64,000 nt of DNA from Candidatus Moranbacteria bacterium GW2011_GWE2_35_2- (lineage in GTDB: Bacteria > Patescibacteriota > Minisyncoccia > Moranbacterales > UBA9337). The notes beneath the pieces were generated by a model. That model was given only the letters and a program-made list of their open reading frames with translations, was not told the origin of the DNA and did not search any database. Made by a program: the position numbers and the translations under genes. This document shows, one piece after another, positions 1-64,000 of this stretch; position 1 is the first letter of the stretch, and the number at the start of each line of letters is the position of its first letter. The DNA is taken from positions 62,965 through 126,964 of the forward strand of contig LBQD01000001.1 of assembly GCA_000990585.1 (NCBI GenBank), given 5' to 3'.

Positions 1-978
1 ACTGGAGAAATTGGAGCATTAGTAGGAATGAAAAATACAACCACTGGTGATACTTTGACGGAAATCGGAAATCCAGTAGTGCTTGAAAAAATTATTTTTC
101 CCGAGCCGGTTATTGATATTGCCGTTGAACCAAAAACAAAAGCTGACCAAGAAAAAATGGGAATGGCCCTTAAGAAATTATCAGAAGAAGACCCAACTTT
201 TCGTGTGCGTAGCGACGAAGAAACCGGACAAACGATTATTTCCGGAATGGGAGAACTTCATTTGGATGTTTTGGTTGACAGAATGAAAAGAGAATTTAAA
301 GTCGAAGCGAATATCGGACAGCCGCAAGTTGCGTATCGTGAAACTATTAAGATAATGGCGGAAGCGGAAGGAAAATATATCAAACAATCCGGAGGGCGTG
401 GACAATACGGACATTGTTGGGTTCGTTTGGAACCACAAGATCCGGGTAAAGATTTTGAATTTATTGATGAAATCAAAGGAGGAGTTATTCCTCAGGAATA
501 TATAACTCCAATCGGAAAAGGAATCAAAGAAGCGATGCAAAACGGAGTTCTTGCTGGATATCCGATGGTAGACATTAAAGCCACTTTGTATGATGGATCA
601 TATCACGAAGTGGATTCGTCAGAAGCAGCTTTCAAAATTGCCGGATCGATGGCGTTTCAGGCAGCGGCAAAAAGAGCCAATCCTATTTTATTGGAGCCGA
701 TTATGAAAGTTGTAGCAATTACCCCGGAGAATTTTATGGGAGATGTTGTGGGTGATATCAATTCCCGTCGAGGAATTATTAAGGAAATCAATGACCGTGG
801 AGAAGGAAATGCGGTGATAAAAGAAATTGAAGCGGAGGTTCCGCTTGCGAATATGTTCGGTTATGCAACTCAACTTCGTTCAATGACACAGGGTAGAGCT
901 AGCTATGCAATGGAATTTGGACACTATGCTGAAGTTCCAAAAAACGTCGCCGAAGAAGTAATTGGAAAAGGGAAATGA
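1..978 (+). CDS. fusA: Elongation factor G, C-terminal part (5' end lies outside the window); ends with TGA
   Basis: Frame 1 is open from nt 1. Translation matches EF-G domains III-V (GELHLDV..., YHEVDSS, ...) throughout. Confidence 0.95.
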
Positions 979-1003
979 ACGACCTGGGAATATTTTCAAT
1001 AAA

Positions 1004-1037
1004 AAATAATCTTGCATTTCTACAAGATTATTTTTTA
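1004..1037 (+). terminator. Rho-independent terminator after fusA
   Basis: Stem ATAATCTTG / CAAGATTAT with an 8-nt loop, followed by a T6 run. Confidence 0.7.
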
Positions 1038-1204
1038 TTGAAATTGTAATTATTGTAAGTAATAATTTTTAGCAGTAAAAAATATAAATTGATTATTTTC
1101 ATAGAACAATTTAGATATGAAAAAAATTCAATCGAAAAATAAATATAATTTGCAGATATGTTGTGGAATATAGGATGTATAGTTGGAATTGATTGCGCGA
1201 ACTC

Positions 1205-1305
1205 TTGACAGGATTTATTTTGGTTGATATTATTAATAGGTTGAATTTTTTATTTGTGTACATACGGAAGGGGTTGACAGATGATTGGATTCTGTTAGTA
1301 TAGAA
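1205..1305 (+). promoter_or_regulatory. Two tandem sigma70-like promoters upstream of tuf
   Basis: TTGACA-17nt-TATTAT at ~1205-1233, and TTGACA-16nt-TAGTAT at ~1274-1301. Confidence 0.45.
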
Positions 1306-1424
1306 ATACGTTAAAAAACGAAATAAAATATTATTTATTTAAGTAATTAACAAGTTCGCAAGAATGCGAGAATTGTTTTAGCGCTTTGGCTGAAACTTCC
1401 GCAACATTTGCAAAAAATAAAACT

Positions 1425-2615
1425 ATGGCAGAGCAATTTAAGAGAGACAAGACCCATGTTAACGTTGGAACAATCGGACACGTTGATCATGGAAAAACAA
1501 CTTTGACCGCCGCTATTCTTCATGTGCTTTCTCTAAAAGGAATGGCAAAGGCAAGAAAAGTAGATGAAATTGATAATGCGCCGGAAGAAAGAGAACGCGG
1601 AATCACTATTGCTACCGCTCACTGTGAATATGAATCCGACAAAAGACACTATGCTCATGTTGACTGTCCGGGACATGCCGATTATATCAAAAATATGATC
1701 ACCGGGGCAGCTCAGATGGACGGAGCAGTTTTGGTTGTGAGCGCGACTGACGGACCTATGCCTCAGACTCGCGAGCACATTCTCTTGGCTCGCCAAGTAG
1801 GAGTGCCTGCTATTGTTGTTTTCATTAATAAAGTTGATATGGTTGATGATCCAGAATTGATTGATTTGGTTGAAGCTGAAGTTCGTGAACTTTTGTCTAA
1901 ATATGAATTTGACGGAGACAATGCAACCGTTGTCCGTGGAAGTGCTATTAAAGCTTTAGAATCTGCTTCCGTTGAAGATGAATCTGCAAAACCGGTAATT
2001 GATTTGATTGCTGCATTGGATGAAAAAATTCCTGATCCTATTCGAGATACAGAAAAGCCTTTACTTATGCCTATTGAAGATATTTTTTCAATTGAAGGGC
2101 GCGGAACAGTAGCTACCGGAAGAATTGAAAGAGGTGTTTTGAATTTGAATGACGAAGTTGAAATTATCGGAATCAAAGATACTCAAAAGACTGTTGTAAC
2201 CGGAATTGAAATGTTCAATAAACAATTGGATAAAGGAATGGCTGGGGATAATGCCGGAGTTCTCTTGCGAGGAATTAAAAAAGAAGATATTGAGCGCGGG
2301 CAGGTTATTGCCAAACCGGGTTCGATTACCCCGCATACTGAATTTGAAGGAGAAATTTATGTTTTAACAAAAGAAGAAGGCGGACGACATACCCCTTTCT
2401 TTAAGGGATATAAACCTCAATTCTATATTCGAACAACTGATGTTACTGGAGAAGTTATTCTTCCAGAAGGAACTGAGATGGTTATGCCTGGAGATACCGT
2501 GAGCTTGATTATTAAATTGGGATCACCGGTAGCGATGGAAGAGGGAATGAGATTTGCGATTCGTGAAGGAGGAAGAACAGTCGGTGCTGGTATTGCTACC
2601 AAGATTATTAAATAA
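1425..2615 (+). CDS. tuf: Elongation factor Tu
   Basis: [27 protein letters not shown]... A GTPase over its full length. The ATG at 1425 is preferred over the upstream TTG at 1386. Confidence 0.95.
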
Positions 2616-2629
2616 ATTTGTTGATGTTT

Positions 2630-2656
2630 TTCGGGAGCGGAGCAACTGCTCCCGAA
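2630..2656 (+). promoter_or_regulatory. Perfect 9-bp stem hairpin between tuf and rpsJ (leader/attenuator-like)
   Basis: TTCGGGAGC-ggagcaact-GCTCCCGAA. No T-run follows, but TATAAT-like sequence does. Confidence 0.4.
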
Positions 2657-2677
2657 AGTATAATTATAAAATTTGAA

Positions 2678-3001
2678 ATGACGAATAAATCAGAAGAACA
2701 ATCAAGAGTAAGGATTAAGATCAAGGCCTATGATAACAAAGTCATTGATCAATCTGCCAAGCAGATTGTTGAAACGGCTTTGCGTAGCGGTAGTGAAATT
2801 TCTGGACCGATTCCGCTTCCGACCGAGATTCACAAGGTTACTGTGAATAAGTCCACTTTTGTGCACAAAGACGCACGTGATCAATATGAAATGCGAGTTC
2901 ACAAGAGATTGATTGACATTATTAACCCGAAACCGAAAACGATTGATGATTTGACTAATCTTGATTTGCCGGCGGGAGTGGATATTGAAATTAAAATGTA
3001 A
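2678..3001 (+). CDS. rpsJ: 30S ribosomal protein S10
   Basis: [19 protein letters not shown]... matches S10. The internal ATG at 2678 is the preferred start. Confidence 0.93.
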
Positions 3002-3111
3002 CAAGAGATAGTCTGGTTAAAGTCCCGGTCGCGGGATACTCAACTGGCCAATAGATTCGAAAGAATAAAACTGGCTTTGGGTGAAAAAGCAGTTTTTTTA
3101 TTGAAAAAGAT

Positions 3112-3672
3112 ATGAAATTTATTTTAGGAAAAAAGATCGGGATGACAACTATATATGATGAACAGAAAGGCGCTTTAAATGTGACCTTGATTGAATGTGA
3201 ACCGAATATTGTGAATTGCGTTCGAAATATGGAAAAAGACGGATATACAGCTGTTCAAATTAAAACGAAAAAAACTTGCAATAAATCGCTTTGTCGTGAA
3301 ATGCGAGTGTCCGATGTTCAGATTAAAAAAGATGATAAAATTTCTTTGGATGTTTTTGAAATTGGAGATATTGTGAATATTCGTGGAATTACAAAAGGAA
3401 AAGGATTTCAGGGAGTAATGAAACGTCATGGATTTCATGGTTCCCCTGCTTCCCATGGACATAGGCACGATCATCGCGCCCCTGGTTCGATCGGAAGTGC
3501 TTTTCCGGAACACGTTATTAAGGGAAAAAAGATGGCAGGAAGAATGGGGACAAATAAATTAACAGTGAAAAATTTGGAAGTTGTATTTATTGATAAGGAA
3601 AATAATTTGCTCGCAGTTAAGGGAGCGATTCCGGGAGTTTCAGGAAGATTTGTTGAAGTTTTGGGAAAATAA
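3112..3672 (+). CDS. rplC: 50S ribosomal protein L3
   Basis: KIGMTTIYDEQ... and ...GKGFQGVMKRHGF match L3. Confidence 0.92.
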   Translation: MKFILGKKIGMTTIYDEQKGALNVTLIECEPNIVNCVRNMEKDGYTAVQIKTKKTCNKSLCREMRVSDVQIKKDDKISLDVFEIGDIVNIRGITKGKGFQGVMKRHGFHGSPASHGHRHDHRAPGSIGSAFPEHVIKGKKMAGRMGTNKLTVKNLEVVFIDKENNLLAVKGAIPGVSGRFVEVLGK

Positions 3673-3697
3673 GATGCAACGAAATTAAAAGAATTTT

Positions 3698-4339
3698 ATG
3701 GCAAAAATAACTATTCAAAATTTAAAGGGTGAGAAAGTCGGAGAGCTTAAACTTCTGGATGCTGTATTTGGATTGCCGGCTAATGATAGTTTGGTGCATC
3801 AGGTTTTTGTTTCAATGTCGGGAAATCGAAGGCAAGTAATCGCGCATGCAAAAGACAGAGGAGAAAGAGCTGGTTCGGGAAAAAAACCATGGAAACAAAA
3901 AGGCACAGGACGTGCCCGATCCGGAAGCGTGCGTAGTCCTCTTTGGAAAGGCGGAGGTGTTACCTTTGGTCCTACAAAGGATAGAAATTTTAAGTCAAAA
4001 ATCAACAAGAAGATGAGTCAAAAGGCTTTGAAAATTGTTTTAAGTGGGAAAGTTGCGGATAATTCTTTGATAGTTTTAGATGAATTGGCACTTGCTAAAA
4101 AGAAAACGAAACAGGCTGCTAGTGGATTGAAAAAACTTGGACTTAGTGGAAGTATTTTAATTGGATTTTCAGAAAAAGAAAAGGATTTTCAATTATTTTT
4201 TCAAAATATTGAAGGCGTATCAAATATCCCTGTTGAAGGTTTGAATGTATATGACATGCTTATGCGTAAGAATTTGGTTTTAAGTAAGGACGCTGTAAAA
4301 TATCTGGAAAAGAAATATTCTAAAGAAGAAAATAACTAA
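3698..4339 (+). CDS. rplD: 50S ribosomal protein L4
   Basis: KPWKQKGTGRARSGS...PLWKGGGVTFGP. Confidence 0.92.
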   Translation: MAKITIQNLKGEKVGELKLLDAVFGLPANDSLVHQVFVSMSGNRRQVIAHAKDRGERAGSGKKPWKQKGTGRARSGSVRSPLWKGGGVTFGPTKDRNFKSKINKKMSQKALKIVLSGKVADNSLIVLDELALAKKKTKQAASGLKKLGLSGSILIGFSEKEKDFQLFFQNIEGVSNIPVEGLNVYDMLMRKNLVLSKDAVKYLEKKYSKEENN

Positions 4340-4347
4340 GAAAAAAT

Positions 4348-4728
4348 ATGTCTCCAAGTAATGATGTAAAAAATGAAAATGAGAATAAAGCTGAGTTTAA
4401 GAATAAAGCTGATTTGAAAATGGAAACAAAAGAAGTTAAAAATAGTTTGGCGTATCGTTATTTGATTGCGCCATGGATTACCGAGAAATCTCACTCACAA
4501 ATGGCTTCGAATAAATATATTTTCAAGGTTTTCAAAAATTCTAATAAGAAAAATATTGCAGCAGCAGTGGAATCATTATATGGAGTTGATGTTATTGGAG
4601 TTAATACGGTTAGTATATCTTCTAAAAAAAGAAGATATGGAAAAACGATTGGCAAGAAATCTGCAATCAAAAAAGCAATGGTATCATTGAAAGAAGGAGA
4701 TAAGATTGATATTTTTGAAGGAGCATAA
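4348..4728 (+). CDS. rplW: 50S ribosomal protein L23 (N-terminal extension, or the true start is at the internal M near 4420)
   Basis: AYRYLIAPWITEKS... L23 core; position after L4. Confidence 0.85.
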   Translation: MSPSNDVKNENENKAEFKNKADLKMETKEVKNSLAYRYLIAPWITEKSHSQMASNKYIFKVFKNSNKKNIAAAVESLYGVDVIGVNTVSISSKKRRYGKTIGKKSAIKKAMVSLKEGDKIDIFEGA

Positions 4729-4756
4729 TAATTTTTTATCAACTAAGAGTTAAAAT

Positions 4757-5098
4757 ATGTCACGAAGTTTAAAAAAAGGTCCTTATGTGGATGAAAGGAT
4801 TTTGAAAAAAATTTCTAATAGAGCCGCCGGAGATAATTCAAGAATAAAGACATGGTCACGTTCTTGTACAGTTACGCCGGAAATGGTTGGAATTACATTC
4901 GAAATTCATAATGGAAAAATTTTTGTTCCTGTGTTTATTACTGAGGATATGGTAGGTCACAAATTCGGAGAATTTGCTCCAACTAGAACTTTCTTCCGTC
5001 ATGGAGGGAAGATGCAAAAGGAACAAGAATTAGCAGCTAAACAGAAAGAAATTGATACCGCGAAGGCAATTAAGGCGGATAGCGTAAAAAAGAAATAA
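4757..5098 (+). CDS. rpsS: 30S ribosomal protein S19
   Basis: [12 protein letters not shown]...TWSRS...HNGK...[20 protein letters not shown]. Confidence 0.93.
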
Positions 5099-5139
5099 GA
5101 AATTAGAAATTAAGAATAATTAGGAATTATATAAATCCA

Positions 5140-5715
5140 ATGAAGGTTAATGCAAAATTAAAAAATTTAAGAGTTTCTCCTCGCAAAGTTAGACTGACTA
5201 CTGAGTTAATAAAAGGTATGGAGGTTGGTGATGCGATAGATCAAATAAGCGCTAATATAAAGCGTGCCAACGAGCCTATTATTAAGCTAATCAAGAGCGC
5301 TGTTGCCAGTGCGGAGAATGATTTTGGTTTGGATGCGAGCAATTTGTATATTTCTGATATTCGTGTCGATGCCGGGATTACGTTAAAGAGATGGATGCCT
5401 CGGGCATATGGACGAGCTACACAAATTTTGAAAAGAAGTTCTTGTGTTAAGCTTACGTTAAATGAAATAGTTGAGGGGAAAAACAGAAAATCAAAACAGC
5501 AAATTGATAAAGAGAAAAAAGCGAGAGAAAAGTCTGTAAAGATTGCTGAAAAGGAAATTACTGAAGGCAAAAAAGAATTAAGCGAAAGAGTTGAAGAGAA
5601 AAAGGAATCTATTTTGACGGATGTAAAAAAAGAACATCATGAAGTTGAAGCGAAAAGAAAAGAAAGCAGGCAATCCGGATGGACAAATAAAATTTTTAGA
5701 AGAAAATCAAGCTAG
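5140..5715 (+). CDS. rplV: 50S ribosomal protein L22 with a ~80-aa K/E-rich C-terminal extension
   Basis: SPRKVRL...MPRAYGRATQILKRSSCVKL is the L22 core. A charged low-complexity tail follows. Confidence 0.9.
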   Translation: MKVNAKLKNLRVSPRKVRLTTELIKGMEVGDAIDQISANIKRANEPIIKLIKSAVASAENDFGLDASNLYISDIRVDAGITLKRWMPRAYGRATQILKRSSCVKLTLNEIVEGKNRKSKQQIDKEKKAREKSVKIAEKEITEGKKELSERVEEKKESILTDVKKEHHEVEAKRKESRQSGWTNKIFRRKSS

Positions 5716-5762
5716 GAATTAAGCGTAAATCAATTAAGTTGATAATTTAGTAAAGAAATAGC

Positions 5763-6590
5763 ATGGCGATTAAAGTTTACAAAAGAAATACTGCCGGGCG
5801 AAGAAATATGTCGATTGTGAAACCCGACAATCTTACTGATAAAAAACCAGAGAAATCTTTGCTTGCGAAAAAAAGCAAAAAATCAGGAAGATCTCATGGA
5901 AAAATTTCTGTGCGTCATATGGGTGGCGGACATAAGCAAAAATATCGAGTTATTGATTTTAAACAGAATAAACTTGGTATTTCCGGAAAAATTGAAGCAA
6001 TTGAAAAAGATCCAAATAGGAGCGCTTTGATAGCTTTGGTTTATTATAAGGATGGAGAGAAGCGGTATGTTATTGCTACTGAAAATATGAAGAAAGGGCA
6101 AGAAATAATTACAGATGAAAAAGCTCCATTAAAAGAGGGAAATAGATTGAAATTGAAAAATATTTTACCAGGAACTGTTATTTCCAATATTGAGATTGTT
6201 CAAGGAAAGGGAGGGCAAATGGTTAGAAGTGCTGGATCGGAAGCGACATTGATGGGTGTTGACAATAAGATGGCACAGATAAAATTGTCATCCGGAGAAA
6301 TAAGGTTGATTAACTGTCAATGTTATGCAACAATAGGAAAGGTTAGTAATTTTGAGCACAATGCGATTCGAATTGGAAAAGCAGGAAAGAGTCGTTGGTT
6401 GGGAAGACGTCCGGTAGTTCGAGGAAGCGCAATGAATCCGGTTGATCATCCACACGGAGGAGGAGAAGGTCGTCAAGGAATCGGATTGAAGTATCCTAAA
6501 ACTCCTTGGGGAAAACCAGCATTGGGAAAAAAGACTAGAAGAAGCAAGAAACATAGTAGTAAATATATAATTAAGCGAAGAACGAAATAA
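5763..6590 (+). CDS. rplB: 50S ribosomal protein L2
   Basis: GGGHKQKYRVIDF...HPHGGGEGR. Confidence 0.95.
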   Translation: MAIKVYKRNTAGRRNMSIVKPDNLTDKKPEKSLLAKKSKKSGRSHGKISVRHMGGGHKQKYRVIDFKQNKLGISGKIEAIEKDPNRSALIALVYYKDGEKRYVIATENMKKGQEIITDEKAPLKEGNRLKLKNILPGTVISNIEIVQGKGGQMVRSAGSEATLMGVDNKMAQIKLSSGEIRLINCQCYATIGKVSNFEHNAIRIGKAGKSRWLGRRPVVRGSAMNPVDHPHGGGEGRQGIGLKYPKTPWGKPALGKKTRRSKKHSSKYIIKRRTK

Positions 6591-6597
6591 TAAGGAT

Positions 6598-7239
6598 ATG
6601 GGAAAAAAGGTTAATCCAATAGGAATAAGACTGGGAATTACCACTTCGTGGAGGTCTAAATGGTTTGGCGGAAGAAATTTTGCCAAGAATTTGAAAGAAG
6701 ATGTGCAAATTCGCCAAGCAATAATGAAACAATGGAAAGCAGCAGCGATTGCTGATGTTAATATTGAAAGAAATTCGGGAATGATTAAGGTTATCATTCT
6801 TACGTCTCGACCTGGAATGTTAATTGGACGTGGAGGAACCGGAATCGAAGATATTAATCGTTTGATTAAACAAAAGTTTTTTGCAGGCAAGAAGATTGAA
6901 TTGAAAGTTGAGGTAAGGGAAATTCGTCAGTTTGAAGAAAATGCCCAGTTGGTGGCGCAACAAGTTGCGGAGCAATTAGAGAAAAGAATGCCGTTTCGAA
7001 GAGTTTTGAAATCTACGTTGGATCAGGTGAGAAAGAATAATAAGATAAAGGGAGTGAAAATTGAGGTATCCGGAAGATTGGGAGGAGCAGAAATGTCCAG
7101 ACGCGAGTGGCTTTCTAAGGGTACTATCCCGTTACACACTCTTCGCGCCGACATTGATTTTTCCAGAGCGACTGCTATGACCACCTATGGAGCTATCGGA
7201 GTGAAGGTTTGGATTTATAAAGGGGAAATATTTGAATAA
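6598..7239 (+). CDS. rpsC: 30S ribosomal protein S3
   Basis: MGKKVNPIGIRLGITTSWRSKWF... KH and S3-C domains. Confidence 0.95.
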   Translation: MGKKVNPIGIRLGITTSWRSKWFGGRNFAKNLKEDVQIRQAIMKQWKAAAIADVNIERNSGMIKVIILTSRPGMLIGRGGTGIEDINRLIKQKFFAGKKIELKVEVREIRQFEENAQLVAQQVAEQLEKRMPFRRVLKSTLDQVRKNNKIKGVKIEVSGRLGGAEMSRREWLSKGTIPLHTLRADIDFSRATAMTTYGAIGVKVWIYKGEIFE

Positions 7240-7240
7240 A

Positions 7241-7340
7241 TTTTACAAATTACTAATTTATTTACGAATATACTAATTACTAATAATATCTGATTGGCAA
7301 TTGGTATATTCGTACCTGATTGGTAATTAGTAAACCAAAA
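7241..7340. repeat. Structured AT-rich spacer between rpsC and rplP. It carries the TACTAATTA(C) motif twice directly and once inverted, and a 10-bp inverted repeat
   Basis: tacgaatata(7264-7273) pairs with tatattcgta(7305-7314). tactaattac(7271-7280) pairs with gtaattagta(7324-7333). ctgattgg is present twice. Confidence 0.6.
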
Positions 7341-7343
7341 GAG

Positions 7344-7757
7344 ATGTTAATGATGCCGAGAAAAGTTAAACACCGAAAAATACACCGCGGAGGAGCTATC
7401 AGAGGAGTTTCCACTCGTGGAGGTAGTGTTAGTTATGGAAAATTTGCTTTGAAAGCTTTGAGTAGTGGTCTTATTTCTGCGCGCCAAATTGAATCAGCCA
7501 GACGTGCGATGACTCGCTATGTGCAAAGAGGTGGAAAGATTTGGATAAGAATTTTTCCAAGCAAACCGATGACAAAAAAAGGAGATGAAACTCCTATGGG
7601 AAAAGGAAAGGGAAGTGTGGATCATTTTGTTTCCAAGGTAAGAGCGGGAAGAGTTATGTTTGAGATGGATGGTGTTGATAGAAGTGTAGCAAAAAAAGCG
7701 ATGCAATTGGCGGCATATAAACTGGGAATAAAAACTAAATTCGTAGAAAAAGACTAA
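7344..7757 (+). CDS. rplP: 50S ribosomal protein L16 (start ambiguous between 7344 and 7353)
   Basis: MPRKVKHRKIHRG...GKGKGSVDHFV... matches L16. Confidence 0.9.
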   Translation: MLMMPRKVKHRKIHRGGAIRGVSTRGGSVSYGKFALKALSSGLISARQIESARRAMTRYVQRGGKIWIRIFPSKPMTKKGDETPMGKGKGSVDHFVSKVRAGRVMFEMDGVDRSVAKKAMQLAAYKLGIKTKFVEKD

Positions 7758-7761
7758 TTTT

Positions 7762-7953
7762 ATGAATATTAAGGAAATTAAAGAAAAAAATTTTATTGAG
7801 CTTGGAAAGATGCTCGCAGAAAAAAGGAGTGAATCGCTGAAATTACGTTTTGATATTCAATCCAAACAAGCCAAGACTCATAGAAAATATCGTGATTGCA
7901 AGCGTAATATTGCTAGAATAATGACGGTTTTAAAAAATAAGGAAGTAAAATAA
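7762..7953 (+). CDS. rpmC: 50S ribosomal protein L29
   Basis: 63 aa; L29-like: L...SLKLRFDIQSKQ.. Position after L16. Confidence 0.85.
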   Translation: MNIKEIKEKNFIELGKMLAEKRSESLKLRFDIQSKQAKTHRKYRDCKRNIARIMTVLKNKEVK

Positions 7954-7975
7954 TATTTTTGTGTGAATAAATAAT

Positions 7976-8245
7976 ATGACAAAAATTACCGAAAAACAAA
8001 GCAGCAGCATTAAGGACGCATCAAAGAAAAAGATTAGCGGGGTTGTTATGAGTGATAAAATGGATAAAACCGTAGTAGTGATGGTTAATACCCTTAAAAC
8101 GCATAAAAAATATTTGAAAAAATATCTGTCTACGAAAAAATATAAAGTTCACGATGAAAATAATGTGAAAAAAGTCGGTGATAAAATTGATTTCATTGCG
8201 TGTCGGCCGGTAAGCGGAGGAAAAAAGTTCACAGTAGTCAAATAG
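7976..8245 (+). CDS. rpsQ: 30S ribosomal protein S17
   Basis: GVVMSDKMDKTVVV...HDENN...GDKI... OB fold. Position after L29. Confidence 0.88.
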   Translation: MTKITEKQSSSIKDASKKKISGVVMSDKMDKTVVVMVNTLKTHKKYLKKYLSTKKYKVHDENNVKKVGDKIDFIACRPVSGGKKFTVVK

Positions 8246-8272
8246 TGATTTGTAAATTGTAAGCTAATATTT

Positions 8273-8638
8273 ATGATACAAGCAGAGACAAAATTAAGAG
8301 TTGCGGATAATTCAGGCGCGAAAGTGATTGAATGTTTTAAAGTTTTAGGAGGAAGCCGTCGAAGGTATGCCTATGTTGGAGATGTTATAGTGGCATCTGT
8401 AAAATCATCCGAGCCGAGAGGATCGGTTAAAAAAGGTGATAAGGTAAAAGCTCTTATTGTGAGACAAAAGCAATCATTGCGAAGAAAAGACGGATCACAT
8501 ATTAGATTTGATGAAAATGCGGCTGTGATTGTGGAAGGGATAGAGCCGAAAGGAACGCGTGTATTTGGTCCTATTGCCAGAGAAGTAAAGGAGAAGGGAT
8601 TTAGTAAGATAGCGTCATTGGCAGTTGAAGTATTATAG
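8273..8638 (+). CDS. rplN: 50S ribosomal protein L14
   Basis: [17 protein letters not shown]... Confidence 0.95.
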
Positions 8639-8664
8639 AAATATATAACGATTAGAGTAATTAT

Positions 8665-8973
8665 ATGAAGATAAAAAAGGGAGATAAAGTTCAAATAATT
8701 TCCGGAAAAGACAAAGGAAAGAACGGAGTTGTTTTGCGTTCAATTCCGATTCGGGAAAGAATTGTTGTTGAAGGCATAAACATTATTAAAAAGCATTCTC
8801 GAGCGAGAAAAGAAGGAGAAAAAGGAACGCGAGTTGAAATTCCTGTTTCCATTTCTATTTCCAATGCGATGCTGGTTTGTCCTAAATGTGAAAAATCAAC
8901 CAGAGTCGGATATAAAATCGTAGATGAAAAAAAGTTTAGAATATGTAAGAAATGTAAAGAAGAAATTCAATGA
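8665..8973 (+). CDS. rplX: 50S ribosomal protein L24 with a C-terminal CxxC...CxxC zinc ribbon
   Basis: MKIKKGDKVQIISGKDKGK.. KOW motif; CPKC...CKKC. Confidence 0.88.
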   Translation: MKIKKGDKVQIISGKDKGKNGVVLRSIPIRERIVVEGINIIKKHSRARKEGEKGTRVEIPVSISISNAMLVCPKCEKSTRVGYKIVDEKKFRICKKCKEEIQ

Positions 8974-9512
8974 AAATAACACCGCTTAAAACTAAATATA
9001 AAGAAATAGTTTCTGAAATGAAAAAAGAATTTGGATATTCGAATGTTATGGCTGTCCCAATAATTCAGAAAGTTGTTGTTAATGTTGGAATCGGAAAGAT
9101 AAATAAAGAGAATGATAAAATTGAAGAATTACTTGTCGCTTTGGAGGCTATTACGGGGCAAAAACCAGTGAAAACTCGCGCCAAGAATTCAATTGCTGGA
9201 TTTAAAACGAGAAAGGGAATGGAGATTGGAGTAAAAGTTACTTTGCGTGGTGAGAAGATGTGGAGTTTTCTCGATCGATTGATTAATGTTGCTTTTCCAA
9301 GAACGAGAGATTTTCAGGGAATAAAAATAAGCGGAGTTGACGAGTATGGAAATTTTAGCGTTGGAATCAAGGAGCATCTCGTTTTTCCTGAAATTTCCGC
9401 TGAAAAAACCAAGAATCTGTTTGGACTTCAGATGAATATTCAGACAACCGCGAAAAACAAGAAAGAAGGAGAGAGACTGTTTCAATTATTGAAGTTTCCA
9501 TTTTATAAATAA
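8970..9512 (+). CDS. rplE: 50S ribosomal protein L5
   Basis: ...ITGQKPV.TRAK.SIA.FK.R.GM.IG.KVTLRG..M..FLDRL. Confidence 0.93.
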   Translation: MKITPLKTKYKEIVSEMKKEFGYSNVMAVPIIQKVVVNVGIGKINKENDKIEELLVALEAITGQKPVKTRAKNSIAGFKTRKGMEIGVKVTLRGEKMWSFLDRLINVAFPRTRDFQGIKISGVDEYGNFSVGIKEHLVFPEISAEKTKNLFGLQMNIQTTAKNKKEGERLFQLLKFPFYK

Positions 9513-9554
9513 TATAATTTTTTTCAAATAATTAAGGAAGTTTAAGCTAAAAAA

Positions 9555-9740
9555 ATGGCAAAAAAATCAACCCAAGCAAGAGCAAAAAAGACACCTAAAT
9601 TTTCCACTCGAGAAGTGAGACGTTGTTGGAAATGTGGAAGAAAAAATGGATATTTGAGAAAATTTGATATTTGCCGAATTTGTTTTCGGGAATTGGCAAG
9701 TAAAGGAGAAATTCCAGGAATAAAAAAGAGCAGTTGGTAA
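9555..9740 (+). CDS. rpsZ: 30S ribosomal protein S14 type Z (zinc-binding)
   Basis: 61 aa; CWKCGR...CRIC. Confidence 0.9.
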
Positions 9741-9825
9741 TAAAATGTTAAAATGTTTAAAACGTTAAAGCCGTTATAAACGATTAGAACGTATAGAACA
9801 AATTAGAACAAATTAGAACAAACTT
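9741..9825. repeat. Spacer with a tandem 11-nt repeat (acaaattagaa x ~3) and a palindromic gttaaaatgtttaaaacgttaaa segment
   Basis: agaacaaattagaacaaattagaacaaac is read directly. Confidence 0.6.
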
Positions 9826-10236
9826 ATGTTAGATCCAATCAGTGACATGTTAACAAGAATCAGAAACGCCCAAACGGCAGGTCGAAGCGTTGTTAGAGTG
9901 CCTTCTTCAAAGGTAAAGTTTGCGGTTGCGAAAATTTTAAAGGAAGAAGGTTTTGTCAGTGCGGTTGAACTTATGAAAACAGATAAAAAATTTGATTTTA
10001 TGGAAATATCTCTGAAATATGATTTTGATAAGGATACCAATCTGAAAGTTCCCGTTATTAGTGGAATTCAAAGAATAAGTAAGGAAGGACAGAGAATTTA
10101 TGTGAAAAAAGGAGAAATTCGCAGAGTGAAAAATGGTATGGGAGTTTCAATAATTTCAACGTCAAAGGGTGTTGTTTCAGGAGAAAAAGCGCGAAAAGAT
10201 GGACTGGGAGGAGAATTAATTTGTGAAGTTTGGTAA
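9826..10236 (+). CDS. rpsH: 30S ribosomal protein S8
   Basis: DPISDMLTRIRNA... Confidence 0.93.
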   Translation: MLDPISDMLTRIRNAQTAGRSVVRVPSSKVKFAVAKILKEEGFVSAVELMKTDKKFDFMEISLKYDFDKDTNLKVPVISGIQRISKEGQRIYVKKGEIRRVKNGMGVSIISTSKGVVSGEKARKDGLGGELICEVW

Positions 10237-10278
10237 TATATCAGACGAATAAGCCTAATATAAGATGTATCTAAATTT

Positions 10279-10818
10279 ATGAGCAGAATAGGAAAAAAAC
10301 CGATTGAAATAGTTTCTGGAGTCGAGGTTAAAGTTGAATCCAATACTGTTTCAGTAAAAGGAGCCAAAGGAAATTTGGAGTTTGTTTTTCGTCCGGAAGT
10401 TTCTGTTAAAGTTGAGGATAATTTGGTCAAGGTTGAGAGAAAGGCCAAATCAAAATTAGGATCTTCTTTATGGGGAACAACCAGTAGGATTATAGCGAGC
10501 ATGATTAAAGGAGTTTCCGAAGGATTTGAAAAAAAATTGGAGCTTAATGGGGTGGGATATCGTATGGAAGTTGCTGGGAAAAAAATAAAATTGGCCTTGG
10601 GATTCTCTCATCCGGTAGAAGTTGAAATTCCGGAGGGGATTAGCGCTTCAATTGAGAAAAATGTTATGATTATTTGCGGGATTGATAAGCAGAAAGTTGG
10701 ACAATTTGCAACTAATATTCGCGCGCTCAAGCCGGTAGAGCCGTATAAAGGAAAAGGTTTTAAATATGTTGGAGAAATTGTCAGACGAAAAGAAGGGAAG
10801 AAAGCATCATCTGATTAA
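10279..10818 (+). CDS. rplF: 50S ribosomal protein L6
   Basis: MSRIGKKPIEI..GV.V......V.VKG.KG.L. Two L6 domains. Confidence 0.93.
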   Translation: MSRIGKKPIEIVSGVEVKVESNTVSVKGAKGNLEFVFRPEVSVKVEDNLVKVERKAKSKLGSSLWGTTSRIIASMIKGVSEGFEKKLELNGVGYRMEVAGKKIKLALGFSHPVEVEIPEGISASIEKNVMIICGIDKQKVGQFATNIRALKPVEPYKGKGFKYVGEIVRRKEGKKASSD

Positions 10819-10856
10819 GCCGTTTAGTTTAGTATCACTATCATATAATTACAATT

Positions 10857-11207
10857 ATGAATAAAAAAAGCATATTAAGATATCAAAGGAGAAAAAAGGT
10901 TCGCGCTAAAATATCCGGGACTGCTAAGAGTCCGCGTCTTTCTGTTTTTAGAAGTTTGCGAGGAGTTTATGTTCAGGCTATTGACGATCAAAATGGAAAA
11001 ACGATAGCGTCTGCTCAATGGAAAGAGGCAGTGGGGAAAGCTAAAAGGAATAATATCGAAAGAGCTAAAGAGGTTGGAAAGTTGATAGCAGAGAAATGCT
11101 TGAAATTGAATGTTTCCAAAGCGGTTTTTGATAGAAATGGATATAAATATCATGGAAAGATTAAGGCTGTGGCTGAAGGTGCCCGCGAGGGAGGATTAAA
11201 GTTTTAA
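10857..11207 (+). CDS. rplR: 50S ribosomal protein L18
   Basis: PRLSVFRSLR..YVQAIDD..G.T... Confidence 0.9.
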   Translation: MNKKSILRYQRRKKVRAKISGTAKSPRLSVFRSLRGVYVQAIDDQNGKTIASAQWKEAVGKAKRNNIERAKEVGKLIAEKCLKLNVSKAVFDRNGYKYHGKIKAVAEGAREGGLKF

Positions 11208-11273
11208 AATTCTTTATGAATTACTAATTAAGTGTTAATATACTAATTACGAATTTTACAATTTTTATAATTT
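11208..11273. repeat. Second copy of the ~35-nt AT-rich element (aattactaatt-N8-atatactaattac) between rplR and rpsE
   Basis: gaattactaattaagtgttaatatactaattacgaatt. Compare 7247-7280: aattactaatttatttacgaatatactaattac. Confidence 0.6.
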
Positions 11274-11786
11274 ATGGATAAAAATAAGGAAAAAAAGGGG
11301 AATAAATTTGGCAGAAAACGAAAGGAAAAGCCCGAATTTGATCAGAAACTATTGGATTTAGCTAGAGTTACTCGTGTGGTTAAAGGTGGGCGCCGTTTTC
11401 GATTCCGAGCCACATTAGTTATCGGAGACCGAAAAGGACGAGTTGGTGTTGGTGTTGCCAAGGGTGCCGATGTTTCTGACGCAATTGGTAAAGCGCTTAA
11501 TGATGCTAAGAAAAAACTTATTACTGTTAATATTGTAAAAGGAACTTTGCCGCATGATGTTTCTTGTAAATTGGGAAGCGCAAAAGTTTTAATAAAACCG
11601 GCGACCAAAGGGCGTGGTATTGTTGCCGGAGGAGCGGTGCGGGCGGTTATGGATTTGGCAGGTGTGCATGATGTCGTTTCAAAGTCTCTCGGAACTTCAA
11701 ATAAGTTGAATGTAGCGCGAGCAACAGTAGCAGCTTTGAAACAGTTGAAAATAACACCATTAAGGAAAATGTCTGCGGAAAAATAA
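11274..11786 (+). CDS. rpsE: 30S ribosomal protein S5
   Basis: ...RVTRVVKGGRRFRFRALVVIGD..G.VG.G..KG.DV..AI.KA.... Confidence 0.93.
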   Translation: MDKNKEKKGNKFGRKRKEKPEFDQKLLDLARVTRVVKGGRRFRFRATLVIGDRKGRVGVGVAKGADVSDAIGKALNDAKKKLITVNIVKGTLPHDVSCKLGSAKVLIKPATKGRGIVAGGAVRAVMDLAGVHDVVSKSLGTSNKLNVARATVAALKQLKITPLRKMSAEK

Positions 11787-11825
11787 TTTTTTATCAAGTA
11801 GTAGGATTTTGTAAAATTCAAAGTT

Positions 11826-12386
11826 ATGCAAATACACGAATTAAAAGTTAAAGCAAAGAAAAGCAGAAAGCGTATTGGACGCGGAGGTAAAAGAGGAACT
11901 TATTCCGGAAAAGGAAATAAGGGGCAGAAGGCGCGATCAGGAGGTAATGTCGATCCTTTGTTTGAAGGAGGAAGATCTTCTTTGGTTGATCGTTTAAAAA
12001 AAGTGCGCGGTTTTAAATCGATTGTTTCGAAAAAATTGGTATTGGGATTGGATGTTTTGGAAAACAAATTTGTCGATGGGGAAACTGTAAATTTAAAAAC
12101 TTTGGTGGCGAAAAAAGTTTTTCGTGAGAGTGAAATAAAAAATGGAGTAAAAATTTTGGGAAATGGAGAAATTACCAAGAAAATTTTAGTAGATGGTGAA
12201 ATTTTAACTTCTGATTCGGCAAAGACGGCTATTATAAAGGCGGGAGGAAAAGTTGCGGGAGAATCAAAACGAGGAAGAGAAAGAATAGCGGATAAGATGA
12301 GAAATATAGAAAAAAAAGCGGAAAAGAAAATTGAGGAAAAAATAGAGAAAAAGCCTAAAAAAAAGACAATAGCAAAAAAGAAATAG
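11826..12386 (+). CDS. rplO: 50S ribosomal protein L15 with a K/E-rich C-terminal tail. No L30 gene lies between rpsE and rplO
   Basis: RKRIGRGGKRGTYSGKGNKGQKARSG... Confidence 0.9.
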   Translation: MQIHELKVKAKKSRKRIGRGGKRGTYSGKGNKGQKARSGGNVDPLFEGGRSSLVDRLKKVRGFKSIVSKKLVLGLDVLENKFVDGETVNLKTLVAKKVFRESEIKNGVKILGNGEITKKILVDGEILTSDSAKTAIIKAGGKVAGESKRGRERIADKMRNIEKKAEKKIEEKIEKKPKKKTIAKKK

Positions 12387-12411
12387 TATAGTTAAAATCA
12401 CTTCATATACA

Positions 12412-12443
12412 AAAATCCTGATCAAAAGTCAGGATTTTTGTTT
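12412..12443 (+). terminator. Rho-independent terminator after rplO
   Basis: AATCCTGA-tcaaaag-TCAGGATT followed by TTTTGTTT. Confidence 0.75.
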
Positions 12444-12470
12444 GACAAATTACTTTTTTAGTTATATGAT
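12442..12470 (+). promoter_or_regulatory. Sigma70-like promoter for typA
   Basis: TTGACA-17nt-TATGAT. Confidence 0.5.
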
Positions 12471-12641
12471 TATCAAGTTATGATTATTCTGCTTTTTATC
12501 GGGCAGTTTTTTATTCGTATTTATCTTATTTAGAAATTACGCGCTTGAAAAATATTCGTTCGGTTTTTTGAAAAAATATTTTTTTGAAAGATTTAATGCT
12601 TTTTATTAAAACGTGTAAATCCTATTATTTATTTAAAAATT

Positions 12642-14423
12642 ATGGAAATTAGAAATATTGCAATTATTGCTCATGTGGATCATGGAAAAACCACCATTAC
12701 CGATGCGATTTTGCGTCAAACCGGAATGGTGAGTGACGAAGGGATTTCGATGGATAGCAATGCCTTGGAGAAAGAAAGAGGGATTACGATTTATTCAAAA
12801 AATACATCCATTTTTTATAAGGACACAAAAATCAATATTGTGGACACGCCGGGACATGCTGATTTTGGAAGTGAAGTGGAACGTGTTTTACGTTCGATTG
12901 ATAGTGTAATTTTGGTAGTAGACGCGCAGGAAGGACCGATGCCGCAAACGCGTTTTGTACTTAAGAAATCTTTAGAACTAGGACTTAAGCCTATTGTAGT
13001 GCTTAATAAAATAGACAAGCCAGCTGCTCAGCCGGAAATTGCCAAGGAGCAAGTTTTTGAATTGTTTTTAGATTTGGGCGCCAGTGATGAACAATTGGAA
13101 TTTACAACTGTATATGCGATTGGGAGAGAAGGAATTGCCAAAATGAATTTAGATGATGATTCAAAGGATTTGATGCCGCTTTTGGATACAATCTTGAAAG
13201 AAGTGGCGCCTGCAAAATCTGATACAACCGTGCCATTTCGAATGCAACCTTTTTCTTTAGGATATGACAATTTTCTTGGGCGCTTGGCAATTGGAAGGGT
13301 ATATGAAGGAAAAGTGAAAAGCGGAGATGTAATAATCAAAAAACCGAATGGAGAGGTTCGTAAAGGGAAAATTATCAAGATTCAAACTTTCAAAGGATTG
13401 GTAAAAGAGGATGTTTCCGAGGCGATTGCCGGTGATATTGTGATGGTGGCGGGACTTCCGGATATTTTTATCGGAGAGACAATTTGTGAAAACGAAGACC
13501 AGCAACCGCTTCCGGCGATCAAAGTTGATGAGCCGACAATTTCTTTGAATTTTATGGTCAATGATTCGCCGTTTGCCGGACGGGAAGGGAAATTTGTTAC
13601 TAATAAACAAATTCGCGAAAGGTTGGAAAAGGAATTGGAAGTTAATGTGGGCTTGCGGATTGATTTTTCTTCTGATTCATATAAGGTTTATGGACGCGGG
13701 GAATTACATATTGCCGTGTTGCTTGAAAATATGAGAAGAGAGGGTTTTGAAATTCAGGTTTCTCAACCGCAAGTTATTATTAAAGAAGAAGATGGAAAAA
13801 AACTTGAACCATTCGAAGAAGTTACTGCGGATGTTCCCGAAGCATTATCAGGATCAGTGATTGAGAAAATAGGAAAAAGACAGGGGATAATGACTGAAAT
13901 GAAGCAGAAAAATGGACAAACACGTTTGGTTTTTGAAGCACCAACGCGCGGAATTTTGGGATATCGAAGTCAGTTTATTGTTGATACGAAAGGCGAGGGA
14001 ATTTTTTCCAGCCGGTTTTTGGAATTTCGTCCGTATGTTGGAGAAATCAAGAAGCGCAATGTTGGTTCAATGATTTCAATGATTGGCGGAAAAGCATTGG
14101 GATTTTCTTTGGCAAATCTTCAAGAGCGTGGAGTTTTGTATATTGGAGCGGGAACTGAAGTGTATGAAGGGATGGTTATTGGTAATGTTTCCAAGGGGGA
14201 AGATATGTCGGTTAATCCAATCAAGGGAAAACAACTTACGAATATGAGAGCCAGCGGTACGGATGATGCAATCCAGCTTGTTCCTCCGACGAAATTGGAT
14301 ATTGAGAAAGGAATGGAATTGATGGCCGAAGATGAATATTTGGAAGTGACTCCGCAAAGTGTTCGTTTGAGAAAACAGTATTTGACCGAGAATGACAGAA
14401 TAAGAGCGAAGAGGAAAAAATAG
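12642..14423 (+). CDS. typA: Translational GTPase TypA/BipA
   Basis: [14 protein letters not shown]...[14 protein letters not shown]...NKIDKP. 593 aa. EF-G-like domain set without an EF-G domain IV. Confidence 0.88.
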
Positions 14424-14494
14424 GGTTTGATATTTTTATATAGTAGTAATAGTTCTTTTTTTATTCTTTTCTTTAAAATAAAGGAGGGGGGAGA

Positions 14495-14815
14495 ATGAAG
14501 ATATGCTTTATCTGCAATTCTGATAATAATACAGCTGATGAAGTTGTGTCTGTTGTCAAAAAGTGCGCAGGTGATTTCCCTGAAGCATACTCTGTTGAAG
14601 ATGCGGATGTCATTTTTTATTTTTCTCCCAAGGATATGCGGGATAACTATCCGCCCTTAGTGCGAGGGAGAAAAAGACGTCTTATTCTTATATCTTCATT
14701 GGGAGCTCTGCATTGTCGCTTCAATGGTGGCAGTATAGTGGAAATAAATCTTGGCGATGATGATGCCGAGCAACAAATTGTTGCTTGCATCGAAGAGATG
14801 CAAAATTCCATGTAA
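14495..14815 (+). CDS. Hypothetical 106-aa protein, compositionally GC-richer than its neighbours
   Basis: Very strong SD aaaggagggggga 7 nt upstream. No recognisable motif except an N-terminal CFIC. Confidence 0.5.
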   Translation: MKICFICNSDNNTADEVVSVVKKCAGDFPEAYSVEDADVIFYFSPKDMRDNYPPLVRGRKRRLILISSLGALHCRFNGGSIVEINLGDDDAEQQIVACIEEMQNSM

Positions 14816-14947
14816 TAAGAAGGAGGTGTAAAAAGGGTGTCCATCCAGGCGCCCTTTAATTATATTCCATCGGCTTGAAATAATCTTCTTTTTGGTTTAT
14901 ATTTATATAAGAAACGGGGTGGGTAATTTTGAAATAACAATAAAAAA

Positions 14948-16219
14948 ATGATTGATAAAATAATGCAGGTTTTTCGGGTAAAAGAGCTTCGGAATAAGAT
15001 TTTGTTTATTCTTGGTCTTTTGGTGGTTTTTCGTTTGGCGGCCAATATTCCTCTTCCCGGAGTGGATACGGCTCAATTAAGAAGTTTTTTTGATGCTAAT
15101 CAACTGTTCGGGTTGCTTAATATGTTTTCCGGAGGAGGGCTTTCAAATATTTCCATTGTTCTTTTGGGAGTAGGTCCATATATCACTGCGTCGATTATTA
15201 TGCAACTTCTTACGATGATTGTTCCTCGCCTGGAACAACTTTATAAGGAAGAAGGAGAAGCTGGAAGGCAGAAATTTAATATGTGGACGCGTTGGATTAC
15301 GGTTCCTTTGGCGGCAATGCAAACTTTTGCAATGATTAGTCTTCTTCGCAGTCAGCAGGTTTTAGGCGAATTGTCGTCTTTTGATATGTTTGCAATTGTT
15401 GTGGTGGCGACGGCGGGAACGGTATTTTTAATGTGGCTCGGAGAATTGATAACAGAAAAGGGAATTGGAAACGGAGTGTCGCTTATTATATTTGCCGGAA
15501 TTGTTGCCAGCCTTCCTAGTGCCTTTTCTCGCTTGGCTGCTACTTTCAATAGCGCGGATTTTTTTAGTTATTTACTATTTACAGTAATCGGGTTGGCGAC
15601 TATTGCCGGAGTGGTCTTGGTCAATGAAGGGCAGAGAAATATTCCAATTTCTTATGCTAAGAGAATAAGGGGAAATAAAACATTAGGAGGAACATCCACT
15701 CATTTGCCTCTTCGGGTGAATCAAGCGGGAGTAATTCCGATTATCTTTGCTATTTCGATTATGCTTTTTCCGGGAGTGATTGCCAGCTTTTTTGTTAATT
15801 CCCAATATCAAGTTTTGGCAAATTCTGCTCAATTTGTGAGCCAGCTTTTCCAAAATCAGATTTTCTATGGTGTGGCATATTTTGTAATGGTGGTGTTGTT
15901 TACATATTTTTATACTGCGGTTGTTTTTGATCCGTACAAAATTTCCGATAATTTGCAAAAACAAGGCGGATATATTCCCGGAATCAGGCCAGGAGAATCT
16001 ACAGCATTGTATTTGAATAAAATAATAAACCGCATTACTCTTTCAGGTTCTTTGTTTTTGGGATTAATCGCCGTCTTGCCTTTGGTGGTTCAGGGAATAA
16101 CCAATATTGCGACAATGACAATCGGAGGAACCAGTATTTTGATTGCGGTTTCAGTGGTTATTGAAATGATAAAACAAATTGAAAGCCAAATGGTAATGAG
16201 GGATTACGAAGGATTCTAA
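14948..16219 (+). CDS. secY: Preprotein translocase subunit SecY
   Basis: Ten TM helices. LFILGLLVVFRLAANIPLPGVD... N-terminus. Confidence 0.93.
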   Translation: MIDKIMQVFRVKELRNKILFILGLLVVFRLAANIPLPGVDTAQLRSFFDANQLFGLLNMFSGGGLSNISIVLLGVGPYITASIIMQLLTMIVPRLEQLYKEEGEAGRQKFNMWTRWITVPLAAMQTFAMISLLRSQQVLGELSSFDMFAIVVVATAGTVFLMWLGELITEKGIGNGVSLIIFAGIVASLPSAFSRLAATFNSADFFSYLLFTVIGLATIAGVVLVNEGQRNIPISYAKRIRGNKTLGGTSTHLPLRVNQAGVIPIIFAISIMLFPGVIASFFVNSQYQVLANSAQFVSQLFQNQIFYGVAYFVMVVLFTYFYTAVVFDPYKISDNLQKQGGYIPGIRPGESTALYLNKIINRITLSGSLFLGLIAVLPLVVQGITNIATMTIGGTSILIAVSVVIEMIKQIESQMVMRDYEGF

Positions 16220-16264
16220 AATAATTTTCAATTTTTAATCAATTTATAATGACTAAACTTTAAA

Positions 16265-17035
16265 ATGGCTATTTCGATTAAAAATGAAAAAGAAATTGCG
16301 CTGATGCGGGAAAGCGGACGGCGGCTGGCTCAGATTATGGTTGAATTGGAAAAAAAGGTATGTCCGGGAATATCAACGCTGGAATTAGACAAGCTCGCTG
16401 AGGAGCTTGTTTTGCAAAAAGGAGGCATTCCTGCTTTCAAGGGATATGGGAAAGAAACCGGCAACCCGTTTCCGGCGACTATTTGTGCATCAATTAACAG
16501 TGAGGTTGTGCATGGTATACCATCAAGAAATGTTATTTTAAAAGAAGGCGATATATTGAAAATTGATATTGGAATGGAATATGAGGGATATTTTTCTGAT
16601 ATGGCAAGGAGTTTCGCAGTGGGAAATGTAAGCGCTAGAGCTAAAGAAATAATTGAGATGGTAAAGAACTCTTTTTATAAGGGATTTGAGAATATGAGGG
16701 CGGGAAAAAAAATAGGAGAATATTCTAAGGCAGTGCAAAGATATGTCGAGGCAAGCGGATACTCGGTAATTCGAAATTTGGTCGGGCATGGTATTGGTAA
16801 AAAGTTGCACGAAGATCCTCAGATTCCAAATTATTATGAAAAAAGAATGGGGAATTTAAAATTAGAAGTGGGAATGACATTAGCACTTGAGCCGATGATA
16901 AATGAAGGAGGATACGAAACTGTTCTAGGAAATGATGGATGGGTTTTTCAAACAAAAGACGGGAAACTTAGTGCGCATTGGGAAAATACAATTGTTATTA
17001 CAGAAAGAGGCGCGGAAATTTTGACACAGATTTAA
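16265..17035 (+). CDS. map: Methionine aminopeptidase type I
   Basis: ...DIGMEYEGYFSDMARSF... VGHGIG ... LALEPM. Pita-bread fold metal ligands. Confidence 0.92.
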   Translation: MAISIKNEKEIALMRESGRRLAQIMVELEKKVCPGISTLELDKLAEELVLQKGGIPAFKGYGKETGNPFPATICASINSEVVHGIPSRNVILKEGDILKIDIGMEYEGYFSDMARSFAVGNVSARAKEIIEMVKNSFYKGFENMRAGKKIGEYSKAVQRYVEASGYSVIRNLVGHGIGKKLHEDPQIPNYYEKRMGNLKLEVGMTLALEPMINEGGYETVLGNDGWVFQTKDGKLSAHWENTIVITERGAEILTQI

Positions 17036-17037
17036 CT

Positions 17038-17442
17038 ATGAATCAAGAAAAAAAATATCTGGGAATTGATTGGGGAAAAAGAAAAATTGGATTGGCGATT
17101 GCCGAGGGTGAAACGCGAATTGCTTTCGGGTATGGAAAAATAATAAACGATAGAAATTTGCTGGATAATTTGTTGGAAATAATTCACAAAGAAAATATTA
17201 CGGATGTTGTGATTGGAGTTCCTCAGCATTTTATGCGGCAAGGGGAAATTTTTGAAGGAAAAAAATTAGGAGAAGAAATTAAAAAAAAGTCCGGGTATGA
17301 AGTATATTATCAAAATGAAATGTTTACCACTAAGATGGCAAATGTTAATTTGATTGAGCAGGGAAAAAGAAAAATCAAAAATTTTGATGACAAAGAGGCG
17401 GCTAGAATAATATTACAACAGTGGTTGGATAATTTGAAATAG
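17038..17442 (+). CDS. ruvX: YqgF/RuvX putative pre-16S rRNA nuclease / Holliday junction resolvase-like
   Basis: LGIDWGKRKIGLAIAEGETRIA...DVVIGVPQ...DDKEAARIILQQWL. The ATG at 17038 follows the map stop, and the upstream part of the ORF overlaps map. Confidence 0.85.
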   Translation: MNQEKKYLGIDWGKRKIGLAIAEGETRIAFGYGKIINDRNLLDNLLEIIHKENITDVVIGVPQHFMRQGEIFEGKKLGEEIKKKSGYEVYYQNEMFTTKMANVNLIEQGKRKIKNFDDKEAARIILQQWLDNLK

Positions 17443-17486
17443 AAATAAGGCTCAATATCGGGAAAAATAAAAAACTTTTATTTTTA

Positions 17487-17515
17487 TTGAAAAGTTTATT
17501 ATTTTGTAGTATAAT
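17487..17515 (+). promoter_or_regulatory. Near-consensus sigma70 promoter for the pilin gene
   Basis: TTGAAA-17nt-TATAAT. Confidence 0.6.
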
Positions 17516-17554
17516 TTAATAGAGACGAAGAAGATATAAGTTCTTGAATGAAAA

Positions 17555-18094
17555 ATGAAAAATGAAAAATATTACAAAGGATTTACATTGATTGAACTTT
17601 TAATTACTATTGCAATTATCGGTATTTTATCGAGTGTGATTTTGGTAAGTCTGAATAGCGCTAGGGATAAAGCAAAGAGGACAAATGCTATTTCAATGGC
17701 AAGGAATATTCAAGCGGTATTAGAGATGTGTATGATTAATTATGCAGTTGTCGATGATGATGGAGCGGGAAGTTTTATTGCCGGTTGCGATCCTGACAAT
17801 GGAAGAGCTCTTTGTGATTTTAATCGCATATTAAATGATGGCGTTCCTGATGCAGGACTACCTATTTGTGATAATTTGGAGACGCCATGGGTTTGGCCTG
17901 ATTTTTCCTCAACTGGATATGAATATGTCAATTCTGCTTTTGCGCAGACCGATACGCATTTTTTTTATTTTGAAATTCACAAGCCAGGAGAGGAAACTTC
18001 GATTTGTTGTCATCAGAAAGGTTGTAGCGCTTCGAAATATGTTGTAGATGGAAATTCGTGTTTTTCGAAAATTATAATACCTAAGCCTAGCTAG
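17555..18094 (+). CDS. Type IV pilin/pseudopilin (prepilin-type N-terminal cleavage/methylation domain); Cys-rich C-terminal globular domain
   Basis: MKNEKYYKG^FTLIELLITIAIIGIL is a class III signal peptide. Ten Cys in the C-terminal half. Confidence 0.88.
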   Translation: MKNEKYYKGFTLIELLITIAIIGILSSVILVSLNSARDKAKRTNAISMARNIQAVLEMCMINYAVVDDDGAGSFIAGCDPDNGRALCDFNRILNDGVPDAGLPICDNLETPWVWPDFSSTGYEYVNSAFAQTDTHFFYFEIHKPGEETSICCHQKGCSASKYVVDGNSCFSKIIIPKPS

Positions 18095-18163
18095 TAATTA
18101 ATATAAGTAAGAGCATTTTTTAATTTAAAATAATTTAATTTAATAATTTTTAAAAAAAACAAG

Positions 18164-18913
18164 ATGGAAAATAAACCGTATTTGTCCGTTATTGTTCCTG
18201 CCTATAAGGAGGAAGATAGAATAGGAAGAAATTTATTAGAGATTGAAAAATATCTCAAAGGAAAAAATTTTGAATATGAAATTTTGGTTGTTGTGGATGG
18301 ATCGCCTGATAATACTGCGGAAGTCGCAAGTAATTATTCTCAGCAAATTACCAATTTGAGAGTGATTAATAATCCGGAAAATCATGGAAAGGGTTATGTT
18401 GTGCGTCAAGGGCTTTTGGAAGCGAAGGGAAAATATCGTCTCTTTATGGATGCGGATGGGTCAACTTCAATTACTCATCTTGACAAGTTTTTGCCGGAGT
18501 TTGAAAAAGGATTTGACGTAGTAATTGGTTCAAGAGATATCGAGGGAGCGTTTGTTCAGATTCATCAGCCTAAACACCGGGAAATTATGGGTGATGCCGG
18601 CAATTGGTTAATTAGGATTGTTTTGGGATTGTGGTCATATCCGGATACGCAATGTGGATTTAAAATGCTTAGTGAAAAAGCGTCCCAGGAAGTGGCGAGT
18701 CGAATGGTCGTAGATCGTTTCGGGTTTGATTTTGAATTAATTATATTGGCAAAAAAAATGGGATTCAAAATTAAGCAAATGCCGGTACGTTGGCTTAATG
18801 AAGAAGGTTCGACAGTCGGTTTGACAGGTCCCAATGGTTTTATTCAAGTTTTGATTGATTTGTTTAAAACAAAATTGAGGTTGATTATGGGAAAATATGA
18901 AATTAAAAAATAA
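18164..18913 (+). CDS. GT2 glycosyltransferase, polyprenol-phosphate mannose/glucose synthase-like (DPM1/GtrB catalytic domain, no TM)
   Basis: LSVIVPAYKEEDRI...VVDGSPDNT...MDADGS. Confidence 0.8.
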   Translation: MENKPYLSVIVPAYKEEDRIGRNLLEIEKYLKGKNFEYEILVVVDGSPDNTAEVASNYSQQITNLRVINNPENHGKGYVVRQGLLEAKGKYRLFMDADGSTSITHLDKFLPEFEKGFDVVIGSRDIEGAFVQIHQPKHREIMGDAGNWLIRIVLGLWSYPDTQCGFKMLSEKASQEVASRMVVDRFGFDFELIILAKKMGFKIKQMPVRWLNEEGSTVGLTGPNGFIQVLIDLFKTKLRLIMGKYEIKK

Positions 18914-18951
18914 TTTTTTCCGGTTATTTAACTTTTTTTTTGAAAAGAAAA

Positions 18952-20028
18952 ATGGAAATAAAAATATCCGCTCAGGATGAATTTACTTTGAGCGAAAAAG
19001 AAATAAAAGAAAAACAGCAGAAAATTAAAAATGTCGATAATGTTTCTGAGTTGCGTCAGGATTTGGTTACCGGAGATTGGGTGGTGATTGCGACTGGACG
19101 TGCTAAGCGGCCGGAAGATTTTTCCAAAAATGTGCGACAACTTTCCAATGATGATTCGAATGAGTGTCTTTTTTGCGAGCCGGAAAAGACTAATCAAGAA
19201 AAAGATGTTTTGATTTATCGCCAAGATGATGGAGACTGGACGTTACGAGTTTTTCCGAACAAATTTCCGGCTTTTTCTTCCGGTGGCGAAATGGAATTGT
19301 TGTCGGAAGGTCCATATTTTGCTGTGAGTGGATTTGGATACCATGAAGTATTGGTGACGCGAGATCACGAAAGGCATATGGCGCTTCTTGATGAAGTGGA
19401 GATTGCGGAGATTTTTGATGCTTATCAAGATCGATACTTGTCGTTAATGAAAGATAAAAATGTGAATTATATCAGTATTTTTCATAATCATGGAAAGGAA
19501 GCCGGTGCGTCAATTGCTCATCCGCATTCGCAGTTGATGGCGATTCCGGTTATTTCTCCATATGTGAAATTAGAATTGGAAGGATCAAAAAAATATTTTA
19601 AAGCGAATAATGATTTTGTGTATGAAGTAATGGTAGAATATGAAAGTCAAGAGAAAAAAAGAATTGTTTTTGAAAATGATCGGTTTATTGCGTTCTGTCC
19701 TTTTTCTTCTCGGGCGGCTTTTGAAGTTTGGGTGATGCCGAAATATCAACAGCCGTATTTTGAACGAACTAACAATGAGGATAAACTAAAATTGGCGGAA
19801 GTTTTTAAAAAAGCAATGTTCAGTATATGTAAGGCCTTGAATGATCCGGCGTATAATTTTTATATTCATACCGCCCCTTGTGACGGAAAAGATTATCCGT
19901 ATTACAGATGGCATATTGAAATTTTGCCGCACACATCCAATTGGGCGGGGTTTGAATTGGAAACCGGAATTGAAATTTCAACAATAGAACCGGAAAAAGC
20001 AGCAGAGTATTTGCGAAAGTGGTTATAA
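18952..20028 (+). CDS. galT: Galactose-1-phosphate uridylyltransferase family protein (HIT-like). An alternative TTG start lies at 18940
   Basis: CLFCEPE zinc motif...HNHGKEAGASIAHPHSQL resembles the GalT HPHGQ active-site region. Confidence 0.7.
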   Translation: MEIKISAQDEFTLSEKEIKEKQQKIKNVDNVSELRQDLVTGDWVVIATGRAKRPEDFSKNVRQLSNDDSNECLFCEPEKTNQEKDVLIYRQDDGDWTLRVFPNKFPAFSSGGEMELLSEGPYFAVSGFGYHEVLVTRDHERHMALLDEVEIAEIFDAYQDRYLSLMKDKNVNYISIFHNHGKEAGASIAHPHSQLMAIPVISPYVKLELEGSKKYFKANNDFVYEVMVEYESQEKKRIVFENDRFIAFCPFSSRAAFEVWVMPKYQQPYFERTNNEDKLKLAEVFKKAMFSICKALNDPAYNFYIHTAPCDGKDYPYYRWHIEILPHTSNWAGFELETGIEISTIEPEKAAEYLRKWL

Positions 20029-20056
20029 TTTTGTGTAATATATATTAAATTAAAAT

Positions 20057-20707
20057 ATGATTTCAGATATAATTTCGTTTTTGGCGCAGTTTATAATTTG
20101 GGGAATTGATTTGATGGGATATTCCGGCGTGGCTTTGATGATGGCAATTGAATCTGCGTGCGTGCCACTTCCTTCCGAGATAATTATGCCGTTTTCGGGA
20201 TATTTGGTTTCAACCGGACAGTTTTCTTTATGGGGAGTTTCTCTTGCTGGAGCAATTGGATGTGTTCTAGGTAGCACGGTGGCATATTGGGTAGGGTATT
20301 ATGGTGGTCGACCGGCAGCGGAAAAATACGGAAAGTATATTTTGGTTACCGAGCACGATTTAAACATTGCTGATAATTTTTTTGCAAAATACGGAAATGC
20401 CGCTGTTTTTATTTCTCGAATGCTTCCGGTGATACGGACATTTATTTCACTTCCGGCGGGAATTGCCAGAATGAATTTTCCTAAATTTATTGTCTATACA
20501 TTTGCCGGATCATTGCCATTTTGCTACATTTTGGCATACATTGGAAAGCAATTGGGAGATAATTGGGACACGCTCGGGGTATATTTCCACAAATTCGACG
20601 CGGTGATTGGGGTATTGATTTTACTCGGCTTAATTTGGTTTGTGCGAAGGCATATAAATATCAAGAATTCTCATTCAAAAATGTCTAATTCTGCACAAAT
20701 TGATTAA
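20057..20707 (+). CDS. DedA/SNARE-associated family membrane protein
   Basis: GYSGVALMMAIESACVPLPSE...YGGRPAAEKYGKY... is the DedA signature. Confidence 0.82.
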   Translation: MISDIISFLAQFIIWGIDLMGYSGVALMMAIESACVPLPSEIIMPFSGYLVSTGQFSLWGVSLAGAIGCVLGSTVAYWVGYYGGRPAAEKYGKYILVTEHDLNIADNFFAKYGNAAVFISRMLPVIRTFISLPAGIARMNFPKFIVYTFAGSLPFCYILAYIGKQLGDNWDTLGVYFHKFDAVIGVLILLGLIWFVRRHINIKNSHSKMSNSAQID

Positions 20708-20792
20708 TATAAATAAAAATAGTAGTCGGAAATCCAAAGTGCCACCCTTTTGGGAAGTAAGCCTCTGATTGAAACCTTAATGATTTAATTTT

Positions 20793-21566
20793 ATGAACAA
20801 GAAGACAATAATAGGGAATATTAAGATGAATCTTATTACTCTTTCGGAAAGAGATAGTTATTTGAAGGCGCTTAAGAGTGATATTAAAAAAGTTAAACTT
20901 GGGGATGATGTGGAAATGGTTTTATGTGTTCCTTTTGTACATTTGGAATTTTTTGCGAAAAATTTAAAAAGAACAAAGATTAAATTGGGTGTGCAGAATA
21001 TTTTCTGGCAAGAAAGGGGGTCGTTTACCGGAGAAATATCTCCTGTAATGGCAAAAGAATACGGAGCTGATTATTCTATTATCGGGCATAGCGAAAGAAG
21101 AGGATATTTTAAGGAAAATAATCAAGAAATAAACTTGAAAATAAAGTCAGCAATCAAGAATGGAATTATCCCTATTTTGTGTATAGGGGAAACTTTACAA
21201 GAAAGACAGAAAGGATTAATCAATGATATTATTTCTCGCCAATTGAATGAAGGATTGGAAGGTATTTCCCGGATGCAAGCGGAAAAAATAATTATTGCTT
21301 ATGAACCGGTTTGGGTAATCGGATCTGATGCGGAGCCTACAAGTGATGAAATAATGGAAGCGAGAATTTTGATTCGCAAAATTTTAACGGGGAAATATGG
21401 ATCCGATACAACTGGAAAAATAAAAGTTTTATATGGCGCAAATGTGAAAGCGAGTTTAATAAAGAAAATGTGCTTGGATCCGCAGATGGATGGAGTGCTC
21501 GTCGGAAGAGAAAGTTTGGTGCCGTTTAATTTAATTGAGATAGTTAAAGGTTTTGAAAAATGTTAA
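20793..21566 (+). CDS. tpiA: Triosephosphate isomerase
   Basis: IIGNIKMN...IIGHSERR...CIGETL...AYEPVWVIGS. Confidence 0.92.
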   Translation: MNKKTIIGNIKMNLITLSERDSYLKALKSDIKKVKLGDDVEMVLCVPFVHLEFFAKNLKRTKIKLGVQNIFWQERGSFTGEISPVMAKEYGADYSIIGHSERRGYFKENNQEINLKIKSAIKNGIIPILCIGETLQERQKGLINDIISRQLNEGLEGISRMQAEKIIIAYEPVWVIGSDAEPTSDEIMEARILIRKILTGKYGSDTTGKIKVLYGANVKASLIKKMCLDPQMDGVLVGRESLVPFNLIEIVKGFEKC

Positions 21567-21581
21567 ATAAAAAATAAAAAT

Positions 21582-22454
21582 ATGATTGTTGGAGTAGGTG
21601 AAATCTTGAAAAAAGCGAAAGATGGCGGGTATGCCGTTGGAGCTTTTAATGTTGTTAATATGGAAACCGTTCAGGCAATTTTGCAGGCTGCATCGGAAGT
21701 TCGCTCTCCGGTAATACTTCAAGTAACGGAAAAAACGATGGATTATTCCGGAGGAAGAAATATTTTTCATATCATCAAAAATACGGCCGAATTTTATTAT
21801 CCTGAAGTTCCGGTGGGAATTCACTTGGATCACGGAAAAAGTTTTGAAGTTGTTCAACGAGCAGTGGAAATCGGTTTTGATTCAGTAATGTATGACGGTT
21901 CCAGAAGAGAATATGAAGACAATTTGGCGATGACAAAAAAAGTGGTTGAATTTTGTCAAGAAAATTTTGCCGGAAAAGTTAGTGTGCAAGCTGAATTAGG
22001 AAGCGTTCCTTATCTCGGAGAAGTTAATATGAATGATAATGAATGGGAGAAATATATGACGGATCCGGGGCAAGCGGAAGAGTTCGTAAAAGAAACCGGA
22101 ATTTCTGCCTTAGCAGTAGCAATTGGGAACGCACATGGATTTGCCAAGGAGCGCAAGGAGCCGGATTATGCTCGGTTAGAAATGATTAATAAATTAGTAG
22201 ATATTCCTTTGATTTTGCACGGAGCGTCGGATTGGGAAAACGGAAGAGTAAAGGAAGTGATTAAGAGAGGAATTTGTTGTTTCAATGTGGATACTGCTAC
22301 TAGAATGGCTTTTATTAACAATATTATGGTGGCGCTCAAAGATGAGGGTGGCGGTTCGTTTGATATGCGCCGACTTTTGGGCAATGCACGTGAAGCAATT
22401 AAGGAAGTAGTAAAAACCAAGATGAAATATTTTGGAAGTGATGGAAAGATATAA
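21582..22454 (+). CDS. fba: Fructose-bisphosphate aldolase class II
   Basis: YAVGAFNV.NME..QAIL.AA.E..SPVILQ...HLDHG.... Confidence 0.9.
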   Translation: MIVGVGEILKKAKDGGYAVGAFNVVNMETVQAILQAASEVRSPVILQVTEKTMDYSGGRNIFHIIKNTAEFYYPEVPVGIHLDHGKSFEVVQRAVEIGFDSVMYDGSRREYEDNLAMTKKVVEFCQENFAGKVSVQAELGSVPYLGEVNMNDNEWEKYMTDPGQAEEFVKETGISALAVAIGNAHGFAKERKEPDYARLEMINKLVDIPLILHGASDWENGRVKEVIKRGICCFNVDTATRMAFINNIMVALKDEGGGSFDMRRLLGNAREAIKEVVKTKMKYFGSDGKI

Positions 22455-22561
22455 TTTAAAAATAAAAATGACAATTAAAAACTTTAAATTATAATAAGTT
22501 TTTTAATATTGTATAATTTTTTTAAATTTGATATTTGCATTTTGAATTTAGCGAATTGATT

Positions 22562-22759
22562 ATGTGTCTTGCTTATCCCGGAAAAATTAAATCAATAAAA
22601 AACGGTTTGGCAACCGTTGATTTTGATGGTATTGAAAAAGAAGTGAATGTTTCTTTGGTGGATGCTAAAAAAGGAGACTATGTAATTGTCCATGCCGGAT
22701 TTGCGATTGAAGTTATGGATAAAAAAACAGGAGAAGATAGTCAGGAAATATTTAAATAA
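22562..22759 (+). CDS. hypC: [NiFe]-hydrogenase maturation chaperone HypC/HupF
   Basis: Begins MCLAYPGKI (conserved N-terminal Cys2). The tracked ORF starts 27 nt upstream, but HypC requires Met-Cys. Confidence 0.8.
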   Translation: MCLAYPGKIKSIKNGLATVDFDGIEKEVNVSLVDAKKGDYVIVHAGFAIEVMDKKTGEDSQEIFK

Positions 22760-23797
22760 ATGAGAATGCAACAAAAATTAATCAGTGAAATTAATAAACT
22801 GGCCAGGGAGATTGGGCGAGGGGTGAACTTAATGGAAGTTTGCGGGACGCATACGCAAGCAATCAGTCGAAACGGAATTCGTCAAATTTTGCCCGAAAAT
22901 ATCAATTTGATTACCGGACCGGGATGTCCGGTTTGTGTTAGTTCGCAAAAAGACATTGATGCAATTGTAAGTTTGGCACTGGCGGGAATTCCGGTGGCGA
23001 CATATGGCGATGTCCTTCGCGTTGCGGGAAGATTTGGCAGTTTGGATGATGCGCGCGAAAAAGGTGCGCGAGTTTTCGGCGTGTATGATGTTGTCGAGGC
23101 ACTGGCTTTGCAAAAAAAATATCCAAACTTGGTTTTTTTCGGATTGGGATTCGATACGACAACGCCAATGACTGCTTGGGCAATTAAGAAAGGTTTAATG
23201 GTTTATTCTTCTCATAAAATTTTTATTCCGGCGATGCAAGCACTTTTGGATTTAGGCGAAGTGAATATTGATGGATTTATTGATCCGGGACATGTTAGCG
23301 CTATAATCGGCAGTAAACCGTATGAAATTCTTGGAGTTGCGCAAGTAATAACCGGATTTGAAGCGCAGGATATTTTGGAAGGAATTTTAATGTTACTCGC
23401 GCAAATAAAAGATGGACGAAAGGAAGTAGAAAATCAATATCAAAGAGTGGTGAAAAAAGAAGGAAATAGGAAGGCGCGAAATTTGATTTTTGAAGTTTTT
23501 GAAATTAGTGATGGTAATTGGCGAGGTTTTGGAAAAATTCCTGGTTCCGGATTGGAAATAAAAAAAGAATTTTCGCATTTTGACGCGAAAGTGAAATATA
23601 AAAATATTTTAGACAAAGTTGATTTTTCACTTTCCAAAGAGCCATTGGGATGCCGGTGTGGCGAGGTGGTGAGAGGTTTGATTTTACCAAAAAAATGTCC
23701 AATGTTCGGGAAAAAATGCACACCAGAAAATCCTATTGGACCGTGCATGGTTTCATTGGAGGGTGCATGTCATAATTTTTTTTCATCGAAAAATTAG
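22760..23797 (+). CDS. hypD: [NiFe]-hydrogenase maturation protein HypD
   Basis: MEVCGTHT, GPGCPVCV, and a C-terminal Cys cluster CRCGE...CPMFG..C. Confidence 0.88.
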   Translation: MRMQQKLISEINKLAREIGRGVNLMEVCGTHTQAISRNGIRQILPENINLITGPGCPVCVSSQKDIDAIVSLALAGIPVATYGDVLRVAGRFGSLDDAREKGARVFGVYDVVEALALQKKYPNLVFFGLGFDTTTPMTAWAIKKGLMVYSSHKIFIPAMQALLDLGEVNIDGFIDPGHVSAIIGSKPYEILGVAQVITGFEAQDILEGILMLLAQIKDGRKEVENQYQRVVKKEGNRKARNLIFEVFEISDGNWRGFGKIPGSGLEIKKEFSHFDAKVKYKNILDKVDFSLSKEPLGCRCGEVVRGLILPKKCPMFGKKCTPENPIGPCMVSLEGACHNFFSSKN

Positions 23798-23816
23798 ATA
23801 GGTATTTTTTTATTTG

Positions 23817-24878
23817 TTATTGTTGCATTTTTAATTTGATATCTTCTTCCATTAGCGCATCAATAATTTTTTCTATTTCTCCATCTAAAATTGACGGTAA
23901 ATTGCTCCAATTTTGTTTGATGCGATGGTCGGTGACGCGGTCTTGCGGGAAATTGTAGGTTCTTATTTTTTCACTGCGGTCGCCAGTTCCAATTTGGCTT
24001 TTTCTGGCATCTCCCAATTCTTTAGCTCTTTTATCCTGCTCAATTTGAACCAAGCGAGACCGCAGAACTTTCATTGCTTTATCTTTATTTTTATGCTGTG
24101 ATTTTTCATCTTGACAAGAAACAATCAGTCCGGTAGGAAGGTGAGTGATGCGAATGGCGGATTTGGTTGTGTTGACCGATTGACCTCCCGGTCCAGATGA
24201 GCAGAAGGTATCGATGCGCAAATCTTTTTCATCGATTTTGAATTCTACTTCTTCGATTTGAGGAAGTACGGCAACAGTGGCAGTAGAAGTATGAATTCTC
24301 CCCATTTTTTCTGTTTCTGGGGTTCTCTGAACGCGGTGTACTCCGGATTCATATTTCATTTTTCCAAAAACGTTTGTTCCGATTATTTCAAAAATAACTT
24401 CCTTAAAACCGCCAATTCCAGTTTGATTGGAACTCATAAGAGAAATTTTCCATCCCTGATTTTCCGCAAATCGAGAGTACATACGAAATAGATCTCCGGC
24501 AAAAAGCGCAGATTCATCTCCGCCGGCGCCGGCGCGAATTTCTACGATAACGTCTTTGTTGTCGTTAGGATCTTTGGGAAGTAGCATTTGCTCCAATTTT
24601 TTATCCAGTTCATCTTTTTTTGGAGAAAGTTTGATATTTTCGTCCATCGCCATTTGTTTCATTTCTGGGTCAGTTTCTGTGTTTACGATTTGGGCATTTT
24701 CCCGCATTTCCTTCTTGATTTTTTCCAATTCGAAAATTACACCGATTATTTCGGTCATTTCCGCTTGTCTTTTACCTAGCTCGGCCATTTTTTTCATATC
24801 GGAAACTATTTCAGGAGAATTGAGTTTTTCTTGGATTTCAGCATATTCGTTTTTAATAACTTGTATTTTATGTTGCAT
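23817..24878 (-). CDS. prfA: Peptide chain release factor 1
   Basis: GGQ motif (SGPGGQSVN) and a PxT-type tripeptide (RTPET), not SPF. Confidence 0.88.
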
Positions 24879-25003
24879 AGAAATAGCATTTTTTATATAT
24901 TTATTCTGATTATTAAGTATATTAGAATTATACCACTAAGTCAATTTTGCATATAGTAAAATAAAAAACAGACGACTTTTTCGGTGCGTCTGTTTTTATG
25001 ATA

Positions 25004-28000
25004 TTAGGAATTTTTTCTTTCGAAAAGATAATAGAGAATAGGGAAGACTAATAGAGTGAGAAGTGTTGAAGCGGTGAGACCAAAGACGATCGCCCAAGCT
25101 AAACCTTCCCAAACCGGGTCGGCGACGATTGTGAGTGAACCGAGGATGGCGGTGAGTGAAGTGAGAATGATCGGCAAAAGGCGGATGCGTCCAGTTTCAA
25201 CTAAGGCATCTTTGAGCGGCAAACCTTTCTTTCGGAGCGGTTCCAAATACTCCAAATAGATAATGGCGTTTTTAACCGCTAAGCCGGACAGAGCAATGAC
25301 GCCGATCATTGAAGTTGCATTGAAATAGGTACCTTTTATAATTCCTAGAAAGGCAAACCCTGGTAAAACTCCGATGAGCGAAAGTGGGATACTACCCATA
25401 ATAAGAAGCGGGATGATTAATGATTCGGTTTGGGCGGCAACAACGAAATAAATGAGGAATATAACAAGAGCCATCACAATGCCGAGATCGCGAAAAACTT
25501 CCAATGTAAGTTTCCATTCCCCGTCGATCATAACAGAATATTGCTCTCCTGTTTCCGTATCGGTATATGTTACTCCGAATGGAGTCCATGTAGTTTTTGT
25601 TTCTTGGGCGTTCGGTAATTTGTAGGCTAGCAATTTTGGGAAAATATCTAATACGGCATAAACTACGCTTCGGTCTTCCATTTCCGCCGAAATGGAAGCG
25701 GTTTTTTGGCGTTCGTCGGTGTAAATTATACTGTCTTTTTCTGCTTCGGTTTTAAGAAGAAGTTCGGGTAGAGGAATCGGTGTTCCGTCGGCGCTTAGGA
25801 TGGTTAGACGATTGAAATTTTCCGCGAATTCACGGTCTTTCTTGTCTAAACGGACAATGATTTGCTCTTGATCATTTGTTTGGCCAAGATTGTCGTCACG
25901 GCGGTGATAAACGCCTATTGGTAAGCCGTGCAATTCGAGAAAAAGCATTTGATTGATAGCGCTTGGTGCGATGCCTAATTGTTGAGATTTCTCAATATTT
26001 ACTCGGTAAGATTGGTCATAATTTTGTTCCAAAATGGATGTGTCTAAATCAACGACACCGTCGATTTCGGAAACAGTTTTCTTGATGTCTCGAGCGATAG
26101 CAGTTATTTTTTTAGTATCTTCTCCTTGTACTTTGAGAAAAAGCGTCGCTAAGACCGGTGGTCCTGGTGGATCCTCGATGATTTTAATATTGGCGTCTGG
26201 ATGCTCTTCGGAAAATTTCAAGGAAATATCCCTGATGTCAGAGGCGATATCTTCACTGGTTGTGTCCCTTTCTTCTGGATGGGTTAGATTTATTTTTAAT
26301 GTTGCTTGATTTTGCTGGACGCGGAACGAACTGCCTTTGAAGAGTCCGTTAAAATCGACGATTTGCGATTGTCCGACAAAACTTTCCACACTTTTGATAT
26401 TTTCTTGAGTAAGGATATTTTTTTCCAATTTAGTAGAAAGCAGTGCAGTTTTTTCAATATTAGTTCCGTCCGGTAGATCTAAATATAGATAAAATTGTTC
26501 TTTGTCGGCTTTGGGAAGCATTCTAAATTTTACTATTTTGACAAGCGGCAGGGAAAGTGAAAAAATAATGGCGAAAGCGGTGCTGGCGATAAATATATTC
26601 CGAGCTTTTGATTGGTCAAGTAATATTCTAATGGTTTTAGCATAGGACGTTTCAATTTTTTTGATTACGCGGTCGATGAAATTGGTTTTTTTTTCATGAA
26701 TACTTTCTTTATGTAATAGGTGGGCGAAAAACGGATTAAGGGTGACGGCGAAAAGTAAAGAAGCTGCTAGTGCTACTGGTACGAAAAAGGGAATTGGTCC
26801 AATGTAAGGTCCCATCATTCCAGTTACAAACGCCATTGGAACAAAAGCCAAAATCATCGTGAGAGTGGACATAAAAAGTGCTGAACCAACTTCGTCTACG
26901 GCGAGAACTACGGTTTCTGTTTTATTTAATCCTAATTTCATCCGGAAATAGCGGTTGATATTTTCTACGACCACAATCGCGTCATCTACTAAAAGTCCGA
27001 GAGAGAGGATGAGCGCGAAAAGTGTGATGCGGTTAATTGTTTCGCCAAAAACATTTCCGATGGCGAAAACGGCGAAAAGGATTAATGGGATGACTAAGGA
27101 AATAATAAGCGCACTTCGAAATCCCAATATTAGAAGAATGACCGCACCGACGATAGCGATTGATTTAGCAAGTTCGATTGATAATTTGGTGATTTCTTCG
27201 CTGGCAGTTGCGCCTTCGTTGCGAAGGATTTTGGTTTTTATTTCTTTTGGAAGGGAAGAATTTTTAATTTCATCCAGCTTGGTAATAACATTTTCTGCGA
27301 TCGTGGTGGCGTTAGTGCCTTTTAATTTGGAAATGGCGATATAAACTACCGGTTGGGCGGAGCCGTTATCTTCTTTTTCTCGCAAGCGGACGTAGTTAGT
27401 GATTTCTCCCGGTCCGTAATCGACAGTAGCGACATCGGATATGCGAATAATGGAAGAGTTTTGTGAACGAATGATGATGTTTTCCAATTCTGTTGCGTCG
27501 CGAATATTTCCGTCAACGGTCAAAATGGAATTATAATTGTCGTTTTTGAAAGTATGTACGCCGTAATTTCCGTTGGCTGATTGAATGGCTTGGACGATTT
27601 CAAAAGGGGAAATTTCAAGAGCGGTAAGTTTTCCGACATCCAAAGATACATTGAGGTTGTTGATACGACCGCCTTTGATTTCGATTTTGGAAGTTCCTGA
27701 AACTTGTTTGAGATTGTCGGATATTTCAATTGCTGCTTTGCGTAAAGCCTGCTCGGAAAATTCATCTGAAAAAAGACCGATGGAGATAATTGGCACGTCC
27801 TCAGAATCCATTGTTTGGACGATTGGTTCGGAAGCTCCGGAAGGTTTCAATTGAATATTATCTCGTAGTTTTTGATTAAGGGTGGTTTTGGCTTTTTCTA
27901 AATCGGCGCCGACATAAAATTTGACAACTACGACGCTTTTCCCGCCGGAAAATGATTGGGAGGATATTTCATCCACTTCCGGGATTTCCTTGAGGACGTC

Positions 28001-28240
28001 TTCCATTTTGCGAGTGATTAATTCGAAAACTTCTTGACTGGTGGCATTGGGAAAATCAGTTGAGATAATGAAGGCCGGTGCAACGATTTCCGGATTGTAT
28101 TGTTTAGGCATTAGGATAAAACTCACGATACCCCACGCGGCAATGATGAGTATAGAAAGGATGCTCAATTCTCGATTATTGAGAAAAAGGCGTGTGATTT
28201 TGCCTGAGATGCCCAAGGTGTTTTTTTTATTATTATTCAT
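25004..28240 (-). CDS. RND superfamily efflux permease (AcrB/CusA-like, 12 TM plus two large periplasmic loops)
   Basis: 1078 aa. Architecture and conserved TM4/TM10 regions match RND pumps. Confidence 0.88.
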   Translation of the reverse strand: MNNNKKNTLGISGKITRLFLNNRELSILSILIIAAWGIVSFILMPKQYNPEIVAPAFIISTDFPNATSQEVFELITRKMEDVLKEIPEVDEISSQSFSGGKSVVVVKFYVGADLEKAKTTLNQKLRDNIQLKPSGASEPIVQTMDSEDVPIISIGLFSDEFSEQALRKAAIEISDNLKQVSGTSKIEIKGGRINNLNVSLDVGKLTALEISPFEIVQAIQSANGNYGVHTFKNDNYNSILTVDGNIRDATELENIIIRSQNSSIIRISDVATVDYGPGEITNYVRLREKEDNGSAQPVVYIAISKLKGTNATTIAENVITKLDEIKNSSLPKEIKTKILRNEGATASEEITKLSIELAKSIAIVGAVILLILGFRSALIISLVIPLILFAVFAIGNVFGETINRITLFALILSLGLLVDDAIVVVENINRYFRMKLGLNKTETVVLAVDEVGSALFMSTLTMILAFVPMAFVTGMMGPYIGPIPFFVPVALAASLLFAVTLNPFFAHLLHKESIHEKKTNFIDRVIKKIETSYAKTIRILLDQSKARNIFIASTAFAIIFSLSLPLVKIVKFRMLPKADKEQFYLYLDLPDGTNIEKTALLSTKLEKNILTQENIKSVESFVGQSQIVDFNGLFKGSSFRVQQNQATLKINLTHPEERDTTSEDIASDIRDISLKFSEEHPDANIKIIEDPPGPPVLATLFLKVQGEDTKKITAIARDIKKTVSEIDGVVDLDTSILEQNYDQSYRVNIEKSQQLGIAPSAINQMLFLELHGLPIGVYHRRDDNLGQTNDQEQIIVRLDKKDREFAENFNRLTILSADGTPIPLPELLLKTEAEKDSIIYTDERQKTASISAEMEDRSVVYAVLDIFPKLLAYKLPNAQETKTTWTPFGVTYTDTETGEQYSVMIDGEWKLTLEVFRDLGIVMALVIFLIYFVVAAQTESLIIPLLIMGSIPLSLIGVLPGFAFLGIIKGTYFNATSMIGVIALSGLAVKNAIIYLEYLEPLRKKGLPLKDALVETGRIRLLPIILTSLTAILGSLTIVADPVWEGLAWAIVFGLTASTLLTLLVFPILYYLFERKNS

Positions 28241-28252
28241 ATACTGGAAAAA

Positions 28253-29398
28253 TTAATAAATTACTGTATCGCCAGCGTGGATTTCATGAATTCCTTCTGT
28301 GATGACGATGTTTCCCGGTTCTAATCCGGAAACAATTTCTATTTGTCCAGCGTTGGTTTTTCCGACTGTGACTTTTTTCTTGTGAACAATTTTATCTTGA
28401 ATGATAAAAATAAAAGAATCTCCGAATTCATATAAAAGGGCATTTTCCGGAACAATAAGCGCCTTTTTGGAATTTTCCAGTGGAAGTTGCGCGCAGATGT
28501 AGTCTCCAATTGAAATAGAATGTGATGTGTTTTCTTTGGTACGCAAGCGAATGATTCCATTTTGATTTGCAAAATTAGTGAAAGCACTTTTAGCATATAT
28601 AAGACCAATTGTGGAGATGGAATTTTCTTTAGTAAGAAATATTTCTTGATTGATTGATAATTTTTCGATGATATTTTTTGGTGCGGAAATTTCGATCTCA
28701 GCTGTGTCGAGAGCGGATAGGGAATAGAGCGGGGTTCCGGCGATGACGAAAGTTCCAATTGTTATGTGGCGGCGAGTGATCGTTCCGGAGAAAGGTGCGC
28801 GGATAGTTTGTTTTTGTGCATAGTTGTCGGCAATCGATTGTTGATTTTCGATTTCAGAAACTTGGATGCGAGTGGAGGAAATTTGCAGATCGCGGGTGCG
28901 TCTGGCACTTTTAACCGATTCTTCGGCTAAAAACACATCCTTTTTAGTGGCGTTGCCATTATCAAAATCTTTTTCGATTTTTTTAAGTGCAGCTTTGGCT
29001 TCGTCGACTTTCTGATCATATAGTTTTTCGGTGTCGACAGCGGACTTTTTTGCGTTGTTTGAAACTTGCGCCAAACCGCGTGCGTTTGCGCTGATTGTTG
29101 AGTCGTCGATGATAGCTAGTATTTCGCCGGCACGGACTAAGTCGCCTTCATTTTTGAAAAGTTGCCGGACCATGCCGTTTATTTCCGGGGTTATTTCTGT
29201 ACGGTTTTTGCCGACTGCGAAAGCACAGTACGAGTTTTCGGGCAAAAATTCAGAAAGCGCGATAGGGGTCGCAATCACTTTTTTAGCAGGATTGCTATTC
29301 GCTACTACGGTTTTGGGTGAGGTATTGTGAAAGAATAAAAAAGTGCCACTTATACCGGCGATTGCGACAAACATAAAGAGAGACTTATTTTTAAGCAT
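28253..29398 (-). CDS. RND efflux membrane-fusion (periplasmic adaptor) protein
   Basis: N-terminal TM, lipoyl/beta-barrel MFP pattern (...NGMVRQLFKNEGDLVRAGEILAIIDD...). Immediately upstream of the pump. Confidence 0.8.
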   Translation of the reverse strand: MLKNKSLFMFVAIAGISGTFLFFHNTSPKTVVANSNPAKKVIATPIALSEFLPENSYCAFAVGKNRTEITPEINGMVRQLFKNEGDLVRAGEILAIIDDSTISANARGLAQVSNNAKKSAVDTEKLYDQKVDEAKAALKKIEKDFDNGNATKKDVFLAEESVKSARRTRDLQISSTRIQVSEIENQQSIADNYAQKQTIRAPFSGTITRRHITIGTFVIAGTPLYSLSALDTAEIEISAPKNIIEKLSINQEIFLTKENSISTIGLIYAKSAFTNFANQNGIIRLRTKENTSHSISIGDYICAQLPLENSKKALIVPENALLYEFGDSFIFIIQDKIVHKKKVTVGKTNAGQIEIVSGLEPGNIVITEGIHEIHAGDTVIY

Positions 29399-29422
29399 AT
29401 TTTTTTAAAATATAAAATTAGA

Positions 29423-29710
29423 TTATTTGTTTTGTGCAGTACGGATTATTTTCAGGATTTCTGTTTGCATTGTTTCAAAGTTGCGTCGCGACAGTTTATT
29501 TTTATTGGCGCTGTCAAGATGCTGTTGCATATAACTTTCCAGCATCAAGAGATTAGTGTTTTTTAGCAGACCGATAATCGCCAAATTTTGTTGAATAATA
29601 GAAAAGCAATTTTTTTCTTGCTCGACCATCGGGATTATTTTTTCCAGTGAAGTCCGAGCTTTTTTGAGAGCAATAAGGATTCTCTCTTTATTTGCGGTTG
29701 ATTTTTTCAT
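29423..29710 (-). CDS. CsoR/RcnR/FrmR-family metal-sensing transcriptional repressor (DUF156)
   Basis: 95 aa; all-helical ...EQEKNCFSIIQQNLAIIGLL...LESYMQQHLD pattern with conserved Cys/His positions. Confidence 0.65.
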   Translation of the reverse strand: MKKSTANKERILIALKKARTSLEKIIPMVEQEKNCFSIIQQNLAIIGLLKNTNLLMLESYMQQHLDSANKNKLSRRNFETMQTEILKIIRTAQNK

Positions 29711-29741
29711 AGTGATATTATTTTGTTTAATGAATTAAACT

Positions 29742-29760
29742 CCTATACCTAGGGTATAGG
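29742..29760. promoter_or_regulatory. Perfect 8-3-8 palindrome CCTATACC-tag-GGTATAGG immediately upstream of the CsoR-like gene (candidate operator)
   Basis: Read directly; resembles CsoR-type TACC-N-GGTA operators; TATAAT follows at 29761. Confidence 0.55.
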
Positions 29761-29947
29761 TATAATAAAGCAGATATTTTTATTTGTCAAATTTTAAGAA
29801 AAAAACAATATATTCCTAATTAAGGAACGTTTTTATATTATGATGGAAGATAATAATATCAATTATTTTAAAAAATAATTGAACTTCTATGCGATAGTGT
29901 AAAAGTTTAATGGAGTTTTTTTTGTTTAAATGCGTGAGTTGTTGAAT

Positions 29948-29982
29948 TAAAAAACGCTTCGAAATATTTTGTGAGCGTTTTT
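29948..29982. terminator. Bidirectional rho-independent terminator (A-run, AACGCT stem/AGCGTT, T-run)
   Basis: aaaaaacgct...agcgtttttt; lies downstream of the minus-strand gene ending at 30049. Confidence 0.55.
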
Positions 29983-30048
29983 TAAATCAGACTAATTTTT
30001 TTGGTGCGTAGTTTCCCTTAAGAGCTGTTTGGCGGTTTGATTTTAATT

Positions 30049-30873
30049 TTATTCGGAAGGGTTTGTTTTTTCTTCCGTTGTTTTATTTGAAACAAATTCT
30101 TTCCATACATCAAATCCTCCGTCAAGTGTTTTTGCTGTGAGTATTCCTAGATCAAAAAGTTTTGATCCAGCTTGAAAACTTTCAATCGCATCTTGCCCAT
30201 AGACGATAATTTCTTTAAATTTTGGTATTTCTTCTTCGCGTGCTTCCAATTCGGAAAGCGGAATATTTATAGAATTATGAATGCTTTCAGTGTTAAAAAG
30301 TGATGAATCGCGAACATCTAAAATAAAAAGCGGGGCATTATTGTTTAATGCGACTTGAAATTCTGTCGGAGATATGTAGATAACTTTCGATTGGTCGGAG
30401 ATAGAGCTTGGATCTCCTGTGGAAATTGTAGAGAAAAGGTTTTCCGTCCATCCCTCAATTCCATTATACAAAACTGAAATATTTGAAAACCCGTTTCTTT
30501 CAAGCAGTTTCACTGAATCAGAAATATTTTTTTTACTTTCAGGGTAGGCAATTATGATTATTTCCTTTTTTGAGTCTAAAATATCGCCTTTTTTTTGAAG
30601 ATCATCATTGGGAATGTTTATTGAATTTGCAATGTGTTCTATTTCAAAATCTGCATTACTGCGTAAATCAAGAATTTGAATGTTTTCTTTTTGTTTGATT
30701 TTTTCGCTCAATTCTTTGGGATAGATAATTGAGTAATCAGTGGGAGTTTCCGTCGGAGAATTGATTATGTTTTTTTCTTTTTTTCCCGGGCGGATAAATG
30801 TAATAAGAAAAACTATTCCAATTAGAATAATTCCAATGAGAACAATATAATTTTCTTTGTTGTTTTTTTGCAT
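30049..30873 (-). CDS. Membrane-anchored tandem rhodanese-like domain protein, apparently lacking catalytic Cys
   Basis: N-terminal TM. Two rhodanese-fold segments, with no Cys at either active-site loop position. Confidence 0.6.
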   Translation of the reverse strand: MQKNNKENYIVLIGIILIGIVFLITFIRPGKKEKNIINSPTETPTDYSIIYPKELSEKIKQKENIQILDLRSNADFEIEHIANSINIPNDDLQKKGDILDSKKEIIIIAYPESKKNISDSVKLLERNGFSNISVLYNGIEGWTENLFSTISTGDPSSISDQSKVIYISPTEFQVALNNNAPLFILDVRDSSLFNTESIHNSINIPLSELEAREEEIPKFKEIIVYGQDAIESFQAGSKLFDLGILTAKTLDGGFDVWKEFVSNKTTEEKTNPSE

Positions 30874-30893
30874 CGGATTAGTTTAATTTAGCA

Positions 30894-31859
30894 TTATTTC
30901 AAAATACTGCCGATAAAATCAGGATGTCCGTTGGAAAAATCTTTTGCCGATATTGAATCTTTCCCTTCTAATTGGATCTGGCTTAATATAATTACTCCAT
31001 TTCCGGTTTGCACGCCGATTTCTTCTCCGATTTGAAAAATTTCTCCTAGTCGGTGTCGACTCTGTGGATTTGTTTTTTGTAGAGAAATTTTATTGAGTTT
31101 TATTCTTTTTGTTAATCCATTTTCATCCCAAAAGGAAAAAATTCCCGGCCATGGATGGAATGCGCGATAGCGATTATAGATATCTTGTGCATCATTGTCC
31201 CAGATTATTTTTCCATCAGAACGCTCAATGAGTTGGCAGAGAGTAACTTTGGATGGGTCTTGTTTAACGGGGGATATTTTTTTTTCAATCCAGAGCGGAA
31301 TGGTTTTCAGAAGTGTTTCGGCGCCTTTATTTTTCAGTTTTTCCATTAAAATAGGCGTTGTATCATTCTGATCGATGGAAATTTTTTCTTGCGATAAAAT
31401 ATCTCCGGTATCCATTCCTCTGTCCATAAGCATAATAGTTATTCCGGTTTTGCTTTCTCCGGACAAAATTGCGTTTTGAATAGGGGATGCTCCGCGGAAT
31501 TTAGGTAAAAGAGAGGCATGTACGTTTATGGATCCGAACCCGGGAATTTCTAAGGCTTTTTCCGGAAGAATTTTTCCATAAGCGGCAACTATAACTAAAT
31601 CTGGTTTCAGTTCTTTTAAGGATAAAACCGCTTGTTCGTCGAATTTTTCCGGCTGGATTACGGGTATGTTGTTTTTTTCCGCCAATATTTTTACGGGGCT
31701 GGGCGTGAATTCATTTTTACGTCCAGATTTTTTGTCCGGTTGAGTAAAAACAGCAAGAATGTTATATTTTTCTTCCAGTAAGGATGAGAGTATTTTTTCA
31801 GCAAAGGACGGCGTTCCCATAAAAACAACCCTTAATTTAATTGGCTTTTTTTCTTTCAT
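30894..31859 (-). CDS. fmt: Methionyl-tRNA formyltransferase
   Basis: RVVFMGTPSFA...INVHASLLPKFRGASPIQ. Confidence 0.92.
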   Translation of the reverse strand: MKEKKPIKLRVVFMGTPSFAEKILSSLLEEKYNILAVFTQPDKKSGRKNEFTPSPVKILAEKNNIPVIQPEKFDEQAVLSLKELKPDLVIVAAYGKILPEKALEIPGFGSINVHASLLPKFRGASPIQNAILSGESKTGITIMLMDRGMDTGDILSQEKISIDQNDTTPILMEKLKNKGAETLLKTIPLWIEKKISPVKQDPSKVTLCQLIERSDGKIIWDNDAQDIYNRYRAFHPWPGIFSFWDENGLTKRIKLNKISLQKTNPQSRHRLGEIFQIGEEIGVQTGNGVIILSQIQLEGKDSISAKDFSNGHPDFIGSILK

Positions 31860-32293
31860 TTTTGTTTTTTATCAATAATTAGAATTCCATTCAAATGGTC
31901 TATTTCATGTTGGAAGGCACGAGCAAGAAGTCCGCGCGCTTTTATTTTACACTTTTCTCCTTTTTCATTCAAATAGCGAACCTTTATTTCATCACTTCTT
32001 TCAATAGGGATCCACTTCCCTGGAACACTGAGGCATCCCTCTTCGGTGATTATTTTTTCCATGGAAGTTGATTTTATTTGGGGGTTTATGAGAACATAAA
32101 GAATCCCACTTTCTTCGATAACACAGAGACGAATGGATTTTCCGATTTGTGGAGCGGCCAATCCCAAGCCTTTAGCGGCCCGCATTGTCTCAATCATTTG
32201 AGGAATCAGTTCCTGAATTTCTTTATCTAAGGGATTTTTTATTTTTTTGGCCTTTTTGCGTAATATTGGATTTGGTTCGTGTAGTATTTCCAT
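31856..32293 (-). CDS. def: Peptide deformylase
   Basis: GLGLAAPQIG, EGCLSVPG, HEIDHLNG. Confidence 0.93.
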   Translation of the reverse strand: MEILHEPNPILRKKAKKIKNPLDKEIQELIPQMIETMRAAKGLGLAAPQIGKSIRLCVIEESGILYVLINPQIKSTSMEKIITEEGCLSVPGKWIPIERSDEIKVRYLNEKGEKCKIKARGLLARAFQHEIDHLNGILIIDKKQK

Positions 32294-32298
32294 AGCTG

Positions 32299-32646
32299 TT
32301 AATATATTTTATAAATCTCTTTCTCTTTTTCGCCCGTCAAAACTTTAATTATATTTTTTCTTTTTTCTTGAATTCTAATTGGATTAATATGAATTATTTG
32401 GTTGGAATTTTTTTCAATTTCTAAATTTCCTTCGGTTATTTTTTCTAAGTCGCGCCAATATTCCCAATGGAAGTTTTGTTTTTTGTCTTGGTTGTCAATT
32501 ATAAAAGAAATATTTTCTTCTGTTGGATTTTCAAAAGATAAAAACCATTGATTGCTTTGCAAATATTGTTTTCTTTCCGTTTGCGCCAAAAAGAAAAAGC
32601 TGACGGCGAAAAATATTACGATTGAAAGTATTATTTTATTTTGCAT
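32299..32646 (-). CDS. Hypothetical membrane-anchored protein (start trimmed to the Met after the upstream gene's stop)
   Basis: ORF with a single N-terminal TM; no recognised domain. Confidence 0.45.
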   Translation of the reverse strand: MQNKIILSIVIFFAVSFFFLAQTERKQYLQSNQWFLSFENPTEENISFIIDNQDKKQNFHWEYWRDLEKITEGNLEIEKNSNQIIHINPIRIQEKRKNIIKVLTGEKEKEIYKIY

Positions 32647-32648
32647 AA

Positions 32649-34568
32649 TTATTTTCGATAATAAACTCCGATATCTTTTCCGGAAAATACTTTCCAAAAT
32701 TGTTCGGTTTTTTCAAATTGAATACTATCATATTTTGGATTTAATATGATAAAATTTATTCCTAAATCAGAAAAGCATTTCTGTCCATTTTCAGTGTTAG
32801 GAGTGGAAATCATCCAAAGCGTACACATTTCTCTCGGTTTGGTAGGGTCTTCATATCTTTTGAAAAAACTGCGGGAAAGCGGATAATTATAGTCTTGCAT
32901 AAAAAACAATTTTATCCAAGAATCGGCGGTGAGGTAATTGTGATCTTTTAATACTTTGTCATTTGACGAGGATTTTTCAGATACATATTTAGAGGCTGTG
33001 AATATTGCTATGGCTTTCGTCGGATTGCTTTCCGAGGAAAGAGATTGAGTATTGTCAAAAAATCCACTATATGTAATAAATGTAAAAAAAAGAATTATAG
33101 CAGGGAAAATTATTTTTAAGGGAAGATATTTTTTAGCAAATGAAAAAATCCAAAAAACAGCAAAGGCTGATGTTATGATTAAAGGAAAGATAAAATAGTT
33201 AGCAATTCTATTTGAAGGGATGTCGAGGTACAGCCATCCAGGTTTAATTGACATAAGGAAAATTGAAATTGTCCAACCGATTATAAATACAAAAGAATAT
33301 GTTTTTTTGTATTTACTAGCTAAAAGAATTATTAATCCGACAAGTCCGATTGCCATTCTTGCTTGACCGGAGCTGAATGTGAGTTGTTCAAGAGAAAGTC
33401 CGGCACGAGTTGATTTGGATGGTCCGCCGACGGCAGTTTCTATTGCATTAACCTCGAGATAATTCGGAGTATAGATTAAAACAGCAAACAATAAACAACT
33501 TGCAATCAATAATAGAACAGGAAATGATAAAATCATTTTCAACCAATCTTTTATATATAATCGGATATTTTTAAGGTTGAACAAGATAAAAAATAGTAGA
33601 GTAAAAATAAAAATATAAATAAATACAAAAGAGCTTAGATGATGAATGTAGAATAGTCCGATGGTTGTAAAAATTCCTAAGGATAGCATTGGTTTGTTTT
33701 TTTTCTCCAAAGCGCGTAGGAAAAAGTAAAGTATTAAAGGAATGAGGAAATTTCCAAAAGTGTTTCCGATTACTCCTCCACTGGCAAATTTTGCCTGAGG
33801 AGAGGCAAGAGTATAGATAGGTCCGGCGAGAAATAAAGCAAATATGTTTATTGTTCGTGCTTGAATTGTTCCAAAATTTTCAAAAAGGCGCAGTGTCAGA
33901 ATAAAAATAATCAAGACAGTAAAAATATTGAATAAAAAAAGAACAAGTGTCGGAAAATAAGAAATAAAATCAATTCCGGAAAAAAGATTGATAGCGGAAA
34001 AAATCAAATGCTCTCCAATGATAAAGTCGGCAATCGGTTTAGGATTGCTGATTTGATAATTTTCTCCGACTTGAATGACGTCGCTTTCTTGATAATCCGG
34101 CAATTCATTAGTTTGGGAGATTAGCTTTGACCAGTACATGTGATGCCCCATATCGGTGGAAGTGGGGAATATTGTATCGGATAGGTAGACGGTTTTGATA
34201 AAAAAAGTCAGCGCTAAAATCAAAATTATTAAAACCGTATGTTTTTTGGAAAAAGAAAATAATTTGTCGGACGCATCTTTTTCTTCTATGGAAATTTGTT
34301 TATTTTTTTGTGTTTTATATATTATCGCATTCAAAAGAAGGAATAATAAATTTGCGATTATTATTGATTTTCCGGTTATAGGAATTCCGGATTTTCCAAT
34401 AAGAATAATGAGAAAGTTTATTGACACAAGACTGAGTCCTGGAGCGATGATAAATTTTTCCAAGCGGGAAAGTTTATTGGATTTTCCAAAAATTGCTAAT
34501 ATTAAAAACCATCCCGGCAGGAATAGGAGAAAAAATATGGAAATATAAAATAAAATCAGCTGCATCAT
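32649..34568 (-). CDS. Large polytopic membrane protein, putative GT-C-type glycosyltransferase or oligosaccharide polymerase
   Basis: 639 aa, >12 predicted TM segments, adjacent to GT4 and GT2 genes. Family not identified from sequence alone. Confidence 0.45.
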   Translation of the reverse strand: MMQLILFYISIFFLLFLPGWFLILAIFGKSNKLSRLEKFIIAPGLSLVSINFLIILIGKSGIPITGKSIIIANLLFLLLNAIIYKTQKNKQISIEEKDASDKLFSFSKKHTVLIILILALTFFIKTVYLSDTIFPTSTDMGHHMYWSKLISQTNELPDYQESDVIQVGENYQISNPKPIADFIIGEHLIFSAINLFSGIDFISYFPTLVLFLFNIFTVLIIFILTLRLFENFGTIQARTINIFALFLAGPIYTLASPQAKFASGGVIGNTFGNFLIPLILYFFLRALEKKNKPMLSLGIFTTIGLFYIHHLSSFVFIYIFIFTLLFFILFNLKNIRLYIKDWLKMILSFPVLLLIASCLLFAVLIYTPNYLEVNAIETAVGGPSKSTRAGLSLEQLTFSSGQARMAIGLVGLIILLASKYKKTYSFVFIIGWTISIFLMSIKPGWLYLDIPSNRIANYFIFPLIITSAFAVFWIFSFAKKYLPLKIIFPAIILFFTFITYSGFFDNTQSLSSESNPTKAIAIFTASKYVSEKSSSNDKVLKDHNYLTADSWIKLFFMQDYNYPLSRSFFKRYEDPTKPREMCTLWMISTPNTENGQKCFSDLGINFIILNPKYDSIQFEKTEQFWKVFSGKDIGVYYRK

Positions 34569-34570
34569 TT

Positions 34571-35698
34571 CTAAATTATTGTTTTCTTTATTTCTTCCAA
34601 ATATTTTTTAGCGATTATTTCCCATGTGTAATTTTCTTTGACAAACTCGCGGGCGCGCTCGCCGAAAATTTTTCGCACGTCGTCATTTTCTAAAAGCGCC
34701 TTAATTTTGGCGGCATATTTTTCGGTATTTTCAGGATCAACAAGGAAGCCGTTTTTTCCATTAGTAATGGCATCTTTGAGTCCTTCCAGTTCTGAGGTAA
34801 TGACAACTCTTCGGCAAACTGCTGCTTCCAAAACAACGAGCCCAAAACCTTCCATATCACCTGCGACTTTGATATTCGGCTGAACAAAAAGATCAACGGT
34901 ATTGTAAAGAAGAAATTTTTCTGGATCAGTTGCTGGACCGAAAAGTTTTACACGATCAAATTGCTTGGTTCTTTTGATGGCAGCTTTGATATTTTCTTTG
35001 TCCGGACCGTTTCCGGAAACAACATAAATTATATTATTCGGAAGTTTTGGCATTACATTTTCAATAAACCAAGCAACACCTTTTCTTCTTGCTAATCTTC
35101 CGAGAGTGAGAAGGACTTTCTTTTCAGAAAGATTCATATTGATGGTTTTTTCCAAATCATGGCGTGAATAATTTCTTGTTCCGAGAAATTTTTCCGTGTC
35201 CACTCCATTGGGAACAAAAACGAATTTTTCCTTAGGGATTCCGAGTTTCACACCTTCTTTGATAGTGGTGTTTCCAACGGCGATAAATTTGTCAATTTTT
35301 TCAAAAAAAATCTCTACCCAGAGTTTTTTGTATAATTTAATGAGAATTTTTTCATACCAAACTCCCAACGAGGAGCTGTTCCAATTCAGATCCAATCCGT
35401 GCGCAATAGAAATGACGGGTTTTTGGGAAAAAAGCTTAACGAACCATCCGATAATGCTCAAAACTCCATCACCCAAAAGAATGACATCATATTTTGGAAG
35501 AAGGAAAATGATTTGTATTAATGCGTATGGCGCGAAAAGCGGGAGCATTTTTCTGCCAAATTTATTGGCGATTATTTTTACGTCGGCAATTTCAGAGAGG
35601 CTTTTGGATATTTCATAATTTTGGTTTTCAATTCCGCCAAGAATCGGAGGATACGCCCGGCTGATGAACAAAATTTTCGGATAATTTGGTTTTTCCAT
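34571..35698 (-). CDS. GT4 (group 1) glycosyltransferase
   Basis: ...GRLARRKG...E.FGLVVLEA...G.PVI. Confidence 0.82.
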   Translation of the reverse strand: MEKPNYPKILFISRAYPPILGGIENQNYEISKSLSEIADVKIIANKFGRKMLPLFAPYALIQIIFLLPKYDVILLGDGVLSIIGWFVKLFSQKPVISIAHGLDLNWNSSSLGVWYEKILIKLYKKLWVEIFFEKIDKFIAVGNTTIKEGVKLGIPKEKFVFVPNGVDTEKFLGTRNYSRHDLEKTINMNLSEKKVLLTLGRLARRKGVAWFIENVMPKLPNNIIYVVSGNGPDKENIKAAIKRTKQFDRVKLFGPATDPEKFLLYNTVDLFVQPNIKVAGDMEGFGLVVLEAAVCRRVVITSELEGLKDAITNGKNGFLVDPENTEKYAAKIKALLENDDVRKIFGERAREFVKENYTWEIIAKKYLEEIKKTII

Positions 35699-35702
35699 AT
35701 TT

Positions 35703-36707
35703 TTAGAAATTAGATGAATTATCAGCCAAGGACCGATCCGTATTTAGCGGAGAAATTTTTTTTCTGTATTTTTCTTTTCGCATTAAATACATTTGGTCTT
35801 CGGTGAGTTTACGGTTGGATTTAATCATATCGGCAATGAGAGCAAAAATTATAAATTGCAATCCGACTAAAAGAGAAGTAATGGAAAGTAAAAGATAATT
35901 TCGATAGGGTGAGATTTTGAATTCTTGAAAATAGAAAATCGCAAAAACTGCAAAGATAAATAAAGAAAGAAATATCAAGCATAATCCCGGCACGCCGAAA
36001 AACTTCATCGGACGAACGTCACGAATGGCTTTGATGATTATTTTTCCGCTGTTGTTGACGTAATTGTAGACGCTTTTGACAACGCGGGATTTTCTGTCGT
36101 CGAAATAGGTCACTTCCACAGGAATCCATCTGACTTTCAAGTTTTTTCCAATAGCATCAATGATCACTTCTTGTGTGTAGGTGAAGTTTCCCGGAAGATT
36201 GAGGCGGAGGAGACATTCGCGATTGTAGGCGCGGAAACCGCAAGTGAGGTCGTTGATTTTTTGATTGAGAAAACTTCCGATGATTTTGGCAGCTACGCGA
36301 TTGAGAAAATCTTTGATCCACGGGATGTTCTTGGCTTGATGCTTTCCGAAACGGTCGGCGCTCACCATATCAACTTCTCCATTTAAAATTGGTTTGATTA
36401 TTTTTTCAATGTCATTGGGATCGAATTGTCCGTCGGCATCGATGTTTACCATAATGTCCGCCCCGTTTCCCAAGGCTTTGTATACGGCAGTGCGAAAAGT
36501 AACTCCAATTCCGCGATTGACTTCGTGAATGTGAACCATATCTGCGCCGGCATCTTTTGCAACTTGTGCGGTGTTATCCTTTGATCCATCGTCGATGACT
36601 TGCACAAAAACTTCATCAACTCCGTCAAAATGGCGGGGAATTCTTTTGATGGTTTGGGCGATTTTTTCTGCTTCATTGTAAGCAGGAAGATTTACTACTA
36701 AGCGCAT
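35703..36707 (-). CDS. GT2 polyprenol-phosphate glycosyltransferase (GtrB/ArnC-like) with two C-terminal TM helices
   Basis: VVNLPAYNEAEKI...VIDDGSKDNT...IDADGQ. C-terminal hydrophobic pair. Confidence 0.82.
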   Translation of the reverse strand: MRLVVNLPAYNEAEKIAQTIKRIPRHFDGVDEVFVQVIDDGSKDNTAQVAKDAGADMVHIHEVNRGIGVTFRTAVYKALGNGADIMVNIDADGQFDPNDIEKIIKPILNGEVDMVSADRFGKHQAKNIPWIKDFLNRVAAKIIGSFLNQKINDLTCGFRAYNRECLLRLNLPGNFTYTQEVIIDAIGKNLKVRWIPVEVTYFDDRKSRVVKSVYNYVNNSGKIIIKAIRDVRPMKFFGVPGLCLIFLSLFIFAVFAIFYFQEFKISPYRNYLLLSITSLLVGLQFIIFALIADMIKSNRKLTEDQMYLMRKEKYRKKISPLNTDRSLADNSSNF

Positions 36708-36744
36708 ATGATTATACCGATTCGAATAACGAATTAAATGTGAA

Positions 36745-36810
36745 TCTGCGAATATAATAAGTGAAATTTATTTTTAAAATTATTCGTAGATTTGAATGTA
36801 TTCGCAGTTT
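36745..36810. repeat. Nested inverted repeat (CTGCGAATA ... TATTCGCAG, ~40-nt loop) in the spacer between the small Cys protein and the GT2 gene
   Basis: Read directly. Confidence 0.4.
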
Positions 36811-36819
36811 CGCATCGGT

Positions 36820-37050
36820 TTATTTTTTCTTAATGATTAATTTTGGATCGACACAGTCGAATTTGCATTGGGCGTTGTCTAATCCTTGGTGTAAAACTTC
36901 TTTTTGGCATTCTTTGAGTTTTTGCTGGCATTCTCCTTTTCTTTCAGAAAAATAACCTTTATTGATTTCATATCCAAAATAGTCGAGCGCGAAAGAAGCG
37001 ACAACCGCAAAACCGACAATCCAAATTATTGATTTGATTAGTCCAAACAT
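36820..37050 (-). CDS. Small membrane-anchored protein with 4 Cys (hypothetical)
   Basis: N-terminal TM, then C-x7-C...C-x3-C in a charged tail. Confidence 0.35.
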   Translation of the reverse strand: MFGLIKSIIWIVGFAVVASFALDYFGYEINKGYFSERKGECQQKLKECQKEVLHQGLDNAQCKFDCVDPKLIIKKK

Positions 37051-37137
37051 ATCTAAATACTACCCCAAACAAACCAAAAAAGCAATAAAAATTCAGTAGT
37101 TATTGTGCGGAGGGGTGATTTTTGGTAGGATTGGGTT

Positions 37138-38430
37138 ATGGATAAAAAGAAGACAATCAGGAAAAATAAAACCGTCAAAGACAAGAAGAAAAAGCGGGTG
37201 GTTTTGGCGCTTTCCAGCGGGGTGGATTCTTCTGTTTCGGCGGCGCTTCTTAAAAAACAAGGATATGATGTCGTTGGCGTTTTTATGCATTTCTGGAAAG
37301 ACCCCGAAGAAAATGAATTGGTGGAAAACAAATGTTGCTCGCTGGAGGCATATGAAGATGCGCGTAAAGTGGCACAGATTTTAAATATTCCTTTATATAC
37401 GATAAACGTTGCGAAAGAGTTCAAAAAAGAAGTGGTGGATTATTTTTTGGATGAAATCAAAGCGGGACGCACGCCAAATCCATGCGTGGCTTGCAATCCG
37501 CGCATTAAATTCAAATTTTTATTTCAAAAAATGTTGGAAATGGATGCGGATTTTGTGGCGACGGGACACTATGCCTGCATAAAGCGGGGATTACCAATTA
37601 CCAATAACCAATTTTCAAAAAAATCCAATTCGCCAGCTGGCGGACAAAATTCAAAATCAAAAATTAAGAGTTATTATTTGTTTCAATCCGAGGATGAGGG
37701 AAAAGATCAAACATATTTTTTGTATAATTTGACGCAAAAGCAACTCGGAAAAATAATTTTTCCAGTTGGGAAATATCAAAAACCGGAAATTCGTAAAATG
37801 GCGAAAGAGTTTGGACTTCCGGTTTTTGACAAAGATGATTCGCAGGGAATTTGTTTTACGCAAGAAAAATATCCGACAAATTTTATCCGAAGAAATACTC
37901 CGATGAAAAAAGGAAAAATTATAAATACTGACGGTAAAATAGTCGGTGAACACGAAGGGCTTTCAATTTATACTATCGGTCAGCGCAAGGGAATTAATAT
38001 CGGCGGAACGGGGCCGTATTATGTTGTCGAGAAAGATTTGAAGAAAAATGTTTTGATTGTTACGAACAAAGAAGATGACCCAAAACTTTTCAAAAAAGAA
38101 ATGCAGGTGCGTGATATTAATTGGATTGCGGGAAGCGAGCCGAAATTTCCGCTTAAAGCAAAAGTAAAAATTCGCTACCGAAATCCGTTGGTTGATGTTA
38201 TAATAAAGAAAAAGATACAAGATACCTCGAAAAACTTCGTCTCGGGGCAAGTAAAAAACAAGATACAAAAAGATATTAAGATACAAGATGCAAGAAACAA
38301 GAAGCAAACAGGGAGCGACGGAGTTTATGTTGGGGAGTTTTTGGAGGCGCAAAAAGCGATTACACCCGGACAATCGGCGGTATTTTATACAGAAAATGGA
38401 GAGGTTTTGGGCGGGGGAATAATAGTTTAA
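37138..38430 (+). CDS. mnmA: tRNA-specific 2-thiouridylase MnmA
   Basis: PP-loop SSGVDSS, NPCVACN. Lys-rich insertions make it 430 aa. Confidence 0.9.
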   Translation: MDKKKTIRKNKTVKDKKKKRVVLALSSGVDSSVSAALLKKQGYDVVGVFMHFWKDPEENELVENKCCSLEAYEDARKVAQILNIPLYTINVAKEFKKEVVDYFLDEIKAGRTPNPCVACNPRIKFKFLFQKMLEMDADFVATGHYACIKRGLPITNNQFSKKSNSPAGGQNSKSKIKSYYLFQSEDEGKDQTYFLYNLTQKQLGKIIFPVGKYQKPEIRKMAKEFGLPVFDKDDSQGICFTQEKYPTNFIRRNTPMKKGKIINTDGKIVGEHEGLSIYTIGQRKGINIGGTGPYYVVEKDLKKNVLIVTNKEDDPKLFKKEMQVRDINWIAGSEPKFPLKAKVKIRYRNPLVDVIIKKKIQDTSKNFVSGQVKNKIQKDIKIQDARNKKQTGSDGVYVGEFLEAQKAITPGQSAVFYTENGEVLGGGIIV

Positions 38431-38474
38431 TTTAGTATTTTGAATTATTTAGTTAATTATTAAAAAATAAAAAT

Positions 38475-38765
38475 ATGGCATTGAATAATTTGAGTTTTCG
38501 AGGAAAGCTTGGTTCTTCCGTGGGAAATATTTCTCGCGATGGTGCGCGCAGTGTAATTGATGAGAATTTTAAAGATTTGGATTTGAGTCACAAAGCCAAA
38601 GATTATTTTTCTCGAAAGATGGATGATGCAGGAAATATTGAGGGGAGAAAATTTAATAGCATAGTTGATCAAGCGCAGAAAAATGGACTGATTAGTCATG
38701 AGAAGGCCGAGAAAATAAAAGATAGAGTGGATTTGCCTGATAATTTGAATGAACATTGGAATTAA
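38475..38765 (+). CDS. Hypothetical protein (96 aa, soluble)
   Basis: Charged composition, the sense-strand ORF in a co-directional trio. No motif recognised. Confidence 0.5.
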   Translation: MALNNLSFRGKLGSSVGNISRDGARSVIDENFKDLDLSHKAKDYFSRKMDDAGNIEGRKFNSIVDQAQKNGLISHEKAEKIKDRVDLPDNLNEHWN

Positions 38766-38797
38766 TTTTTTTTTAAATTTAATTTGAAATAAAAAAT

Positions 38798-39007
38798 ATG
38801 AGAAAATTGCATGCGGCGGTTTTGCAAATTGCCACCAGAAAAGGAGAAAAATTAACTTCCGGTTTTGAAGGAAGACTTCAGGATTGGGCGAGAGATTTTG
38901 AAGGTGGGAAAATTTCTGCAAGTGATGCAGTTTCCAAGGTAAAAGGAGAGTTTCGTTATCATTGGACAGACGATGATTACAGAGAATTGGAAAAAGCGAT
39001 AAAATAA
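38798..39007 (+). CDS. Hypothetical protein (69 aa)
   Basis: As above. Confidence 0.45.
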   Translation: MRKLHAAVLQIATRKGEKLTSGFEGRLQDWARDFEGGKISASDAVSKVKGEFRYHWTDDDYRELEKAIK

Positions 39008-39014
39008 TATTTTT

Positions 39015-39719
39015 ATGTACGAAAAATCTTATCTTGAAAAAGCTCCGGTAAAGTCCGAAGAAAAAAAAGAGCGGATGAGTGATTCATGTTTAGAAGGACT
39101 TATTAAGCATATTAGGGAATATGAAGGTTTTTATGATAGTAAGTTTGTGCGGGAGTCCAGTAATAATGAATTTGGATTTTCAGAAGATGAGGGGCGGGAA
39201 ATGGAAATGATCATCAGAAAATTGAAGGATAAAATATTAGATTTGTATGAAAATAATCACGACTTCTTTATTGAAGGAGAGGGGCAAGCAAAGCATATAT
39301 TTGGAAATTCAATATTGGTTAATGCGGGTGCTTTTGCTCGAAGATATTCCGAAGGAAAGAAGGTTCGGGACGATGTTAGAAAAATAATACGTTATGAAAT
39401 GAGTCTATTAAATGAATATACGAAGGGTTTACTGGAAGATGATGATTTTTTGCGAGATGAAATAACATTCGAAAAAGGTTATTTAAATGGATTCAAGAAG
39501 TTTTTTAAGGATAAAAAAGAGATAAGTCCTAAATCGCCAAATAGAATCGCGTTGGCTAATTTTTTTCATGATCTTAGTAGGGGTGGAATAAAGAAAAGTG
39601 ATTTTGAAAGAAGATTGGAAGATGTTCAGGAAAGTCAAAATATTTTGAATGAAGATGAATTGCAAAAACATTTGTTTGCGGTTGACAATAAAGGCGAGGA
39701 ATATTATAAATTGGTTTAA
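39015..39719 (+). CDS. Hypothetical protein (234 aa, acidic, helical)
   Basis: As above. Confidence 0.5.
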   Translation: MYEKSYLEKAPVKSEEKKERMSDSCLEGLIKHIREYEGFYDSKFVRESSNNEFGFSEDEGREMEMIIRKLKDKILDLYENNHDFFIEGEGQAKHIFGNSILVNAGAFARRYSEGKKVRDDVRKIIRYEMSLLNEYTKGLLEDDDFLRDEITFEKGYLNGFKKFFKDKKEISPKSPNRIALANFFHDLSRGGIKKSDFERRLEDVQESQNILNEDELQKHLFAVDNKGEEYYKLV

Positions 39720-41491
39720 TGGGCGTTGGACAAAAAGAAGAACATACTATGACAGCACAAGAACTTAGGCAAAAATATTTGGAATTTTTCAAGTCGAAGG
39801 GACACACAATCATCCCTTCGGCTTCTTTGGTGCCGGAAAATGATCCGACAACGCTTTTTACAACTGCCGGAATGCACCCTTTGGTGCCATATATTATGGG
39901 AGAAAAGCATCCAGGGGGAAAGAGGGTGGCAAATGTTCAAAAGTGCGTGAGAACAACAGACATTGATGAAGTAGGGGACGCGACACATCACACTTTTTTT
40001 GAAATGTTGGGAAATTGGAGTTTCGGTGATTATTTCAAGAAAGATTCAATCGAAATGAGCTTCGAGTTTTTAACTTCTTCCGAATGGATGGGATTAGACA
40101 AAAATCGGCTGGCAGTTTCAGTTTTTGAAGGAGATGAAAACGTTTCTTTCGATGACGAGTCTTTTGAGAAGTGGAAAGCGCTTGGAATTTCAGAAAATAA
40201 AATTGCGAAGCTTCCCAAGAAAAATAATTGGTGGGGTCCAGCTGGAGAGACAGGACCATGTGGACCGGACACAGAGATTTTTTATTGGGTTGGCGAACTG
40301 GACAAAATCCCGGAAAGTTTTGCTGATGATAATGATCAATGGGTGGAAATTTGGAATAATGTTTTTATGCAGTTTGAAAAAAATAAAGAAGGAAAATTTG
40401 TTCCATTGGCAAAAAAGAATGTCGATACGGGAATGGGAATGGAAAGAATACTTTCGGCATTGAATGGATTTGATGACAATTACAAAACAGAATTATTTTG
40501 GCCGATTATTGAGAAAATTGAAGAACTTTCCGGAAAAAAATATGAAGATTTCAAAAAAGAATTTCGTATTATTTCCGATCATATCAAAGCGGCAACATTT
40601 GTGATTTCCGAAGGAATCACTCCGTCAAATACCGATCAAGGATATGTGGTGCGTCGGCTCATTCGCCGGGCAATTCGCTATGGAAAAATGATTGGAATTG
40701 AGAATAATTTTACCAAAGAAATTGCAAAAGTCGTTTTTGAAATTTATGGAGAAGTTTATCCGGAAATTATTAGTGTGAAAGAAATTGTCTTTATTGAATT
40801 GGAAAAAGAGGAAAATAAATTCAGACAGACTTTGGAAAAAGGCTTGAAAGAATTTAATAAACTGACTTTGATTACAGGAAAAGATGCTTTTAATTTATAT
40901 CAATCATACGGATTTCCGTTGGAGATGACAGAAGAGTTAGCCAAGGAAAAGAATTTTGCGGTTAATAAAAAAGATTTTGAAGATGAATTTAAAAAACACC
41001 AAGAACTTTCTCGAACTGCTTCGGCGGGGAAATTCAAGGGTGGGTTGGCTGATTCCGGTGAAGAAACAGTGAAATTGCATACTGTGGCGCATCTTCTTTT
41101 GGCGGCGCTTCGTGAAGTGTTGGGAGAGGAAATTTATCAAAAAGGATCGAATATTACTGCCGAAAGATTGCGCTTTGATTTCAATTATCCGGAAAAATTG
41201 ACCGCAGAACAATTGAAACAAGTTGAGGATTTGGTAAACCGGAAAATTGAAGAGAAAATTGAAGTCGAGATGGTTGAAATGCCGAAAAATAAAGCTTTGG
41301 AAAAAGTGAAGGTTTCTTTTGATTCATCCAAATATGGCGACGTTGTGAAAGTATATTCAATCGGAGATTTTAGTGCTGAACTTTGCGGAGGACCGCACGC
41401 GGGAAATACCGGCGAGCTTGGACATTTCAAAATTAAAAAAGAAGAGTCCTCCAGCGCCGGAGTTCGCCGAATTAAAGCAGTTTTGGAATAG
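39719..41491 (+). CDS. alaS: Alanyl-tRNA synthetase, compact form (catalytic + editing domains, no C-Ala domain). An alternative start lies at 39749
   Basis: AlaRS class II core (...FTTAGMHPL..., GNWSFGDYFK) and editing motifs HTVAHLL...CGGPH. Confidence 0.85.
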   Translation: MGVGQKEEHTMTAQELRQKYLEFFKSKGHTIIPSASLVPENDPTTLFTTAGMHPLVPYIMGEKHPGGKRVANVQKCVRTTDIDEVGDATHHTFFEMLGNWSFGDYFKKDSIEMSFEFLTSSEWMGLDKNRLAVSVFEGDENVSFDDESFEKWKALGISENKIAKLPKKNNWWGPAGETGPCGPDTEIFYWVGELDKIPESFADDNDQWVEIWNNVFMQFEKNKEGKFVPLAKKNVDTGMGMERILSALNGFDDNYKTELFWPIIEKIEELSGKKYEDFKKEFRIISDHIKAATFVISEGITPSNTDQGYVVRRLIRRAIRYGKMIGIENNFTKEIAKVVFEIYGEVYPEIISVKEIVFIELEKEENKFRQTLEKGLKEFNKLTLITGKDAFNLYQSYGFPLEMTEELAKEKNFAVNKKDFEDEFKKHQELSRTASAGKFKGGLADSGEETVKLHTVAHLLLAALREVLGEEIYQKGSNITAERLRFDFNYPEKLTAEQLKQVEDLVNRKIEEKIEVEMVEMPKNKALEKVKVSFDSSKYGDVVKVYSIGDFSAELCGGPHAGNTGELGHFKIKKEESSSAGVRRIKAVLE

Positions 41492-41515
41492 TTAAAAATA
41501 TGTTATACTGAAGAT

Positions 41516-42031
41516 ATGAAAAAGAAAATTTCTCAAAAAAAGAAAAATATTATTGGAAAAAACGATCAATTCGGGGTTATTTTGGAAGATATTAATTCCA
41601 AATTCGATTTGATAATGGAAAGTTTTGACGGAATGAATCGCAAGATTGATAAAAATCATGAAGAATTTCTTGAATTTAAAGAAGATATGACCGGATTTAA
41701 AAATAATATGACTGAATTTAAATCTGATATGACAGGATTTAGAAAAGATATGGTTGAATTTAAATCTGATATGACAGGATTTAGAAAAGATATGGTTGAA
41801 TTTAAATCTGATATGACCGGATTTAAAAAAGAGTCAGAGAGTAAATTTGATACCATTTTGTCATATTTAATGTCAATTGATGAAGAACTGAAAGAAATAA
41901 AAATGGAACTTGAAATATTCAAAAAGAGTGAAAAATATCAGAATGAAGAAATAAGATTACTGGAAATTAGAATAAAAAAACTAGAGAAAGACAATGTAAA
42001 ATTGCACAAATTATTGATAAAAGCAAGCTAG
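41516..42031 (+). CDS. Coiled-coil protein with four tandem 14-aa repeats (EFKSDMTGFRKDMV)
   Basis: A 42-nt DNA unit gaatttaaatctgatatgacaggatttagaaaagatatggtt is perfectly duplicated at 41714-41797 and flanked by diverged copies. Confidence 0.6.
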   Translation: MKKKISQKKKNIIGKNDQFGVILEDINSKFDLIMESFDGMNRKIDKNHEEFLEFKEDMTGFKNNMTEFKSDMTGFRKDMVEFKSDMTGFRKDMVEFKSDMTGFKKESESKFDTILSYLMSIDEELKEIKMELEIFKKSEKYQNEEIRLLEIRIKKLEKDNVKLHKLLIKAS

Positions 42032-42215
42032 TATCGTGTTCGCTTTTTAGTTATTCATTATCATAGAGTTGCAGGTAGTTGCTTTTAATTGTTAGTTTGA
42101 TATATTGAAATTAGGAAAAATTAAATAAAAGGAGGAATTGTTCCTTAAAAACAAAGCAGCGCGCAGTCGTTAGCTTTTTTATTTTTTGGCAAATAACCCA
42201 TGTCAAGGAGGAAAT

Positions 42216-43580
42216 ATGACAACTCAACAATCAGTAGAAAGAGAAACATTTGTGCTTGACGCAAGTGTTTTTCTGCATGATCCAAGAGCGCTGGATCATC
42301 TGCGGAATTGCGATGTGGTGATTCCGTTTGCGGTGATTGAGCAATTGGACCAGATGAAGAAATTGGACGGAACAAAAGGGATGAATTCCCGGCGTTCGTT
42401 GCAATATCTGGATGATTTGCGACGGTTCGGTAGTTTTAGGGAGGGAATAAAAATTTCCGACAACCAGATAGTGAAAATATTGTCGACAGTACCGGAAATT
42501 ATTCGAAATATTTCGTGTCGCTTTGATCCGGAGATTCTTGAGCATCAAGTTTTGGCGGTGGCGAATTATTTACACCGGCAGAATGCAAAAAAGACCATTC
42601 TTCTTTCCAAGGATTTGCATATGCGCGTCAAAGCTAATATTCTCGGGATTAAAACGATGGATTTTGTTGAGACCGAGAAAAATGATGTTTTATTTGATAA
42701 CAGATTTAAGGGTTATCGAAACATCGATGCTCCCGAAGGTTTAATAAAGGATTGTTGTTGCAATGGGAGTCGGTATCCTTTGGAAAAAATTTTTAGTGAT
42801 GTTGATGGTATTGACCTAGCGGGATTGATGGCGAATGAGTTCGTCATAATGGCAAATGGCAATCGAAAATATCTTGGTCGTTATGACGGCAATGGCGATC
42901 TTTGCCGGCACAAATGGGAGATGCCCAATTCTTGCGGTATTTGGCCGAAAAATATTGAGCAGATAATGGCATATCATCTGCTCACAGATCCAAGTGTGCA
43001 GGTTGTAACATTGACCGGAAAAGCCGGAACCGGAAAGACGATGTTGGCCCTTTTGGCGGGATTATCCCAGACTTCAAATGGGAAAAAAATGTATGAAAAA
43101 ATTCTTTTTTCCCGGCCGATTATTTCGATTGGAAATGATTTGGGTTATCTTTCCGGGGATAAAGAAGATAAGCTTTCTTCCTGGATGAAGTCCTGCTCGG
43201 ATAACCTCTATTTTATTTTGAGCAGGGCGGAAAGTATGGGCATTAAAAGAAAGAAAAAGAATAAAAGCGAAGATGCGGTACAGTTGGAGGCGCTTACTTT
43301 TATTCGAGGAAGATCGATTTGCGGACGATATTATATTGTCGATGAAGCGCAAAATCTGACGCCATTCGAGGTGAAAACCATCATCAGTCGCGCCGGAGAG
43401 GGAACTAAATTTGTTCTTCTTGGCGACCCCGGACAGATTGATAATCCATATGTTGACGCGGAGAGTAATGGTTTGACACACGCAGTGAGAAAACTTTCTC
43501 CACTGTCGATTCACGGACACATTACTCTTTTGGGTGGTTGTCGTAGTAACTTGGCGGATGTTGCTGCGAGTTATTTATAA
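42216..43580 (+). CDS. PhoH2/YlaK: N-terminal PIN domain fused to a PhoH-like ATPase
   Basis: Walker A GKAGTGKT, DEAQN. PIN acidic residues at the N-terminus. AGGAGG lies 7 nt before the ATG at 42216. Confidence 0.85.
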   Translation: MTTQQSVERETFVLDASVFLHDPRALDHLRNCDVVIPFAVIEQLDQMKKLDGTKGMNSRRSLQYLDDLRRFGSFREGIKISDNQIVKILSTVPEIIRNISCRFDPEILEHQVLAVANYLHRQNAKKTILLSKDLHMRVKANILGIKTMDFVETEKNDVLFDNRFKGYRNIDAPEGLIKDCCCNGSRYPLEKIFSDVDGIDLAGLMANEFVIMANGNRKYLGRYDGNGDLCRHKWEMPNSCGIWPKNIEQIMAYHLLTDPSVQVVTLTGKAGTGKTMLALLAGLSQTSNGKKMYEKILFSRPIISIGNDLGYLSGDKEDKLSSWMKSCSDNLYFILSRAESMGIKRKKKNKSEDAVQLEALTFIRGRSICGRYYIVDEAQNLTPFEVKTIISRAGEGTKFVLLGDPGQIDNPYVDAESNGLTHAVRKLSPLSIHGHITLLGGCRSNLADVAASYL

Positions 43581-43605
43581 TCTCGCGGCTAAAAGTCGCT
43601 CAGGA

Positions 43606-43641
43606 GAGGGATTGCACGATGTGCAGTCCCTCATTTTTTTT
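43606..43641 (+). terminator. Rho-independent terminator after phoH2
   Basis: GAGGGATTGCAC-gat-GTGCAGTCCCTC + T8. Confidence 0.8.
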
Positions 43642-43645
43642 AACT

Positions 43646-43674
43646 TTGACCTGGATGCTTTTTTGGTGTATTAT
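43646..43674 (+). promoter_or_regulatory. Sigma70-like promoter for mreB
   Basis: TTGACC-17nt-TATTAT. Confidence 0.45.
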
Positions 43675-43740
43675 TGAAGAAAATAACAAAAAGAAATCTA
43701 AATATTTGAAGATGAGCCGAGAGGCTTGTTAAATTTTTTT

Positions 43741-44829
43741 ATGTCAAATAAATTCAGAAATATATATCGAAAAATAACCGGAAGTTTTTTTGGAAAATTT
43801 TCCAAAGATATTGGGATTGATTTGGGAACCGCTAACACTCTGGTTTATGTAAGCGGGAAAGGAATTGTTATTAATGAGCCTTCCGTGGTGGCGATTAATA
43901 AGAGAACCGGACAAATTTTGGCAATTGGAAAAGAAGCTAAAAAAATGGTCGGAAAAACCCCGGGACATATTGTTGCGATTCGTCCATTGGTTGATGGAGT
44001 AGTGAGTGATTTTGAGGTGACCCAACAAATGCTTCGATATTTTATTGATAAAATTCACAAGGATTCTTTTTCTTTACTTCCTCGTCCGCGCGTGTTAGTA
44101 GGAATTCCATCCGGAGTAACGGAAGTGGAGAAGCGCGCTGTAATTGATGCATCGCTCAATGCCGGAGCGCGAGAAGCGTATGTGATTGATGAGCCGATGG
44201 CGGCGGCAATCGGAGCGCGTCTTCCTGTAACTACTCCGGCAGGAAATATGATTGTTGATATTGGTGGAGGAACAGCGGAGATCGCTGTTATTTCTTTGGG
44301 CGGTGTGGTGGTTTCACGCAGTTTGCGGGTTGCCGGCGACGAAATGAATGAAGATATTGTGAGATTTTGCCGGGATGAATTTAATTTACTGATTGGAGAA
44401 AGAACAGCGGAAGATGTTAAAATTGCTATCGGTAGCGCCTATCCTCAACCGAAGCCGCTTTCAATGATGATTCGTGGGCGAGATTTGGTAAGCGGACTTC
44501 CGAAAGAAGTAAAGGCGAATGATGAACAAATTCGCGAAGCACTTTCTCGTTCCATTAGGATTATTATAAATAATATCAAGACTATTATCGAGGAAACTCC
44601 GCCGGAACTTATTTCCGATATTATGCAACGGGGAATAATTTTAGCGGGAGGGGGCAGTTTGATTCGCGGATTGGATAAATCAATTGCCAATCATACGGAA
44701 ATGCCGGTACGAATGATGGAAGATCCTTTGACGGCGGTGGTGCGTGGAACAGGAATTGTTCTTGAAGATTTGGATAATTTGAAAGAAGTTCTAATTGATA
44801 ACCAATATGACGATCGTCCTTTGAGGTAG
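43741..44829 (+). CDS. mreB: Rod shape-determining protein MreB
   Basis: DIGIDLGTANTLVYV. Actin fold. Confidence 0.92.
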   Translation: MSNKFRNIYRKITGSFFGKFSKDIGIDLGTANTLVYVSGKGIVINEPSVVAINKRTGQILAIGKEAKKMVGKTPGHIVAIRPLVDGVVSDFEVTQQMLRYFIDKIHKDSFSLLPRPRVLVGIPSGVTEVEKRAVIDASLNAGAREAYVIDEPMAAAIGARLPVTTPAGNMIVDIGGGTAEIAVISLGGVVVSRSLRVAGDEMNEDIVRFCRDEFNLLIGERTAEDVKIAIGSAYPQPKPLSMMIRGRDLVSGLPKEVKANDEQIREALSRSIRIIINNIKTIIEETPPELISDIMQRGIILAGGGSLIRGLDKSIANHTEMPVRMMEDPLTAVVRGTGIVLEDLDNLKEVLIDNQYDDRPLR

Positions 44830-44850
44830 AATTATAAATATAAATATAAA

Positions 44851-45663
44851 ATGTTTAAAAGTTTTTATAATCGAAAAATATTCAGAGTTATTGTTGTGGT
44901 TGCGGTTTTTGGTTTTTTGATTTTTTGGAATCCATTTAATTTTTTCGATTTTTTTAGAGGAGTGATTTTCCGTGTTGCCTATCCTTTTGGAAAAATACTT
45001 TTTGTATCTTCTGAAAAAACCAAGCAAACAATTTTTTTTGTTTCTTCGATCGGAGAAATGAAAAGTGAAAATGAAAAGTTGAATGATGAGAATGTGCGTT
45101 TGGCGGCGGAAAATGCGATGCTTCGCGATATGAAAAAAGAAAATGATATTCTTAGAGAACAAAATAATCTTTTTCCACGAGACAGGTTTGAAGGTCAGAT
45201 GGCGCAAGTAATCGGTCGTGATGTCGGTGGTGTGGGAAACTGGATAATGATTGACAAAGGAATTCGTGATGGTATTTCTGATGGAATGCCGGTGATTGCT
45301 TTTGGAAAAAATTTGGTTGGCCGCGTAAAAAAAGCATATGCGACTTCATCGCAAGTAATGTTATTATCCAATCCGGAAAGCTCTATTAACGCGGAAATGG
45401 GAATGACTCAAGCAAAGGGAATCGTGCGGGGGGAATATGGACTGGGATTAATATTAGATAATGTTCTGCAAACAGACAAAATTGATATTGGAGATGAAAT
45501 TATAACTTCCGGAATTGGCGGCGGTATGCCGAGAGGGCTATTAATAGGGAAAGCGAAAGAAGTTTATGCATCGCCGGATCATCTTTTTTGGCGTGCAATT
45601 GTGTTTCAATTAATAGTGCCTACTGATTTGCGATTTGTTTCTGTAATTAAAAGCGGTCAATGA
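44851..45663 (+). CDS. mreC: Rod shape-determining protein MreC
   Basis: N-terminal TM, coiled coil, then ...VIGRD...GMPV..G..LVGRV. Confidence 0.82.
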   Translation: MFKSFYNRKIFRVIVVVAVFGFLIFWNPFNFFDFFRGVIFRVAYPFGKILFVSSEKTKQTIFFVSSIGEMKSENEKLNDENVRLAAENAMLRDMKKENDILREQNNLFPRDRFEGQMAQVIGRDVGGVGNWIMIDKGIRDGISDGMPVIAFGKNLVGRVKKAYATSSQVMLLSNPESSINAEMGMTQAKGIVRGEYGLGLILDNVLQTDKIDIGDEIITSGIGGGMPRGLLIGKAKEVYASPDHLFWRAIVFQLIVPTDLRFVSVIKSGQ

Positions 45664-45670
45664 TAACTAG

Positions 45671-46207
45671 ATGAAAAATTTTTTTTTCAGAACAGTGTCG
45701 GTTTTTGCGATTGCTTTTTTTCAAGTATATTTTTTTGCTTCCTTTCCTTTTGGCGGACAAGCTGTTGGTTTTGGATTGATGGCGGCGGTGGCGTGGACGG
45801 TCGTTTCCGGTTTTGAGAAAATATGGGTGTATATTCTTGGATTAGGAATTCTTATTGATTTGCTGTCCTTTGAACGAGTAGGAGAAAATGTGATAATATT
45901 TATTATTGCGATATATTTTGTGAGTTTTATTTCTAAAAGAATTTTACTTCAAAGTGTCGGAGGGAGTTTTTTGTTGATAATTTTTATTATTATAGCAATA
46001 ACTTTTTTCAGCAATTTTCTCTCGTTTGTTTTTTCTTTTTTTCAGGGCGAAGTGTCGAATTTTTTTGATGGCGGAATTTTGTTTTTTGCAAAGGGCGTCT
46101 TTTGGGAATCGTTTTGGAATATTCCATCTTTTTATTTTCTTTATTGGTTGATAAATCGAATGGAGAAGAATATATCTTTTTATGAAAAATCAGTAAAGAT
46201 TAGGTAA
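45671..46207 (+). CDS. mreD: Rod shape-determining protein MreD (polytopic membrane)
   Basis: Position after mreC; 5-6 TM; 178 aa. Confidence 0.6.
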   Translation: MKNFFFRTVSVFAIAFFQVYFFASFPFGGQAVGFGLMAAVAWTVVSGFEKIWVYILGLGILIDLLSFERVGENVIIFIIAIYFVSFISKRILLQSVGGSFLLIIFIIIAITFFSNFLSFVFSFFQGEVSNFFDGGILFFAKGVFWESFWNIPSFYFLYWLINRMEKNISFYEKSVKIR

Positions 46208-46212
46208 TATTT

Positions 46213-48102
46213 ATGACAAATAAAAAATACCAAATAAAAAGGGAAATATTGGATCAATTTGAGGTGGAAGACTCATTGATGACACTTTCTAGACAGGAAG
46301 CTTGTCGACTAGAAAATCCTTTTAATAAGAAATTATTGGATATTTTTTGGTTTTTTTTGCTGGCGGTTTTATTTGTGATGGCAGGAAGAGTTTTTTATTT
46401 AAATATTGTTAAGGGGGAATATTATCGCGAGATTGCCAAGGAGAATAGCATCCGCTCGATAAGTATCAAAGCCCCGAGAGGAAAAATATATGATCGATAT
46501 GGTAAAGTTTTAGTTAACAATACCCCTAGTATGGATGTTGTCGCCATTCCAGCCGATCTTCCGGCAGAATCGTCGGAAAGAAGAAATAAGGTTGAAGAAA
46601 TAGCAAAAATTCTTGCGATAGATAAAAATAAGATATGGGAAATTTTGGAAAATGTAAAGATGTCTTCTTTGTCTCCAATTTTAGTAAAGGAAAATATAAA
46701 TCAAGAAGAATCTCTGATAATAGAAGAGAAAAAAGGAGAATTTCCTGGGTTTAATATTGAAAAAAACGCAGTAAGGAGATATGAAGATGGGTTTATTTTT
46801 TCTCACATTTTGGGTTATGAAGGAAAAATTCGTGTCGAAGAATTGAAAGATAATCCGGATTATGTTCTTACGGATTATATTGGAAAGCAAGGAATAGAAA
46901 AGGCATATGAAGAAAAGTTGCGGGGAAAAAACGGAGCAAGAAGGGTGGAGGTGGATTCAATGGGACGCACTAAACGGGAATTTGGTATTGTGAGTTCTGA
47001 GCCGGGAAGTGATTTGATTTTGAATATAGATGCTCAGTTGCAAAAAAAATTATTTGACAGTATTAGTAGTGTTTTAGAGAAAAATCAATTGAAAACCGCC
47101 GCTGCCGTAGCGATGAGTCCTAATGACGGAGGAATTTTGGCAATGGTAAGTATCCCCAGTTTCGATAATAATCTTTTTGCTTCCGGTATTTCTTTGGATA
47201 AATATCAGCAACTAATGAATGATCCGTTTCGTCCGATGTTTAATCGGGCGCTTTCGGGGGAATATGCTCCCGGTTCGACAATAAAGCCCTTGCTTGCTTG
47301 TGCTGCGCTCAGGGAGGGAATAATAACAGAGCAAACTCAGATTGAAAGTCGAGGTGGAATTAGTGTAGGTAGTTATTTTTTTGGTGATTGGAAAACTCAC
47401 GGATTTACGGATGTTAGGCGGGCGATTGCTGTTTCAAGCGATGTTTTTTTCTATAGTGTCGGAGGAGGATATGGAAATGTGAAAGGATTGGGAATGGAAA
47501 AGATGAAACAATATTACAATTTGTTCGGTTTTGGAAGTGCAACCGGAATTGATATTCCCGGAGAGGCGAAAGGGTTTATTCCGGATGAAAATTGGAAGTT
47601 GGAGAAATTTGGAGAAAAATGGTATATCGGAAACAGTTATCATGCGTCCATTGGACAGGGATATATTACGGCAACACCACTTCAAATCGCTGCTTATATT
47701 TCTGTTATCGCCAATGGCGGAACATTGTATCAGCCGAGAATTGTTTCGCAGGCGCGTAATCTGAAAGGTGAAACGGAAAATTATTCTCCGCGGATTATTC
47801 GGTCGCAAATTATTGATTCTCAAATTTTGAAAGTTGCGCAAGAAGGGATGAAAATGACGATAACCGAAGGAACGGCACAAAGTCTCAAAAATCTTCCTAT
47901 GGAGGTTGCCGGAAAAACCGGAACGGCGCAATATGGAGGAGAGGGAAAAACGCACGGCTGGTTTGCTTCCTATGCTCCATATGAAAAGCCGGAGATTGTT
48001 TTAGTGGTGTTGGTTGAAGGTCAAGGCGAAGAAAGTTATAACGCAGTGCCGGTTGTCGAGGAAGTATATCGTTGGTATTGGGAAAATCGAATGAATAATT
48101 AA
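46213..48102 (+). CDS. mrdA: Penicillin-binding protein 2 (elongasome transpeptidase)
   Basis: SxxK (GSTIKP), SSD(V), KTGTAQ. Confidence 0.88.
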   Translation: MTNKKYQIKREILDQFEVEDSLMTLSRQEACRLENPFNKKLLDIFWFFLLAVLFVMAGRVFYLNIVKGEYYREIAKENSIRSISIKAPRGKIYDRYGKVLVNNTPSMDVVAIPADLPAESSERRNKVEEIAKILAIDKNKIWEILENVKMSSLSPILVKENINQEESLIIEEKKGEFPGFNIEKNAVRRYEDGFIFSHILGYEGKIRVEELKDNPDYVLTDYIGKQGIEKAYEEKLRGKNGARRVEVDSMGRTKREFGIVSSEPGSDLILNIDAQLQKKLFDSISSVLEKNQLKTAAAVAMSPNDGGILAMVSIPSFDNNLFASGISLDKYQQLMNDPFRPMFNRALSGEYAPGSTIKPLLACAALREGIITEQTQIESRGGISVGSYFFGDWKTHGFTDVRRAIAVSSDVFFYSVGGGYGNVKGLGMEKMKQYYNLFGFGSATGIDIPGEAKGFIPDENWKLEKFGEKWYIGNSYHASIGQGYITATPLQIAAYISVIANGGTLYQPRIVSQARNLKGETENYSPRIIRSQIIDSQILKVAQEGMKMTITEGTAQSLKNLPMEVAGKTGTAQYGGEGKTHGWFASYAPYEKPEIVLVVLVEGQGEESYNAVPVVEEVYRWYWENRMNN

Positions 48103-48126
48103 TTTAAAATAATTATAAAAAACAAT

Positions 48127-49083
48127 ATGAAAATTCTCATTACGGGCGGAGCGGGGTTTATTGGTAGTGCGATTGCGAAAGCATTGATGGACCGGGGAGA
48201 TAAAGTTGTTTTGATGGATAATTTTAATGACTATTACGATCCAAAACTAAAGAGAGATAGAATAAAAAAATTTCTTGTTGGCTATGATTTTAAATTATAT
48301 AAATCTGATATTCGTTATTACAAAAAATTAGAAAGAATCTTCAAAAAAGAAAGTCCTGAAAAAGTTATTCATTTAGCTGCAATGGCCGGAGTTCGTTATT
48401 CTTTGGAAAATCCTCTCTTATATGGAGAAGTTAATTTTATGGGGACACTCAATCTTCTGGAACTTTCTCGAATTTATGGTATCAAAAACTTCATCTACGC
48501 TTCATCTTCTTCCGTATACGGAGTAAATAAAAAAATTCCATTTTCAGAAACAGATAATGTTGATAATCCAATCTCTCCATATGCAGCAACAAAAAAATCA
48601 ACCGAGCTTTTGGCACATGTGTATAGTTATACGCATAAAATGAAAACAACAGGTCTTCGATTTTTCACTGTATATGGACCTTGGGGGCGTCCAGATATGG
48701 CATATTTCAAGTTTGCTAATAATCTTTTTGCGGGCAAGCCAATTGAAATTTATAACAAAGGAAAAATGCTTCGAGATTTCACATATATCGATGATATTGT
48801 TGAGGGCATGCTGAAAGTTTTGGATGCAGATTTTGATTGCGAAGTGATGAATATTGGAGCGGAAAAACCGGAAAAATTGATGGATTATATCGAAGTGATT
48901 GAAGATAAATTCGGAAGAAAATTCAAAAAGAAAATGCTTCCAATGCAGCCGGGAGATGTTCCGCAAACAGTGGCTGATGTTTCAAAATTGAGAAAACTTG
49001 GTTGGCAGCCAACAACAAAAATCGAAAAGGGAATTGAAAAATTTGTTGATTGGTATCAGGAATATTATAAAGTAAGGAAGTAA
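48127..49083 (+). CDS. NAD-dependent sugar-nucleotide epimerase (UDP-glucuronate/UDP-GlcNAc 4-epimerase-like SDR)
   Basis: GGAGFIGS; YASSSSVYG...YAATK. Confidence 0.8.
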   Translation: MKILITGGAGFIGSAIAKALMDRGDKVVLMDNFNDYYDPKLKRDRIKKFLVGYDFKLYKSDIRYYKKLERIFKKESPEKVIHLAAMAGVRYSLENPLLYGEVNFMGTLNLLELSRIYGIKNFIYASSSSVYGVNKKIPFSETDNVDNPISPYAATKKSTELLAHVYSYTHKMKTTGLRFFTVYGPWGRPDMAYFKFANNLFAGKPIEIYNKGKMLRDFTYIDDIVEGMLKVLDADFDCEVMNIGAEKPEKLMDYIEVIEDKFGRKFKKKMLPMQPGDVPQTVADVSKLRKLGWQPTTKIEKGIEKFVDWYQEYYKVRK

Positions 49084-49084
49084 A

Positions 49085-49891
49085 ATGAATATTGATATTG
49101 AAAAAATAAAAGAAATCGCCAAAAAATCCGGGGAAAAAGTTTTGGAATATTATTACAAAGATTATAATATTTCATACAAAGATAGTGGTGGCAAAAAATC
49201 ACCTTTGACTGAGGCGGATTTAGCGTCGAATAAAATAATCATGGAAGAACTTGAAAAATATAATTTTCCGATTTTGAGTGAAGAAACGGAAGATGATTTA
49301 TCAAGGCTTCAAAGTGAATATGTTTGGATTGTTGATCCGTTGGATGGTACGAGTGATTTTATGGAAAAGACCGGTGAATTTTCGATTCTTATCGGGTTAG
49401 TAAAAAATGGTGAGCCGGTTTTGGGTGTGGTTTTCGAGCCGGCAAAAAATACTTTTTATTGGGCAGAAAAAGGGAAAGGCGCTTTTATGGAAAAAAATGG
49501 AAAAATCAAAAAAATAAATGTTTCCAATGAGGATAATTTTCAAGATATGACTATTTTGCTCTCGCGAAATCATCTTTTGGAAAGCGATAAAAAACTTTGT
49601 GAAAATTTGAAAATAGGAAAACAAACAAAAAGAGGGTCGACTTCCAAGATGTGCGTGATTGCGCGTGGAGATGCGGAAATCTATGTAAATACCAGTGATA
49701 AAACGGGGGAGTGGGATACTTGCGCGCCACAAGTAGTCTTGACGGAAGCGGGAGGTAAAATCGTGGATATGCGGGGAAAAGAACTAATGTATAACAAAAA
49801 AAACCCGAAGAATCTTAATGGATTTGTGGTGTCAAATGGTGAAAATTATGCTAGAATAGTTGAGGAATTGAAAAGGGTAATAAAAAGTTAA
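49085..49891 (+). CDS. cysQ: 3'(2'),5'-bisphosphate nucleotidase CysQ (inositol monophosphatase family)
   Basis: WIVDPLDGT. The context with cysC and sat supports a PAP phosphatase. Confidence 0.75.
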   Translation: MNIDIEKIKEIAKKSGEKVLEYYYKDYNISYKDSGGKKSPLTEADLASNKIIMEELEKYNFPILSEETEDDLSRLQSEYVWIVDPLDGTSDFMEKTGEFSILIGLVKNGEPVLGVVFEPAKNTFYWAEKGKGAFMEKNGKIKKINVSNEDNFQDMTILLSRNHLLESDKKLCENLKIGKQTKRGSTSKMCVIARGDAEIYVNTSDKTGEWDTCAPQVVLTEAGGKIVDMRGKELMYNKKNPKNLNGFVVSNGENYARIVEELKRVIKS

Positions 49892-49905
49892 ATTCAATAA
49901 GAATA

Positions 49906-50427
49906 ATGAAAAAAGGAATAGTGATTTGGCTTACGGGCTTGCCGTGCAGTGGGAAAACAACATTATCCAAGGAAATCGAAAAATATTTTCAGCAAAAGAA
50001 TTTGCCTATTCAGAGATTGGATGGCGATGTGGTGCGTGAAACCATCAGCAAGGATTTGGGATTTTCAAAAAAAGATCGCGACATTAACATAGAACGCCTT
50101 TCATATGTGGCGCAGATGCTTTCGGATAATGGAGTGAATGTGGTGTCTGCTTTTGTTTCTCCATATCAAAAAATGCGTGATTTTACCAGAAGTCTTTGTG
50201 AAAATTTCGTAGAAGTTTATGTTAAATGCGATATTGAAGAATGCAAGAAAAGAGATGTAAAAGGAATGTATGCCAAAGCCGCCAAGGGACAAATAAAAGA
50301 TTTCACAGGAGTTGATGACCCTTACGAAAACCCAAAGAATCCGGAAATTGTCGTGAGTACGGAAAAAGAAAATATAAAAGAAAGTGTCGAGAAAATCATC
50401 AACTATCTTGAAAAAAATAACGGATGA
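49906..50427 (+). CDS. cysC: Adenylylsulfate (APS) kinase
   Basis: IWLTGLPCSGKTTL...LDGD..R. Confidence 0.9.
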   Translation: MKKGIVIWLTGLPCSGKTTLSKEIEKYFQQKNLPIQRLDGDVVRETISKDLGFSKKDRDINIERLSYVAQMLSDNGVNVVSAFVSPYQKMRDFTRSLCENFVEVYVKCDIEECKKRDVKGMYAKAAKGQIKDFTGVDDPYENPKNPEIVVSTEKENIKESVEKIINYLEKNNG

Positions 50428-51485
50428 AAAAAATAAAAGCATCGGATGAAATTATTCAGGAGGCGCGTAATATTGTTGATGGATTGTATTTTCCCCTACA
50501 AGGATTTTTGAATGAAGATGACTTACGATCAATCTTGGAAAATATGCGTCTTAAAAGCGGACAAGTTTGGTCTATGCCGGTTGTTTTTGATATTTCCGAG
50601 AATGAAGCGCAAGAATTGAAAAATGAAAATTCAATTATTATTACAAATAAAAAAGATGAATTTTTTGTGAAAGATATTTCAATTTTCAAGTGGGACAGGG
50701 AATTTTTTGTCAAAAATTTATATGGAACATTAGATGGCGCGCATCCGGGAGTCGAGCGGGCAATGAAAATGAAAAAATTTCTTTTGAGTGGAAAAGTTGA
50801 AAAAATCAGAAACAGTGAAAAACCGGGAGTTTTTCATTTGACCTCCGAGCAAGCCAAAGATATTTTCAAAAAGAATGGCTGGGCGAATGTAGTAGCTTTT
50901 CAGACTAGAAACCCGCCACATCGCAGTCACGAGCATTTGCAAAAAACCGCTCTTGCGGAAGTTGACGGAATTTTGATAAATCCGGTAATCGGATCCAAGA
51001 AATCCGGAGATTTTCGCGACAAGCATATCATCGGCGCCTATCAGAAACTTATCAAGCACCATTACGAGCCGGGAAAAGCAGTTTTGGGGACACTGCACAC
51101 CTTTATGCGTTATGCCGGTCCCAGAGAGGCGGTTTTCCACGCTTTGGTGCGACGCAATTTAGGCTGTACTCATATGATTATCGGGCGGGATCACGCCGGC
51201 GTGGGGGATTATTATGGGACATATGACGCGCAAAAGATTTTCGATAATTTTACAGAAGATGAATTGGGGATTAGAATATTAAGGTATGAAAATGTGACGT
51301 ATTGTCAGGGTTGTGGCGATATGTCCGAAGATGGAAGTTGCGACCACAGCCAAGACCAAAAAATTCATCTTTCCGGCACAAAATTGCGAGAAAAACTCAA
51401 TAATAACGAAGAAATCCCAGAAGAATTTATGCGAAAGGAAGTGATTGAGTATTTGAAGGATAATAAGGATGATTTGTTTGTGTGA
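50424..51485 (+). CDS. sat: Sulfate adenylyltransferase (ATP sulfurylase, homo-oligomeric type)
   Basis: QTRNPPHRSHE, GRDHAG. Confidence 0.9.
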   Translation: MKKIKASDEIIQEARNIVDGLYFPLQGFLNEDDLRSILENMRLKSGQVWSMPVVFDISENEAQELKNENSIIITNKKDEFFVKDISIFKWDREFFVKNLYGTLDGAHPGVERAMKMKKFLLSGKVEKIRNSEKPGVFHLTSEQAKDIFKKNGWANVVAFQTRNPPHRSHEHLQKTALAEVDGILINPVIGSKKSGDFRDKHIIGAYQKLIKHHYEPGKAVLGTLHTFMRYAGPREAVFHALVRRNLGCTHMIIGRDHAGVGDYYGTYDAQKIFDNFTEDELGIRILRYENVTYCQGCGDMSEDGSCDHSQDQKIHLSGTKLREKLNNNEEIPEEFMRKEVIEYLKDNKDDLFV

Positions 51486-51665
51486 TAAAGTGGGTTGTAC
51501 GTAATTTAGGTTCTATCATAAGTAAGATATGATGCAAGTAGTTAATTTTAACGATTTACATGATAAGGTGTTAAGAGATATCAAAAACAAATGAATTTTT
51601 ATATAAAAAATAATTCAAAAAGAGTAGTTATTGAAAAAATTCACATCTTATTTTTTGGACATAAA

Positions 51666-52910
51666 ATGAGTCCAATGATGAAAAATTTTTTAAAAAATAT
51701 TTCTTGGACATCTTTTGGTTTTCTTGTGAGTTCTTTGATATTATTTACAGTTAATGTGTTAGCAGGAAGGTTTCTAGGACCAAGCGGATATGGGGAATAT
51801 AATTTTATTTTATCCGTTGCATCAATTGTTTCACTGCTTATTATTATGGGATTTGATTCATCGTCTATTAAATATATATCCGAATCAAAAACAGATAAGG
51901 ACAAAAATGAATACTTATCGGGATCATTGTGGGTTGTAATATTCTTAGCAATAGTTGTTTTGGTTGTAGTATTTTTAGCTCAAAATATTTTAAAAATATT
52001 TTTTGATATAAAAGAAGAAATTATAATAGTGTCTGTATTTTATGCTGCTTTATTGGGAATAAGAAAAATTTTAAGCAGTTTTTTGTCTAGTTTGAATTTT
52101 TTTAAGTTTCAATCAGTAATTATGATAATAGAAAGTTTAGCGGTGATATTATTATTTTTATACTTGTTTGTTATCTTAGGCTATAACCATTATTTATATT
52201 ATATTATTTCACTGTCTTTTGGAATTTTGTTGTTTTGCCTAACGACAATATTGAAAATAAGAAAAAGAGTTTTAAGGTATGATATAGATAAGATTTTATT
52301 TTTAAAACGCTATGCTATAGTCGCCTTTTTAACAGCCTTGGCAATTGCAACTCCTGTATCGCTAATAAAATTGTTTATTGGTAAATATCTTAGTATCCAG
52401 GATCTTGGAATATTTAGTGCATATATGGCAGTGACGGCTATTTTTGTAGGACAATTTATCCTTATAATTAATAATGTTTTTTTTCCGATGGTAAGTTCGA
52501 TCAATGATAAGCGACCAATTATTAATAAAATAAATAAAATTTCTTTTATTAGTTTTATTCCAATCACAGTGATTATTTTTTTAGTGGCATTTTTCATGTT
52601 GAAATTTTATGGAGATAATTATAAATTTAATATAATTTATGTAGGCATGCTATCTGTTATTTCATCATTGTTGCTTATAAATAACTTTTACAGAGTAATA
52701 GTGCAAACATACAATGAATATTACTTTAAATTACATAAATTTAACTATGTAAATATTTTATTTCTAAGTGCAGGTCTTTTTTTTATCAACATACTAGCGT
52801 TAAATAAAATGGCTTATGTTATCGGTATGTATATGCTTTATGTAGTAATAAATTTCTTTGTTCTATTTTTATTTACAAATTACTATATATTTAAAAATAA
52901 AAATATATGA
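51666..52910 (+). CDS. Wzx-like polysaccharide flippase (MOP superfamily). The ORF is open from 51591 and the start is ambiguous
   Basis: 12-14 TM; N-terminus KNFLKNISWTSFG is typical of Wzx. Confidence 0.75.
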   Translation: MSPMMKNFLKNISWTSFGFLVSSLILFTVNVLAGRFLGPSGYGEYNFILSVASIVSLLIIMGFDSSSIKYISESKTDKDKNEYLSGSLWVVIFLAIVVLVVVFLAQNILKIFFDIKEEIIIVSVFYAALLGIRKILSSFLSSLNFFKFQSVIMIIESLAVILLFLYLFVILGYNHYLYYIISLSFGILLFCLTTILKIRKRVLRYDIDKILFLKRYAIVAFLTALAIATPVSLIKLFIGKYLSIQDLGIFSAYMAVTAIFVGQFILIINNVFFPMVSSINDKRPIINKINKISFISFIPITVIIFLVAFFMLKFYGDNYKFNIIYVGMLSVISSLLLINNFYRVIVQTYNEYYFKLHKFNYVNILFLSAGLFFINILALNKMAYVIGMYMLYVVINFFVLFLFTNYYIFKNKNI

Positions 52911-53833
52911 ATAAAATTAAACTCCCATTTTTTATTGTCGGATCAGGACGTTCCGGAACGACATTATTACAATCTATGATCATGACAATTCAAGGAATAT
53001 ACATACCGCCAGAAACTAAATTACTTGGTTTGATAGAAAATATTGAAACTTTTCATGGATCAATTACTAATAATAAATCTTTCAGGCTATTGATTTATGA
53101 GATAATTAATCTATGTAAAAGAGATGAATTTCCTGTTAATTTAGTAAAATTAAAAAAAGAGCTAACGTTAATAAATAGAACGAGAAGATCAGTATTCGAT
53201 GTATTGTTATATCATATTCAAAAGCAAAGTGGTTGCAGGAGAATTGGAGAAAAATCACCTTTGCATCTTGAATATTCTAAGGATATTTTGAAAATATTTC
53301 CTGATGGAAAAATTATTGCAATAATACGTGATGGTCGTGATGTTGCATCTAGTCAGAAGGAAATTTTTAAGTTGAATGTGCTACACACTGCTCTTGTTTG
53401 GAGAAGAGATCAACAACTTATTGATAAATATTTAAAATCAGTATCGAGAGAGAGATTTATGGCTATTAGGTATGAAGACTTAATTGCTAATCCTAAAAAA
53501 GAGCTGAAAAATATCTGTCTTTTTTTAAAAGAAGATTTCAATGAATCGATGCTGGAGTTTTATAAAAGAAAAAATATTGGATTTGCAAAAAGAGAAAAGC
53601 ATAAATATGATACGCAAAAGCCAATATTCAATACAAAGCAAAATCGATATAAAAATGATTTATCCGATAGAGAAATAGCCCTTTTTGAGTTAATTGCTAA
53701 AAAACAGCTTATTGATAATAATTATAAATTAGAAAAAAAATATGTTATAGGGGGAATTTTTCAGATAATAATATGTATGCCATCCTTGATTTATGTTAAA
53801 TTAAAATGGATTATAAATAATTTGATTAGATAA
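52907..53833 (+). CDS. PAPS-dependent sulfotransferase
   Basis: 5'-PSB motif FFIVGSGRSGTTLL and 3'-PB motif IIRDGRDVASS. Confidence 0.85.
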   Translation: MNKIKLPFFIVGSGRSGTTLLQSMIMTIQGIYIPPETKLLGLIENIETFHGSITNNKSFRLLIYEIINLCKRDEFPVNLVKLKKELTLINRTRRSVFDVLLYHIQKQSGCRRIGEKSPLHLEYSKDILKIFPDGKIIAIIRDGRDVASSQKEIFKLNVLHTALVWRRDQQLIDKYLKSVSRERFMAIRYEDLIANPKKELKNICLFLKEDFNESMLEFYKRKNIGFAKREKHKYDTQKPIFNTKQNRYKNDLSDREIALFELIAKKQLIDNNYKLEKKYVIGGIFQIIICMPSLIYVKLKWIINNLIR

Positions 53834-53837
53834 AAAA

Positions 53838-55934
53838 ATGCTTGATAATTTATTAATGATATTTATTTTTTTCATAGTTCCATCAGTACTTGTTCTTAAT
53901 TTTCTCATAATTAAAAATCGAGGAAAGATCAGTATTTTTTTTATCACTCTTATTTCATTAGGGGTGGGCCCATTAATAAATGGATTATTATTCTTTTATT
54001 TGATGTGGTTTTTTCCCGAAAAAAGTGATTTATTTTATATATTGTCCCTATTGCTTTTTTGGGTAATTCCTGTTGTTTATTTGATTATTTCAATAAGATC
54101 TTTTTGTGAATTTTTATATTTGTTTATAGAAAAAATAGTTAATAAAAAAAATATAATTTATGATAGAAAATTTTTAGTGGGATATTTAATCATTGTCTTT
54201 GCTATTAGTATATTTATAACTCAGGCATTATTTTACCCCGCGGCAGATAATGATAGATCCTTATATTTAAATCAATCCGAGGCTATTTATGGGAGTAAAA
54301 ATTTTGATTGGAGAACAGAAAATAAAAATGTAATAATAAGAGGAAATGATGAATATAAATATAACCCTGCGATTAGACCGGGAATACCGTTTTCGATGAT
54401 TGTGACCTACGCATACAATGAGGATTATGATAGCAGGGATTTTTTTATTAGATTTCAGTCTGTGTATTATTATGTATTACTTTTATTATTATTCATTCTT
54501 GTTGTTTATCGATTTTCATTGAAGATTGATATTGATCCAGGAAAATCATTATTTTCATCATTGATTTTATTCGTTTTTTCTTCTGGATTGAGTCGGATGG
54601 TTATTTTCGGAAGTAAAGAAACGGCAATATATTTTTTTGCATTAGCTAGTCTCTATTTACTTATTGAAACGAATTTGTTAAAAAAAAGAGATTTATATAC
54701 TGAGTTTATTTTGGGAGTAGTTTTAGGACTTAATTCTTTTATAAATTTGCATGGTACTTTTGTCGCAGGAATAATAATTATATTAGTATTTTTATTTTCA
54801 AAAATAAAAATCGTAAAAAGAATTTCCCAAGTGTTTTCATTGGTTTTAATGATGTTTATTTTCGGAGGTATGGAAATTTTTTCTTTGGTTAAATTGATAT
54901 TTTTCAATAGAGTAATGGTGTCATCAGTGGGCGATAATACCATGTCAATTAGCAAGTTATCTAATGATATAGCAACAGTTGCCACAAGAAATAAAGAGAA
55001 TCTTACAAATATATATCAAACAAATAATATAACAGATACATATCTTAAGGGAAGATTGCAGATTCTGACTAATATTGGATATTTTGGATATCATTTCTGG
55101 ATATTTTTGATTATTATTTTTTTTAAGTGGAAAGATATTCTTAAAACACATTTTGGAAAAATAGTTAGTGTTTTTATTTTAATTTATTTTGTATTAGTGT
55201 TAGATCCATTTAATTTAAATTCCAATAGATATGCAGATATTCTATGGGGAAGTGTTAAATACGCTATGCTAGTACTTCTTTTGAGTATTATATTTTCAGG
55301 AACATTCATTCATTTATTTATGAAAAATATTGTTGATTTTATCGTAAGAAGAAGAAGATATTTAATAGTATCTGTATCAATATTTTTAATGTCCGCATAT
55401 TTTTTTTATAAACAAATAAGGGAAATTGGATTAAGTATGCTATTCTCGGTTATAAAAATCTATAAGGATACGTCTTTTTATGAGCAAAAATTCGATATAT
55501 ATTTTAAATTTCTGTTATTGATTTTAGTGGTATTTATTCTTGCTTTAATTCTTTATAGATTAATAGATAGTAAAAATTTTAATTTTATTATTTTCTCAAT
55601 GATTTGGCTGGTTATTATTACTCCATTTTTTATAATTGATATGGGAAAAGTTCCTATTTTAAAAACTTTTTCTTATGTTAAATATAAAAAGGAAGAAAAA
55701 TTGAAAAATATGGTTATGAATGGGGATGTATTTGATGTGTATTTTTACGCAAAAAAAATATTACCCAAAGATTCTGTTTTAATGACTGGGTTTAATGAGA
55801 TATTTCCATATGATGATCATTTTTCTTTGACAAAAAGAAAAACAAAAGATACATCATATTCAATATCTAAAAAATGCGACGTTGATTCAAAGATTCTATA
55901 TGAAAAAAATGGAATTTTTCTTTGTTCTAAGTGA
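53838..55934 (+). CDS. Large polytopic membrane protein (698 aa), putative Wzy-like polymerase or GT-C glycosyltransferase
   Basis: >14 TM segments; no catalytic motif recognised; context only. Confidence 0.4.
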   Translation: MLDNLLMIFIFFIVPSVLVLNFLIIKNRGKISIFFITLISLGVGPLINGLLFFYLMWFFPEKSDLFYILSLLLFWVIPVVYLIISIRSFCEFLYLFIEKIVNKKNIIYDRKFLVGYLIIVFAISIFITQALFYPAADNDRSLYLNQSEAIYGSKNFDWRTENKNVIIRGNDEYKYNPAIRPGIPFSMIVTYAYNEDYDSRDFFIRFQSVYYYVLLLLLFILVVYRFSLKIDIDPGKSLFSSLILFVFSSGLSRMVIFGSKETAIYFFALASLYLLIETNLLKKRDLYTEFILGVVLGLNSFINLHGTFVAGIIIILVFLFSKIKIVKRISQVFSLVLMMFIFGGMEIFSLVKLIFFNRVMVSSVGDNTMSISKLSNDIATVATRNKENLTNIYQTNNITDTYLKGRLQILTNIGYFGYHFWIFLIIIFFKWKDILKTHFGKIVSVFILIYFVLVLDPFNLNSNRYADILWGSVKYAMLVLLLSIIFSGTFIHLFMKNIVDFIVRRRRYLIVSVSIFLMSAYFFYKQIREIGLSMLFSVIKIYKDTSFYEQKFDIYFKFLLLILVVFILALILYRLIDSKNFNFIIFSMIWLVIITPFFIIDMGKVPILKTFSYVKYKKEEKLKNMVMNGDVFDVYFYAKKILPKDSVLMTGFNEIFPYDDHFSLTKRKTKDTSYSISKKCDVDSKILYEKNGIFLCSK

Positions 55935-56636
55935 GGTTATTTCTTTTCTTGCTTTAATTATAATATTTGGGAGAAGTAGAGATCCCCACCAGTTTCTGAA
56001 GTTTAAAAATATTCCTGAGCCGGTAGTTTTTTCTATAATAAAATTCTCTTCTTTGAGGGCTTTTTGCAAATCTTTTCTGGTAAAATATCCAATATGACCG
56101 CCATCCCATCCGTAACCCCAAGACGTTCTTGGTCTTATTCCGAAAAGGAATTTTAAACGATAGGGAAGGAAGACAATATTGGGAACTTCCAAAATAAAAA
56201 CTCCTCTTGGTTTTGTTATTCTCGCAACTTCCTTGATTGCAAAAATTGGATCGAATACATGTTCAAGGGTTGCAATCATAAATACTAGATCGAATTTTTC
56301 TTTTTCAAAAGTTAATCCGTCGTCGATGTTTTGAAAAGAAAAATTTTTTTCAAAATCTTTGAATTTTTCTTTGCAAGTTTCTACTGATTTTTTGCAGACA
56401 TCAATTCCAAATATATTTGCTTTTGGATTATCCTCCTTGAATCTTCGCAAAAGCTCTCCCTCATCGCATCCAATATCCAAAACAGCCGAAACATTTTTAG
56501 GGGATAATTTTAGCGCAACGTCTTTTCGTGTTATTTCGTATTTTGTGAGCTTATCATGCAGATAACCGAGAAATCCCAGTTGCGCAATATTCTTAGATCT
56601 GTTGTCGTAAAATTTATTGACGAAATTATTACTCAT
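55896..56636 (-). CDS. Class I SAM-dependent methyltransferase
   Basis: VLDIGCDEGELL motif I. Confidence 0.8.
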   Translation of the reverse strand: MSNNFVNKFYDNRSKNIAQLGFLGYLHDKLTKYEITRKDVALKLSPKNVSAVLDIGCDEGELLRRFKEDNPKANIFGIDVCKKSVETCKEKFKDFEKNFSFQNIDDGLTFEKEKFDLVFMIATLEHVFDPIFAIKEVARITKPRGVFILEVPNIVFLPYRLKFLFGIRPRTSWGYGWDGGHIGYFTRKDLQKALKEENFIIEKTTGSGIFLNFRNWWGSLLLPNIIIKARKEITSLRTKKNSIFFI

Positions 56637-56641
56637 TTTTT

Positions 56642-57796
56642 TTATTTTTCGATGAATGTTTTAATATTTTTTATAACATAATCAATTTCATTTTTAGATA
56701 AGTCGTAATAAAAAGGCAGTCGTAATATTCTCGAACTCAGTGATTCTGTATTTTTAAGGTCATTTTTTTTGTAGCCAAATTTTCTGCCCATTTTTGAAGA
56801 ATGAAGTGGAAGGTAATGGAATACCGCTAATATATTGTTGGTTTTTAGAAATCTCATTAAGTCATTTCTCCTTTTTTCTGTCGGTAATACAATATAAAAC
56901 ATATGATAATTTTGATTGCAACTTTCTGGAACACTTGGCAATCGAAGAAGTTTTTTTTCTTCCAGTGATCTTAGTTTTTTATAATAATATTCAAAAATGC
57001 TTTTTCTTTTTTTCTGTATTCGATCCATTTTTTCAAGTTGAGCATAAAGAGTGGCGGCTATGATCTCGGAAGGAAGATATGATGAACCTAAATCAACCCA
57101 TCCGTATTTATTTACTTCTCCACGAAAAAATTTACTGCGATTAGTTCCTTTTTCGCGAATAATTTCTGCTCTTTCGATGAATTTTTTGTTATTTATGACG
57201 AGAGCTCCTCCTTCACCACAAGAATAATTTTTGGTTTCATGAAAACTGTATATTCCAAGATCCCCGATAGTTCCAAGATATTTATTTTTGTATTTAGCAT
57301 TAACCCCCTGAGCGGCATCTTCCACTACGTAAAGTTTGTATTTCTCGGCTATTTTAATTATTGTATCCATTTCACAAGCAACGCCAGCATAGTGCACAAC
57401 AAAGATTGCCTTGGTTTTATTGGTTATTTTTTCTTCAATTAAATTTTCATCAATGTTTAGGGTGTCTTCTCTTATATCGACAAAAATAGGGATGGCTCCT
57501 TGTAAAACAAAAGCATTCGCCGTGGAGGTGAATGTATATGATGGAACAATGACTTCATCTCCGGGCTTAAGATTTAAGAGCAGGGCGGCCATATCTAAAG
57601 CATGTGTCCCTGAAGTGGTCAATAAAACTTTTTTTGCATTAAATTTTTCTTCCATCAGTAGGGAGCATTTTTTTGTAAATTCTCCGTCTCCGGAAAGTTT
57701 TCTATTTTTAAAAACTTCTGAGATGTATCTCAGCTCATTTCCAGCATATGCAGGAATGTTGAATAATATTTTCATAGGGGGTGTTTTATGGTTCAA
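56642..57796 (-). CDS. DegT/DnrJ/EryC1 family PLP-dependent sugar aminotransferase (WecE-like dTDP-4-keto-6-deoxyhexose transaminase)
   Basis: ...SGTHAL..., PSYTFTSTANA, FHETKN. Confidence 0.85.
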   Translation of the reverse strand: MNHKTPPMKILFNIPAYAGNELRYISEVFKNRKLSGDGEFTKKCSLLMEEKFNAKKVLLTTSGTHALDMAALLLNLKPGDEVIVPSYTFTSTANAFVLQGAIPIFVDIREDTLNIDENLIEEKITNKTKAIFVVHYAGVACEMDTIIKIAEKYKLYVVEDAAQGVNAKYKNKYLGTIGDLGIYSFHETKNYSCGEGGALVINNKKFIERAEIIREKGTNRSKFFRGEVNKYGWVDLGSSYLPSEIIAATLYAQLEKMDRIQKKRKSIFEYYYKKLRSLEEKKLLRLPSVPESCNQNYHMFYIVLPTEKRRNDLMRFLKTNNILAVFHYLPLHSSKMGRKFGYKKNDLKNTESLSSRILRLPFYYDLSKNEIDYVIKNIKTFIEK

Positions 57797-58187
57797 AGAT
57801 ATAGTATTTTAGTTTAAATCCAGCTTTTTCAAATAATTTCATACTAGGATTGTTATCAATTTTTATTTTTGCCTGGATATTTTTATTTTTTTTCATCAAT
57901 TCCTTGACCATAAATAGACCTATACCGTTTCCTTGATATTTTGGATGGGTAGCAATTCGTATATCTCCATCTATGGTTCCAATGAATCCAGCTGGATTTC
58001 CATCCACAAGACAGATGTAATAATTTTCTTTATATTTTTTCATGTATTCAACTTGTTGAGCGGGAGTAATATTAACCTGCTCGATGAATCCTTTTTGCAC
58101 GATAGTGTCATTTCGCAAAAGTCGCATAAATTCGTAATATTTCTCAGAATTTTTCACAAATTCAATTTTTTTCGGTATTTTTTTCAT
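57786..58187 (-). CDS. GNAT family N-acetyltransferase (WecD-like candidate)
   Basis: ...QGNGIG...; size and fold pattern; adjacent to the aminotransferase. Confidence 0.65.
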   Translation of the reverse strand: MKKIPKKIEFVKNSEKYYEFMRLLRNDTIVQKGFIEQVNITPAQQVEYMKKYKENYYICLVDGNPAGFIGTIDGDIRIATHPKYQGNGIGLFMVKELMKKNKNIQAKIKIDNNPSMKLFEKAGFKLKYYIFEP

Positions 58188-59469
58188 TGATTTTATCTTG
58201 AAGTAATTTGTTTAAAAAATCCAAATAATGCCTAATTATTATATCATTTGTGCATACCTGTGTCGAATTTTTTGTACCATCCTTATTTTCTTTGAATAGG
58301 ACGGTTTGTAGATTATCCGAAAAATTTTCGTATTTAAAATTCTCAGTACAGTATCCATTTACTCCTGGAATTATCAAGTCAGGGGCTATTCCGATGTTAT
58401 AGGCGACAACTGGAGTGCCACAAGCAATTGATTGGTTGACCATAATTGGTCCAGCATCTTCAATTGATGGACTTGCGAATACGTTTGCGGATTGATAGGC
58501 GAGTGCTAATTTTTTGATATCTTGGATCCATCCAAGGTGGGTGTGTTTGAAAATATGATTTAAACTAGGTATTTCTCTGCCGGCGGAAACCAGCAGGATT
58601 GATTTTTCTTGTTCGAAGGAAAGGGTTTTTTTGAGATTTTCCAGGGATTTAATCAGATAGTCCATTCCCTTCCTTTCATCTTGGAAATCTTGAGAGCCGA
58701 AAAATATTATTTTGTTTTCGATCGGAAGATTGAGATTTTTTCTCGCTAGTGATTTGTTTATTTTTTTAAATATGTTTTCGTCAATATTCAAAAATATTTT
58801 TTCAACAGGTCTGTTTTTAAATAACGAGCTTTCTTTGATCTTTGATTCTACCCATGATGATGTTCCTATGAAATACAGTTCGAGATCTGATAGATATTTT
58901 CTTTTATTTTCCCATATTTTTCTGGAACGGTCATTTGCTTTATCTGACTTCAGTTGCGGGCACTTTCCGCATGAATTCTTGAATCCTGGACAAGCTCCTG
59001 GATAATGGCAGCCACCGGTTATCGGTTCCAAATCCTGCATTATCCATATTATTCGAGCCCCGCTATATTTTTGGATGTGGTTTATTAGTTTGGGAGTCAG
59101 AAATCCGTCCGTCCAGTGAATGAATATGAAATCAGTGGATTCGATATGTGGTTTTATCGATTCGAAATCTACCGGACTCTCATTGCTGTTGAAAACGTTG
59201 AGTATTTCGTAGCGGTTGATTTTTTTGAGTAAACGTTTTATTTTGCCGAAAACAAAATAGGTGAGGGGATTTCTCAAAAGGTGTTGAAAAAATTTTCCAT
59301 TAAAAAATCCGCCATTTATTCCGATAACGGATGGGTCTTGTGAGCTTTTGTAGCGCACTAACATTAGTGATTCCATATTATCGGTTTGATTGAATAATTT
59401 GTGAAGTTGATAGGCTGCCATTGCAGCTCCTCCGTTTTGGTCAAACGTATTAAAATGGACTATTTTCAT
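58162..59469 (-). CDS. Glycosyltransferase (GT4-like C-terminal domain) with an internal Cys cluster
   Basis: C-terminal ...ASPSIEDAGPIMVNQSIACGTPVVA...; GGCHYPGACPGFKNSCGKCP. Confidence 0.65.
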   Translation of the reverse strand: MKIVHFNTFDQNGGAAMAAYQLHKLFNQTDNMESLMLVRYKSSQDPSVIGINGGFFNGKFFQHLLRNPLTYFVFGKIKRLLKKINRYEILNVFNSNESPVDFESIKPHIESTDFIFIHWTDGFLTPKLINHIQKYSGARIIWIMQDLEPITGGCHYPGACPGFKNSCGKCPQLKSDKANDRSRKIWENKRKYLSDLELYFIGTSSWVESKIKESSLFKNRPVEKIFLNIDENIFKKINKSLARKNLNLPIENKIIFFGSQDFQDERKGMDYLIKSLENLKKTLSFEQEKSILLVSAGREIPSLNHIFKHTHLGWIQDIKKLALAYQSANVFASPSIEDAGPIMVNQSIACGTPVVAYNIGIAPDLIIPGVNGYCTENFKYENFSDNLQTVLFKENKDGTKNSTQVCTNDIIIRHYLDFLNKLLQDKINEKNTEKN

Positions 59470-60590
59470 AGTATTGTTATTTCTTTTAATATATTGTCAA
59501 CACGTATTTTTTCTAGTATCTGCGTCGAATTATTGGTTTTGTTGATATTTTTTTTGAATACATTGTCAATGGATTCCGATATGCATTCGGCACAATTTTC
59601 CCTGATAATGTATCCGTTTTTTCCATTTTCGATAAGATCAGCGCTCGCTCCTACTTTTTCAGTGGTAATTACCGGTAATCCACAGGCGATTGCTTCATTA
59701 ACCACTTGTCCCCAAATATCTTGTCGCGATGGAAATAATAATAAGTCTGAAATTCCATAATATTTATATAATTCCTTATATTGTACAAATCCCGCGAAGA
59801 ATACATTTTTTATGTTATCTTTCTTGATAATTTCTTTTAATTTTTCTTCATCAGGACCGGTGCCCATTAGGATGAGAGAAGTGTTAGAATCTTTTTTTAA
59901 GTACTCTTTAAACGCTACAATCATTTCAAAAATACCTTTCATTTCTATCAATCTTCCGCTAAAAAGAATAGTTTTCGTTGTTTTAATCCCTATCTTTTTT
60001 CGGAGTTCGTTTTTTTGATTGTCAGTAAATGAGCGTATTTTTTCTTGAAAAAAATCGACATCAATGGTGTTGTAAAATATCTCCACGTTTTTTTCAGGTG
60101 CTCCTAATGAAATCAGATATTCTTTGGATCTTGTTCCATAGGATAAAAATTTGTGGCTTCTTTTCACGATATATTTTACCAACGGACCAAAGAGGGTCCT
60201 TCTCCAACTCGGTTCATATTTAGTGCTTCCTGACCAAAGAATGAATTCTTTTTTGTTTTTGCGTGCCCACCAGTTTGCTGCGTAAGCAGCAAAATGATCC
60301 CAACCGAAACATATTATTTTATCTGGATTTTCTGATTTCAATAATTTTATCATTCCAAGGTTTATAAAAAAGGTATTTAAATCCTTTCCATGTTCTCTAA
60401 TTGCAAAATTATTTAATATAGTATAGTCAAATTTCATTCCTTGTTCTCGTTTCCAGTTTCTATTTTTATCTGATTCACTTAAAAAAACAACCTTAAGATT
60501 GCGATTATGTTTTTTTAGATAGTCGTAGATTTTGTTAAACAAAAAAACTCGTATCGGACCTATGTAGTTTATGATTATTAAAATTTTCAT
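59466..60590 (-). CDS. GT4 (group 1) glycosyltransferase
   Basis: ...E.FG.V..EA.ACG.PVI.... Confidence 0.82.
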   Translation of the reverse strand: MKILIIINYIGPIRVFLFNKIYDYLKKHNRNLKVVFLSESDKNRNWKREQGMKFDYTILNNFAIREHGKDLNTFFINLGMIKLLKSENPDKIICFGWDHFAAYAANWWARKNKKEFILWSGSTKYEPSWRRTLFGPLVKYIVKRSHKFLSYGTRSKEYLISLGAPEKNVEIFYNTIDVDFFQEKIRSFTDNQKNELRKKIGIKTTKTILFSGRLIEMKGIFEMIVAFKEYLKKDSNTSLILMGTGPDEEKLKEIIKKDNIKNVFFAGFVQYKELYKYYGISDLLLFPSRQDIWGQVVNEAIACGLPVITTEKVGASADLIENGKNGYIIRENCAECISESIDNVFKKNINKTNNSTQILEKIRVDNILKEITIL

Positions 60591-61370
60591 TTATTTCATA
60601 AGGCTCAATAATCGATAAATCATAGTTATCTTGTAATAATTGAATTTATGCAAGAATAATGATGCTGGATATTTTTTTCCGTATTTTTTAGCTAGCCTTA
60701 GTTCATCTTGAAATTGTTTTTTGTTGACACTGCCACTTTTGCTGTTTGGATAATATCTGAAATTCGCCAGATAATTATTAATAACTCCGGCTGGGTATTT
60801 TTGACCGATTCTAAGCCAAAATTCATAATCCATACACAGATGCTCATTTTCATCAAAAAAACCCCTCTCGGCGTGAATTTCGCGCTTCCAGAAGGTTGCT
60901 GGTTGGGAGATGAAATTTTCCGACAGCAATTTCGGGTAGCTGAATTTTTTGAGCAGTAAGTTCTTGTAAGTAGTTATCGGTTTGCGTATTTCTTGATCAT
61001 TTTCGTTTACTATTTTGCATTTTCCATAAGCCCAGAGTTTATCCGGATTTTTTTGAAAAAATTCCGTGACTTTTTTGAATGCTTCCGGTTCATAGGTGTC
61101 GTCGGAGTTGAGATAGGCGACGATTTCGCCGGTCGCCATTTCGAGACCCTTGTTAATTGCATCTGATTGCCCGTTGTCTTTTTCGGATTTCCAGATGACG
61201 CGGTCGGAATATTTTTTCAAAATTTCAATTGTTCCGTCAGTTGATCCTCCGTCCATAATGATATATTCAAGATTCGGATAATCTTGCTTGAGCACGCTCA
61301 AAATCGTCCGTTCAATAAATTCGGCTTGATTGTATGATGGGGTAATAATTGAAATTTTAGGATTGTTCAT
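60591..61370 (-). CDS. GT2 glycosyltransferase
   Basis: [14 protein letters not shown]...DGGSTDGT...NSDD. Confidence 0.85.
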
Positions 61371-62292
61371 AATTTTTCAGAAACCATTGGTAGGTATCTT
61401 TGATTCCTTGATTGAGTTCAATTTTGTGCTTCCAATTGAGACTGTGCAATTTGGAAACATCCAGAAGTTTTCTTGGTGTGCCGTCCGGTTTTGATGTGTC
61501 ATTTTTTATTTCTCCTTCAAATCCGACTATCCGTTTGACTGCTTCGGCTAATTCTCGAATGGAAATATCCTGTCCGGTTCCAATGTTTACGATTTCATTT
61601 TCGTTGTAATTTTCCATCAAAAAAATACAAGCGTCAGCCAAATCATCAACGTGCAAAAATTCTCTTTTTGGGGAACCTGTTCCCCAAATCAATACTTCTT
61701 TTTGATTATTGATTTTCGCTTCGTGAAATTTTCGGAGTAGGGCAGGGAGAACATGAGATGAATTCAAATCAAAATTATCATTCGGTCCGTATAAGTTTGT
61801 CGGCATAACAGAAATATATTTTGTGCCATATTGTTTGTTATATGACTGGCACATTTTAATTCCGGAGATTTTGGCAACAGCGTAGGCTTCATTTGTTCTT
61901 TCCAGCGGTCCGGTCAAAAGATATTCTTCTTTGATTGGTTGGGGACATTCGCGCGGATAAATGCAAGAGCTTCCGAGAAAAAGAAGTTTTTTGACTCCAC
62001 TTAGATAGGCATTGTGAATAATATTGTTTTGTATTTGCAGATTTTGAAAAATGAAATCGGCGGGATAGGTATCGTTTTCCAATATTCCGCCAACTCTCGC
62101 AGCTGCCAGAAAAACATATTCCGGTTTTTCTGTTTCAAAGAATTTTTTTACTTCCTGCCAGTCGAGCAGATCTAATTCTTTGTGTGTTTTCAAAACGAGA
62201 TTGTTAAATCCGTTTGATTTGAGATTGCGAATAATAGCTGAACCGACAAGTCCATTATGCCCCGCGATATATATTTTAGAATTCTTTTCCAT
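61357..62292 (-). CDS. fcl: GDP-L-fucose synthase (GDP-4-keto-6-deoxymannose 3,5-epimerase/4-reductase)
   Basis: [14 protein letters not shown]...GSSCIYP...YAVAK. Confidence 0.88.
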
Positions 62293-62302
62293 ATGCTTTG
62301 TC

Positions 62303-63340
62303 TTATGATTCTTTTTTCATATCCGCTTTCATCATTATTTTTACCAATTCTTTGAATTTGGTTTTCGGCTTCCACTTCAATTCCTTTGCCGCCTTTGTCG
62401 GATCTCCCAGAAGTAGATCAACTTCAGTAGGGCGGTAATATCTTGGATCGATTCTAATTATTATTTTCTTTGTATTTTCATCAATTCCAACTTCTTTTTC
62501 TTTTTTTCCTTTCCATTTCAATTTTATTTTGGCGACTTTGCAAGCCTCTTCAACAAATTCTCGCACGCTGTGAGTTTCGCCTGTTGCCAAAACGAAATCA
62601 TCCGGAGTTTTTTGTTGGAGCATCAGCCACATCCCTTCCACATAATCTTTTGCATAGCCCCAGTCCCGTTTGGAATCGATATTTCCCAAATAGAGGCAGT
62701 CATCTTTTCCGGCTAAAATTCTGGCAAGTCCGCAAGTGATTTTTCTGGTCACAAAAGTTTCTCCGCGACGCGGTGATTCATGATTGAAAAGAATTCCATT
62801 GCAAGCGTATAGGTCATAACTTTCTCGATAATTTACGGTTATCCAATAAGAATATAGTTTAGCGACTCCATATGGTGAGCGGGGATAAAACGGAGTAGTT
62901 TCTTTTTGCGGGGTTTCTTGAACAAGTCCGAAAAGTTCACTGGTGGAGGCTTGGTAAAATTTGGTTTTTATTCCTGACTCTTTGATTGCATCTAAAATTC
63001 TCAACGTTCCAATGCCGGTGACATCGGCGGTATATTTTGGAACATCAAAACTAACTTTTACGTGGCTTTGAGCGGCAAGGTTGTATATTTCATCCGGCTT
63101 TATTTTTTCAATTATGCGGCTAATATTGCTTCCGTCCGACAAATCTCCATAGTGCAAAAACAAACGCACATTGTTCAGGTGCGGATCTTTGTATAAATGA
63201 TTTATTCTTCCTGTGTTGAATGAGCTTGATCGGCGAATTATTCCGTGAACCTCGTAGCCTTTTTCAAGAAGTAATTCAGCTAGGTATGATCCGTCTTGTC
63301 CCGTTATTCCCGTTATTAATGCTTTTTTCTTTTTTTTCAT
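62303..63340 (-). CDS. gmd: GDP-mannose 4,6-dehydratase
   Basis: [29 protein letters not shown]. Confidence 0.9.
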
Positions 63341-63373
63341 TATCGCGCAGTGTATTAGATTTTTTACGATTGT

Positions 63374-63721
63374 TTATTGTTTGATCTTAGATTCGTCAAT
63401 GGTCTTTTTTCTTACGATTTCAGTCATTTGCTGTTCCAGTCTTTCGATGGCGGAGAGCAGTTTGAATATCATTAGGAATATTAAAAGAAATCCGGCAAGT
63501 ATTACGGCGTTTATATTTCCTTCAAGTCCAATTACGCGAGCCATTATATTGGTAAAAGAAGGAAAGAGCGCAATCAGAATCATTCCACCCCAGACAAAAA
63601 AACGAATGGATAGCTTATAAAAATTCTGACCCGTCTTACCTTTGACAAAATTTACAATTCCGGAATAAATCATCGATGAGGAAACCAGAATTACGATAAA
63701 TTGATATAAATGTAATTGCAT
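63374..63721 (-). CDS. Small 3-4 TM membrane protein (DUF2304-like) commonly found beside GT2 genes
   Basis: Size, TM pattern and C-terminal amphipathic helix; context. Confidence 0.5.
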   Translation of the reverse strand: MQLHLYQFIVILVSSSMIYSGIVNFVKGKTGQNFYKLSIRFFVWGGMILIALFPSFTNIMARVIGLEGNINAVILAGFLLIFLMIFKLLSAIERLEQQMTEIVRKKTIDESKIKQ

Positions 63722-63782
63722 AAGTGTATATTTTTAGATAGCAAACTAATTTTTTTTAGTTTAGCATATTTTTTTAAAATAT

Positions 63783-63817
63783 AAAATGCTTACAAGTCGC
63801 GGACTTGTAAGCATTTT
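63783..63817. terminator. Strong hairpin (GCTTACAAGTC-gcg-GACTTGTAAGC) flanked by A- and T-runs
   Basis: Read directly; sits just downstream of the stop of a minus-strand ORF fragment. Confidence 0.65.
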
Positions 63818-63839
63818 GAGGTTCGTGTCAGTCCAGTTT

Positions 63840-64000
63840 TTAATTTGTTCTTTGTATGCCGAATTTTATAGCTTTGGGGTAGTTCAGCAAGCACCCTGAT
63901 ACATAATAATTGATGTACATGCTGTCATAAAAAACTAACTTTGTCTGCTCTTCCATATCTTCCGACATGGCTATCGCATCCTCCGTAAGAAGCTCGTTTA
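63840..64000 (-). CDS. 3' end of a minus-strand CDS continuing beyond the window (C-terminal ~52 codons)
   Basis: Frame open from the window edge to TAA at 63840-63842, followed by the hairpin. No function assignable. Confidence 0.3.
   Translation of the reverse strand, partial: NELLTEDAIAMSEDMEEQTKLVFYDSMYINYYVSGCLLNYPKAIKFGIQRTN

What the first reader, a model, noticed from the sequence alone, without database searches (positions are those of the whole stretch)
49085..55934. Complete PAPS-synthesis module (sat, cysC, cysQ) beside a sulfotransferase, a Wzx flippase and a polytopic membrane protein: candidate sulfated cell-surface glycoconjugate locus
Sat and CysC make PAPS, and CysQ recycles the PAP by-product. 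The adjacent ORF has both PAPS-binding motifs of sulfotransferases (GSGRSGTT near the N-terminus, RDGRD mid-protein). No assimilatory reduction genes (cysH, cysIJ) are nearby, so PAPS here is most simply a sulfuryl donor for the sulfotransferase, whose product would be exported by the Wzx-like flippase. Sulfated glycans or glycolipids are rare in bacteria. In a reduced, likely episymbiotic genome, dedicating seven or more genes to this suggests a surface or host-interaction function.
Basis: partly seen in the sequence, partly recalled or inferred. Interest (0 to 1): 0.75.

Follow-up and report, generated by a model that had tools for sequence, protein, structure and literature searches.

The report
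Sulfated surface-glycan locus in a Moranbacterium
A tiny-genome groundwater bacterium (Candidatus Moranbacteria, about 0.79 Mb) carries the genes to make the activated sulfate donor PAPS inside a cell-surface sugar locus, next to a sulfotransferase, a flippase and a membrane glycosyltransferase, so it most likely decorates its surface glycans with sulfate; this is a known kind of locus, but I found no earlier report of it in this group of bacteria.

Summary
Genes 49085-55934 encode a CysQ-like PAP phosphatase, APS kinase, ATP sulfurylase, a Wzx-type flippase, a PAPS-type sulfotransferase with all cofactor motifs conserved, and a 698-aa polytopic protein.

New here:
- The locus runs from 48127 to at least 63721. 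It adds GDP-fucose and amino-sugar genes, three glycosyltransferases and a GacJ-type DUF2304 protein.
- Relatives keep the GT2, DUF2304, Wzx and GT-C backbone. They carry methyltransferases in the sulfotransferase slot and no PAPS genes.
- wzx, the sulfotransferase and the GT-C gene form a low-GC island (GC3 0.20).
- Two other candidate-phyla-radiation genomes also embed sat/cysC among glycan genes next to other sulfotransferases. A fourth, unassigned locus has sat-cysC among glycan genes with no sulfotransferase in the part fetched.
- Bacillaceae homologues sit beside cysH. No cysH lies within about 74 kb here.

Verdict: a sulfated surface-glycan locus, a new variant of a known kind. Still untested: the acceptor, the rest of the genome (for cysH) and the biological role.

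The parts
48127..49083 (+). NAD-dependent sugar-nucleotide epimerase/dehydratase (GalE/RmlB/TviC-like). It is the conserved left flank of the variable region.
   Evidence: Pfam Epimerase 5.9e-59. No NCBIfam equivalog reaches its cut-off. 65% identical to the epimerase at the same position in L012.
49085..49891 (+). CysQ-like 3'(2'),5'-bisphosphate nucleotidase, which would hydrolyse PAP to AMP and phosphate.
   Evidence: Inositol_P 4.1e-55. TIGR01331 CysQ 207.7 bits is the best family but lies below its cut-off of 228.8. The DPLDGT and WD motifs are visible in the sequence. 56% identical to the CysQ-like gene next to cysC and sat in L014.
49906..50427 (+). CysC, adenylyl-sulfate (APS) kinase.
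   Evidence: APS_kinase 4.3e-57. TIGR00455 211 bits against a cut-off of 138.7. 77% identical to the L014 homologue.
50424..51485 (+). Sat, homo-oligomeric-type ATP sulfurylase (PUA_2 plus ATP-sulfurylase domains).
   Evidence: PF01747 1.9e-83. NF003166 423.1 bits against 387, and TIGR00339 347.9 against 322.95. It belongs to a group of about 350-aa Sat proteins at 47-71% identity whose named members are CPR (Moraniibacteriota, Falkowbacteria, Parcubacteria).
51591..52910 (+). Wzx/MOP-family lipid-linked saccharide flippase; first gene of the low-GC cassette.
   Evidence: Polysacc_synt 8.5e-21 and Polysacc_synt_3 1.8e-15. About 13 hydrophobic segments. GC3 0.207. 37% identical to the wzx at the same position in L010.
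52907..53833 (+). PAPS-dependent sulfotransferase (Sulfotransfer_3) with a hydrophobic C-terminal helix that is probably a membrane anchor.
   Evidence: PF13469 7.3e-31. E36, K116, R141-D-G-R-D145, S149, W165 and E190 are invariant, and the 5'-phosphosulfate loop is nearly invariant. AF2 pLDDT 95.1. The nearest solved folds are TPST1/2 and the OLS/CurM sulfotransferase domains. Residues 279-297 have a Kyte-Doolittle mean of 1.95. GC3 0.201.
53838..55934 (+). GT-C fold membrane glycosyltransferase of a family with no direct Pfam match, with a small C-terminal soluble domain. It is the predicted extracytoplasmic transferase.
55896..56636 (-). SAM-dependent methyltransferase, the last gene of the convergent operon. 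It overlaps the 3' end of the GT-C gene by 39 nt.
   Evidence: Methyltransf_23 2.5e-19 and related families.
56642..57796 (-). WecE-type dTDP-4-amino-4,6-dideoxyhexose transaminase.
   Evidence: NF008687 601.3 bits against a cut-off of 375. DegT_DnrJ_EryC1 7.7e-95.
57786..58187 (-). GNAT acetyltransferase, probably an amino-sugar N-acetyltransferase.
   Evidence: Acetyltransf_1 1.6e-09. The role is inferred from its position next to the transaminase.
58162..59469 (-). GT4 glycosyltransferase.
   Evidence: Glycos_transf_1 5.9e-18.
59466..60590 (-). GT4 glycosyltransferase.
   Evidence: Glycos_transf_1 3.3e-36.
60591..61370 (-). Conserved GT2 glycosyltransferase; candidate polyprenyl-phosphate-sugar synthase (GacI/PpgS-like role, inferred).
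   Evidence: Glycos_transf_2 6.8e-33. 73-75% identical to GT2 genes in L010, L012 and L013. In L010 it lies directly next to the DUF2304 gene.
61357..62292 (-). GDP-L-fucose synthase (Fcl).
   Evidence: NF047922 516.4 bits against a cut-off of 500.
62303..63340 (-). GDP-mannose 4,6-dehydratase (Gmd).
   Evidence: TIGR01472 599.5 bits against a cut-off of 415.
63374..63721 (-). DUF2304 small membrane protein, the GacJ/Rv3632 family that partners with GT2 polyprenyl-phosphate-sugar synthases.
   Evidence: PF10066 5.5e-15, 56 bits against a cut-off of 25.5. 62% identical to the L010 homologue. The family's role is taken from bioRxiv 10.1101/180810.

Best explanation
This is a cell-surface glycan biosynthesis locus with its own sulfation supply line.

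Proposed pathway:
1. Sat converts sulfate and ATP to APS.
2. CysC phosphorylates APS to PAPS.
3. The membrane-anchored Sulfotransfer_3 enzyme transfers the sulfuryl group, on the cytoplasmic face, to a polyprenyl-phosphate-linked sugar or oligosaccharide. The glycosyltransferases of the same locus build that saccharide.
4. The CysQ-like enzyme removes the inhibitory by-product PAP.
5. The Wzx flippase moves the sulfated lipid-linked saccharide across the membrane.
6. The 698-aa GT-C glycosyltransferase transfers it to its final extracytoplasmic acceptor (a wall glycopolymer, lipid or protein).

Shown here: the family or fold of each protein, conservation of the catalytic residues, gene order and coupling, and the comparative pattern.

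Inferred: the order of the steps, the lipid-linked acceptor and the surface location.

Two sub-models remain open, and I give them roughly equal weight.
(B) A GacIJKL/GtrABC-like route. The conserved GT2 and DUF2304 proteins make a polyprenyl-P-monosaccharide. That sugar is sulfated here (methylated in relatives), flipped, and attached by the GT-C enzyme.
(A) An en-bloc route, in which a polyprenyl-PP-oligosaccharide is sulfated, flipped and transferred.
For: 1. All enzymes of PAPS synthesis and recycling, and the sulfotransferase, pass profile searches. The sulfotransferase keeps both PAPS-binding motifs and the invariant glutamate (E36) that I take to be the catalytic base. Its model is confident (pLDDT 95).

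2. The genes are translationally coupled in one co-directional string: epimerase-cysQ-cysC-sat-wzx-sulfotransferase-GT-C.

4. Relatives L010, L011 and L012 keep wzx, a modifier gene, the GT-C gene and a GT2 gene. L010 and L011 also keep DUF2304. The modifier in them is a methyltransferase and no PAPS genes are present, so the PAPS genes and the sulfotransferase are present or absent together.

5. There are independent CPR cases. In L014 (Moraniibacteriota), cysC-cysQ-sat lies between glycosyltransferases, with both a Sulfotransfer_2 and a Sulfotransfer_3 gene. In L023/L024 (Parcubacteria), sat and cysC lie inside a Wzx/Wzy_C/WbaP/Gmd/Fcl/GT10 cluster with a Sulfotransfer_1 gene. In L018 (unassigned metagenome contig), sat-cysC lies with NeuB, a CMP-sugar synthase and a teichoic-type transferase.

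6. Four of the six closest sulfotransferase homologues that I examined sit in Wzx/Wzy polysaccharide clusters.

7. As a control, the Bacillaceae sat homologues have cysH upstream (adjacent in L016, about 1.3 kb away in L017). No CysH-like sequence occurs in the window or in the CPR loci.

8. PMC11641403 states that PAPS genes plus sulfotransferases in a polysaccharide cluster are a hallmark of sulfated polysaccharide synthesis.
Against: - There is no biochemical evidence at all, and the acceptor is unknown.
- The closest solved structures are protein-tyrosine and acyl-ACP sulfotransferases, not carbohydrate ones.
- Two of the six close homologues lie outside glycan clusters.
- No initiating phosphoglycosyltransferase, Wzy polymerase, chain-length regulator or sulfate transporter was found in the window or in the 10 kb beyond it, so the pathway is incomplete as seen.
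- The PAPS genes (GC3 0.32-0.39) and the wzx/sulfotransferase/GT-C cassette (GC3 0.20) differ in composition. They were therefore not obviously acquired as one unit.
- The rest of the 788-kb genome could not be searched for cysH.
- The CysQ-like protein scores just below the curated cut-off.
Confidence: 0.7

Rival explanations
1. The PAPS module serves assimilatory sulfate reduction. PAPS would go to sulfite via a CysH encoded elsewhere, and then to cysteine. Its position next to the sulfotransferase would be incidental, or PAPS would be shared between the two uses.
For: Sat and CysC are the same enzymes used for assimilation in many bacteria. The nearest non-CPR homologues (Bacillaceae, 41-45% identity) are in cysH operons. 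Their base composition looks native to the genome. The rest of the genome was not searchable.
Against: No CysH-like sequence was found in the 64-kb window or in the CPR loci L014, L018, L021 and L023 (tblastn). No sulfite reductase appeared among the proteins profiled. All four loci examined from the short-Sat group (three assigned to CPR) lie in glycan clusters, and three include sulfotransferases. Sister loci without a sulfotransferase also lack the PAPS genes at this site. From general knowledge, CPR genomes usually lack amino-acid biosynthesis.
Confidence: 0.08
2. The sulfotransferase acts on a non-glycan substrate. This could be a tyrosine in a secreted or surface protein or peptide (TPST/RaxST-like), or a lipid or hydroxyacyl intermediate (CurM/OLS-like). 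The glycan genes would then only be neighbours.
For: The best sequence and fold matches among solved structures are the OLS/CurM sulfotransferase domains (4gox 2.4e-12) and TPST1/2 (Foldseek 8e-11, TM about 0.67). Two close homologues (L003, L009) are not in glycan clusters.
Against: The gene overlaps wzx by 4 nt, lies 4 nt upstream of the GT-C gene, and shares their low-GC island. In relatives the slot holds methyltransferases (FkbM/Methyltransf_21 and Methyltransf_23 families). Four of six homologue contexts are polysaccharide clusters. No precursor peptide, type I secretion, PKS or ACP genes are nearby. I know of no solved PF13469 polysaccharide sulfotransferase, so the nearest-structure ranking is biased.
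Confidence: 0.12
3. The locus does make a glycan, but the sulfation part is inactive or vestigial: a recently acquired low-GC cassette that is not expressed or lacks a sulfate supply.
For: The cassette is compositionally foreign. No sulfate transporter was seen in 74 kb. The promoter and terminator scans were uninformative.
Against: All ORFs are intact, all catalytic residues are conserved, and the genes are translationally coupled. The identical sulfotransferase protein was recovered in 39 index blocks of the collection, which points to a persistent population.
Confidence: 0.05

Closest known systems
Sulfated capsular polysaccharide cluster of Vibrio sp. KMM 8419 (PMC11641403)
   Same: PAPS-synthesis genes and sulfotransferases are embedded in a surface-polysaccharide gene cluster. 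The authors call this combination the hallmark of sulfated polysaccharide biosynthesis.
   Different: The Vibrio cluster uses CysDN-type sulfurylase plus CysC as second copies. It exports through a Kps ABC transporter across two membranes and sits in a large genome. The present locus uses a homo-oligomeric Sat, adds a CysQ-like gene, and pairs Wzx with a GT-C transferase in a 0.79-Mb CPR genome.
Synechan xss cluster of Synechocystis sp. PCC 6803 (PMC8205485)
   Same: A Wzx-dependent lipid-linked pathway with sulfotransferases encoded inside the cluster; the paper finds sulfotransferases of PF00685, PF03567 and PF13469 in such cyanobacterial clusters. Modification is proposed on the cytoplasmic face before flipping.
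   Different: xss has a Wzy polymerase, a PCP and an OPX, and the paper does not list PAPS genes in the cluster. Here no Wzy, PCP or OPX was found; instead there is a GT-C enzyme plus a GT2/DUF2304 pair and a complete PAPS module.
GacI-GacJ-GacK-GacL side-chain attachment in Streptococcus pyogenes; PpgS-Rv3632 in M. tuberculosis (bioRxiv 10.1101/180810); also Rv3779 in M. tuberculosis and GtrABC (my own knowledge)
   Same: The same four-part set is present: a GT2 enzyme, a DUF2304 small membrane partner, a Wzx-family flippase and a GT-C transferase that uses a polyprenyl-P-sugar outside the membrane. As I recall for Gtr, the donor synthase is highly conserved here (73-75%) while the GT-C is divergent (36-38%).
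   Different: None of those systems includes sulfation or PAPS genes. Orthology of the GT2 to GacI was not tested. The GT-C has no direct Pfam match, and DUF2304 is separated from the GT2 by gmd and fcl in this genome.
NodPQ/NodH of Sinorhizobium and RaxPQ/RaxST of Xanthomonas (from my own knowledge, not checked here)
   Same: A dedicated PAPS-synthesis module is co-encoded or co-regulated with a sulfotransferase that makes a secreted or surface signal, rather than serving cysteine synthesis.
   Different: Those use CysDN/CysC-type enzymes. Their substrates are a lipochitooligosaccharide (NodH) or a peptide tyrosine (RaxST), and there is no Wzx/GT-C machinery.

Membership tests
ATP sulfurylase (Sat, PF01747 / TIGR00339) | Profile score above the curated cut-off, and PUA_2 plus catalytic domain architecture | tested here: met
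   NF003166 423.1 bits against 387. TIGR00339 347.9 against 322.95. PF01747 1.9e-83 plus PF14306 2.4e-30. The QTRNPPHRSHE and GRDHAG motifs are visible in the translation.
APS kinase (CysC, PF01583 / TIGR00455) | Profile score above the cut-off, and a P-loop | tested here: met
   TIGR00455 211 bits against 138.7. The GLPCSGKTT P-loop is visible in the sequence.
CysQ 3'(2'),5'-bisphosphate nucleotidase (TIGR01331) | Equivalog score above the curated cut-off | tested here: inconclusive
   207.7 bits against a cut-off of 228.8. It is still the best family by more than 70 bits over HisN. Pfam Inositol_P is passed. Adjacency to cysC and sat is conserved in L014.
PAPS-dependent sulfotransferase (Sulfotransfer_3, PF13469) | Profile score above gathering; 5'-phosphosulfate-binding loop, 3'-phosphate-binding R...S motif and a catalytic base | tested here: met
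   108.5 bits against 27. GxxRSGTT is nearly invariant. R141-D-G-R-D145 and S149 are invariant. E36 is invariant and aligns with the PPE motif of the CurM/OLS sulfotransferases. The sulfotransferase fold is confirmed.
Carbohydrate (glycan) sulfotransferase, by acceptor | Demonstrated or diagnostic saccharide acceptor site | not testable with these tools
   Only context supports it: the position between wzx and the GT-C gene, and four of six homologue contexts in polysaccharide clusters. The nearest solved folds are TPST and CurM/OLS.
Wzx / MOP flippase (PF01943) | Profile score above gathering; polytopic, about 12-14 TM segments | tested here: met
   75 bits against 28.2. About 13 hydrophobic segments.
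GT-C fold glycosyltransferase | GT-C membrane fold with a conserved acidic residue in the first extracytoplasmic loop | tested here: met
Classical Wzx/Wzy-dependent polysaccharide pathway | Wzy polymerase, PCP/Wzz and an initiating phosphoglycosyltransferase in the locus | tested here: not met
   No Wzy_C, Wzz, Bac_transf or Glycos_transf_4 match in any ORF from 48 to 64 kb or in the 10 kb beyond. The Parcubacteria locus L023 does have Wzy_C and Bac_transf.
GacIJKL / PpgS-Rv3632-Rv3779 type extracytoplasmic glycosylation | GT2 polyprenyl-P-sugar synthase, DUF2304 partner, flippase and GT-C transferase | tested here: inconclusive
   All four component types are present, and all four recur in L010/L011. 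Whether the GT2 makes a polyprenyl-P-sugar was not tested, and no GacI sequence was available for comparison.
Sulfated-polysaccharide gene cluster (hallmark as defined in PMC11641403) | PAPS-synthesis genes and a sulfotransferase inside a polysaccharide biosynthesis cluster | tested here: met
   sat, cysC, a cysQ-like gene and the sulfotransferase are flanked by an epimerase, wzx, GT-C, GT4 x2, GT2, gmd, fcl and a wecE-like gene.
Assimilatory sulfate reduction operon | PAPS/APS reductase (CysH) and sulfite reductase together with sat/cysC | tested here: not met
   Neither was found in the window or in about 10 kb beyond it. The positive control L016/L017 does show CysH next to sat. The rest of the genome could not be tested.

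The most novel reading that the evidence does not exclude
CPR/Patescibacteria may recurrently make sulfated surface glycans through a swappable 'flippase, modifier, GT-C' cassette. In this reading the sulfotransferase (or a methyltransferase in sister strains) modifies a polyprenyl-phosphate-linked monosaccharide made by a conserved GT2/DUF2304 pair, before flipping. The GT-C enzyme would then use a sulfated polyprenyl-P-sugar as its donor. To my knowledge that donor type has not been described. The cassette would act as a serotype-like variable determinant of the cell surface, and perhaps of host or phage recognition.
Probability: 0.25. Interest if true: 0.7.

Novelty: new variant of a known kind. 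Interest (0 to 1): 0.55.

Why it matters
CPR bacteria have very small genomes and are thought to live attached to host cells, so what they display on their surface is central to their biology and almost unknown. Each sulfate transferred costs several ATP equivalents. A 0.79-Mb genome that keeps sat, cysC, a cysQ-like gene and a sulfotransferase inside a glycan locus is therefore probably under selection for a strongly anionic surface glycan.

The same association recurs in two other CPR genomes with three different sulfotransferase families. This suggests a lineage-wide trait rather than a one-off, and it gives a concrete, testable marker: sulfate esters in envelope glycans.

The work also assigns a fold, and a likely role, to a family of about 700-aa membrane proteins with no Pfam match (385 representative clusters). 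It shows that the modifier slot beside that protein varies between strains, sulfo- in one and methyl- in others, as in serotype-conversion cassettes.

The underlying logic, PAPS genes plus a sulfotransferase in a polysaccharide cluster, is already known from Vibrio; sulfotransferases inside such clusters are also known from cyanobacteria.

Tried and rejected
- Promoter and terminator consensus scans of 47900-56800 gave counts no higher than shuffles (58 against 47±7, and 3 against 3.9). They say nothing about operon boundaries.
- The Sat single-protein scan of metagenome contigs returned only three loci, one of them a 43-residue fragment. The genome-collection scan returned four loci and did not return the source genome itself.
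- Literature searches for sulfotransferase together with CPR, Patescibacteria or Moranbacteria names found nothing relevant.
- A profile search of the GT-C family against PDB sequences gave only noise, E 0.1 or higher.
- There are no tRNA genes and no Rfam matches in the window, so no obvious integration-site marker flanks the low-GC cassette.
- I considered a Wzy polymerase or O-antigen ligase identity for the 698-aa protein and set it aside. It has no Wzy_C match, and its fold and remote-sequence links point to ArnT/PMT/ALG/OST-type GT-C enzymes.
- I considered whether the low GC of the cassette is only a membrane-protein effect and rejected it. The mostly soluble sulfotransferase shares GC3 0.20, while other membrane proteins in the window (SecY 0.36, AcrB-like 0.40, DUF6541 0.29) do not.

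Full report
**Observation**

- 49085-49891 is an inositol-monophosphatase-family protein (Inositol_P 4.1e-55). Its best curated family is CysQ (TIGR01331, 207.7 bits), slightly under that model's cut-off of 228.8.
- 49906-50427 is an APS kinase (PF01583 4.3e-57; TIGR00455 211 bits against 138.7).
- 50424-51485 is an ATP sulfurylase with PUA_2 and catalytic domains (PF01747 1.9e-83; NF003166 423 against 387).
- 51591-52910 is a Wzx/MOP-type flippase (Polysacc_synt 8.5e-21).
- 52907-53833 is a sulfotransferase (Sulfotransfer_3 7.3e-31, 108.5 bits against a gathering score of 27; Sulfotransfer_1 6.9e-12).
- 53838-55934 is a 698-aa protein with no Pfam or NCBIfam match.

Spacing is operon-like: 1 nt between the epimerase gene and cysQ, a 4-nt overlap between cysC and sat, a 4-nt overlap between wzx and the sulfotransferase gene, and a 4-nt gap before the 698-aa gene. 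The exact protein look-up identifies the source as Candidatus Moranbacteria bacterium GW2011_GWE2_35_2- (locus tags UR69_C0001G0131/0132; longest contig 788,208 bp) from groundwater metagenomes.

**Extent of the locus**

The sulfation genes are part of a larger glycan locus.

- Upstream on the same strand lies a sugar-nucleotide epimerase (48127-49083).
- Converging from the other strand are a methyltransferase, a WecE-type dTDP-4-amino-4,6-dideoxyhexose transaminase (NF008687 601 bits against 375) and a GNAT acetyltransferase.
- These are followed by two GT4 and one GT2 glycosyltransferases, GDP-fucose synthase (516 against 500), GDP-mannose dehydratase (599 against 415) and a DUF2304 protein (56 bits against 25.5).
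- Beyond the window end come small unknown proteins, a sigma-54-activator-like ATPase, Fic, another GT2 and, about 10 kb out, a UDP-glucose dehydrogenase.

No Wzy, Wzz, initiating phosphoglycosyltransferase, CysH, sulfite reductase or sulfate permease turned up among the window's larger ORFs downstream of 12.6 kb or in this extension. The ORFs in the first 12.6 kb were not profiled; the CysH tblastn did cover the whole window.

**The sulfotransferase**

- Across 27 homologues the 5'-phosphosulfate loop (GxxRSGTT) is nearly invariant. E36, K116, R141-D-G-R-D145, S149, W165 and E190 are invariant.
- E36 aligns with the PPE motif of the CurM and olefin-synthase sulfotransferase domains. From my own knowledge, that glutamate is their catalytic base.
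- The AlphaFold model is very confident (pLDDT 95.1).
- Its nearest solved structures are TPST2/TPST1 and the OLS/CurM sulfotransferase domains (Foldseek E 8e-11 to 1e-9). Mycobacterial Stf1/Stf9 and the cytosolic SULTs are far weaker.
- This ranking says the protein is a competent PAPS enzyme. It does not settle the acceptor, because I know of no solved PF13469 polysaccharide sulfotransferase.
- The last 30 residues form a long helix whose first 19 residues reach transmembrane-level hydrophobicity (Kyte-Doolittle mean 1.95). The enzyme is probably held at the membrane.
- Its closest relatives are only 35-46% identical, and those whose contigs I examined come from large genomes. Of six contexts examined, four are Wzx/Wzy-type polysaccharide clusters (L004, L005, L007, L008) and two are not (L003, L009). 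None has adjacent PAPS genes.

**The 698-aa protein**

- The word-indexed search found only 15 relatives, all about 700 aa and without Pfam domains. The exhaustive profile search found 385 representative clusters, 104 of them at E ≤ 1e-30.
- There is no sequence-level match to any PDB chain. However, 22 of 36 remote family members match Pfam PMT_2, with a best E of 1.1e-13. This links the family to the ArnT/PMT type, which uses polyprenyl-monophosphate sugars.
- An aspartate in the first external loop (D139, in FYPxxDND) is invariant in the close family and stays invariant in the remote alignment. This is as expected for a GT-C catalytic loop.
- The protein is therefore a membrane glycosyltransferase acting outside the membrane. 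It is not an anonymous transporter or a Wzy polymerase.

**Comparative synteny**

- Three related loci carrying this GT-C family (L010/L011 and L012) show the order: epimerase or fcl, then wzx, then a modifier gene, then the GT-C gene, then a convergent GT2. In a fourth, more distant locus (L013), wzx and the GT-C gene are not adjacent.
- Identities to the window proteins are 65% for the epimerase (L012), 73-75% for the GT2, 62% for DUF2304, 70-75% for Gmd/Fcl, 37% for Wzx and 36-38% for the GT-C.
- In those relatives the gene between wzx and the GT-C is a methyltransferase (Methyltransf_23 or FkbM-type Methyltransf_21), and there are no PAPS genes.
- So the sulfotransferase occupies a variable modifier slot. 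The PAPS module sits in the variable stretch between the conserved epimerase and wzx. The two are present here and absent together elsewhere.
- wzx, the sulfotransferase and the GT-C gene form a sharp compositional island. Their GC is 24-27% and their GC3 is 0.20. The other 27 genes measured have GC3 of 0.26-0.43, and cysQ, cysC and sat are at 0.32-0.39.
- The mostly soluble sulfotransferase shares the low GC3, and other membrane proteins in the window do not. The island is therefore not an amino-acid-composition effect. L010 shows a similar dip over its wzx, methyltransferase and GT-C genes.

**Is PAPS for sulfation or for assimilation?**

Sat belongs to a group of about 350-aa proteins at 47-71% identity. 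The named members are Moraniibacteriota, Falkowbacteria and Parcubacteria; below about 47% identity the named hits are Bacillaceae and archaea. Three further loci from this group were examined.

- In L014 (a Moraniibacteriota MAG; Sat 62%, CysC 77%, CysQ-like 56% identical), cysC-cysQ-sat lies between glycosyltransferases. It is followed by a Sulfotransfer_2 gene, and a Sulfotransfer_3/1 gene lies upstream.
- In L023/L024 (a Parcubacteria MAG), sat and cysC are embedded in a cluster with Wzx, Wzy_C, a WbaP-type transferase, Gmd/Fcl, a GT10 fucosyltransferase, methyltransferases and a Sulfotransfer_1 gene.
- In L018 (a metagenome contig with no taxon assigned), sat-cysC lies with NeuB, UDP-GlcNAc 2-epimerase, a CMP-sugar synthase, a teichoic-type glycerophosphotransferase and UDP-glucose dehydrogenase. 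No sulfotransferase was seen in the part fetched.
- As a control, the Bacillaceae homologues L016 and L017 have a PAPS reductase gene upstream of sat: adjacent in L016 (PAPS_reduct 1.5e-57) and about 1.3 kb away in L017. The same CysH query finds nothing in the window or in any CPR locus.

Together with the synteny result, this makes sulfation the best reading. It does not exclude a cysH elsewhere in the genome, which I could not search.

**Mechanism**

The steps I regard as well supported are these.
1. Sat and CysC make PAPS.
2. The membrane-tethered sulfotransferase uses it in the cytoplasm, since PAPS is cytoplasmic.
3. The CysQ-like enzyme removes PAP.
4. The Wzx protein flips a lipid-linked saccharide.
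5. The GT-C enzyme transfers it outside.

The substrate level is inferred. Two sub-models fit.

- **Sub-model B** follows the GacI-GacJ-GacK-GacL system of Streptococcus pyogenes. There a GT2 enzyme with its DUF2304 partner makes GlcNAc-P-undecaprenol, a Wzx-family protein is proposed to flip it, and a GT-C enzyme attaches it to the wall polysaccharide. PpgS-Rv3632 in M. tuberculosis is analogous (bioRxiv 10.1101/180810); the Mtb GT-C partner Rv3779 is from my own knowledge. The present backbone has the same four component types. The link to PMT_2 and the pattern of a conserved donor synthase with a divergent GT-C (as I recall for GtrABC) favour this route. The sulfotransferase would then act on a polyprenyl-P-sugar.
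- **Sub-model A** is sulfation of a polyprenyl-PP-oligosaccharide built by the GT4 and GT2 enzymes, followed by flipping and en-bloc transfer. It is favoured by the Wzx family's usual substrates and by the structural similarity to oligosaccharyltransferases.

I cannot separate the two.

**Rivals**

- Assimilation (confidence 0.08) is weakened by the context data above.
- A non-glycan acceptor such as protein tyrosine, or a hydroxyacyl intermediate (0.12), is suggested only by the nearest solved structures and by two homologue contexts. It is contradicted by the gene's coupling to wzx and the GT-C gene and by the absence of peptide, PKS or secretion genes.
- An inactive remnant (0.05) is unlikely, given the intact genes and conserved residues.

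**Comparison with what is known, and novelty**

PAPS genes plus sulfotransferases inside a polysaccharide cluster have been described for Vibrio sp. KMM 8419, where the combination is called a hallmark of sulfated polysaccharide synthesis (PMC11641403). Sulfotransferases of the same three Pfam families lie in Wzx/Wzy clusters of cyanobacteria, with synechan as the worked example (PMC8205485).

What differs here:
- the host, an ultra-small CPR genome; I found no paper linking sulfotransferases to CPR;
- the sulfurylase type, and the inclusion of a CysQ-like gene;
- the absence of Wzy, PCP and OPX;
- the pairing with a GT-C enzyme that has no direct Pfam match, plus a GT2/DUF2304 module;
- the evidence that the modifier slot is swapped between strains.

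I rate this a new variant of a known kind, with interest 0.55.

**Limits**

- Everything is inferred from sequence.
- The GT-C model rests on a shallow alignment, although the fold assignment is unanimous among the top hits.
- Only six sulfotransferase-homologue contexts and four Sat-group contexts were sampled, because look-ups are capped.
- The source of sulfate, the initiating transferase, the acceptor and the biological role (host attachment, phage evasion or ion binding) are all unknown.

Noticed in passing
window 51591-55934; L010 8001-13000: wzx, the sulfotransferase and the GT-C gene form a sharp low-GC island: GC 24-27% and GC3 0.20, against 0.26-0.43 for the other genes measured. A similar dip covers the equivalent cassette in a related locus. 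This resembles the low-GC wzx/wzy cores of O-antigen loci and suggests cassette exchange.
   Followed up: partly
window 22760-23797 (+): A full-length HypD hydrogenase-maturation protein (PF01924, 4.8e-124) sits next to glycolytic genes (tpi, fba). This implies a [NiFe]-hydrogenase maturation system in this small genome. No other hyp or hydrogenase genes were looked for.
   Followed up: no
window 25004-29398 (-): An AcrB-type RND transporter (1078 aa, 8e-153) with a HlyD-like membrane-fusion protein. A tripartite-pump inner part would be unexpected in a CPR bacterium presumed to lack an outer membrane.
   Followed up: no
window 32649-36707 (-): A second glycan-related gene group: a 639-aa polytopic DUF6541 protein (possibly another GT-C-like enzyme), then a GT4 and a GT2 glycosyltransferase.
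   Followed up: no
window 43726-48102 (+): mreB-mreC-mreD-pbp2 lie directly upstream of the glycan/PAPS genes, on the same strand and with short gaps. The surface-glycan genes may therefore be co-transcribed with the cell-elongation machinery.
   Followed up: no
window 55896-55934: The 3' end of the GT-C gene and the 3' end of the convergent methyltransferase gene overlap by 39 nt. No terminator-like hairpin lies between the two convergent operons.
   Followed up: partly
window 30049-30873 (-) and 37138-38430 (+): A two-domain rhodanese (1.4e-29) and the tRNA 2-thiolation enzyme MnmA show sulfur trafficking by persulfide chemistry in the same window. Neither is connected to sulfate activation.
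   Followed up: no
L014 677-1399 (-) and 9151-9912 (+): The related Moraniibacteriota locus carries two sulfotransferases of different families (Sulfotransfer_3/1 and Sulfotransfer_2) around its cysC-cysQ-sat module. It also has a DUF5672 protein and a 1408-aa multi-domain GT2+GT4 protein.
   Followed up: partly
L010 6299-6673 and 18115-18468; L010 21189-21887; L013 5650-6321; L023 11805-12578; L021 6067-7095: CPR glycan loci related to this one are interspersed with AbiEii toxin-antitoxin genes, Fic, and 23S_rRNA_IVP/bAvd-like genes (the last only in L010/L011). This hints that these surface-glycan regions are hotspots for defence or mobile elements.
   Followed up: no

Follow-up and report, generated by a model that had tools for sequence, protein, structure and literature searches.

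A cell-surface glycan operon of Candidatus Moranbacteria predicted to supply fucose and, very probably, N-acetyl-fucosamine

Positions 55896-63721 of the 64-kb stretch of DNA analysed here (hereafter, the window) form the principal operon of a locus for a cell-surface glycan, of an everyday type and well conserved, in Candidatus Moranbacteria GW2011_GWE2_35_2-, an uncultured groundwater member of the Candidate Phyla Radiation (CPR). Candidatus Moranbacteria has a single-membrane envelope. The operon is predicted to make activated fucose and, very probably, a second activated deoxy-sugar, N-acetyl-fucosamine; both would be joined to the surface glycan. Homology underlies the fucose and Fuc4N steps, and conserved gene order those proposed for acetylation, glycosyl transfer, methylation and RmlA/RmlB supply. 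We consider the whole reading likely, i.e., a glycan operon with GDP-L-fucose and dTDP-Fuc4N(Ac) branches, decoration by glycosyltransferases, methylation and sulfation, and sugar addition like that of GacIJKL. Every enzyme of the operon falls in an already known family and the pathway is of a known kind, with a GNAT acetyltransferase in place of WecD as a probable substitution.

The operon consists of nine closely packed minus-strand ORFs, running from 63721 to 55896 with intergenic gaps of -26 to +33 nt, and the ORF calls and coordinates of an earlier note on this DNA proved exact. Pfam and NCBIfam profile searches, which that note had suggested for each ORF, assigned families to all nine, i.e., a DUF2304 protein, Gmd, Fcl, one GT2, two GT4, a small GNAT, a WecE orthologue and a SAM methyltransferase. 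The note's count of four glycosyltransferases fell to three (GT2, GT4a and GT4b), and the ninth ORF (DUF2304, 63374-63721) was missing from its description. At its 5' end the operon is bounded by a terminator-like hairpin, which terminates the preceding gene.

63783-63817, minus strand: terminator-like hairpin (16-bp stem, then a T run)
63374-63721, minus strand: DUF2304 small membrane protein of the GacJ/Rv3632 family, 115 aa (PF10066, 5.5e-15)
62303-63340, minus strand: Gmd, GDP-mannose 4,6-dehydratase (TIGR01472, 599.5 bits; cut-off 415)
61357-62292, minus strand: Fcl, GDP-L-fucose synthase (NF047922, 516 bits; cut-off 500)
60591-61370, minus strand: soluble GT2 (GT-A), 259 aa (PF00535, 6.8e-33)
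59466-60590, minus strand: GT4a glycosyltransferase, 374 aa (PF00534, 3.3e-36)
58162-59469, minus strand: GT4b, a divergent GT4-like glycosyltransferase, 435 aa (PF00534, 5.9e-18)
57786-58187, minus strand: small GNAT acetyltransferase, 133 aa (PF00583, PF13508)
56642-57775, minus strand: WecE/RffA, dTDP-4-keto-6-deoxy-D-glucose 4-aminotransferase, 377 aa from ATG (NF008687, TIGR02379)
55896-56636, minus strand: class I SAM-dependent methyltransferase, 246 aa (PF13489, PF13847, PF08241)

The predicted conversion of GDP-mannose to GDP-L-fucose by Gmd and Fcl, already proposed in the earlier note, is firmly supported at the sequence level. Both enzymes exceed their equivalog cut-offs, and the catalytic residues of Gmd (TSE133-135 and Y157xxxK161) and the motifs of Fcl (GSSC107-110 and Y137xxxK141) are intact.

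The aminotransferase is a WecE orthologue, predicted to convert dTDP-4-keto-6-deoxy-D-glucose to dTDP-4-amino-4,6-dideoxy-D-galactose (dTDP-Fuc4N), and the submitter's annotation had already named it RffA. It scores 601 bits against NF008687 (cut-off 375) and 567 bits against TIGR02379 (cut-off 435), and is 55% identical to E. coli WecE over essentially the full length, with one internal single-residue gap. Its PDB matches to the WecE structures 6blg and 4piw (E ~1e-130) are far stronger than those to GDP-perosamine synthases (1e-43). That it acts on a sugar, unlike the non-sugar members of the DegT family, is supported. The mechanically called ORF begins at a TTG codon at 57796 (384 aa); the PLP-lysine motif FHETKN, noticed previously, occupies residues 185-190 of that ORF (window 57244-57227), and SFHETKN is conserved. 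WecE places an axial (galacto) amine, so of the two products suggested earlier Fuc4N(Ac) is retained and a viosamine-like sugar is less likely.

The order GT2_229, DUF2304, gmd, fcl, GT2, GT4b, GNAT, WecE and methyltransferase is shared with two related loci, L042 and L043, at 49-86% identity, and its last six genes are present in L039. The loci L044 and L045 retain gmd/fcl, the GT2, Wzx and a GT-C enzyme (L044 also DUF2304) and lack GT4b, GNAT, WecE and the methyltransferase, so that the Fuc4N genes form a separate accessory branch. Given that gmd/fcl occur without WecE/GNAT in L044 (and fcl likewise in L045, a cut locus), and that no gmd/fcl was found within 10 kb of WecE/GNAT in L115 and L117, the two branches are independent.

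In line with the earlier note, which saw no rmlA or rmlB in the window, tblastn searches of 74 kb (the window and a further 10 kb) with the E. coli proteins RffG and RffH as queries detected neither gene; RffG matched only an SDR protein, Gmd and Fcl, and RffH had no match. In L039, L042, L043, L115 and L117, too, the cassette has neither gene within 10 kb. Cassettes of the order WecF-GNAT-WecE also lack rmlAB in cis, so this absence is uninformative, and according to published work rmlABCD are commonly found in Parcubacteria and Patescibacteria (PMC5220378, PMC11809585). We assume that rmlAB most likely lie elsewhere in the genome, where the RmlA and RmlB they encode would provide the dTDP keto-sugar for a standard dTDP-Fuc4NAc pathway. 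The SDR protein had been put forward as another possible source of the keto-sugar.

48127-49083, plus strand: SDR epimerase of the UDP-glucuronate 4-epimerase type (PDB 5u4q, 3e-102; 6zl6, 4e-50)

This protein falls below the equivalog cut-offs of RmlB (TIGR01181, 175 bits versus 365) and of GalE, and 6zl6 is the UDP-GlcA 4-epimerase of B. cereus. It carries SSSSVYG in place of the STDEVYG of dehydratases and therefore cannot supply the keto sugar; lacking the Asp-Glu pair that follows the catalytic Thr and scoring below the cut-off, it is ruled out as a 4,6-dehydratase or RmlB. Its top PDB match, 5u4q, carries SSSSVYG too, despite its dehydratase name.

The earlier note had also considered a GDP- or UDP-linked keto intermediate as the start of the amino-sugar branch, which is not supported. 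In one form of this idea Gmd feeds the branch: the WecE-like enzyme aminates GDP-4-keto-6-deoxy-D-mannose, the resulting GDP-4-amino-4,6-dideoxyhexose (perosamine- or talosamine-like) is acetylated by the GNAT, and no dTDP pathway is involved. We judge this very unlikely. It would account for the presence of gmd and the WecE/GNAT pair in one operon, with no rmlA or rmlB within 10 kb, in the window locus, L042 and L043, and pathway loss is frequent in small CPR genomes; however, matches to GDP-perosamine synthases are ~87 orders of magnitude weaker than those to WecE, and the aminotransferase lies 226 bits above a WecE equivalog cut-off. The WecE orthologues of L009, L015 and L016 have rmlB-rmlA immediately upstream, and the window enzyme is 50-59% identical to such orthologues, a divergence no greater than theirs from E. 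coli WecE (46-53% identity). Four dTDP-associated orthologues have 143 invariant columns, of which 104 are likewise unvaried across the CPR clade, and the changes fixed in this clade at otherwise invariant columns are conservative only, none being radical. The separate occurrence of gmd/fcl (L044, L045) and WecE/GNAT (L115, L117), and the WecF-GNAT-WecE cassettes that likewise lack rmlAB in cis, also speak against the Gmd-fed route.

In the step after WecE, the small GNAT probably replaces WecD as the candidate dTDP-Fuc4N N-acetyltransferase and would acetylate the amine to give dTDP-Fuc4NAc, an assignment based on conserved gene order. We retrieved 46 homologues and 290 metagenome relatives of this protein. 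A DegT-family ORF lies within 2 kb downstream in 57 of the 63 metagenome loci with enough sequence (within 50 nt in 38 of the 57), and the gene adjoins a DegT-family aminotransferase gene in five further contexts, which upholds the functional coupling proposed earlier. The order in L054, L115 and L117 is WecF-like GT56, GNAT and WecE, and in L056, a short contig, the sequence stops after GT56-GNAT. The protein was rejected as a WecD orthologue, as it is a single domain of 133 aa versus the 224 aa of WecD and has no significant similarity to it: pairwise BLASTP against E. coli WecD gave at best 22.7 bits over 35 residues of the WecD N-terminal region (single-pair E 0.002), and neither database BLAST nor NCBIfam gave a WecD match.

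Across NCBIfam, the PDB and the WecD comparison, no characterised sugar N-acetyltransferase resembles the GNAT, and only two of its database matches carry a name, RimI (3.3e-8, well under the cut-off) and the protein acetyltransferase 3f8k. These matches, the dissimilarity to WecD and the co-variation of the methyltransferase with the WecE trio would be compatible with a RimI-type enzyme acting on a protein or small molecule, and with a glycan bearing free or N-methylated Fuc4N in which the methyltransferase acts on the amine. We hold this to be unlikely, given that DegT-family neighbours were found in nearly all contexts examined, that in L054, L115 and L117 the GNAT fills the slot between a WecF-type Fuc4NAc transferase and WecE where an acetyltransferase is needed (with L056 ending after the GNAT), and that the methyltransferase lacks specific similarity to sugar N-methyltransferases in the PDB.

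GT4b, whose PDB matches are only weak, invariably lies immediately upstream of GNAT-WecE in the CPR loci, i.e., in the position taken by WecF elsewhere, and this synteny makes it a candidate Fuc4NAc transferase. WecF/GT56 itself was rejected for the operon glycosyltransferases, none of which matched PF07429, and tblastn with WecF over the 74 kb found nothing. The GT2 at 60591-61370 best matches the C-terminal domain of chondroitin synthase in the PDB, followed by SpsA, and its orthologues in L042-L045 are 66-79% identical; GT4a occurs in the window and L039 and is missing from L042 and L043. Judging by gene order, GT2 and GT4a may add more residues, including fucose, to a polyprenyl-linked acceptor. 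For the initiating phosphoglycosyltransferase, no WecA homologue was found in the 74 kb and no such family in the Pfam scans of ORFs from 21582 onward. The methyltransferase (PDB 3cc8, 1.3e-14) accompanies the GT4b-GNAT-WecE trio in all four loci and would, by the same reasoning, methylate the product. Sulfation may follow from the genes next door.

49085-49891, plus strand: CysQ (PAPS supply)
49906-50427, plus strand: APS kinase CysC (PAPS supply)
50424-51485, plus strand: ATP sulfurylase Sat (PAPS supply)
52907-53833, plus strand: PAPS-dependent sulfotransferase (PF13469, 7.3e-31)

Sulfotransferases are again found beside the GNAT-WecE cassette in L039 and L115, and with the PAPS genes adjoining the operon the methylated and sulfated decoration predicted earlier is plausible.

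The DUF2304 protein is likely the partner of a polyprenyl-phosphate sugar synthase. Membership of the GacJ/Rv3632 family was judged by a DUF2304 Pfam match, a length of ~113 aa and about three TM helices; the protein scores 56 bits against PF10066 (cut-off 25.5) and has three to four hydrophobic segments by hydropathy. GacJ, itself a DUF2304 protein, stimulates GacI (bioRxiv 10.1101/180810). A PpgS-like GT2 of ~230 aa is encoded ~4 kb upstream of DUF2304, just outside the window, with Fic, a sigma-54 activator and two unknown genes in between; DUF2304 directly follows such a GT2 in L042 and L043, and the pair is split in L044 by inserted genes including Fic. All of the best GT2 matches are to polyprenyl-phosphate sugar synthases (PpgS, DPMS and ArnC), and the one to PpgS (2e-45, 155 bits) falls well short of the equivalog cut-off (370). 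Two further membrane proteins are encoded convergently.

51591-52910, plus strand: Wzx-family flippase (GacK-like or O-unit flippase; PF01943, 8.5e-21, and PF13440)
53838-55934, plus strand: 698-aa polytopic membrane protein (GT-C fold, by fold model)

The 698-aa protein has no Pfam or NCBIfam match and no WWD motif (oligosaccharyltransferase WWDYG) in its sequence. It models as a GT-C glycosyltransferase, its polytopic N-terminal module resembling ArnT, PMT or STT3, and may have a GacL/ArnT-like role. The GacJ-type DUF2304 protein and the PpgS/GacI-like synthase, with the convergent Wzx and GT-C proteins, would probably attach a sugar on the outer side of the membrane, in the manner of GacIJKL. 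A classical Wzx/Wzy repeat-unit polysaccharide cluster, in which the 698-aa protein is the Wzy polymerase or a ligase, is in our view improbable, though a membrane protein accompanies Wzx in all four loci covering both (the window, L044, L045 and L039, the last with a 562-aa membrane protein four genes from Wzx). The polytopic nature and very low GC content (~25%) of the 698-aa protein gene, whose 3' end runs 39 nt into the methyltransferase gene, are likewise typical of wzy genes.

The locus resembles the GacIJKL system of the streptococcal group A carbohydrate side chain and PpgS-Rv3632 of M. tuberculosis in having DUF2304, a ~230-aa GT2, a Wzx-family protein and a GT-C transferase, with adjacent GT2 and DUF2304 genes in L042 and L043; it differs in the ~4 kb separating these two genes in the source genome, in a GT-C protein without a sequence-level family and in a PpgS score of 155 against a cut-off of 370. 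In gene adjacency, equivalog scores and intact motifs the gmd-fcl pair matches its counterpart (gmd-fcl/wcaG) in colanic acid and O-antigen clusters, only the glycan context being different. The GDP-perosamine pathway (Gmd, Per and PerB/WbdR) likewise combines Gmd, a DegT-family 4-aminotransferase and an N-acetyltransferase, encoded here in one operon; however, the aminotransferase here is an orthologue of WecE and not of Per (1e-130 versus 1e-43), and with Fcl present the Gmd product has its own sink. Known perosamine N-acetyltransferases are left-handed beta-helix proteins, not GNATs. The Fuc4NAc branch of E. coli ECA (RffG/RffH, WecE, WecD and WecF) is paralleled by a WecE orthologue above the cut-off (55% identity), an acetyltransferase and a dedicated glycosyltransferase beside it, and a Wzx gene nearby, whereas here rffG/rffH are not in cis, the 133-aa single-domain GNAT is unrelated to the 224-aa WecD, the adjacent transferase is GT4-like and not a GT56 WecF, and the organism has neither an outer membrane nor ECA.

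The minus-strand region 55896-63721 comprises nine ORFs, to which profile searches assigned families; neighbouring ORFs overlap by as much as 26 nt or are separated by as much as 33 nt. The module described in the earlier note is thus real, and the FHETKN motif reported there was found in the aminotransferase; however, its description had omitted the DUF2304 gene, and the number of glycosyltransferases is three by profile search, not four. A strong terminator-like hairpin (63817-63783) ends the gene before the operon, and the last operon gene and a convergent plus-strand gene overlap by 39 nt at their 3' ends. A promoter scan yielded no more sites than shuffled sequence. The source organism is a member of the Parcubacteria/CPR from the Rifle aquifer, and in the submitters' annotation the aminotransferase already carries the name "Lipopolysaccharide biosynthesis protein RffA", with GT4b entered as "Glycosyl transferase group 1".

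Genes of the operon, in order of transcription, and the associated GT2 beyond the window.
63374-63721, minus strand, DUF2304 membrane protein (PF10066)
62303-63340, minus strand, Gmd (TIGR01472, 599.5 bits, cut-off 415)
61357-62292, minus strand, Fcl (NF047922, 516 bits, cut-off 500)
60591-61370, minus strand, GT2 of 259 aa (PF00535)
59466-60590, minus strand, GT4a, a GT4 (PF00534)
58162-59469, minus strand, GT4b, a divergent GT4-like enzyme (PF00534, weaker)
57786-58187, minus strand, GNAT, 133 aa (PF00583, PF13508)
56642-57775 from ATG, minus strand, WecE-type aminotransferase (NF008687, 601 bits, cut-off 375)
55896-56636, minus strand, class I SAM methyltransferase (PF13489 and related)
5365-6054 of locus L001 (which extends past the window), some 4 kb after window position 64000, GT2_229, a polyprenyl-phosphate sugar synthase of 229 aa resembling PpgS/GacI

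Gmd and Fcl both scored above their profile cut-offs, bearing out the proposed GDP-L-fucose branch. In another assembly of the same organism (GCA_000992235.1, LBTV01000016.1; locus L003, 10382-11181) gmd is broken into two ORFs; given that the window and four other assemblies have the gene whole, the split is probably an assembly frameshift.

For the amino-sugar branch, the aminotransferase was compared with characterised enzymes and with orthologues of known context. Among PDB entries it matched WecE structures (6blg, 4piw) at E ~1e-130 and GDP-perosamine synthases at 1e-43 only, and it aligned with E. coli WecE over nearly the whole length at 55% identity with one single-residue internal gap. 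In one Methanothrix and two Eubacteriales genomes, rmlB-rmlA lie directly upstream of WecE orthologues that are 50–59% identical to the window enzyme and 46–53% identical to E. coli WecE. The dTDP specificity of the WecE clade was judged by column conservation: 104 of the 143 columns invariant in four dTDP-associated enzymes were also invariant in all seven CPR-clade members, and the differences fixed in the CPR clade at such columns were L/M, E/D, D/N and D/E. Based on the PDB ranking, the E. coli alignment, the rmlBA-linked orthologues and the column conservation, we read the enzyme as a predicted dTDP-4-keto-6-deoxy-D-glucose aminotransferase, whose product should be Fuc4N. A quoted table gives the amine placed by WecE as axial, i.e., the galacto (Fuc4N) configuration, so the viosamine-like product suggested before is not expected from a WecE orthologue. 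The suggestion of a GDP- or UDP-linked start was likewise not supported by these comparisons.

The supply of the keto sugar was sought in the window and in the 10 kb past its right end. Tblastn with E. coli RffH detected no RmlA there, and with RffG, the E. coli RmlB, it matched only Gmd, Fcl and the SDR-type epimerase at 48127-49083 (plus strand), in agreement with the earlier note, which had seen neither rmlA nor rmlB in the window. On an alternative reading, this small CPR genome has no rmlA or rmlB, and the conserved operon is a pathway in which the WecE-clade enzyme would aminate the Gmd product, GDP-4-keto-6-deoxymannose, towards a GDP-linked 4-acetamido-4,6-dideoxyhexose. Such re-wiring, if true, would mean that nucleotide specificity had changed within an otherwise strictly dTDP-dependent orthologous group, and we consider it very improbable. 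A literature search combining Moranbacteria with dTDP found nothing. The clearest Fuc4NAc cassettes (WecF-like/GNAT/WecE, on metagenome contigs L115 and L117) also have no rmlAB within 10 kb, and the SDR adjacent to them is GalE-like; missing rmlAB in cis is therefore not informative. The rmlABCD genes are reportedly common in Parcubacteria and Patescibacteria (PMC5220378, PMC11809585), and for the dTDP-linked pathway we assume that RmlA and RmlB are encoded elsewhere in the genome.

The catalytic motif of the epimerase at 48127-49083 and its family scores led us to reject the possibility, raised before, that it supplies the keto sugar. It reached 175 bits against the RmlB profile (cut-off 365), also missed the GalE equivalog cut-off, and carries SSSSVYG at the place where RffG has STDEVYG, the Asp-Glu pair being the acid/base of the dehydration step in the RmlB mechanism. 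Its best PDB match was 5u4q, followed by B. cereus UDP-glucuronate 4-epimerase structures. The depositors labelled 5u4q a dTDP-glucose 4,6-dehydratase, yet it has SSSSVYG rather than STDEVYG and resembles UDP-glucuronate 4-epimerases; on these sequence features the entry is probably misnamed. A UDP-glucose dehydrogenase gene lies ~10 kb upstream, so UDP-GalA is the likely product of the window epimerase.

To what extent the operon is conserved was evaluated using loci that share its genes. At least three further Patescibacteria-like contigs have kept it, with protein identities of 49–86%. Two of the retrieved loci (L042 and L043, with operon genes in this identity range) share the order GT2_229, DUF2304, gmd, fcl, GT2, GT4b, GNAT, WecE and methyltransferase; the DUF2304 protein of L043 has a BLAST identity of only 25%, yet was called as PF10066. 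A Patescibacteria MAG with 27% GC (L039) encodes GT2, GT4a, the methyltransferase, GT4b, GNAT and WecE, followed by a convergent membrane protein, Wzx and a sulfotransferase. Two further loci (L044 and L045) retain gmd/fcl, the 259-aa GT2, Wzx and the large membrane protein (and L044 also DUF2304), but are without GT4b, GNAT, WecE and the 246-aa methyltransferase. Because the fucose core persists there without these genes, the Fuc4N genes with their transferase and methyltransferase are best read, from gene content, as an accessory four-gene block inserted into a fucose-containing core.

The GNAT was rejected as a WecD orthologue, as it showed no significant similarity to WecD; nor did profile and PDB comparisons detect any to characterised sugar acetyltransferases. 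Its family, compact (~130 aa) and widespread, comprises 46 protein-database clusters, and JGI metagenomes yielded 290 relatives; a DegT-family gene abuts the GNAT gene in five independent contexts. Among the 63 metagenome loci with enough sequence downstream of the GNAT, a DegT-family ORF follows within 50 nt in 38 and within 2 kb in a further 19. Three of the contigs (L054, L115 and L117) have the gene order GT56 WecF-like (PF07429, 86 bits), GNAT, WecE, with WecE 61–62% identical to the E. coli enzyme, and a fourth (L056) keeps the GT56-GNAT pair before the contig ends. In L115, the cassette is followed by a sulfotransferase, a Wzx-like gene and a GT4. The GNAT thus occupies the position at which ECA synthesis needs WecD, from which we infer that the family may be a non-orthologous replacement of WecD, and likely the acetyltransferase of Fuc4NAc-type cassettes without WecD, which would make a useful annotation correction. 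GT4b was rejected as WecF at the sequence level; its position would make it the substitute for WecF in the CPR loci.

In marine metagenome contigs, members of the GNAT family are usually followed by a half-length DegT-like protein of ~207 aa (e.g., 10381-11004 in L071, with equivalent ORFs in most of L046–L125) that carries only part of the DegT_DnrJ_EryC1 domain, often with a Methyltransf_24 protein next and a UDP-GlcNAc 2-epimerase before the pair. Another contig with a GNAT homologue (L040) encodes, at 2489-4984, an 831-aa UDP-glucose/GDP-mannose dehydrogenase with a faint LAGLIDADG match, possibly indicating an intein.

On the plus strand (48127-53833), the epimerase gene is followed by those for CysQ, CysC, Sat, Wzx and a sulfotransferase, making the predicted sulfation of the glycan reasonable; L039 and L115 likewise have a sulfotransferase next to this cassette. 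GC content is ~25% across the sulfotransferase and GT-C genes (52000-56000) vs 33–40% elsewhere in the window; such a drop is commonly seen in those variable parts of glycan loci that are exchanged horizontally.

GacJ of Streptococcus pyogenes and Rv3632 of M. tuberculosis belong to the DUF2304 family; both are small membrane proteins, and they stimulate polyprenyl-phosphate sugar synthases (GacI and PpgS) to which they bind (bioRxiv 10.1101/180810). In L042 and L043 the DUF2304 gene comes after a GT2 of 229–231 aa. In the source genome GT2_229 lies ~4 kb upstream of DUF2304, with genes for Fic, a sigma-54 activator, an fn3-like 216-aa protein and a 121-aa protein in between; a Fic gene is inserted at the same junction in L044. 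The PDB matches of GT2_229 were polyprenyl-phosphate glycosyltransferases only (DPMS, ArnC), its best NCBIfam match was PpgS (2e-45, below cut-off), and its homologues always lie downstream of Wzx, separated from it by a single gene for a modifying enzyme. The large 698-aa membrane protein (53838-55934, plus strand) was rejected as Wzy in favour of a modelled GT-C fold. A second small glycosylation module lies at 32649-36707 on the minus strand. Its GT2 (334 aa) is of the polyprenyl-phosphate sugar synthase type, matching AglJ, PpgS and ArnC, and is accompanied by a GT4 and a DUF6541 membrane protein of 639 aa; the module may represent a further pairing of a GT2 with a GT-C enzyme.

In the proposed mechanism, homology indicates that GDP-Man would be converted to GDP-Fuc, dTDP-4-keto-6-deoxyglucose to dTDP-Fuc4N and sulfate to PAPS, while synteny suggests that the GNAT performs the N-acetylation, that GT4b transfers Fuc4NAc and that methylation is tied to the Fuc4N branch. 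The operon predicts a testable glycan composition: L-fucose and Fuc4NAc, together with methyl and sulfate groups. Members of the CPR/Patescibacteria live attached to other microbes, and to our knowledge almost nothing is known of their surface glycans, which are unstudied. The locus is a conventional surface-glycan locus with every part from known enzyme families, and does not overturn current understanding. GT2_229, DUF2304, Wzx and the GT-C enzyme together match the GacI-J-K-L set, and the most economical reading of this synteny is a GacIJKL-type extracytoplasmic step in which a sugar would be added outside the membrane from a polyprenyl-phosphate donor.
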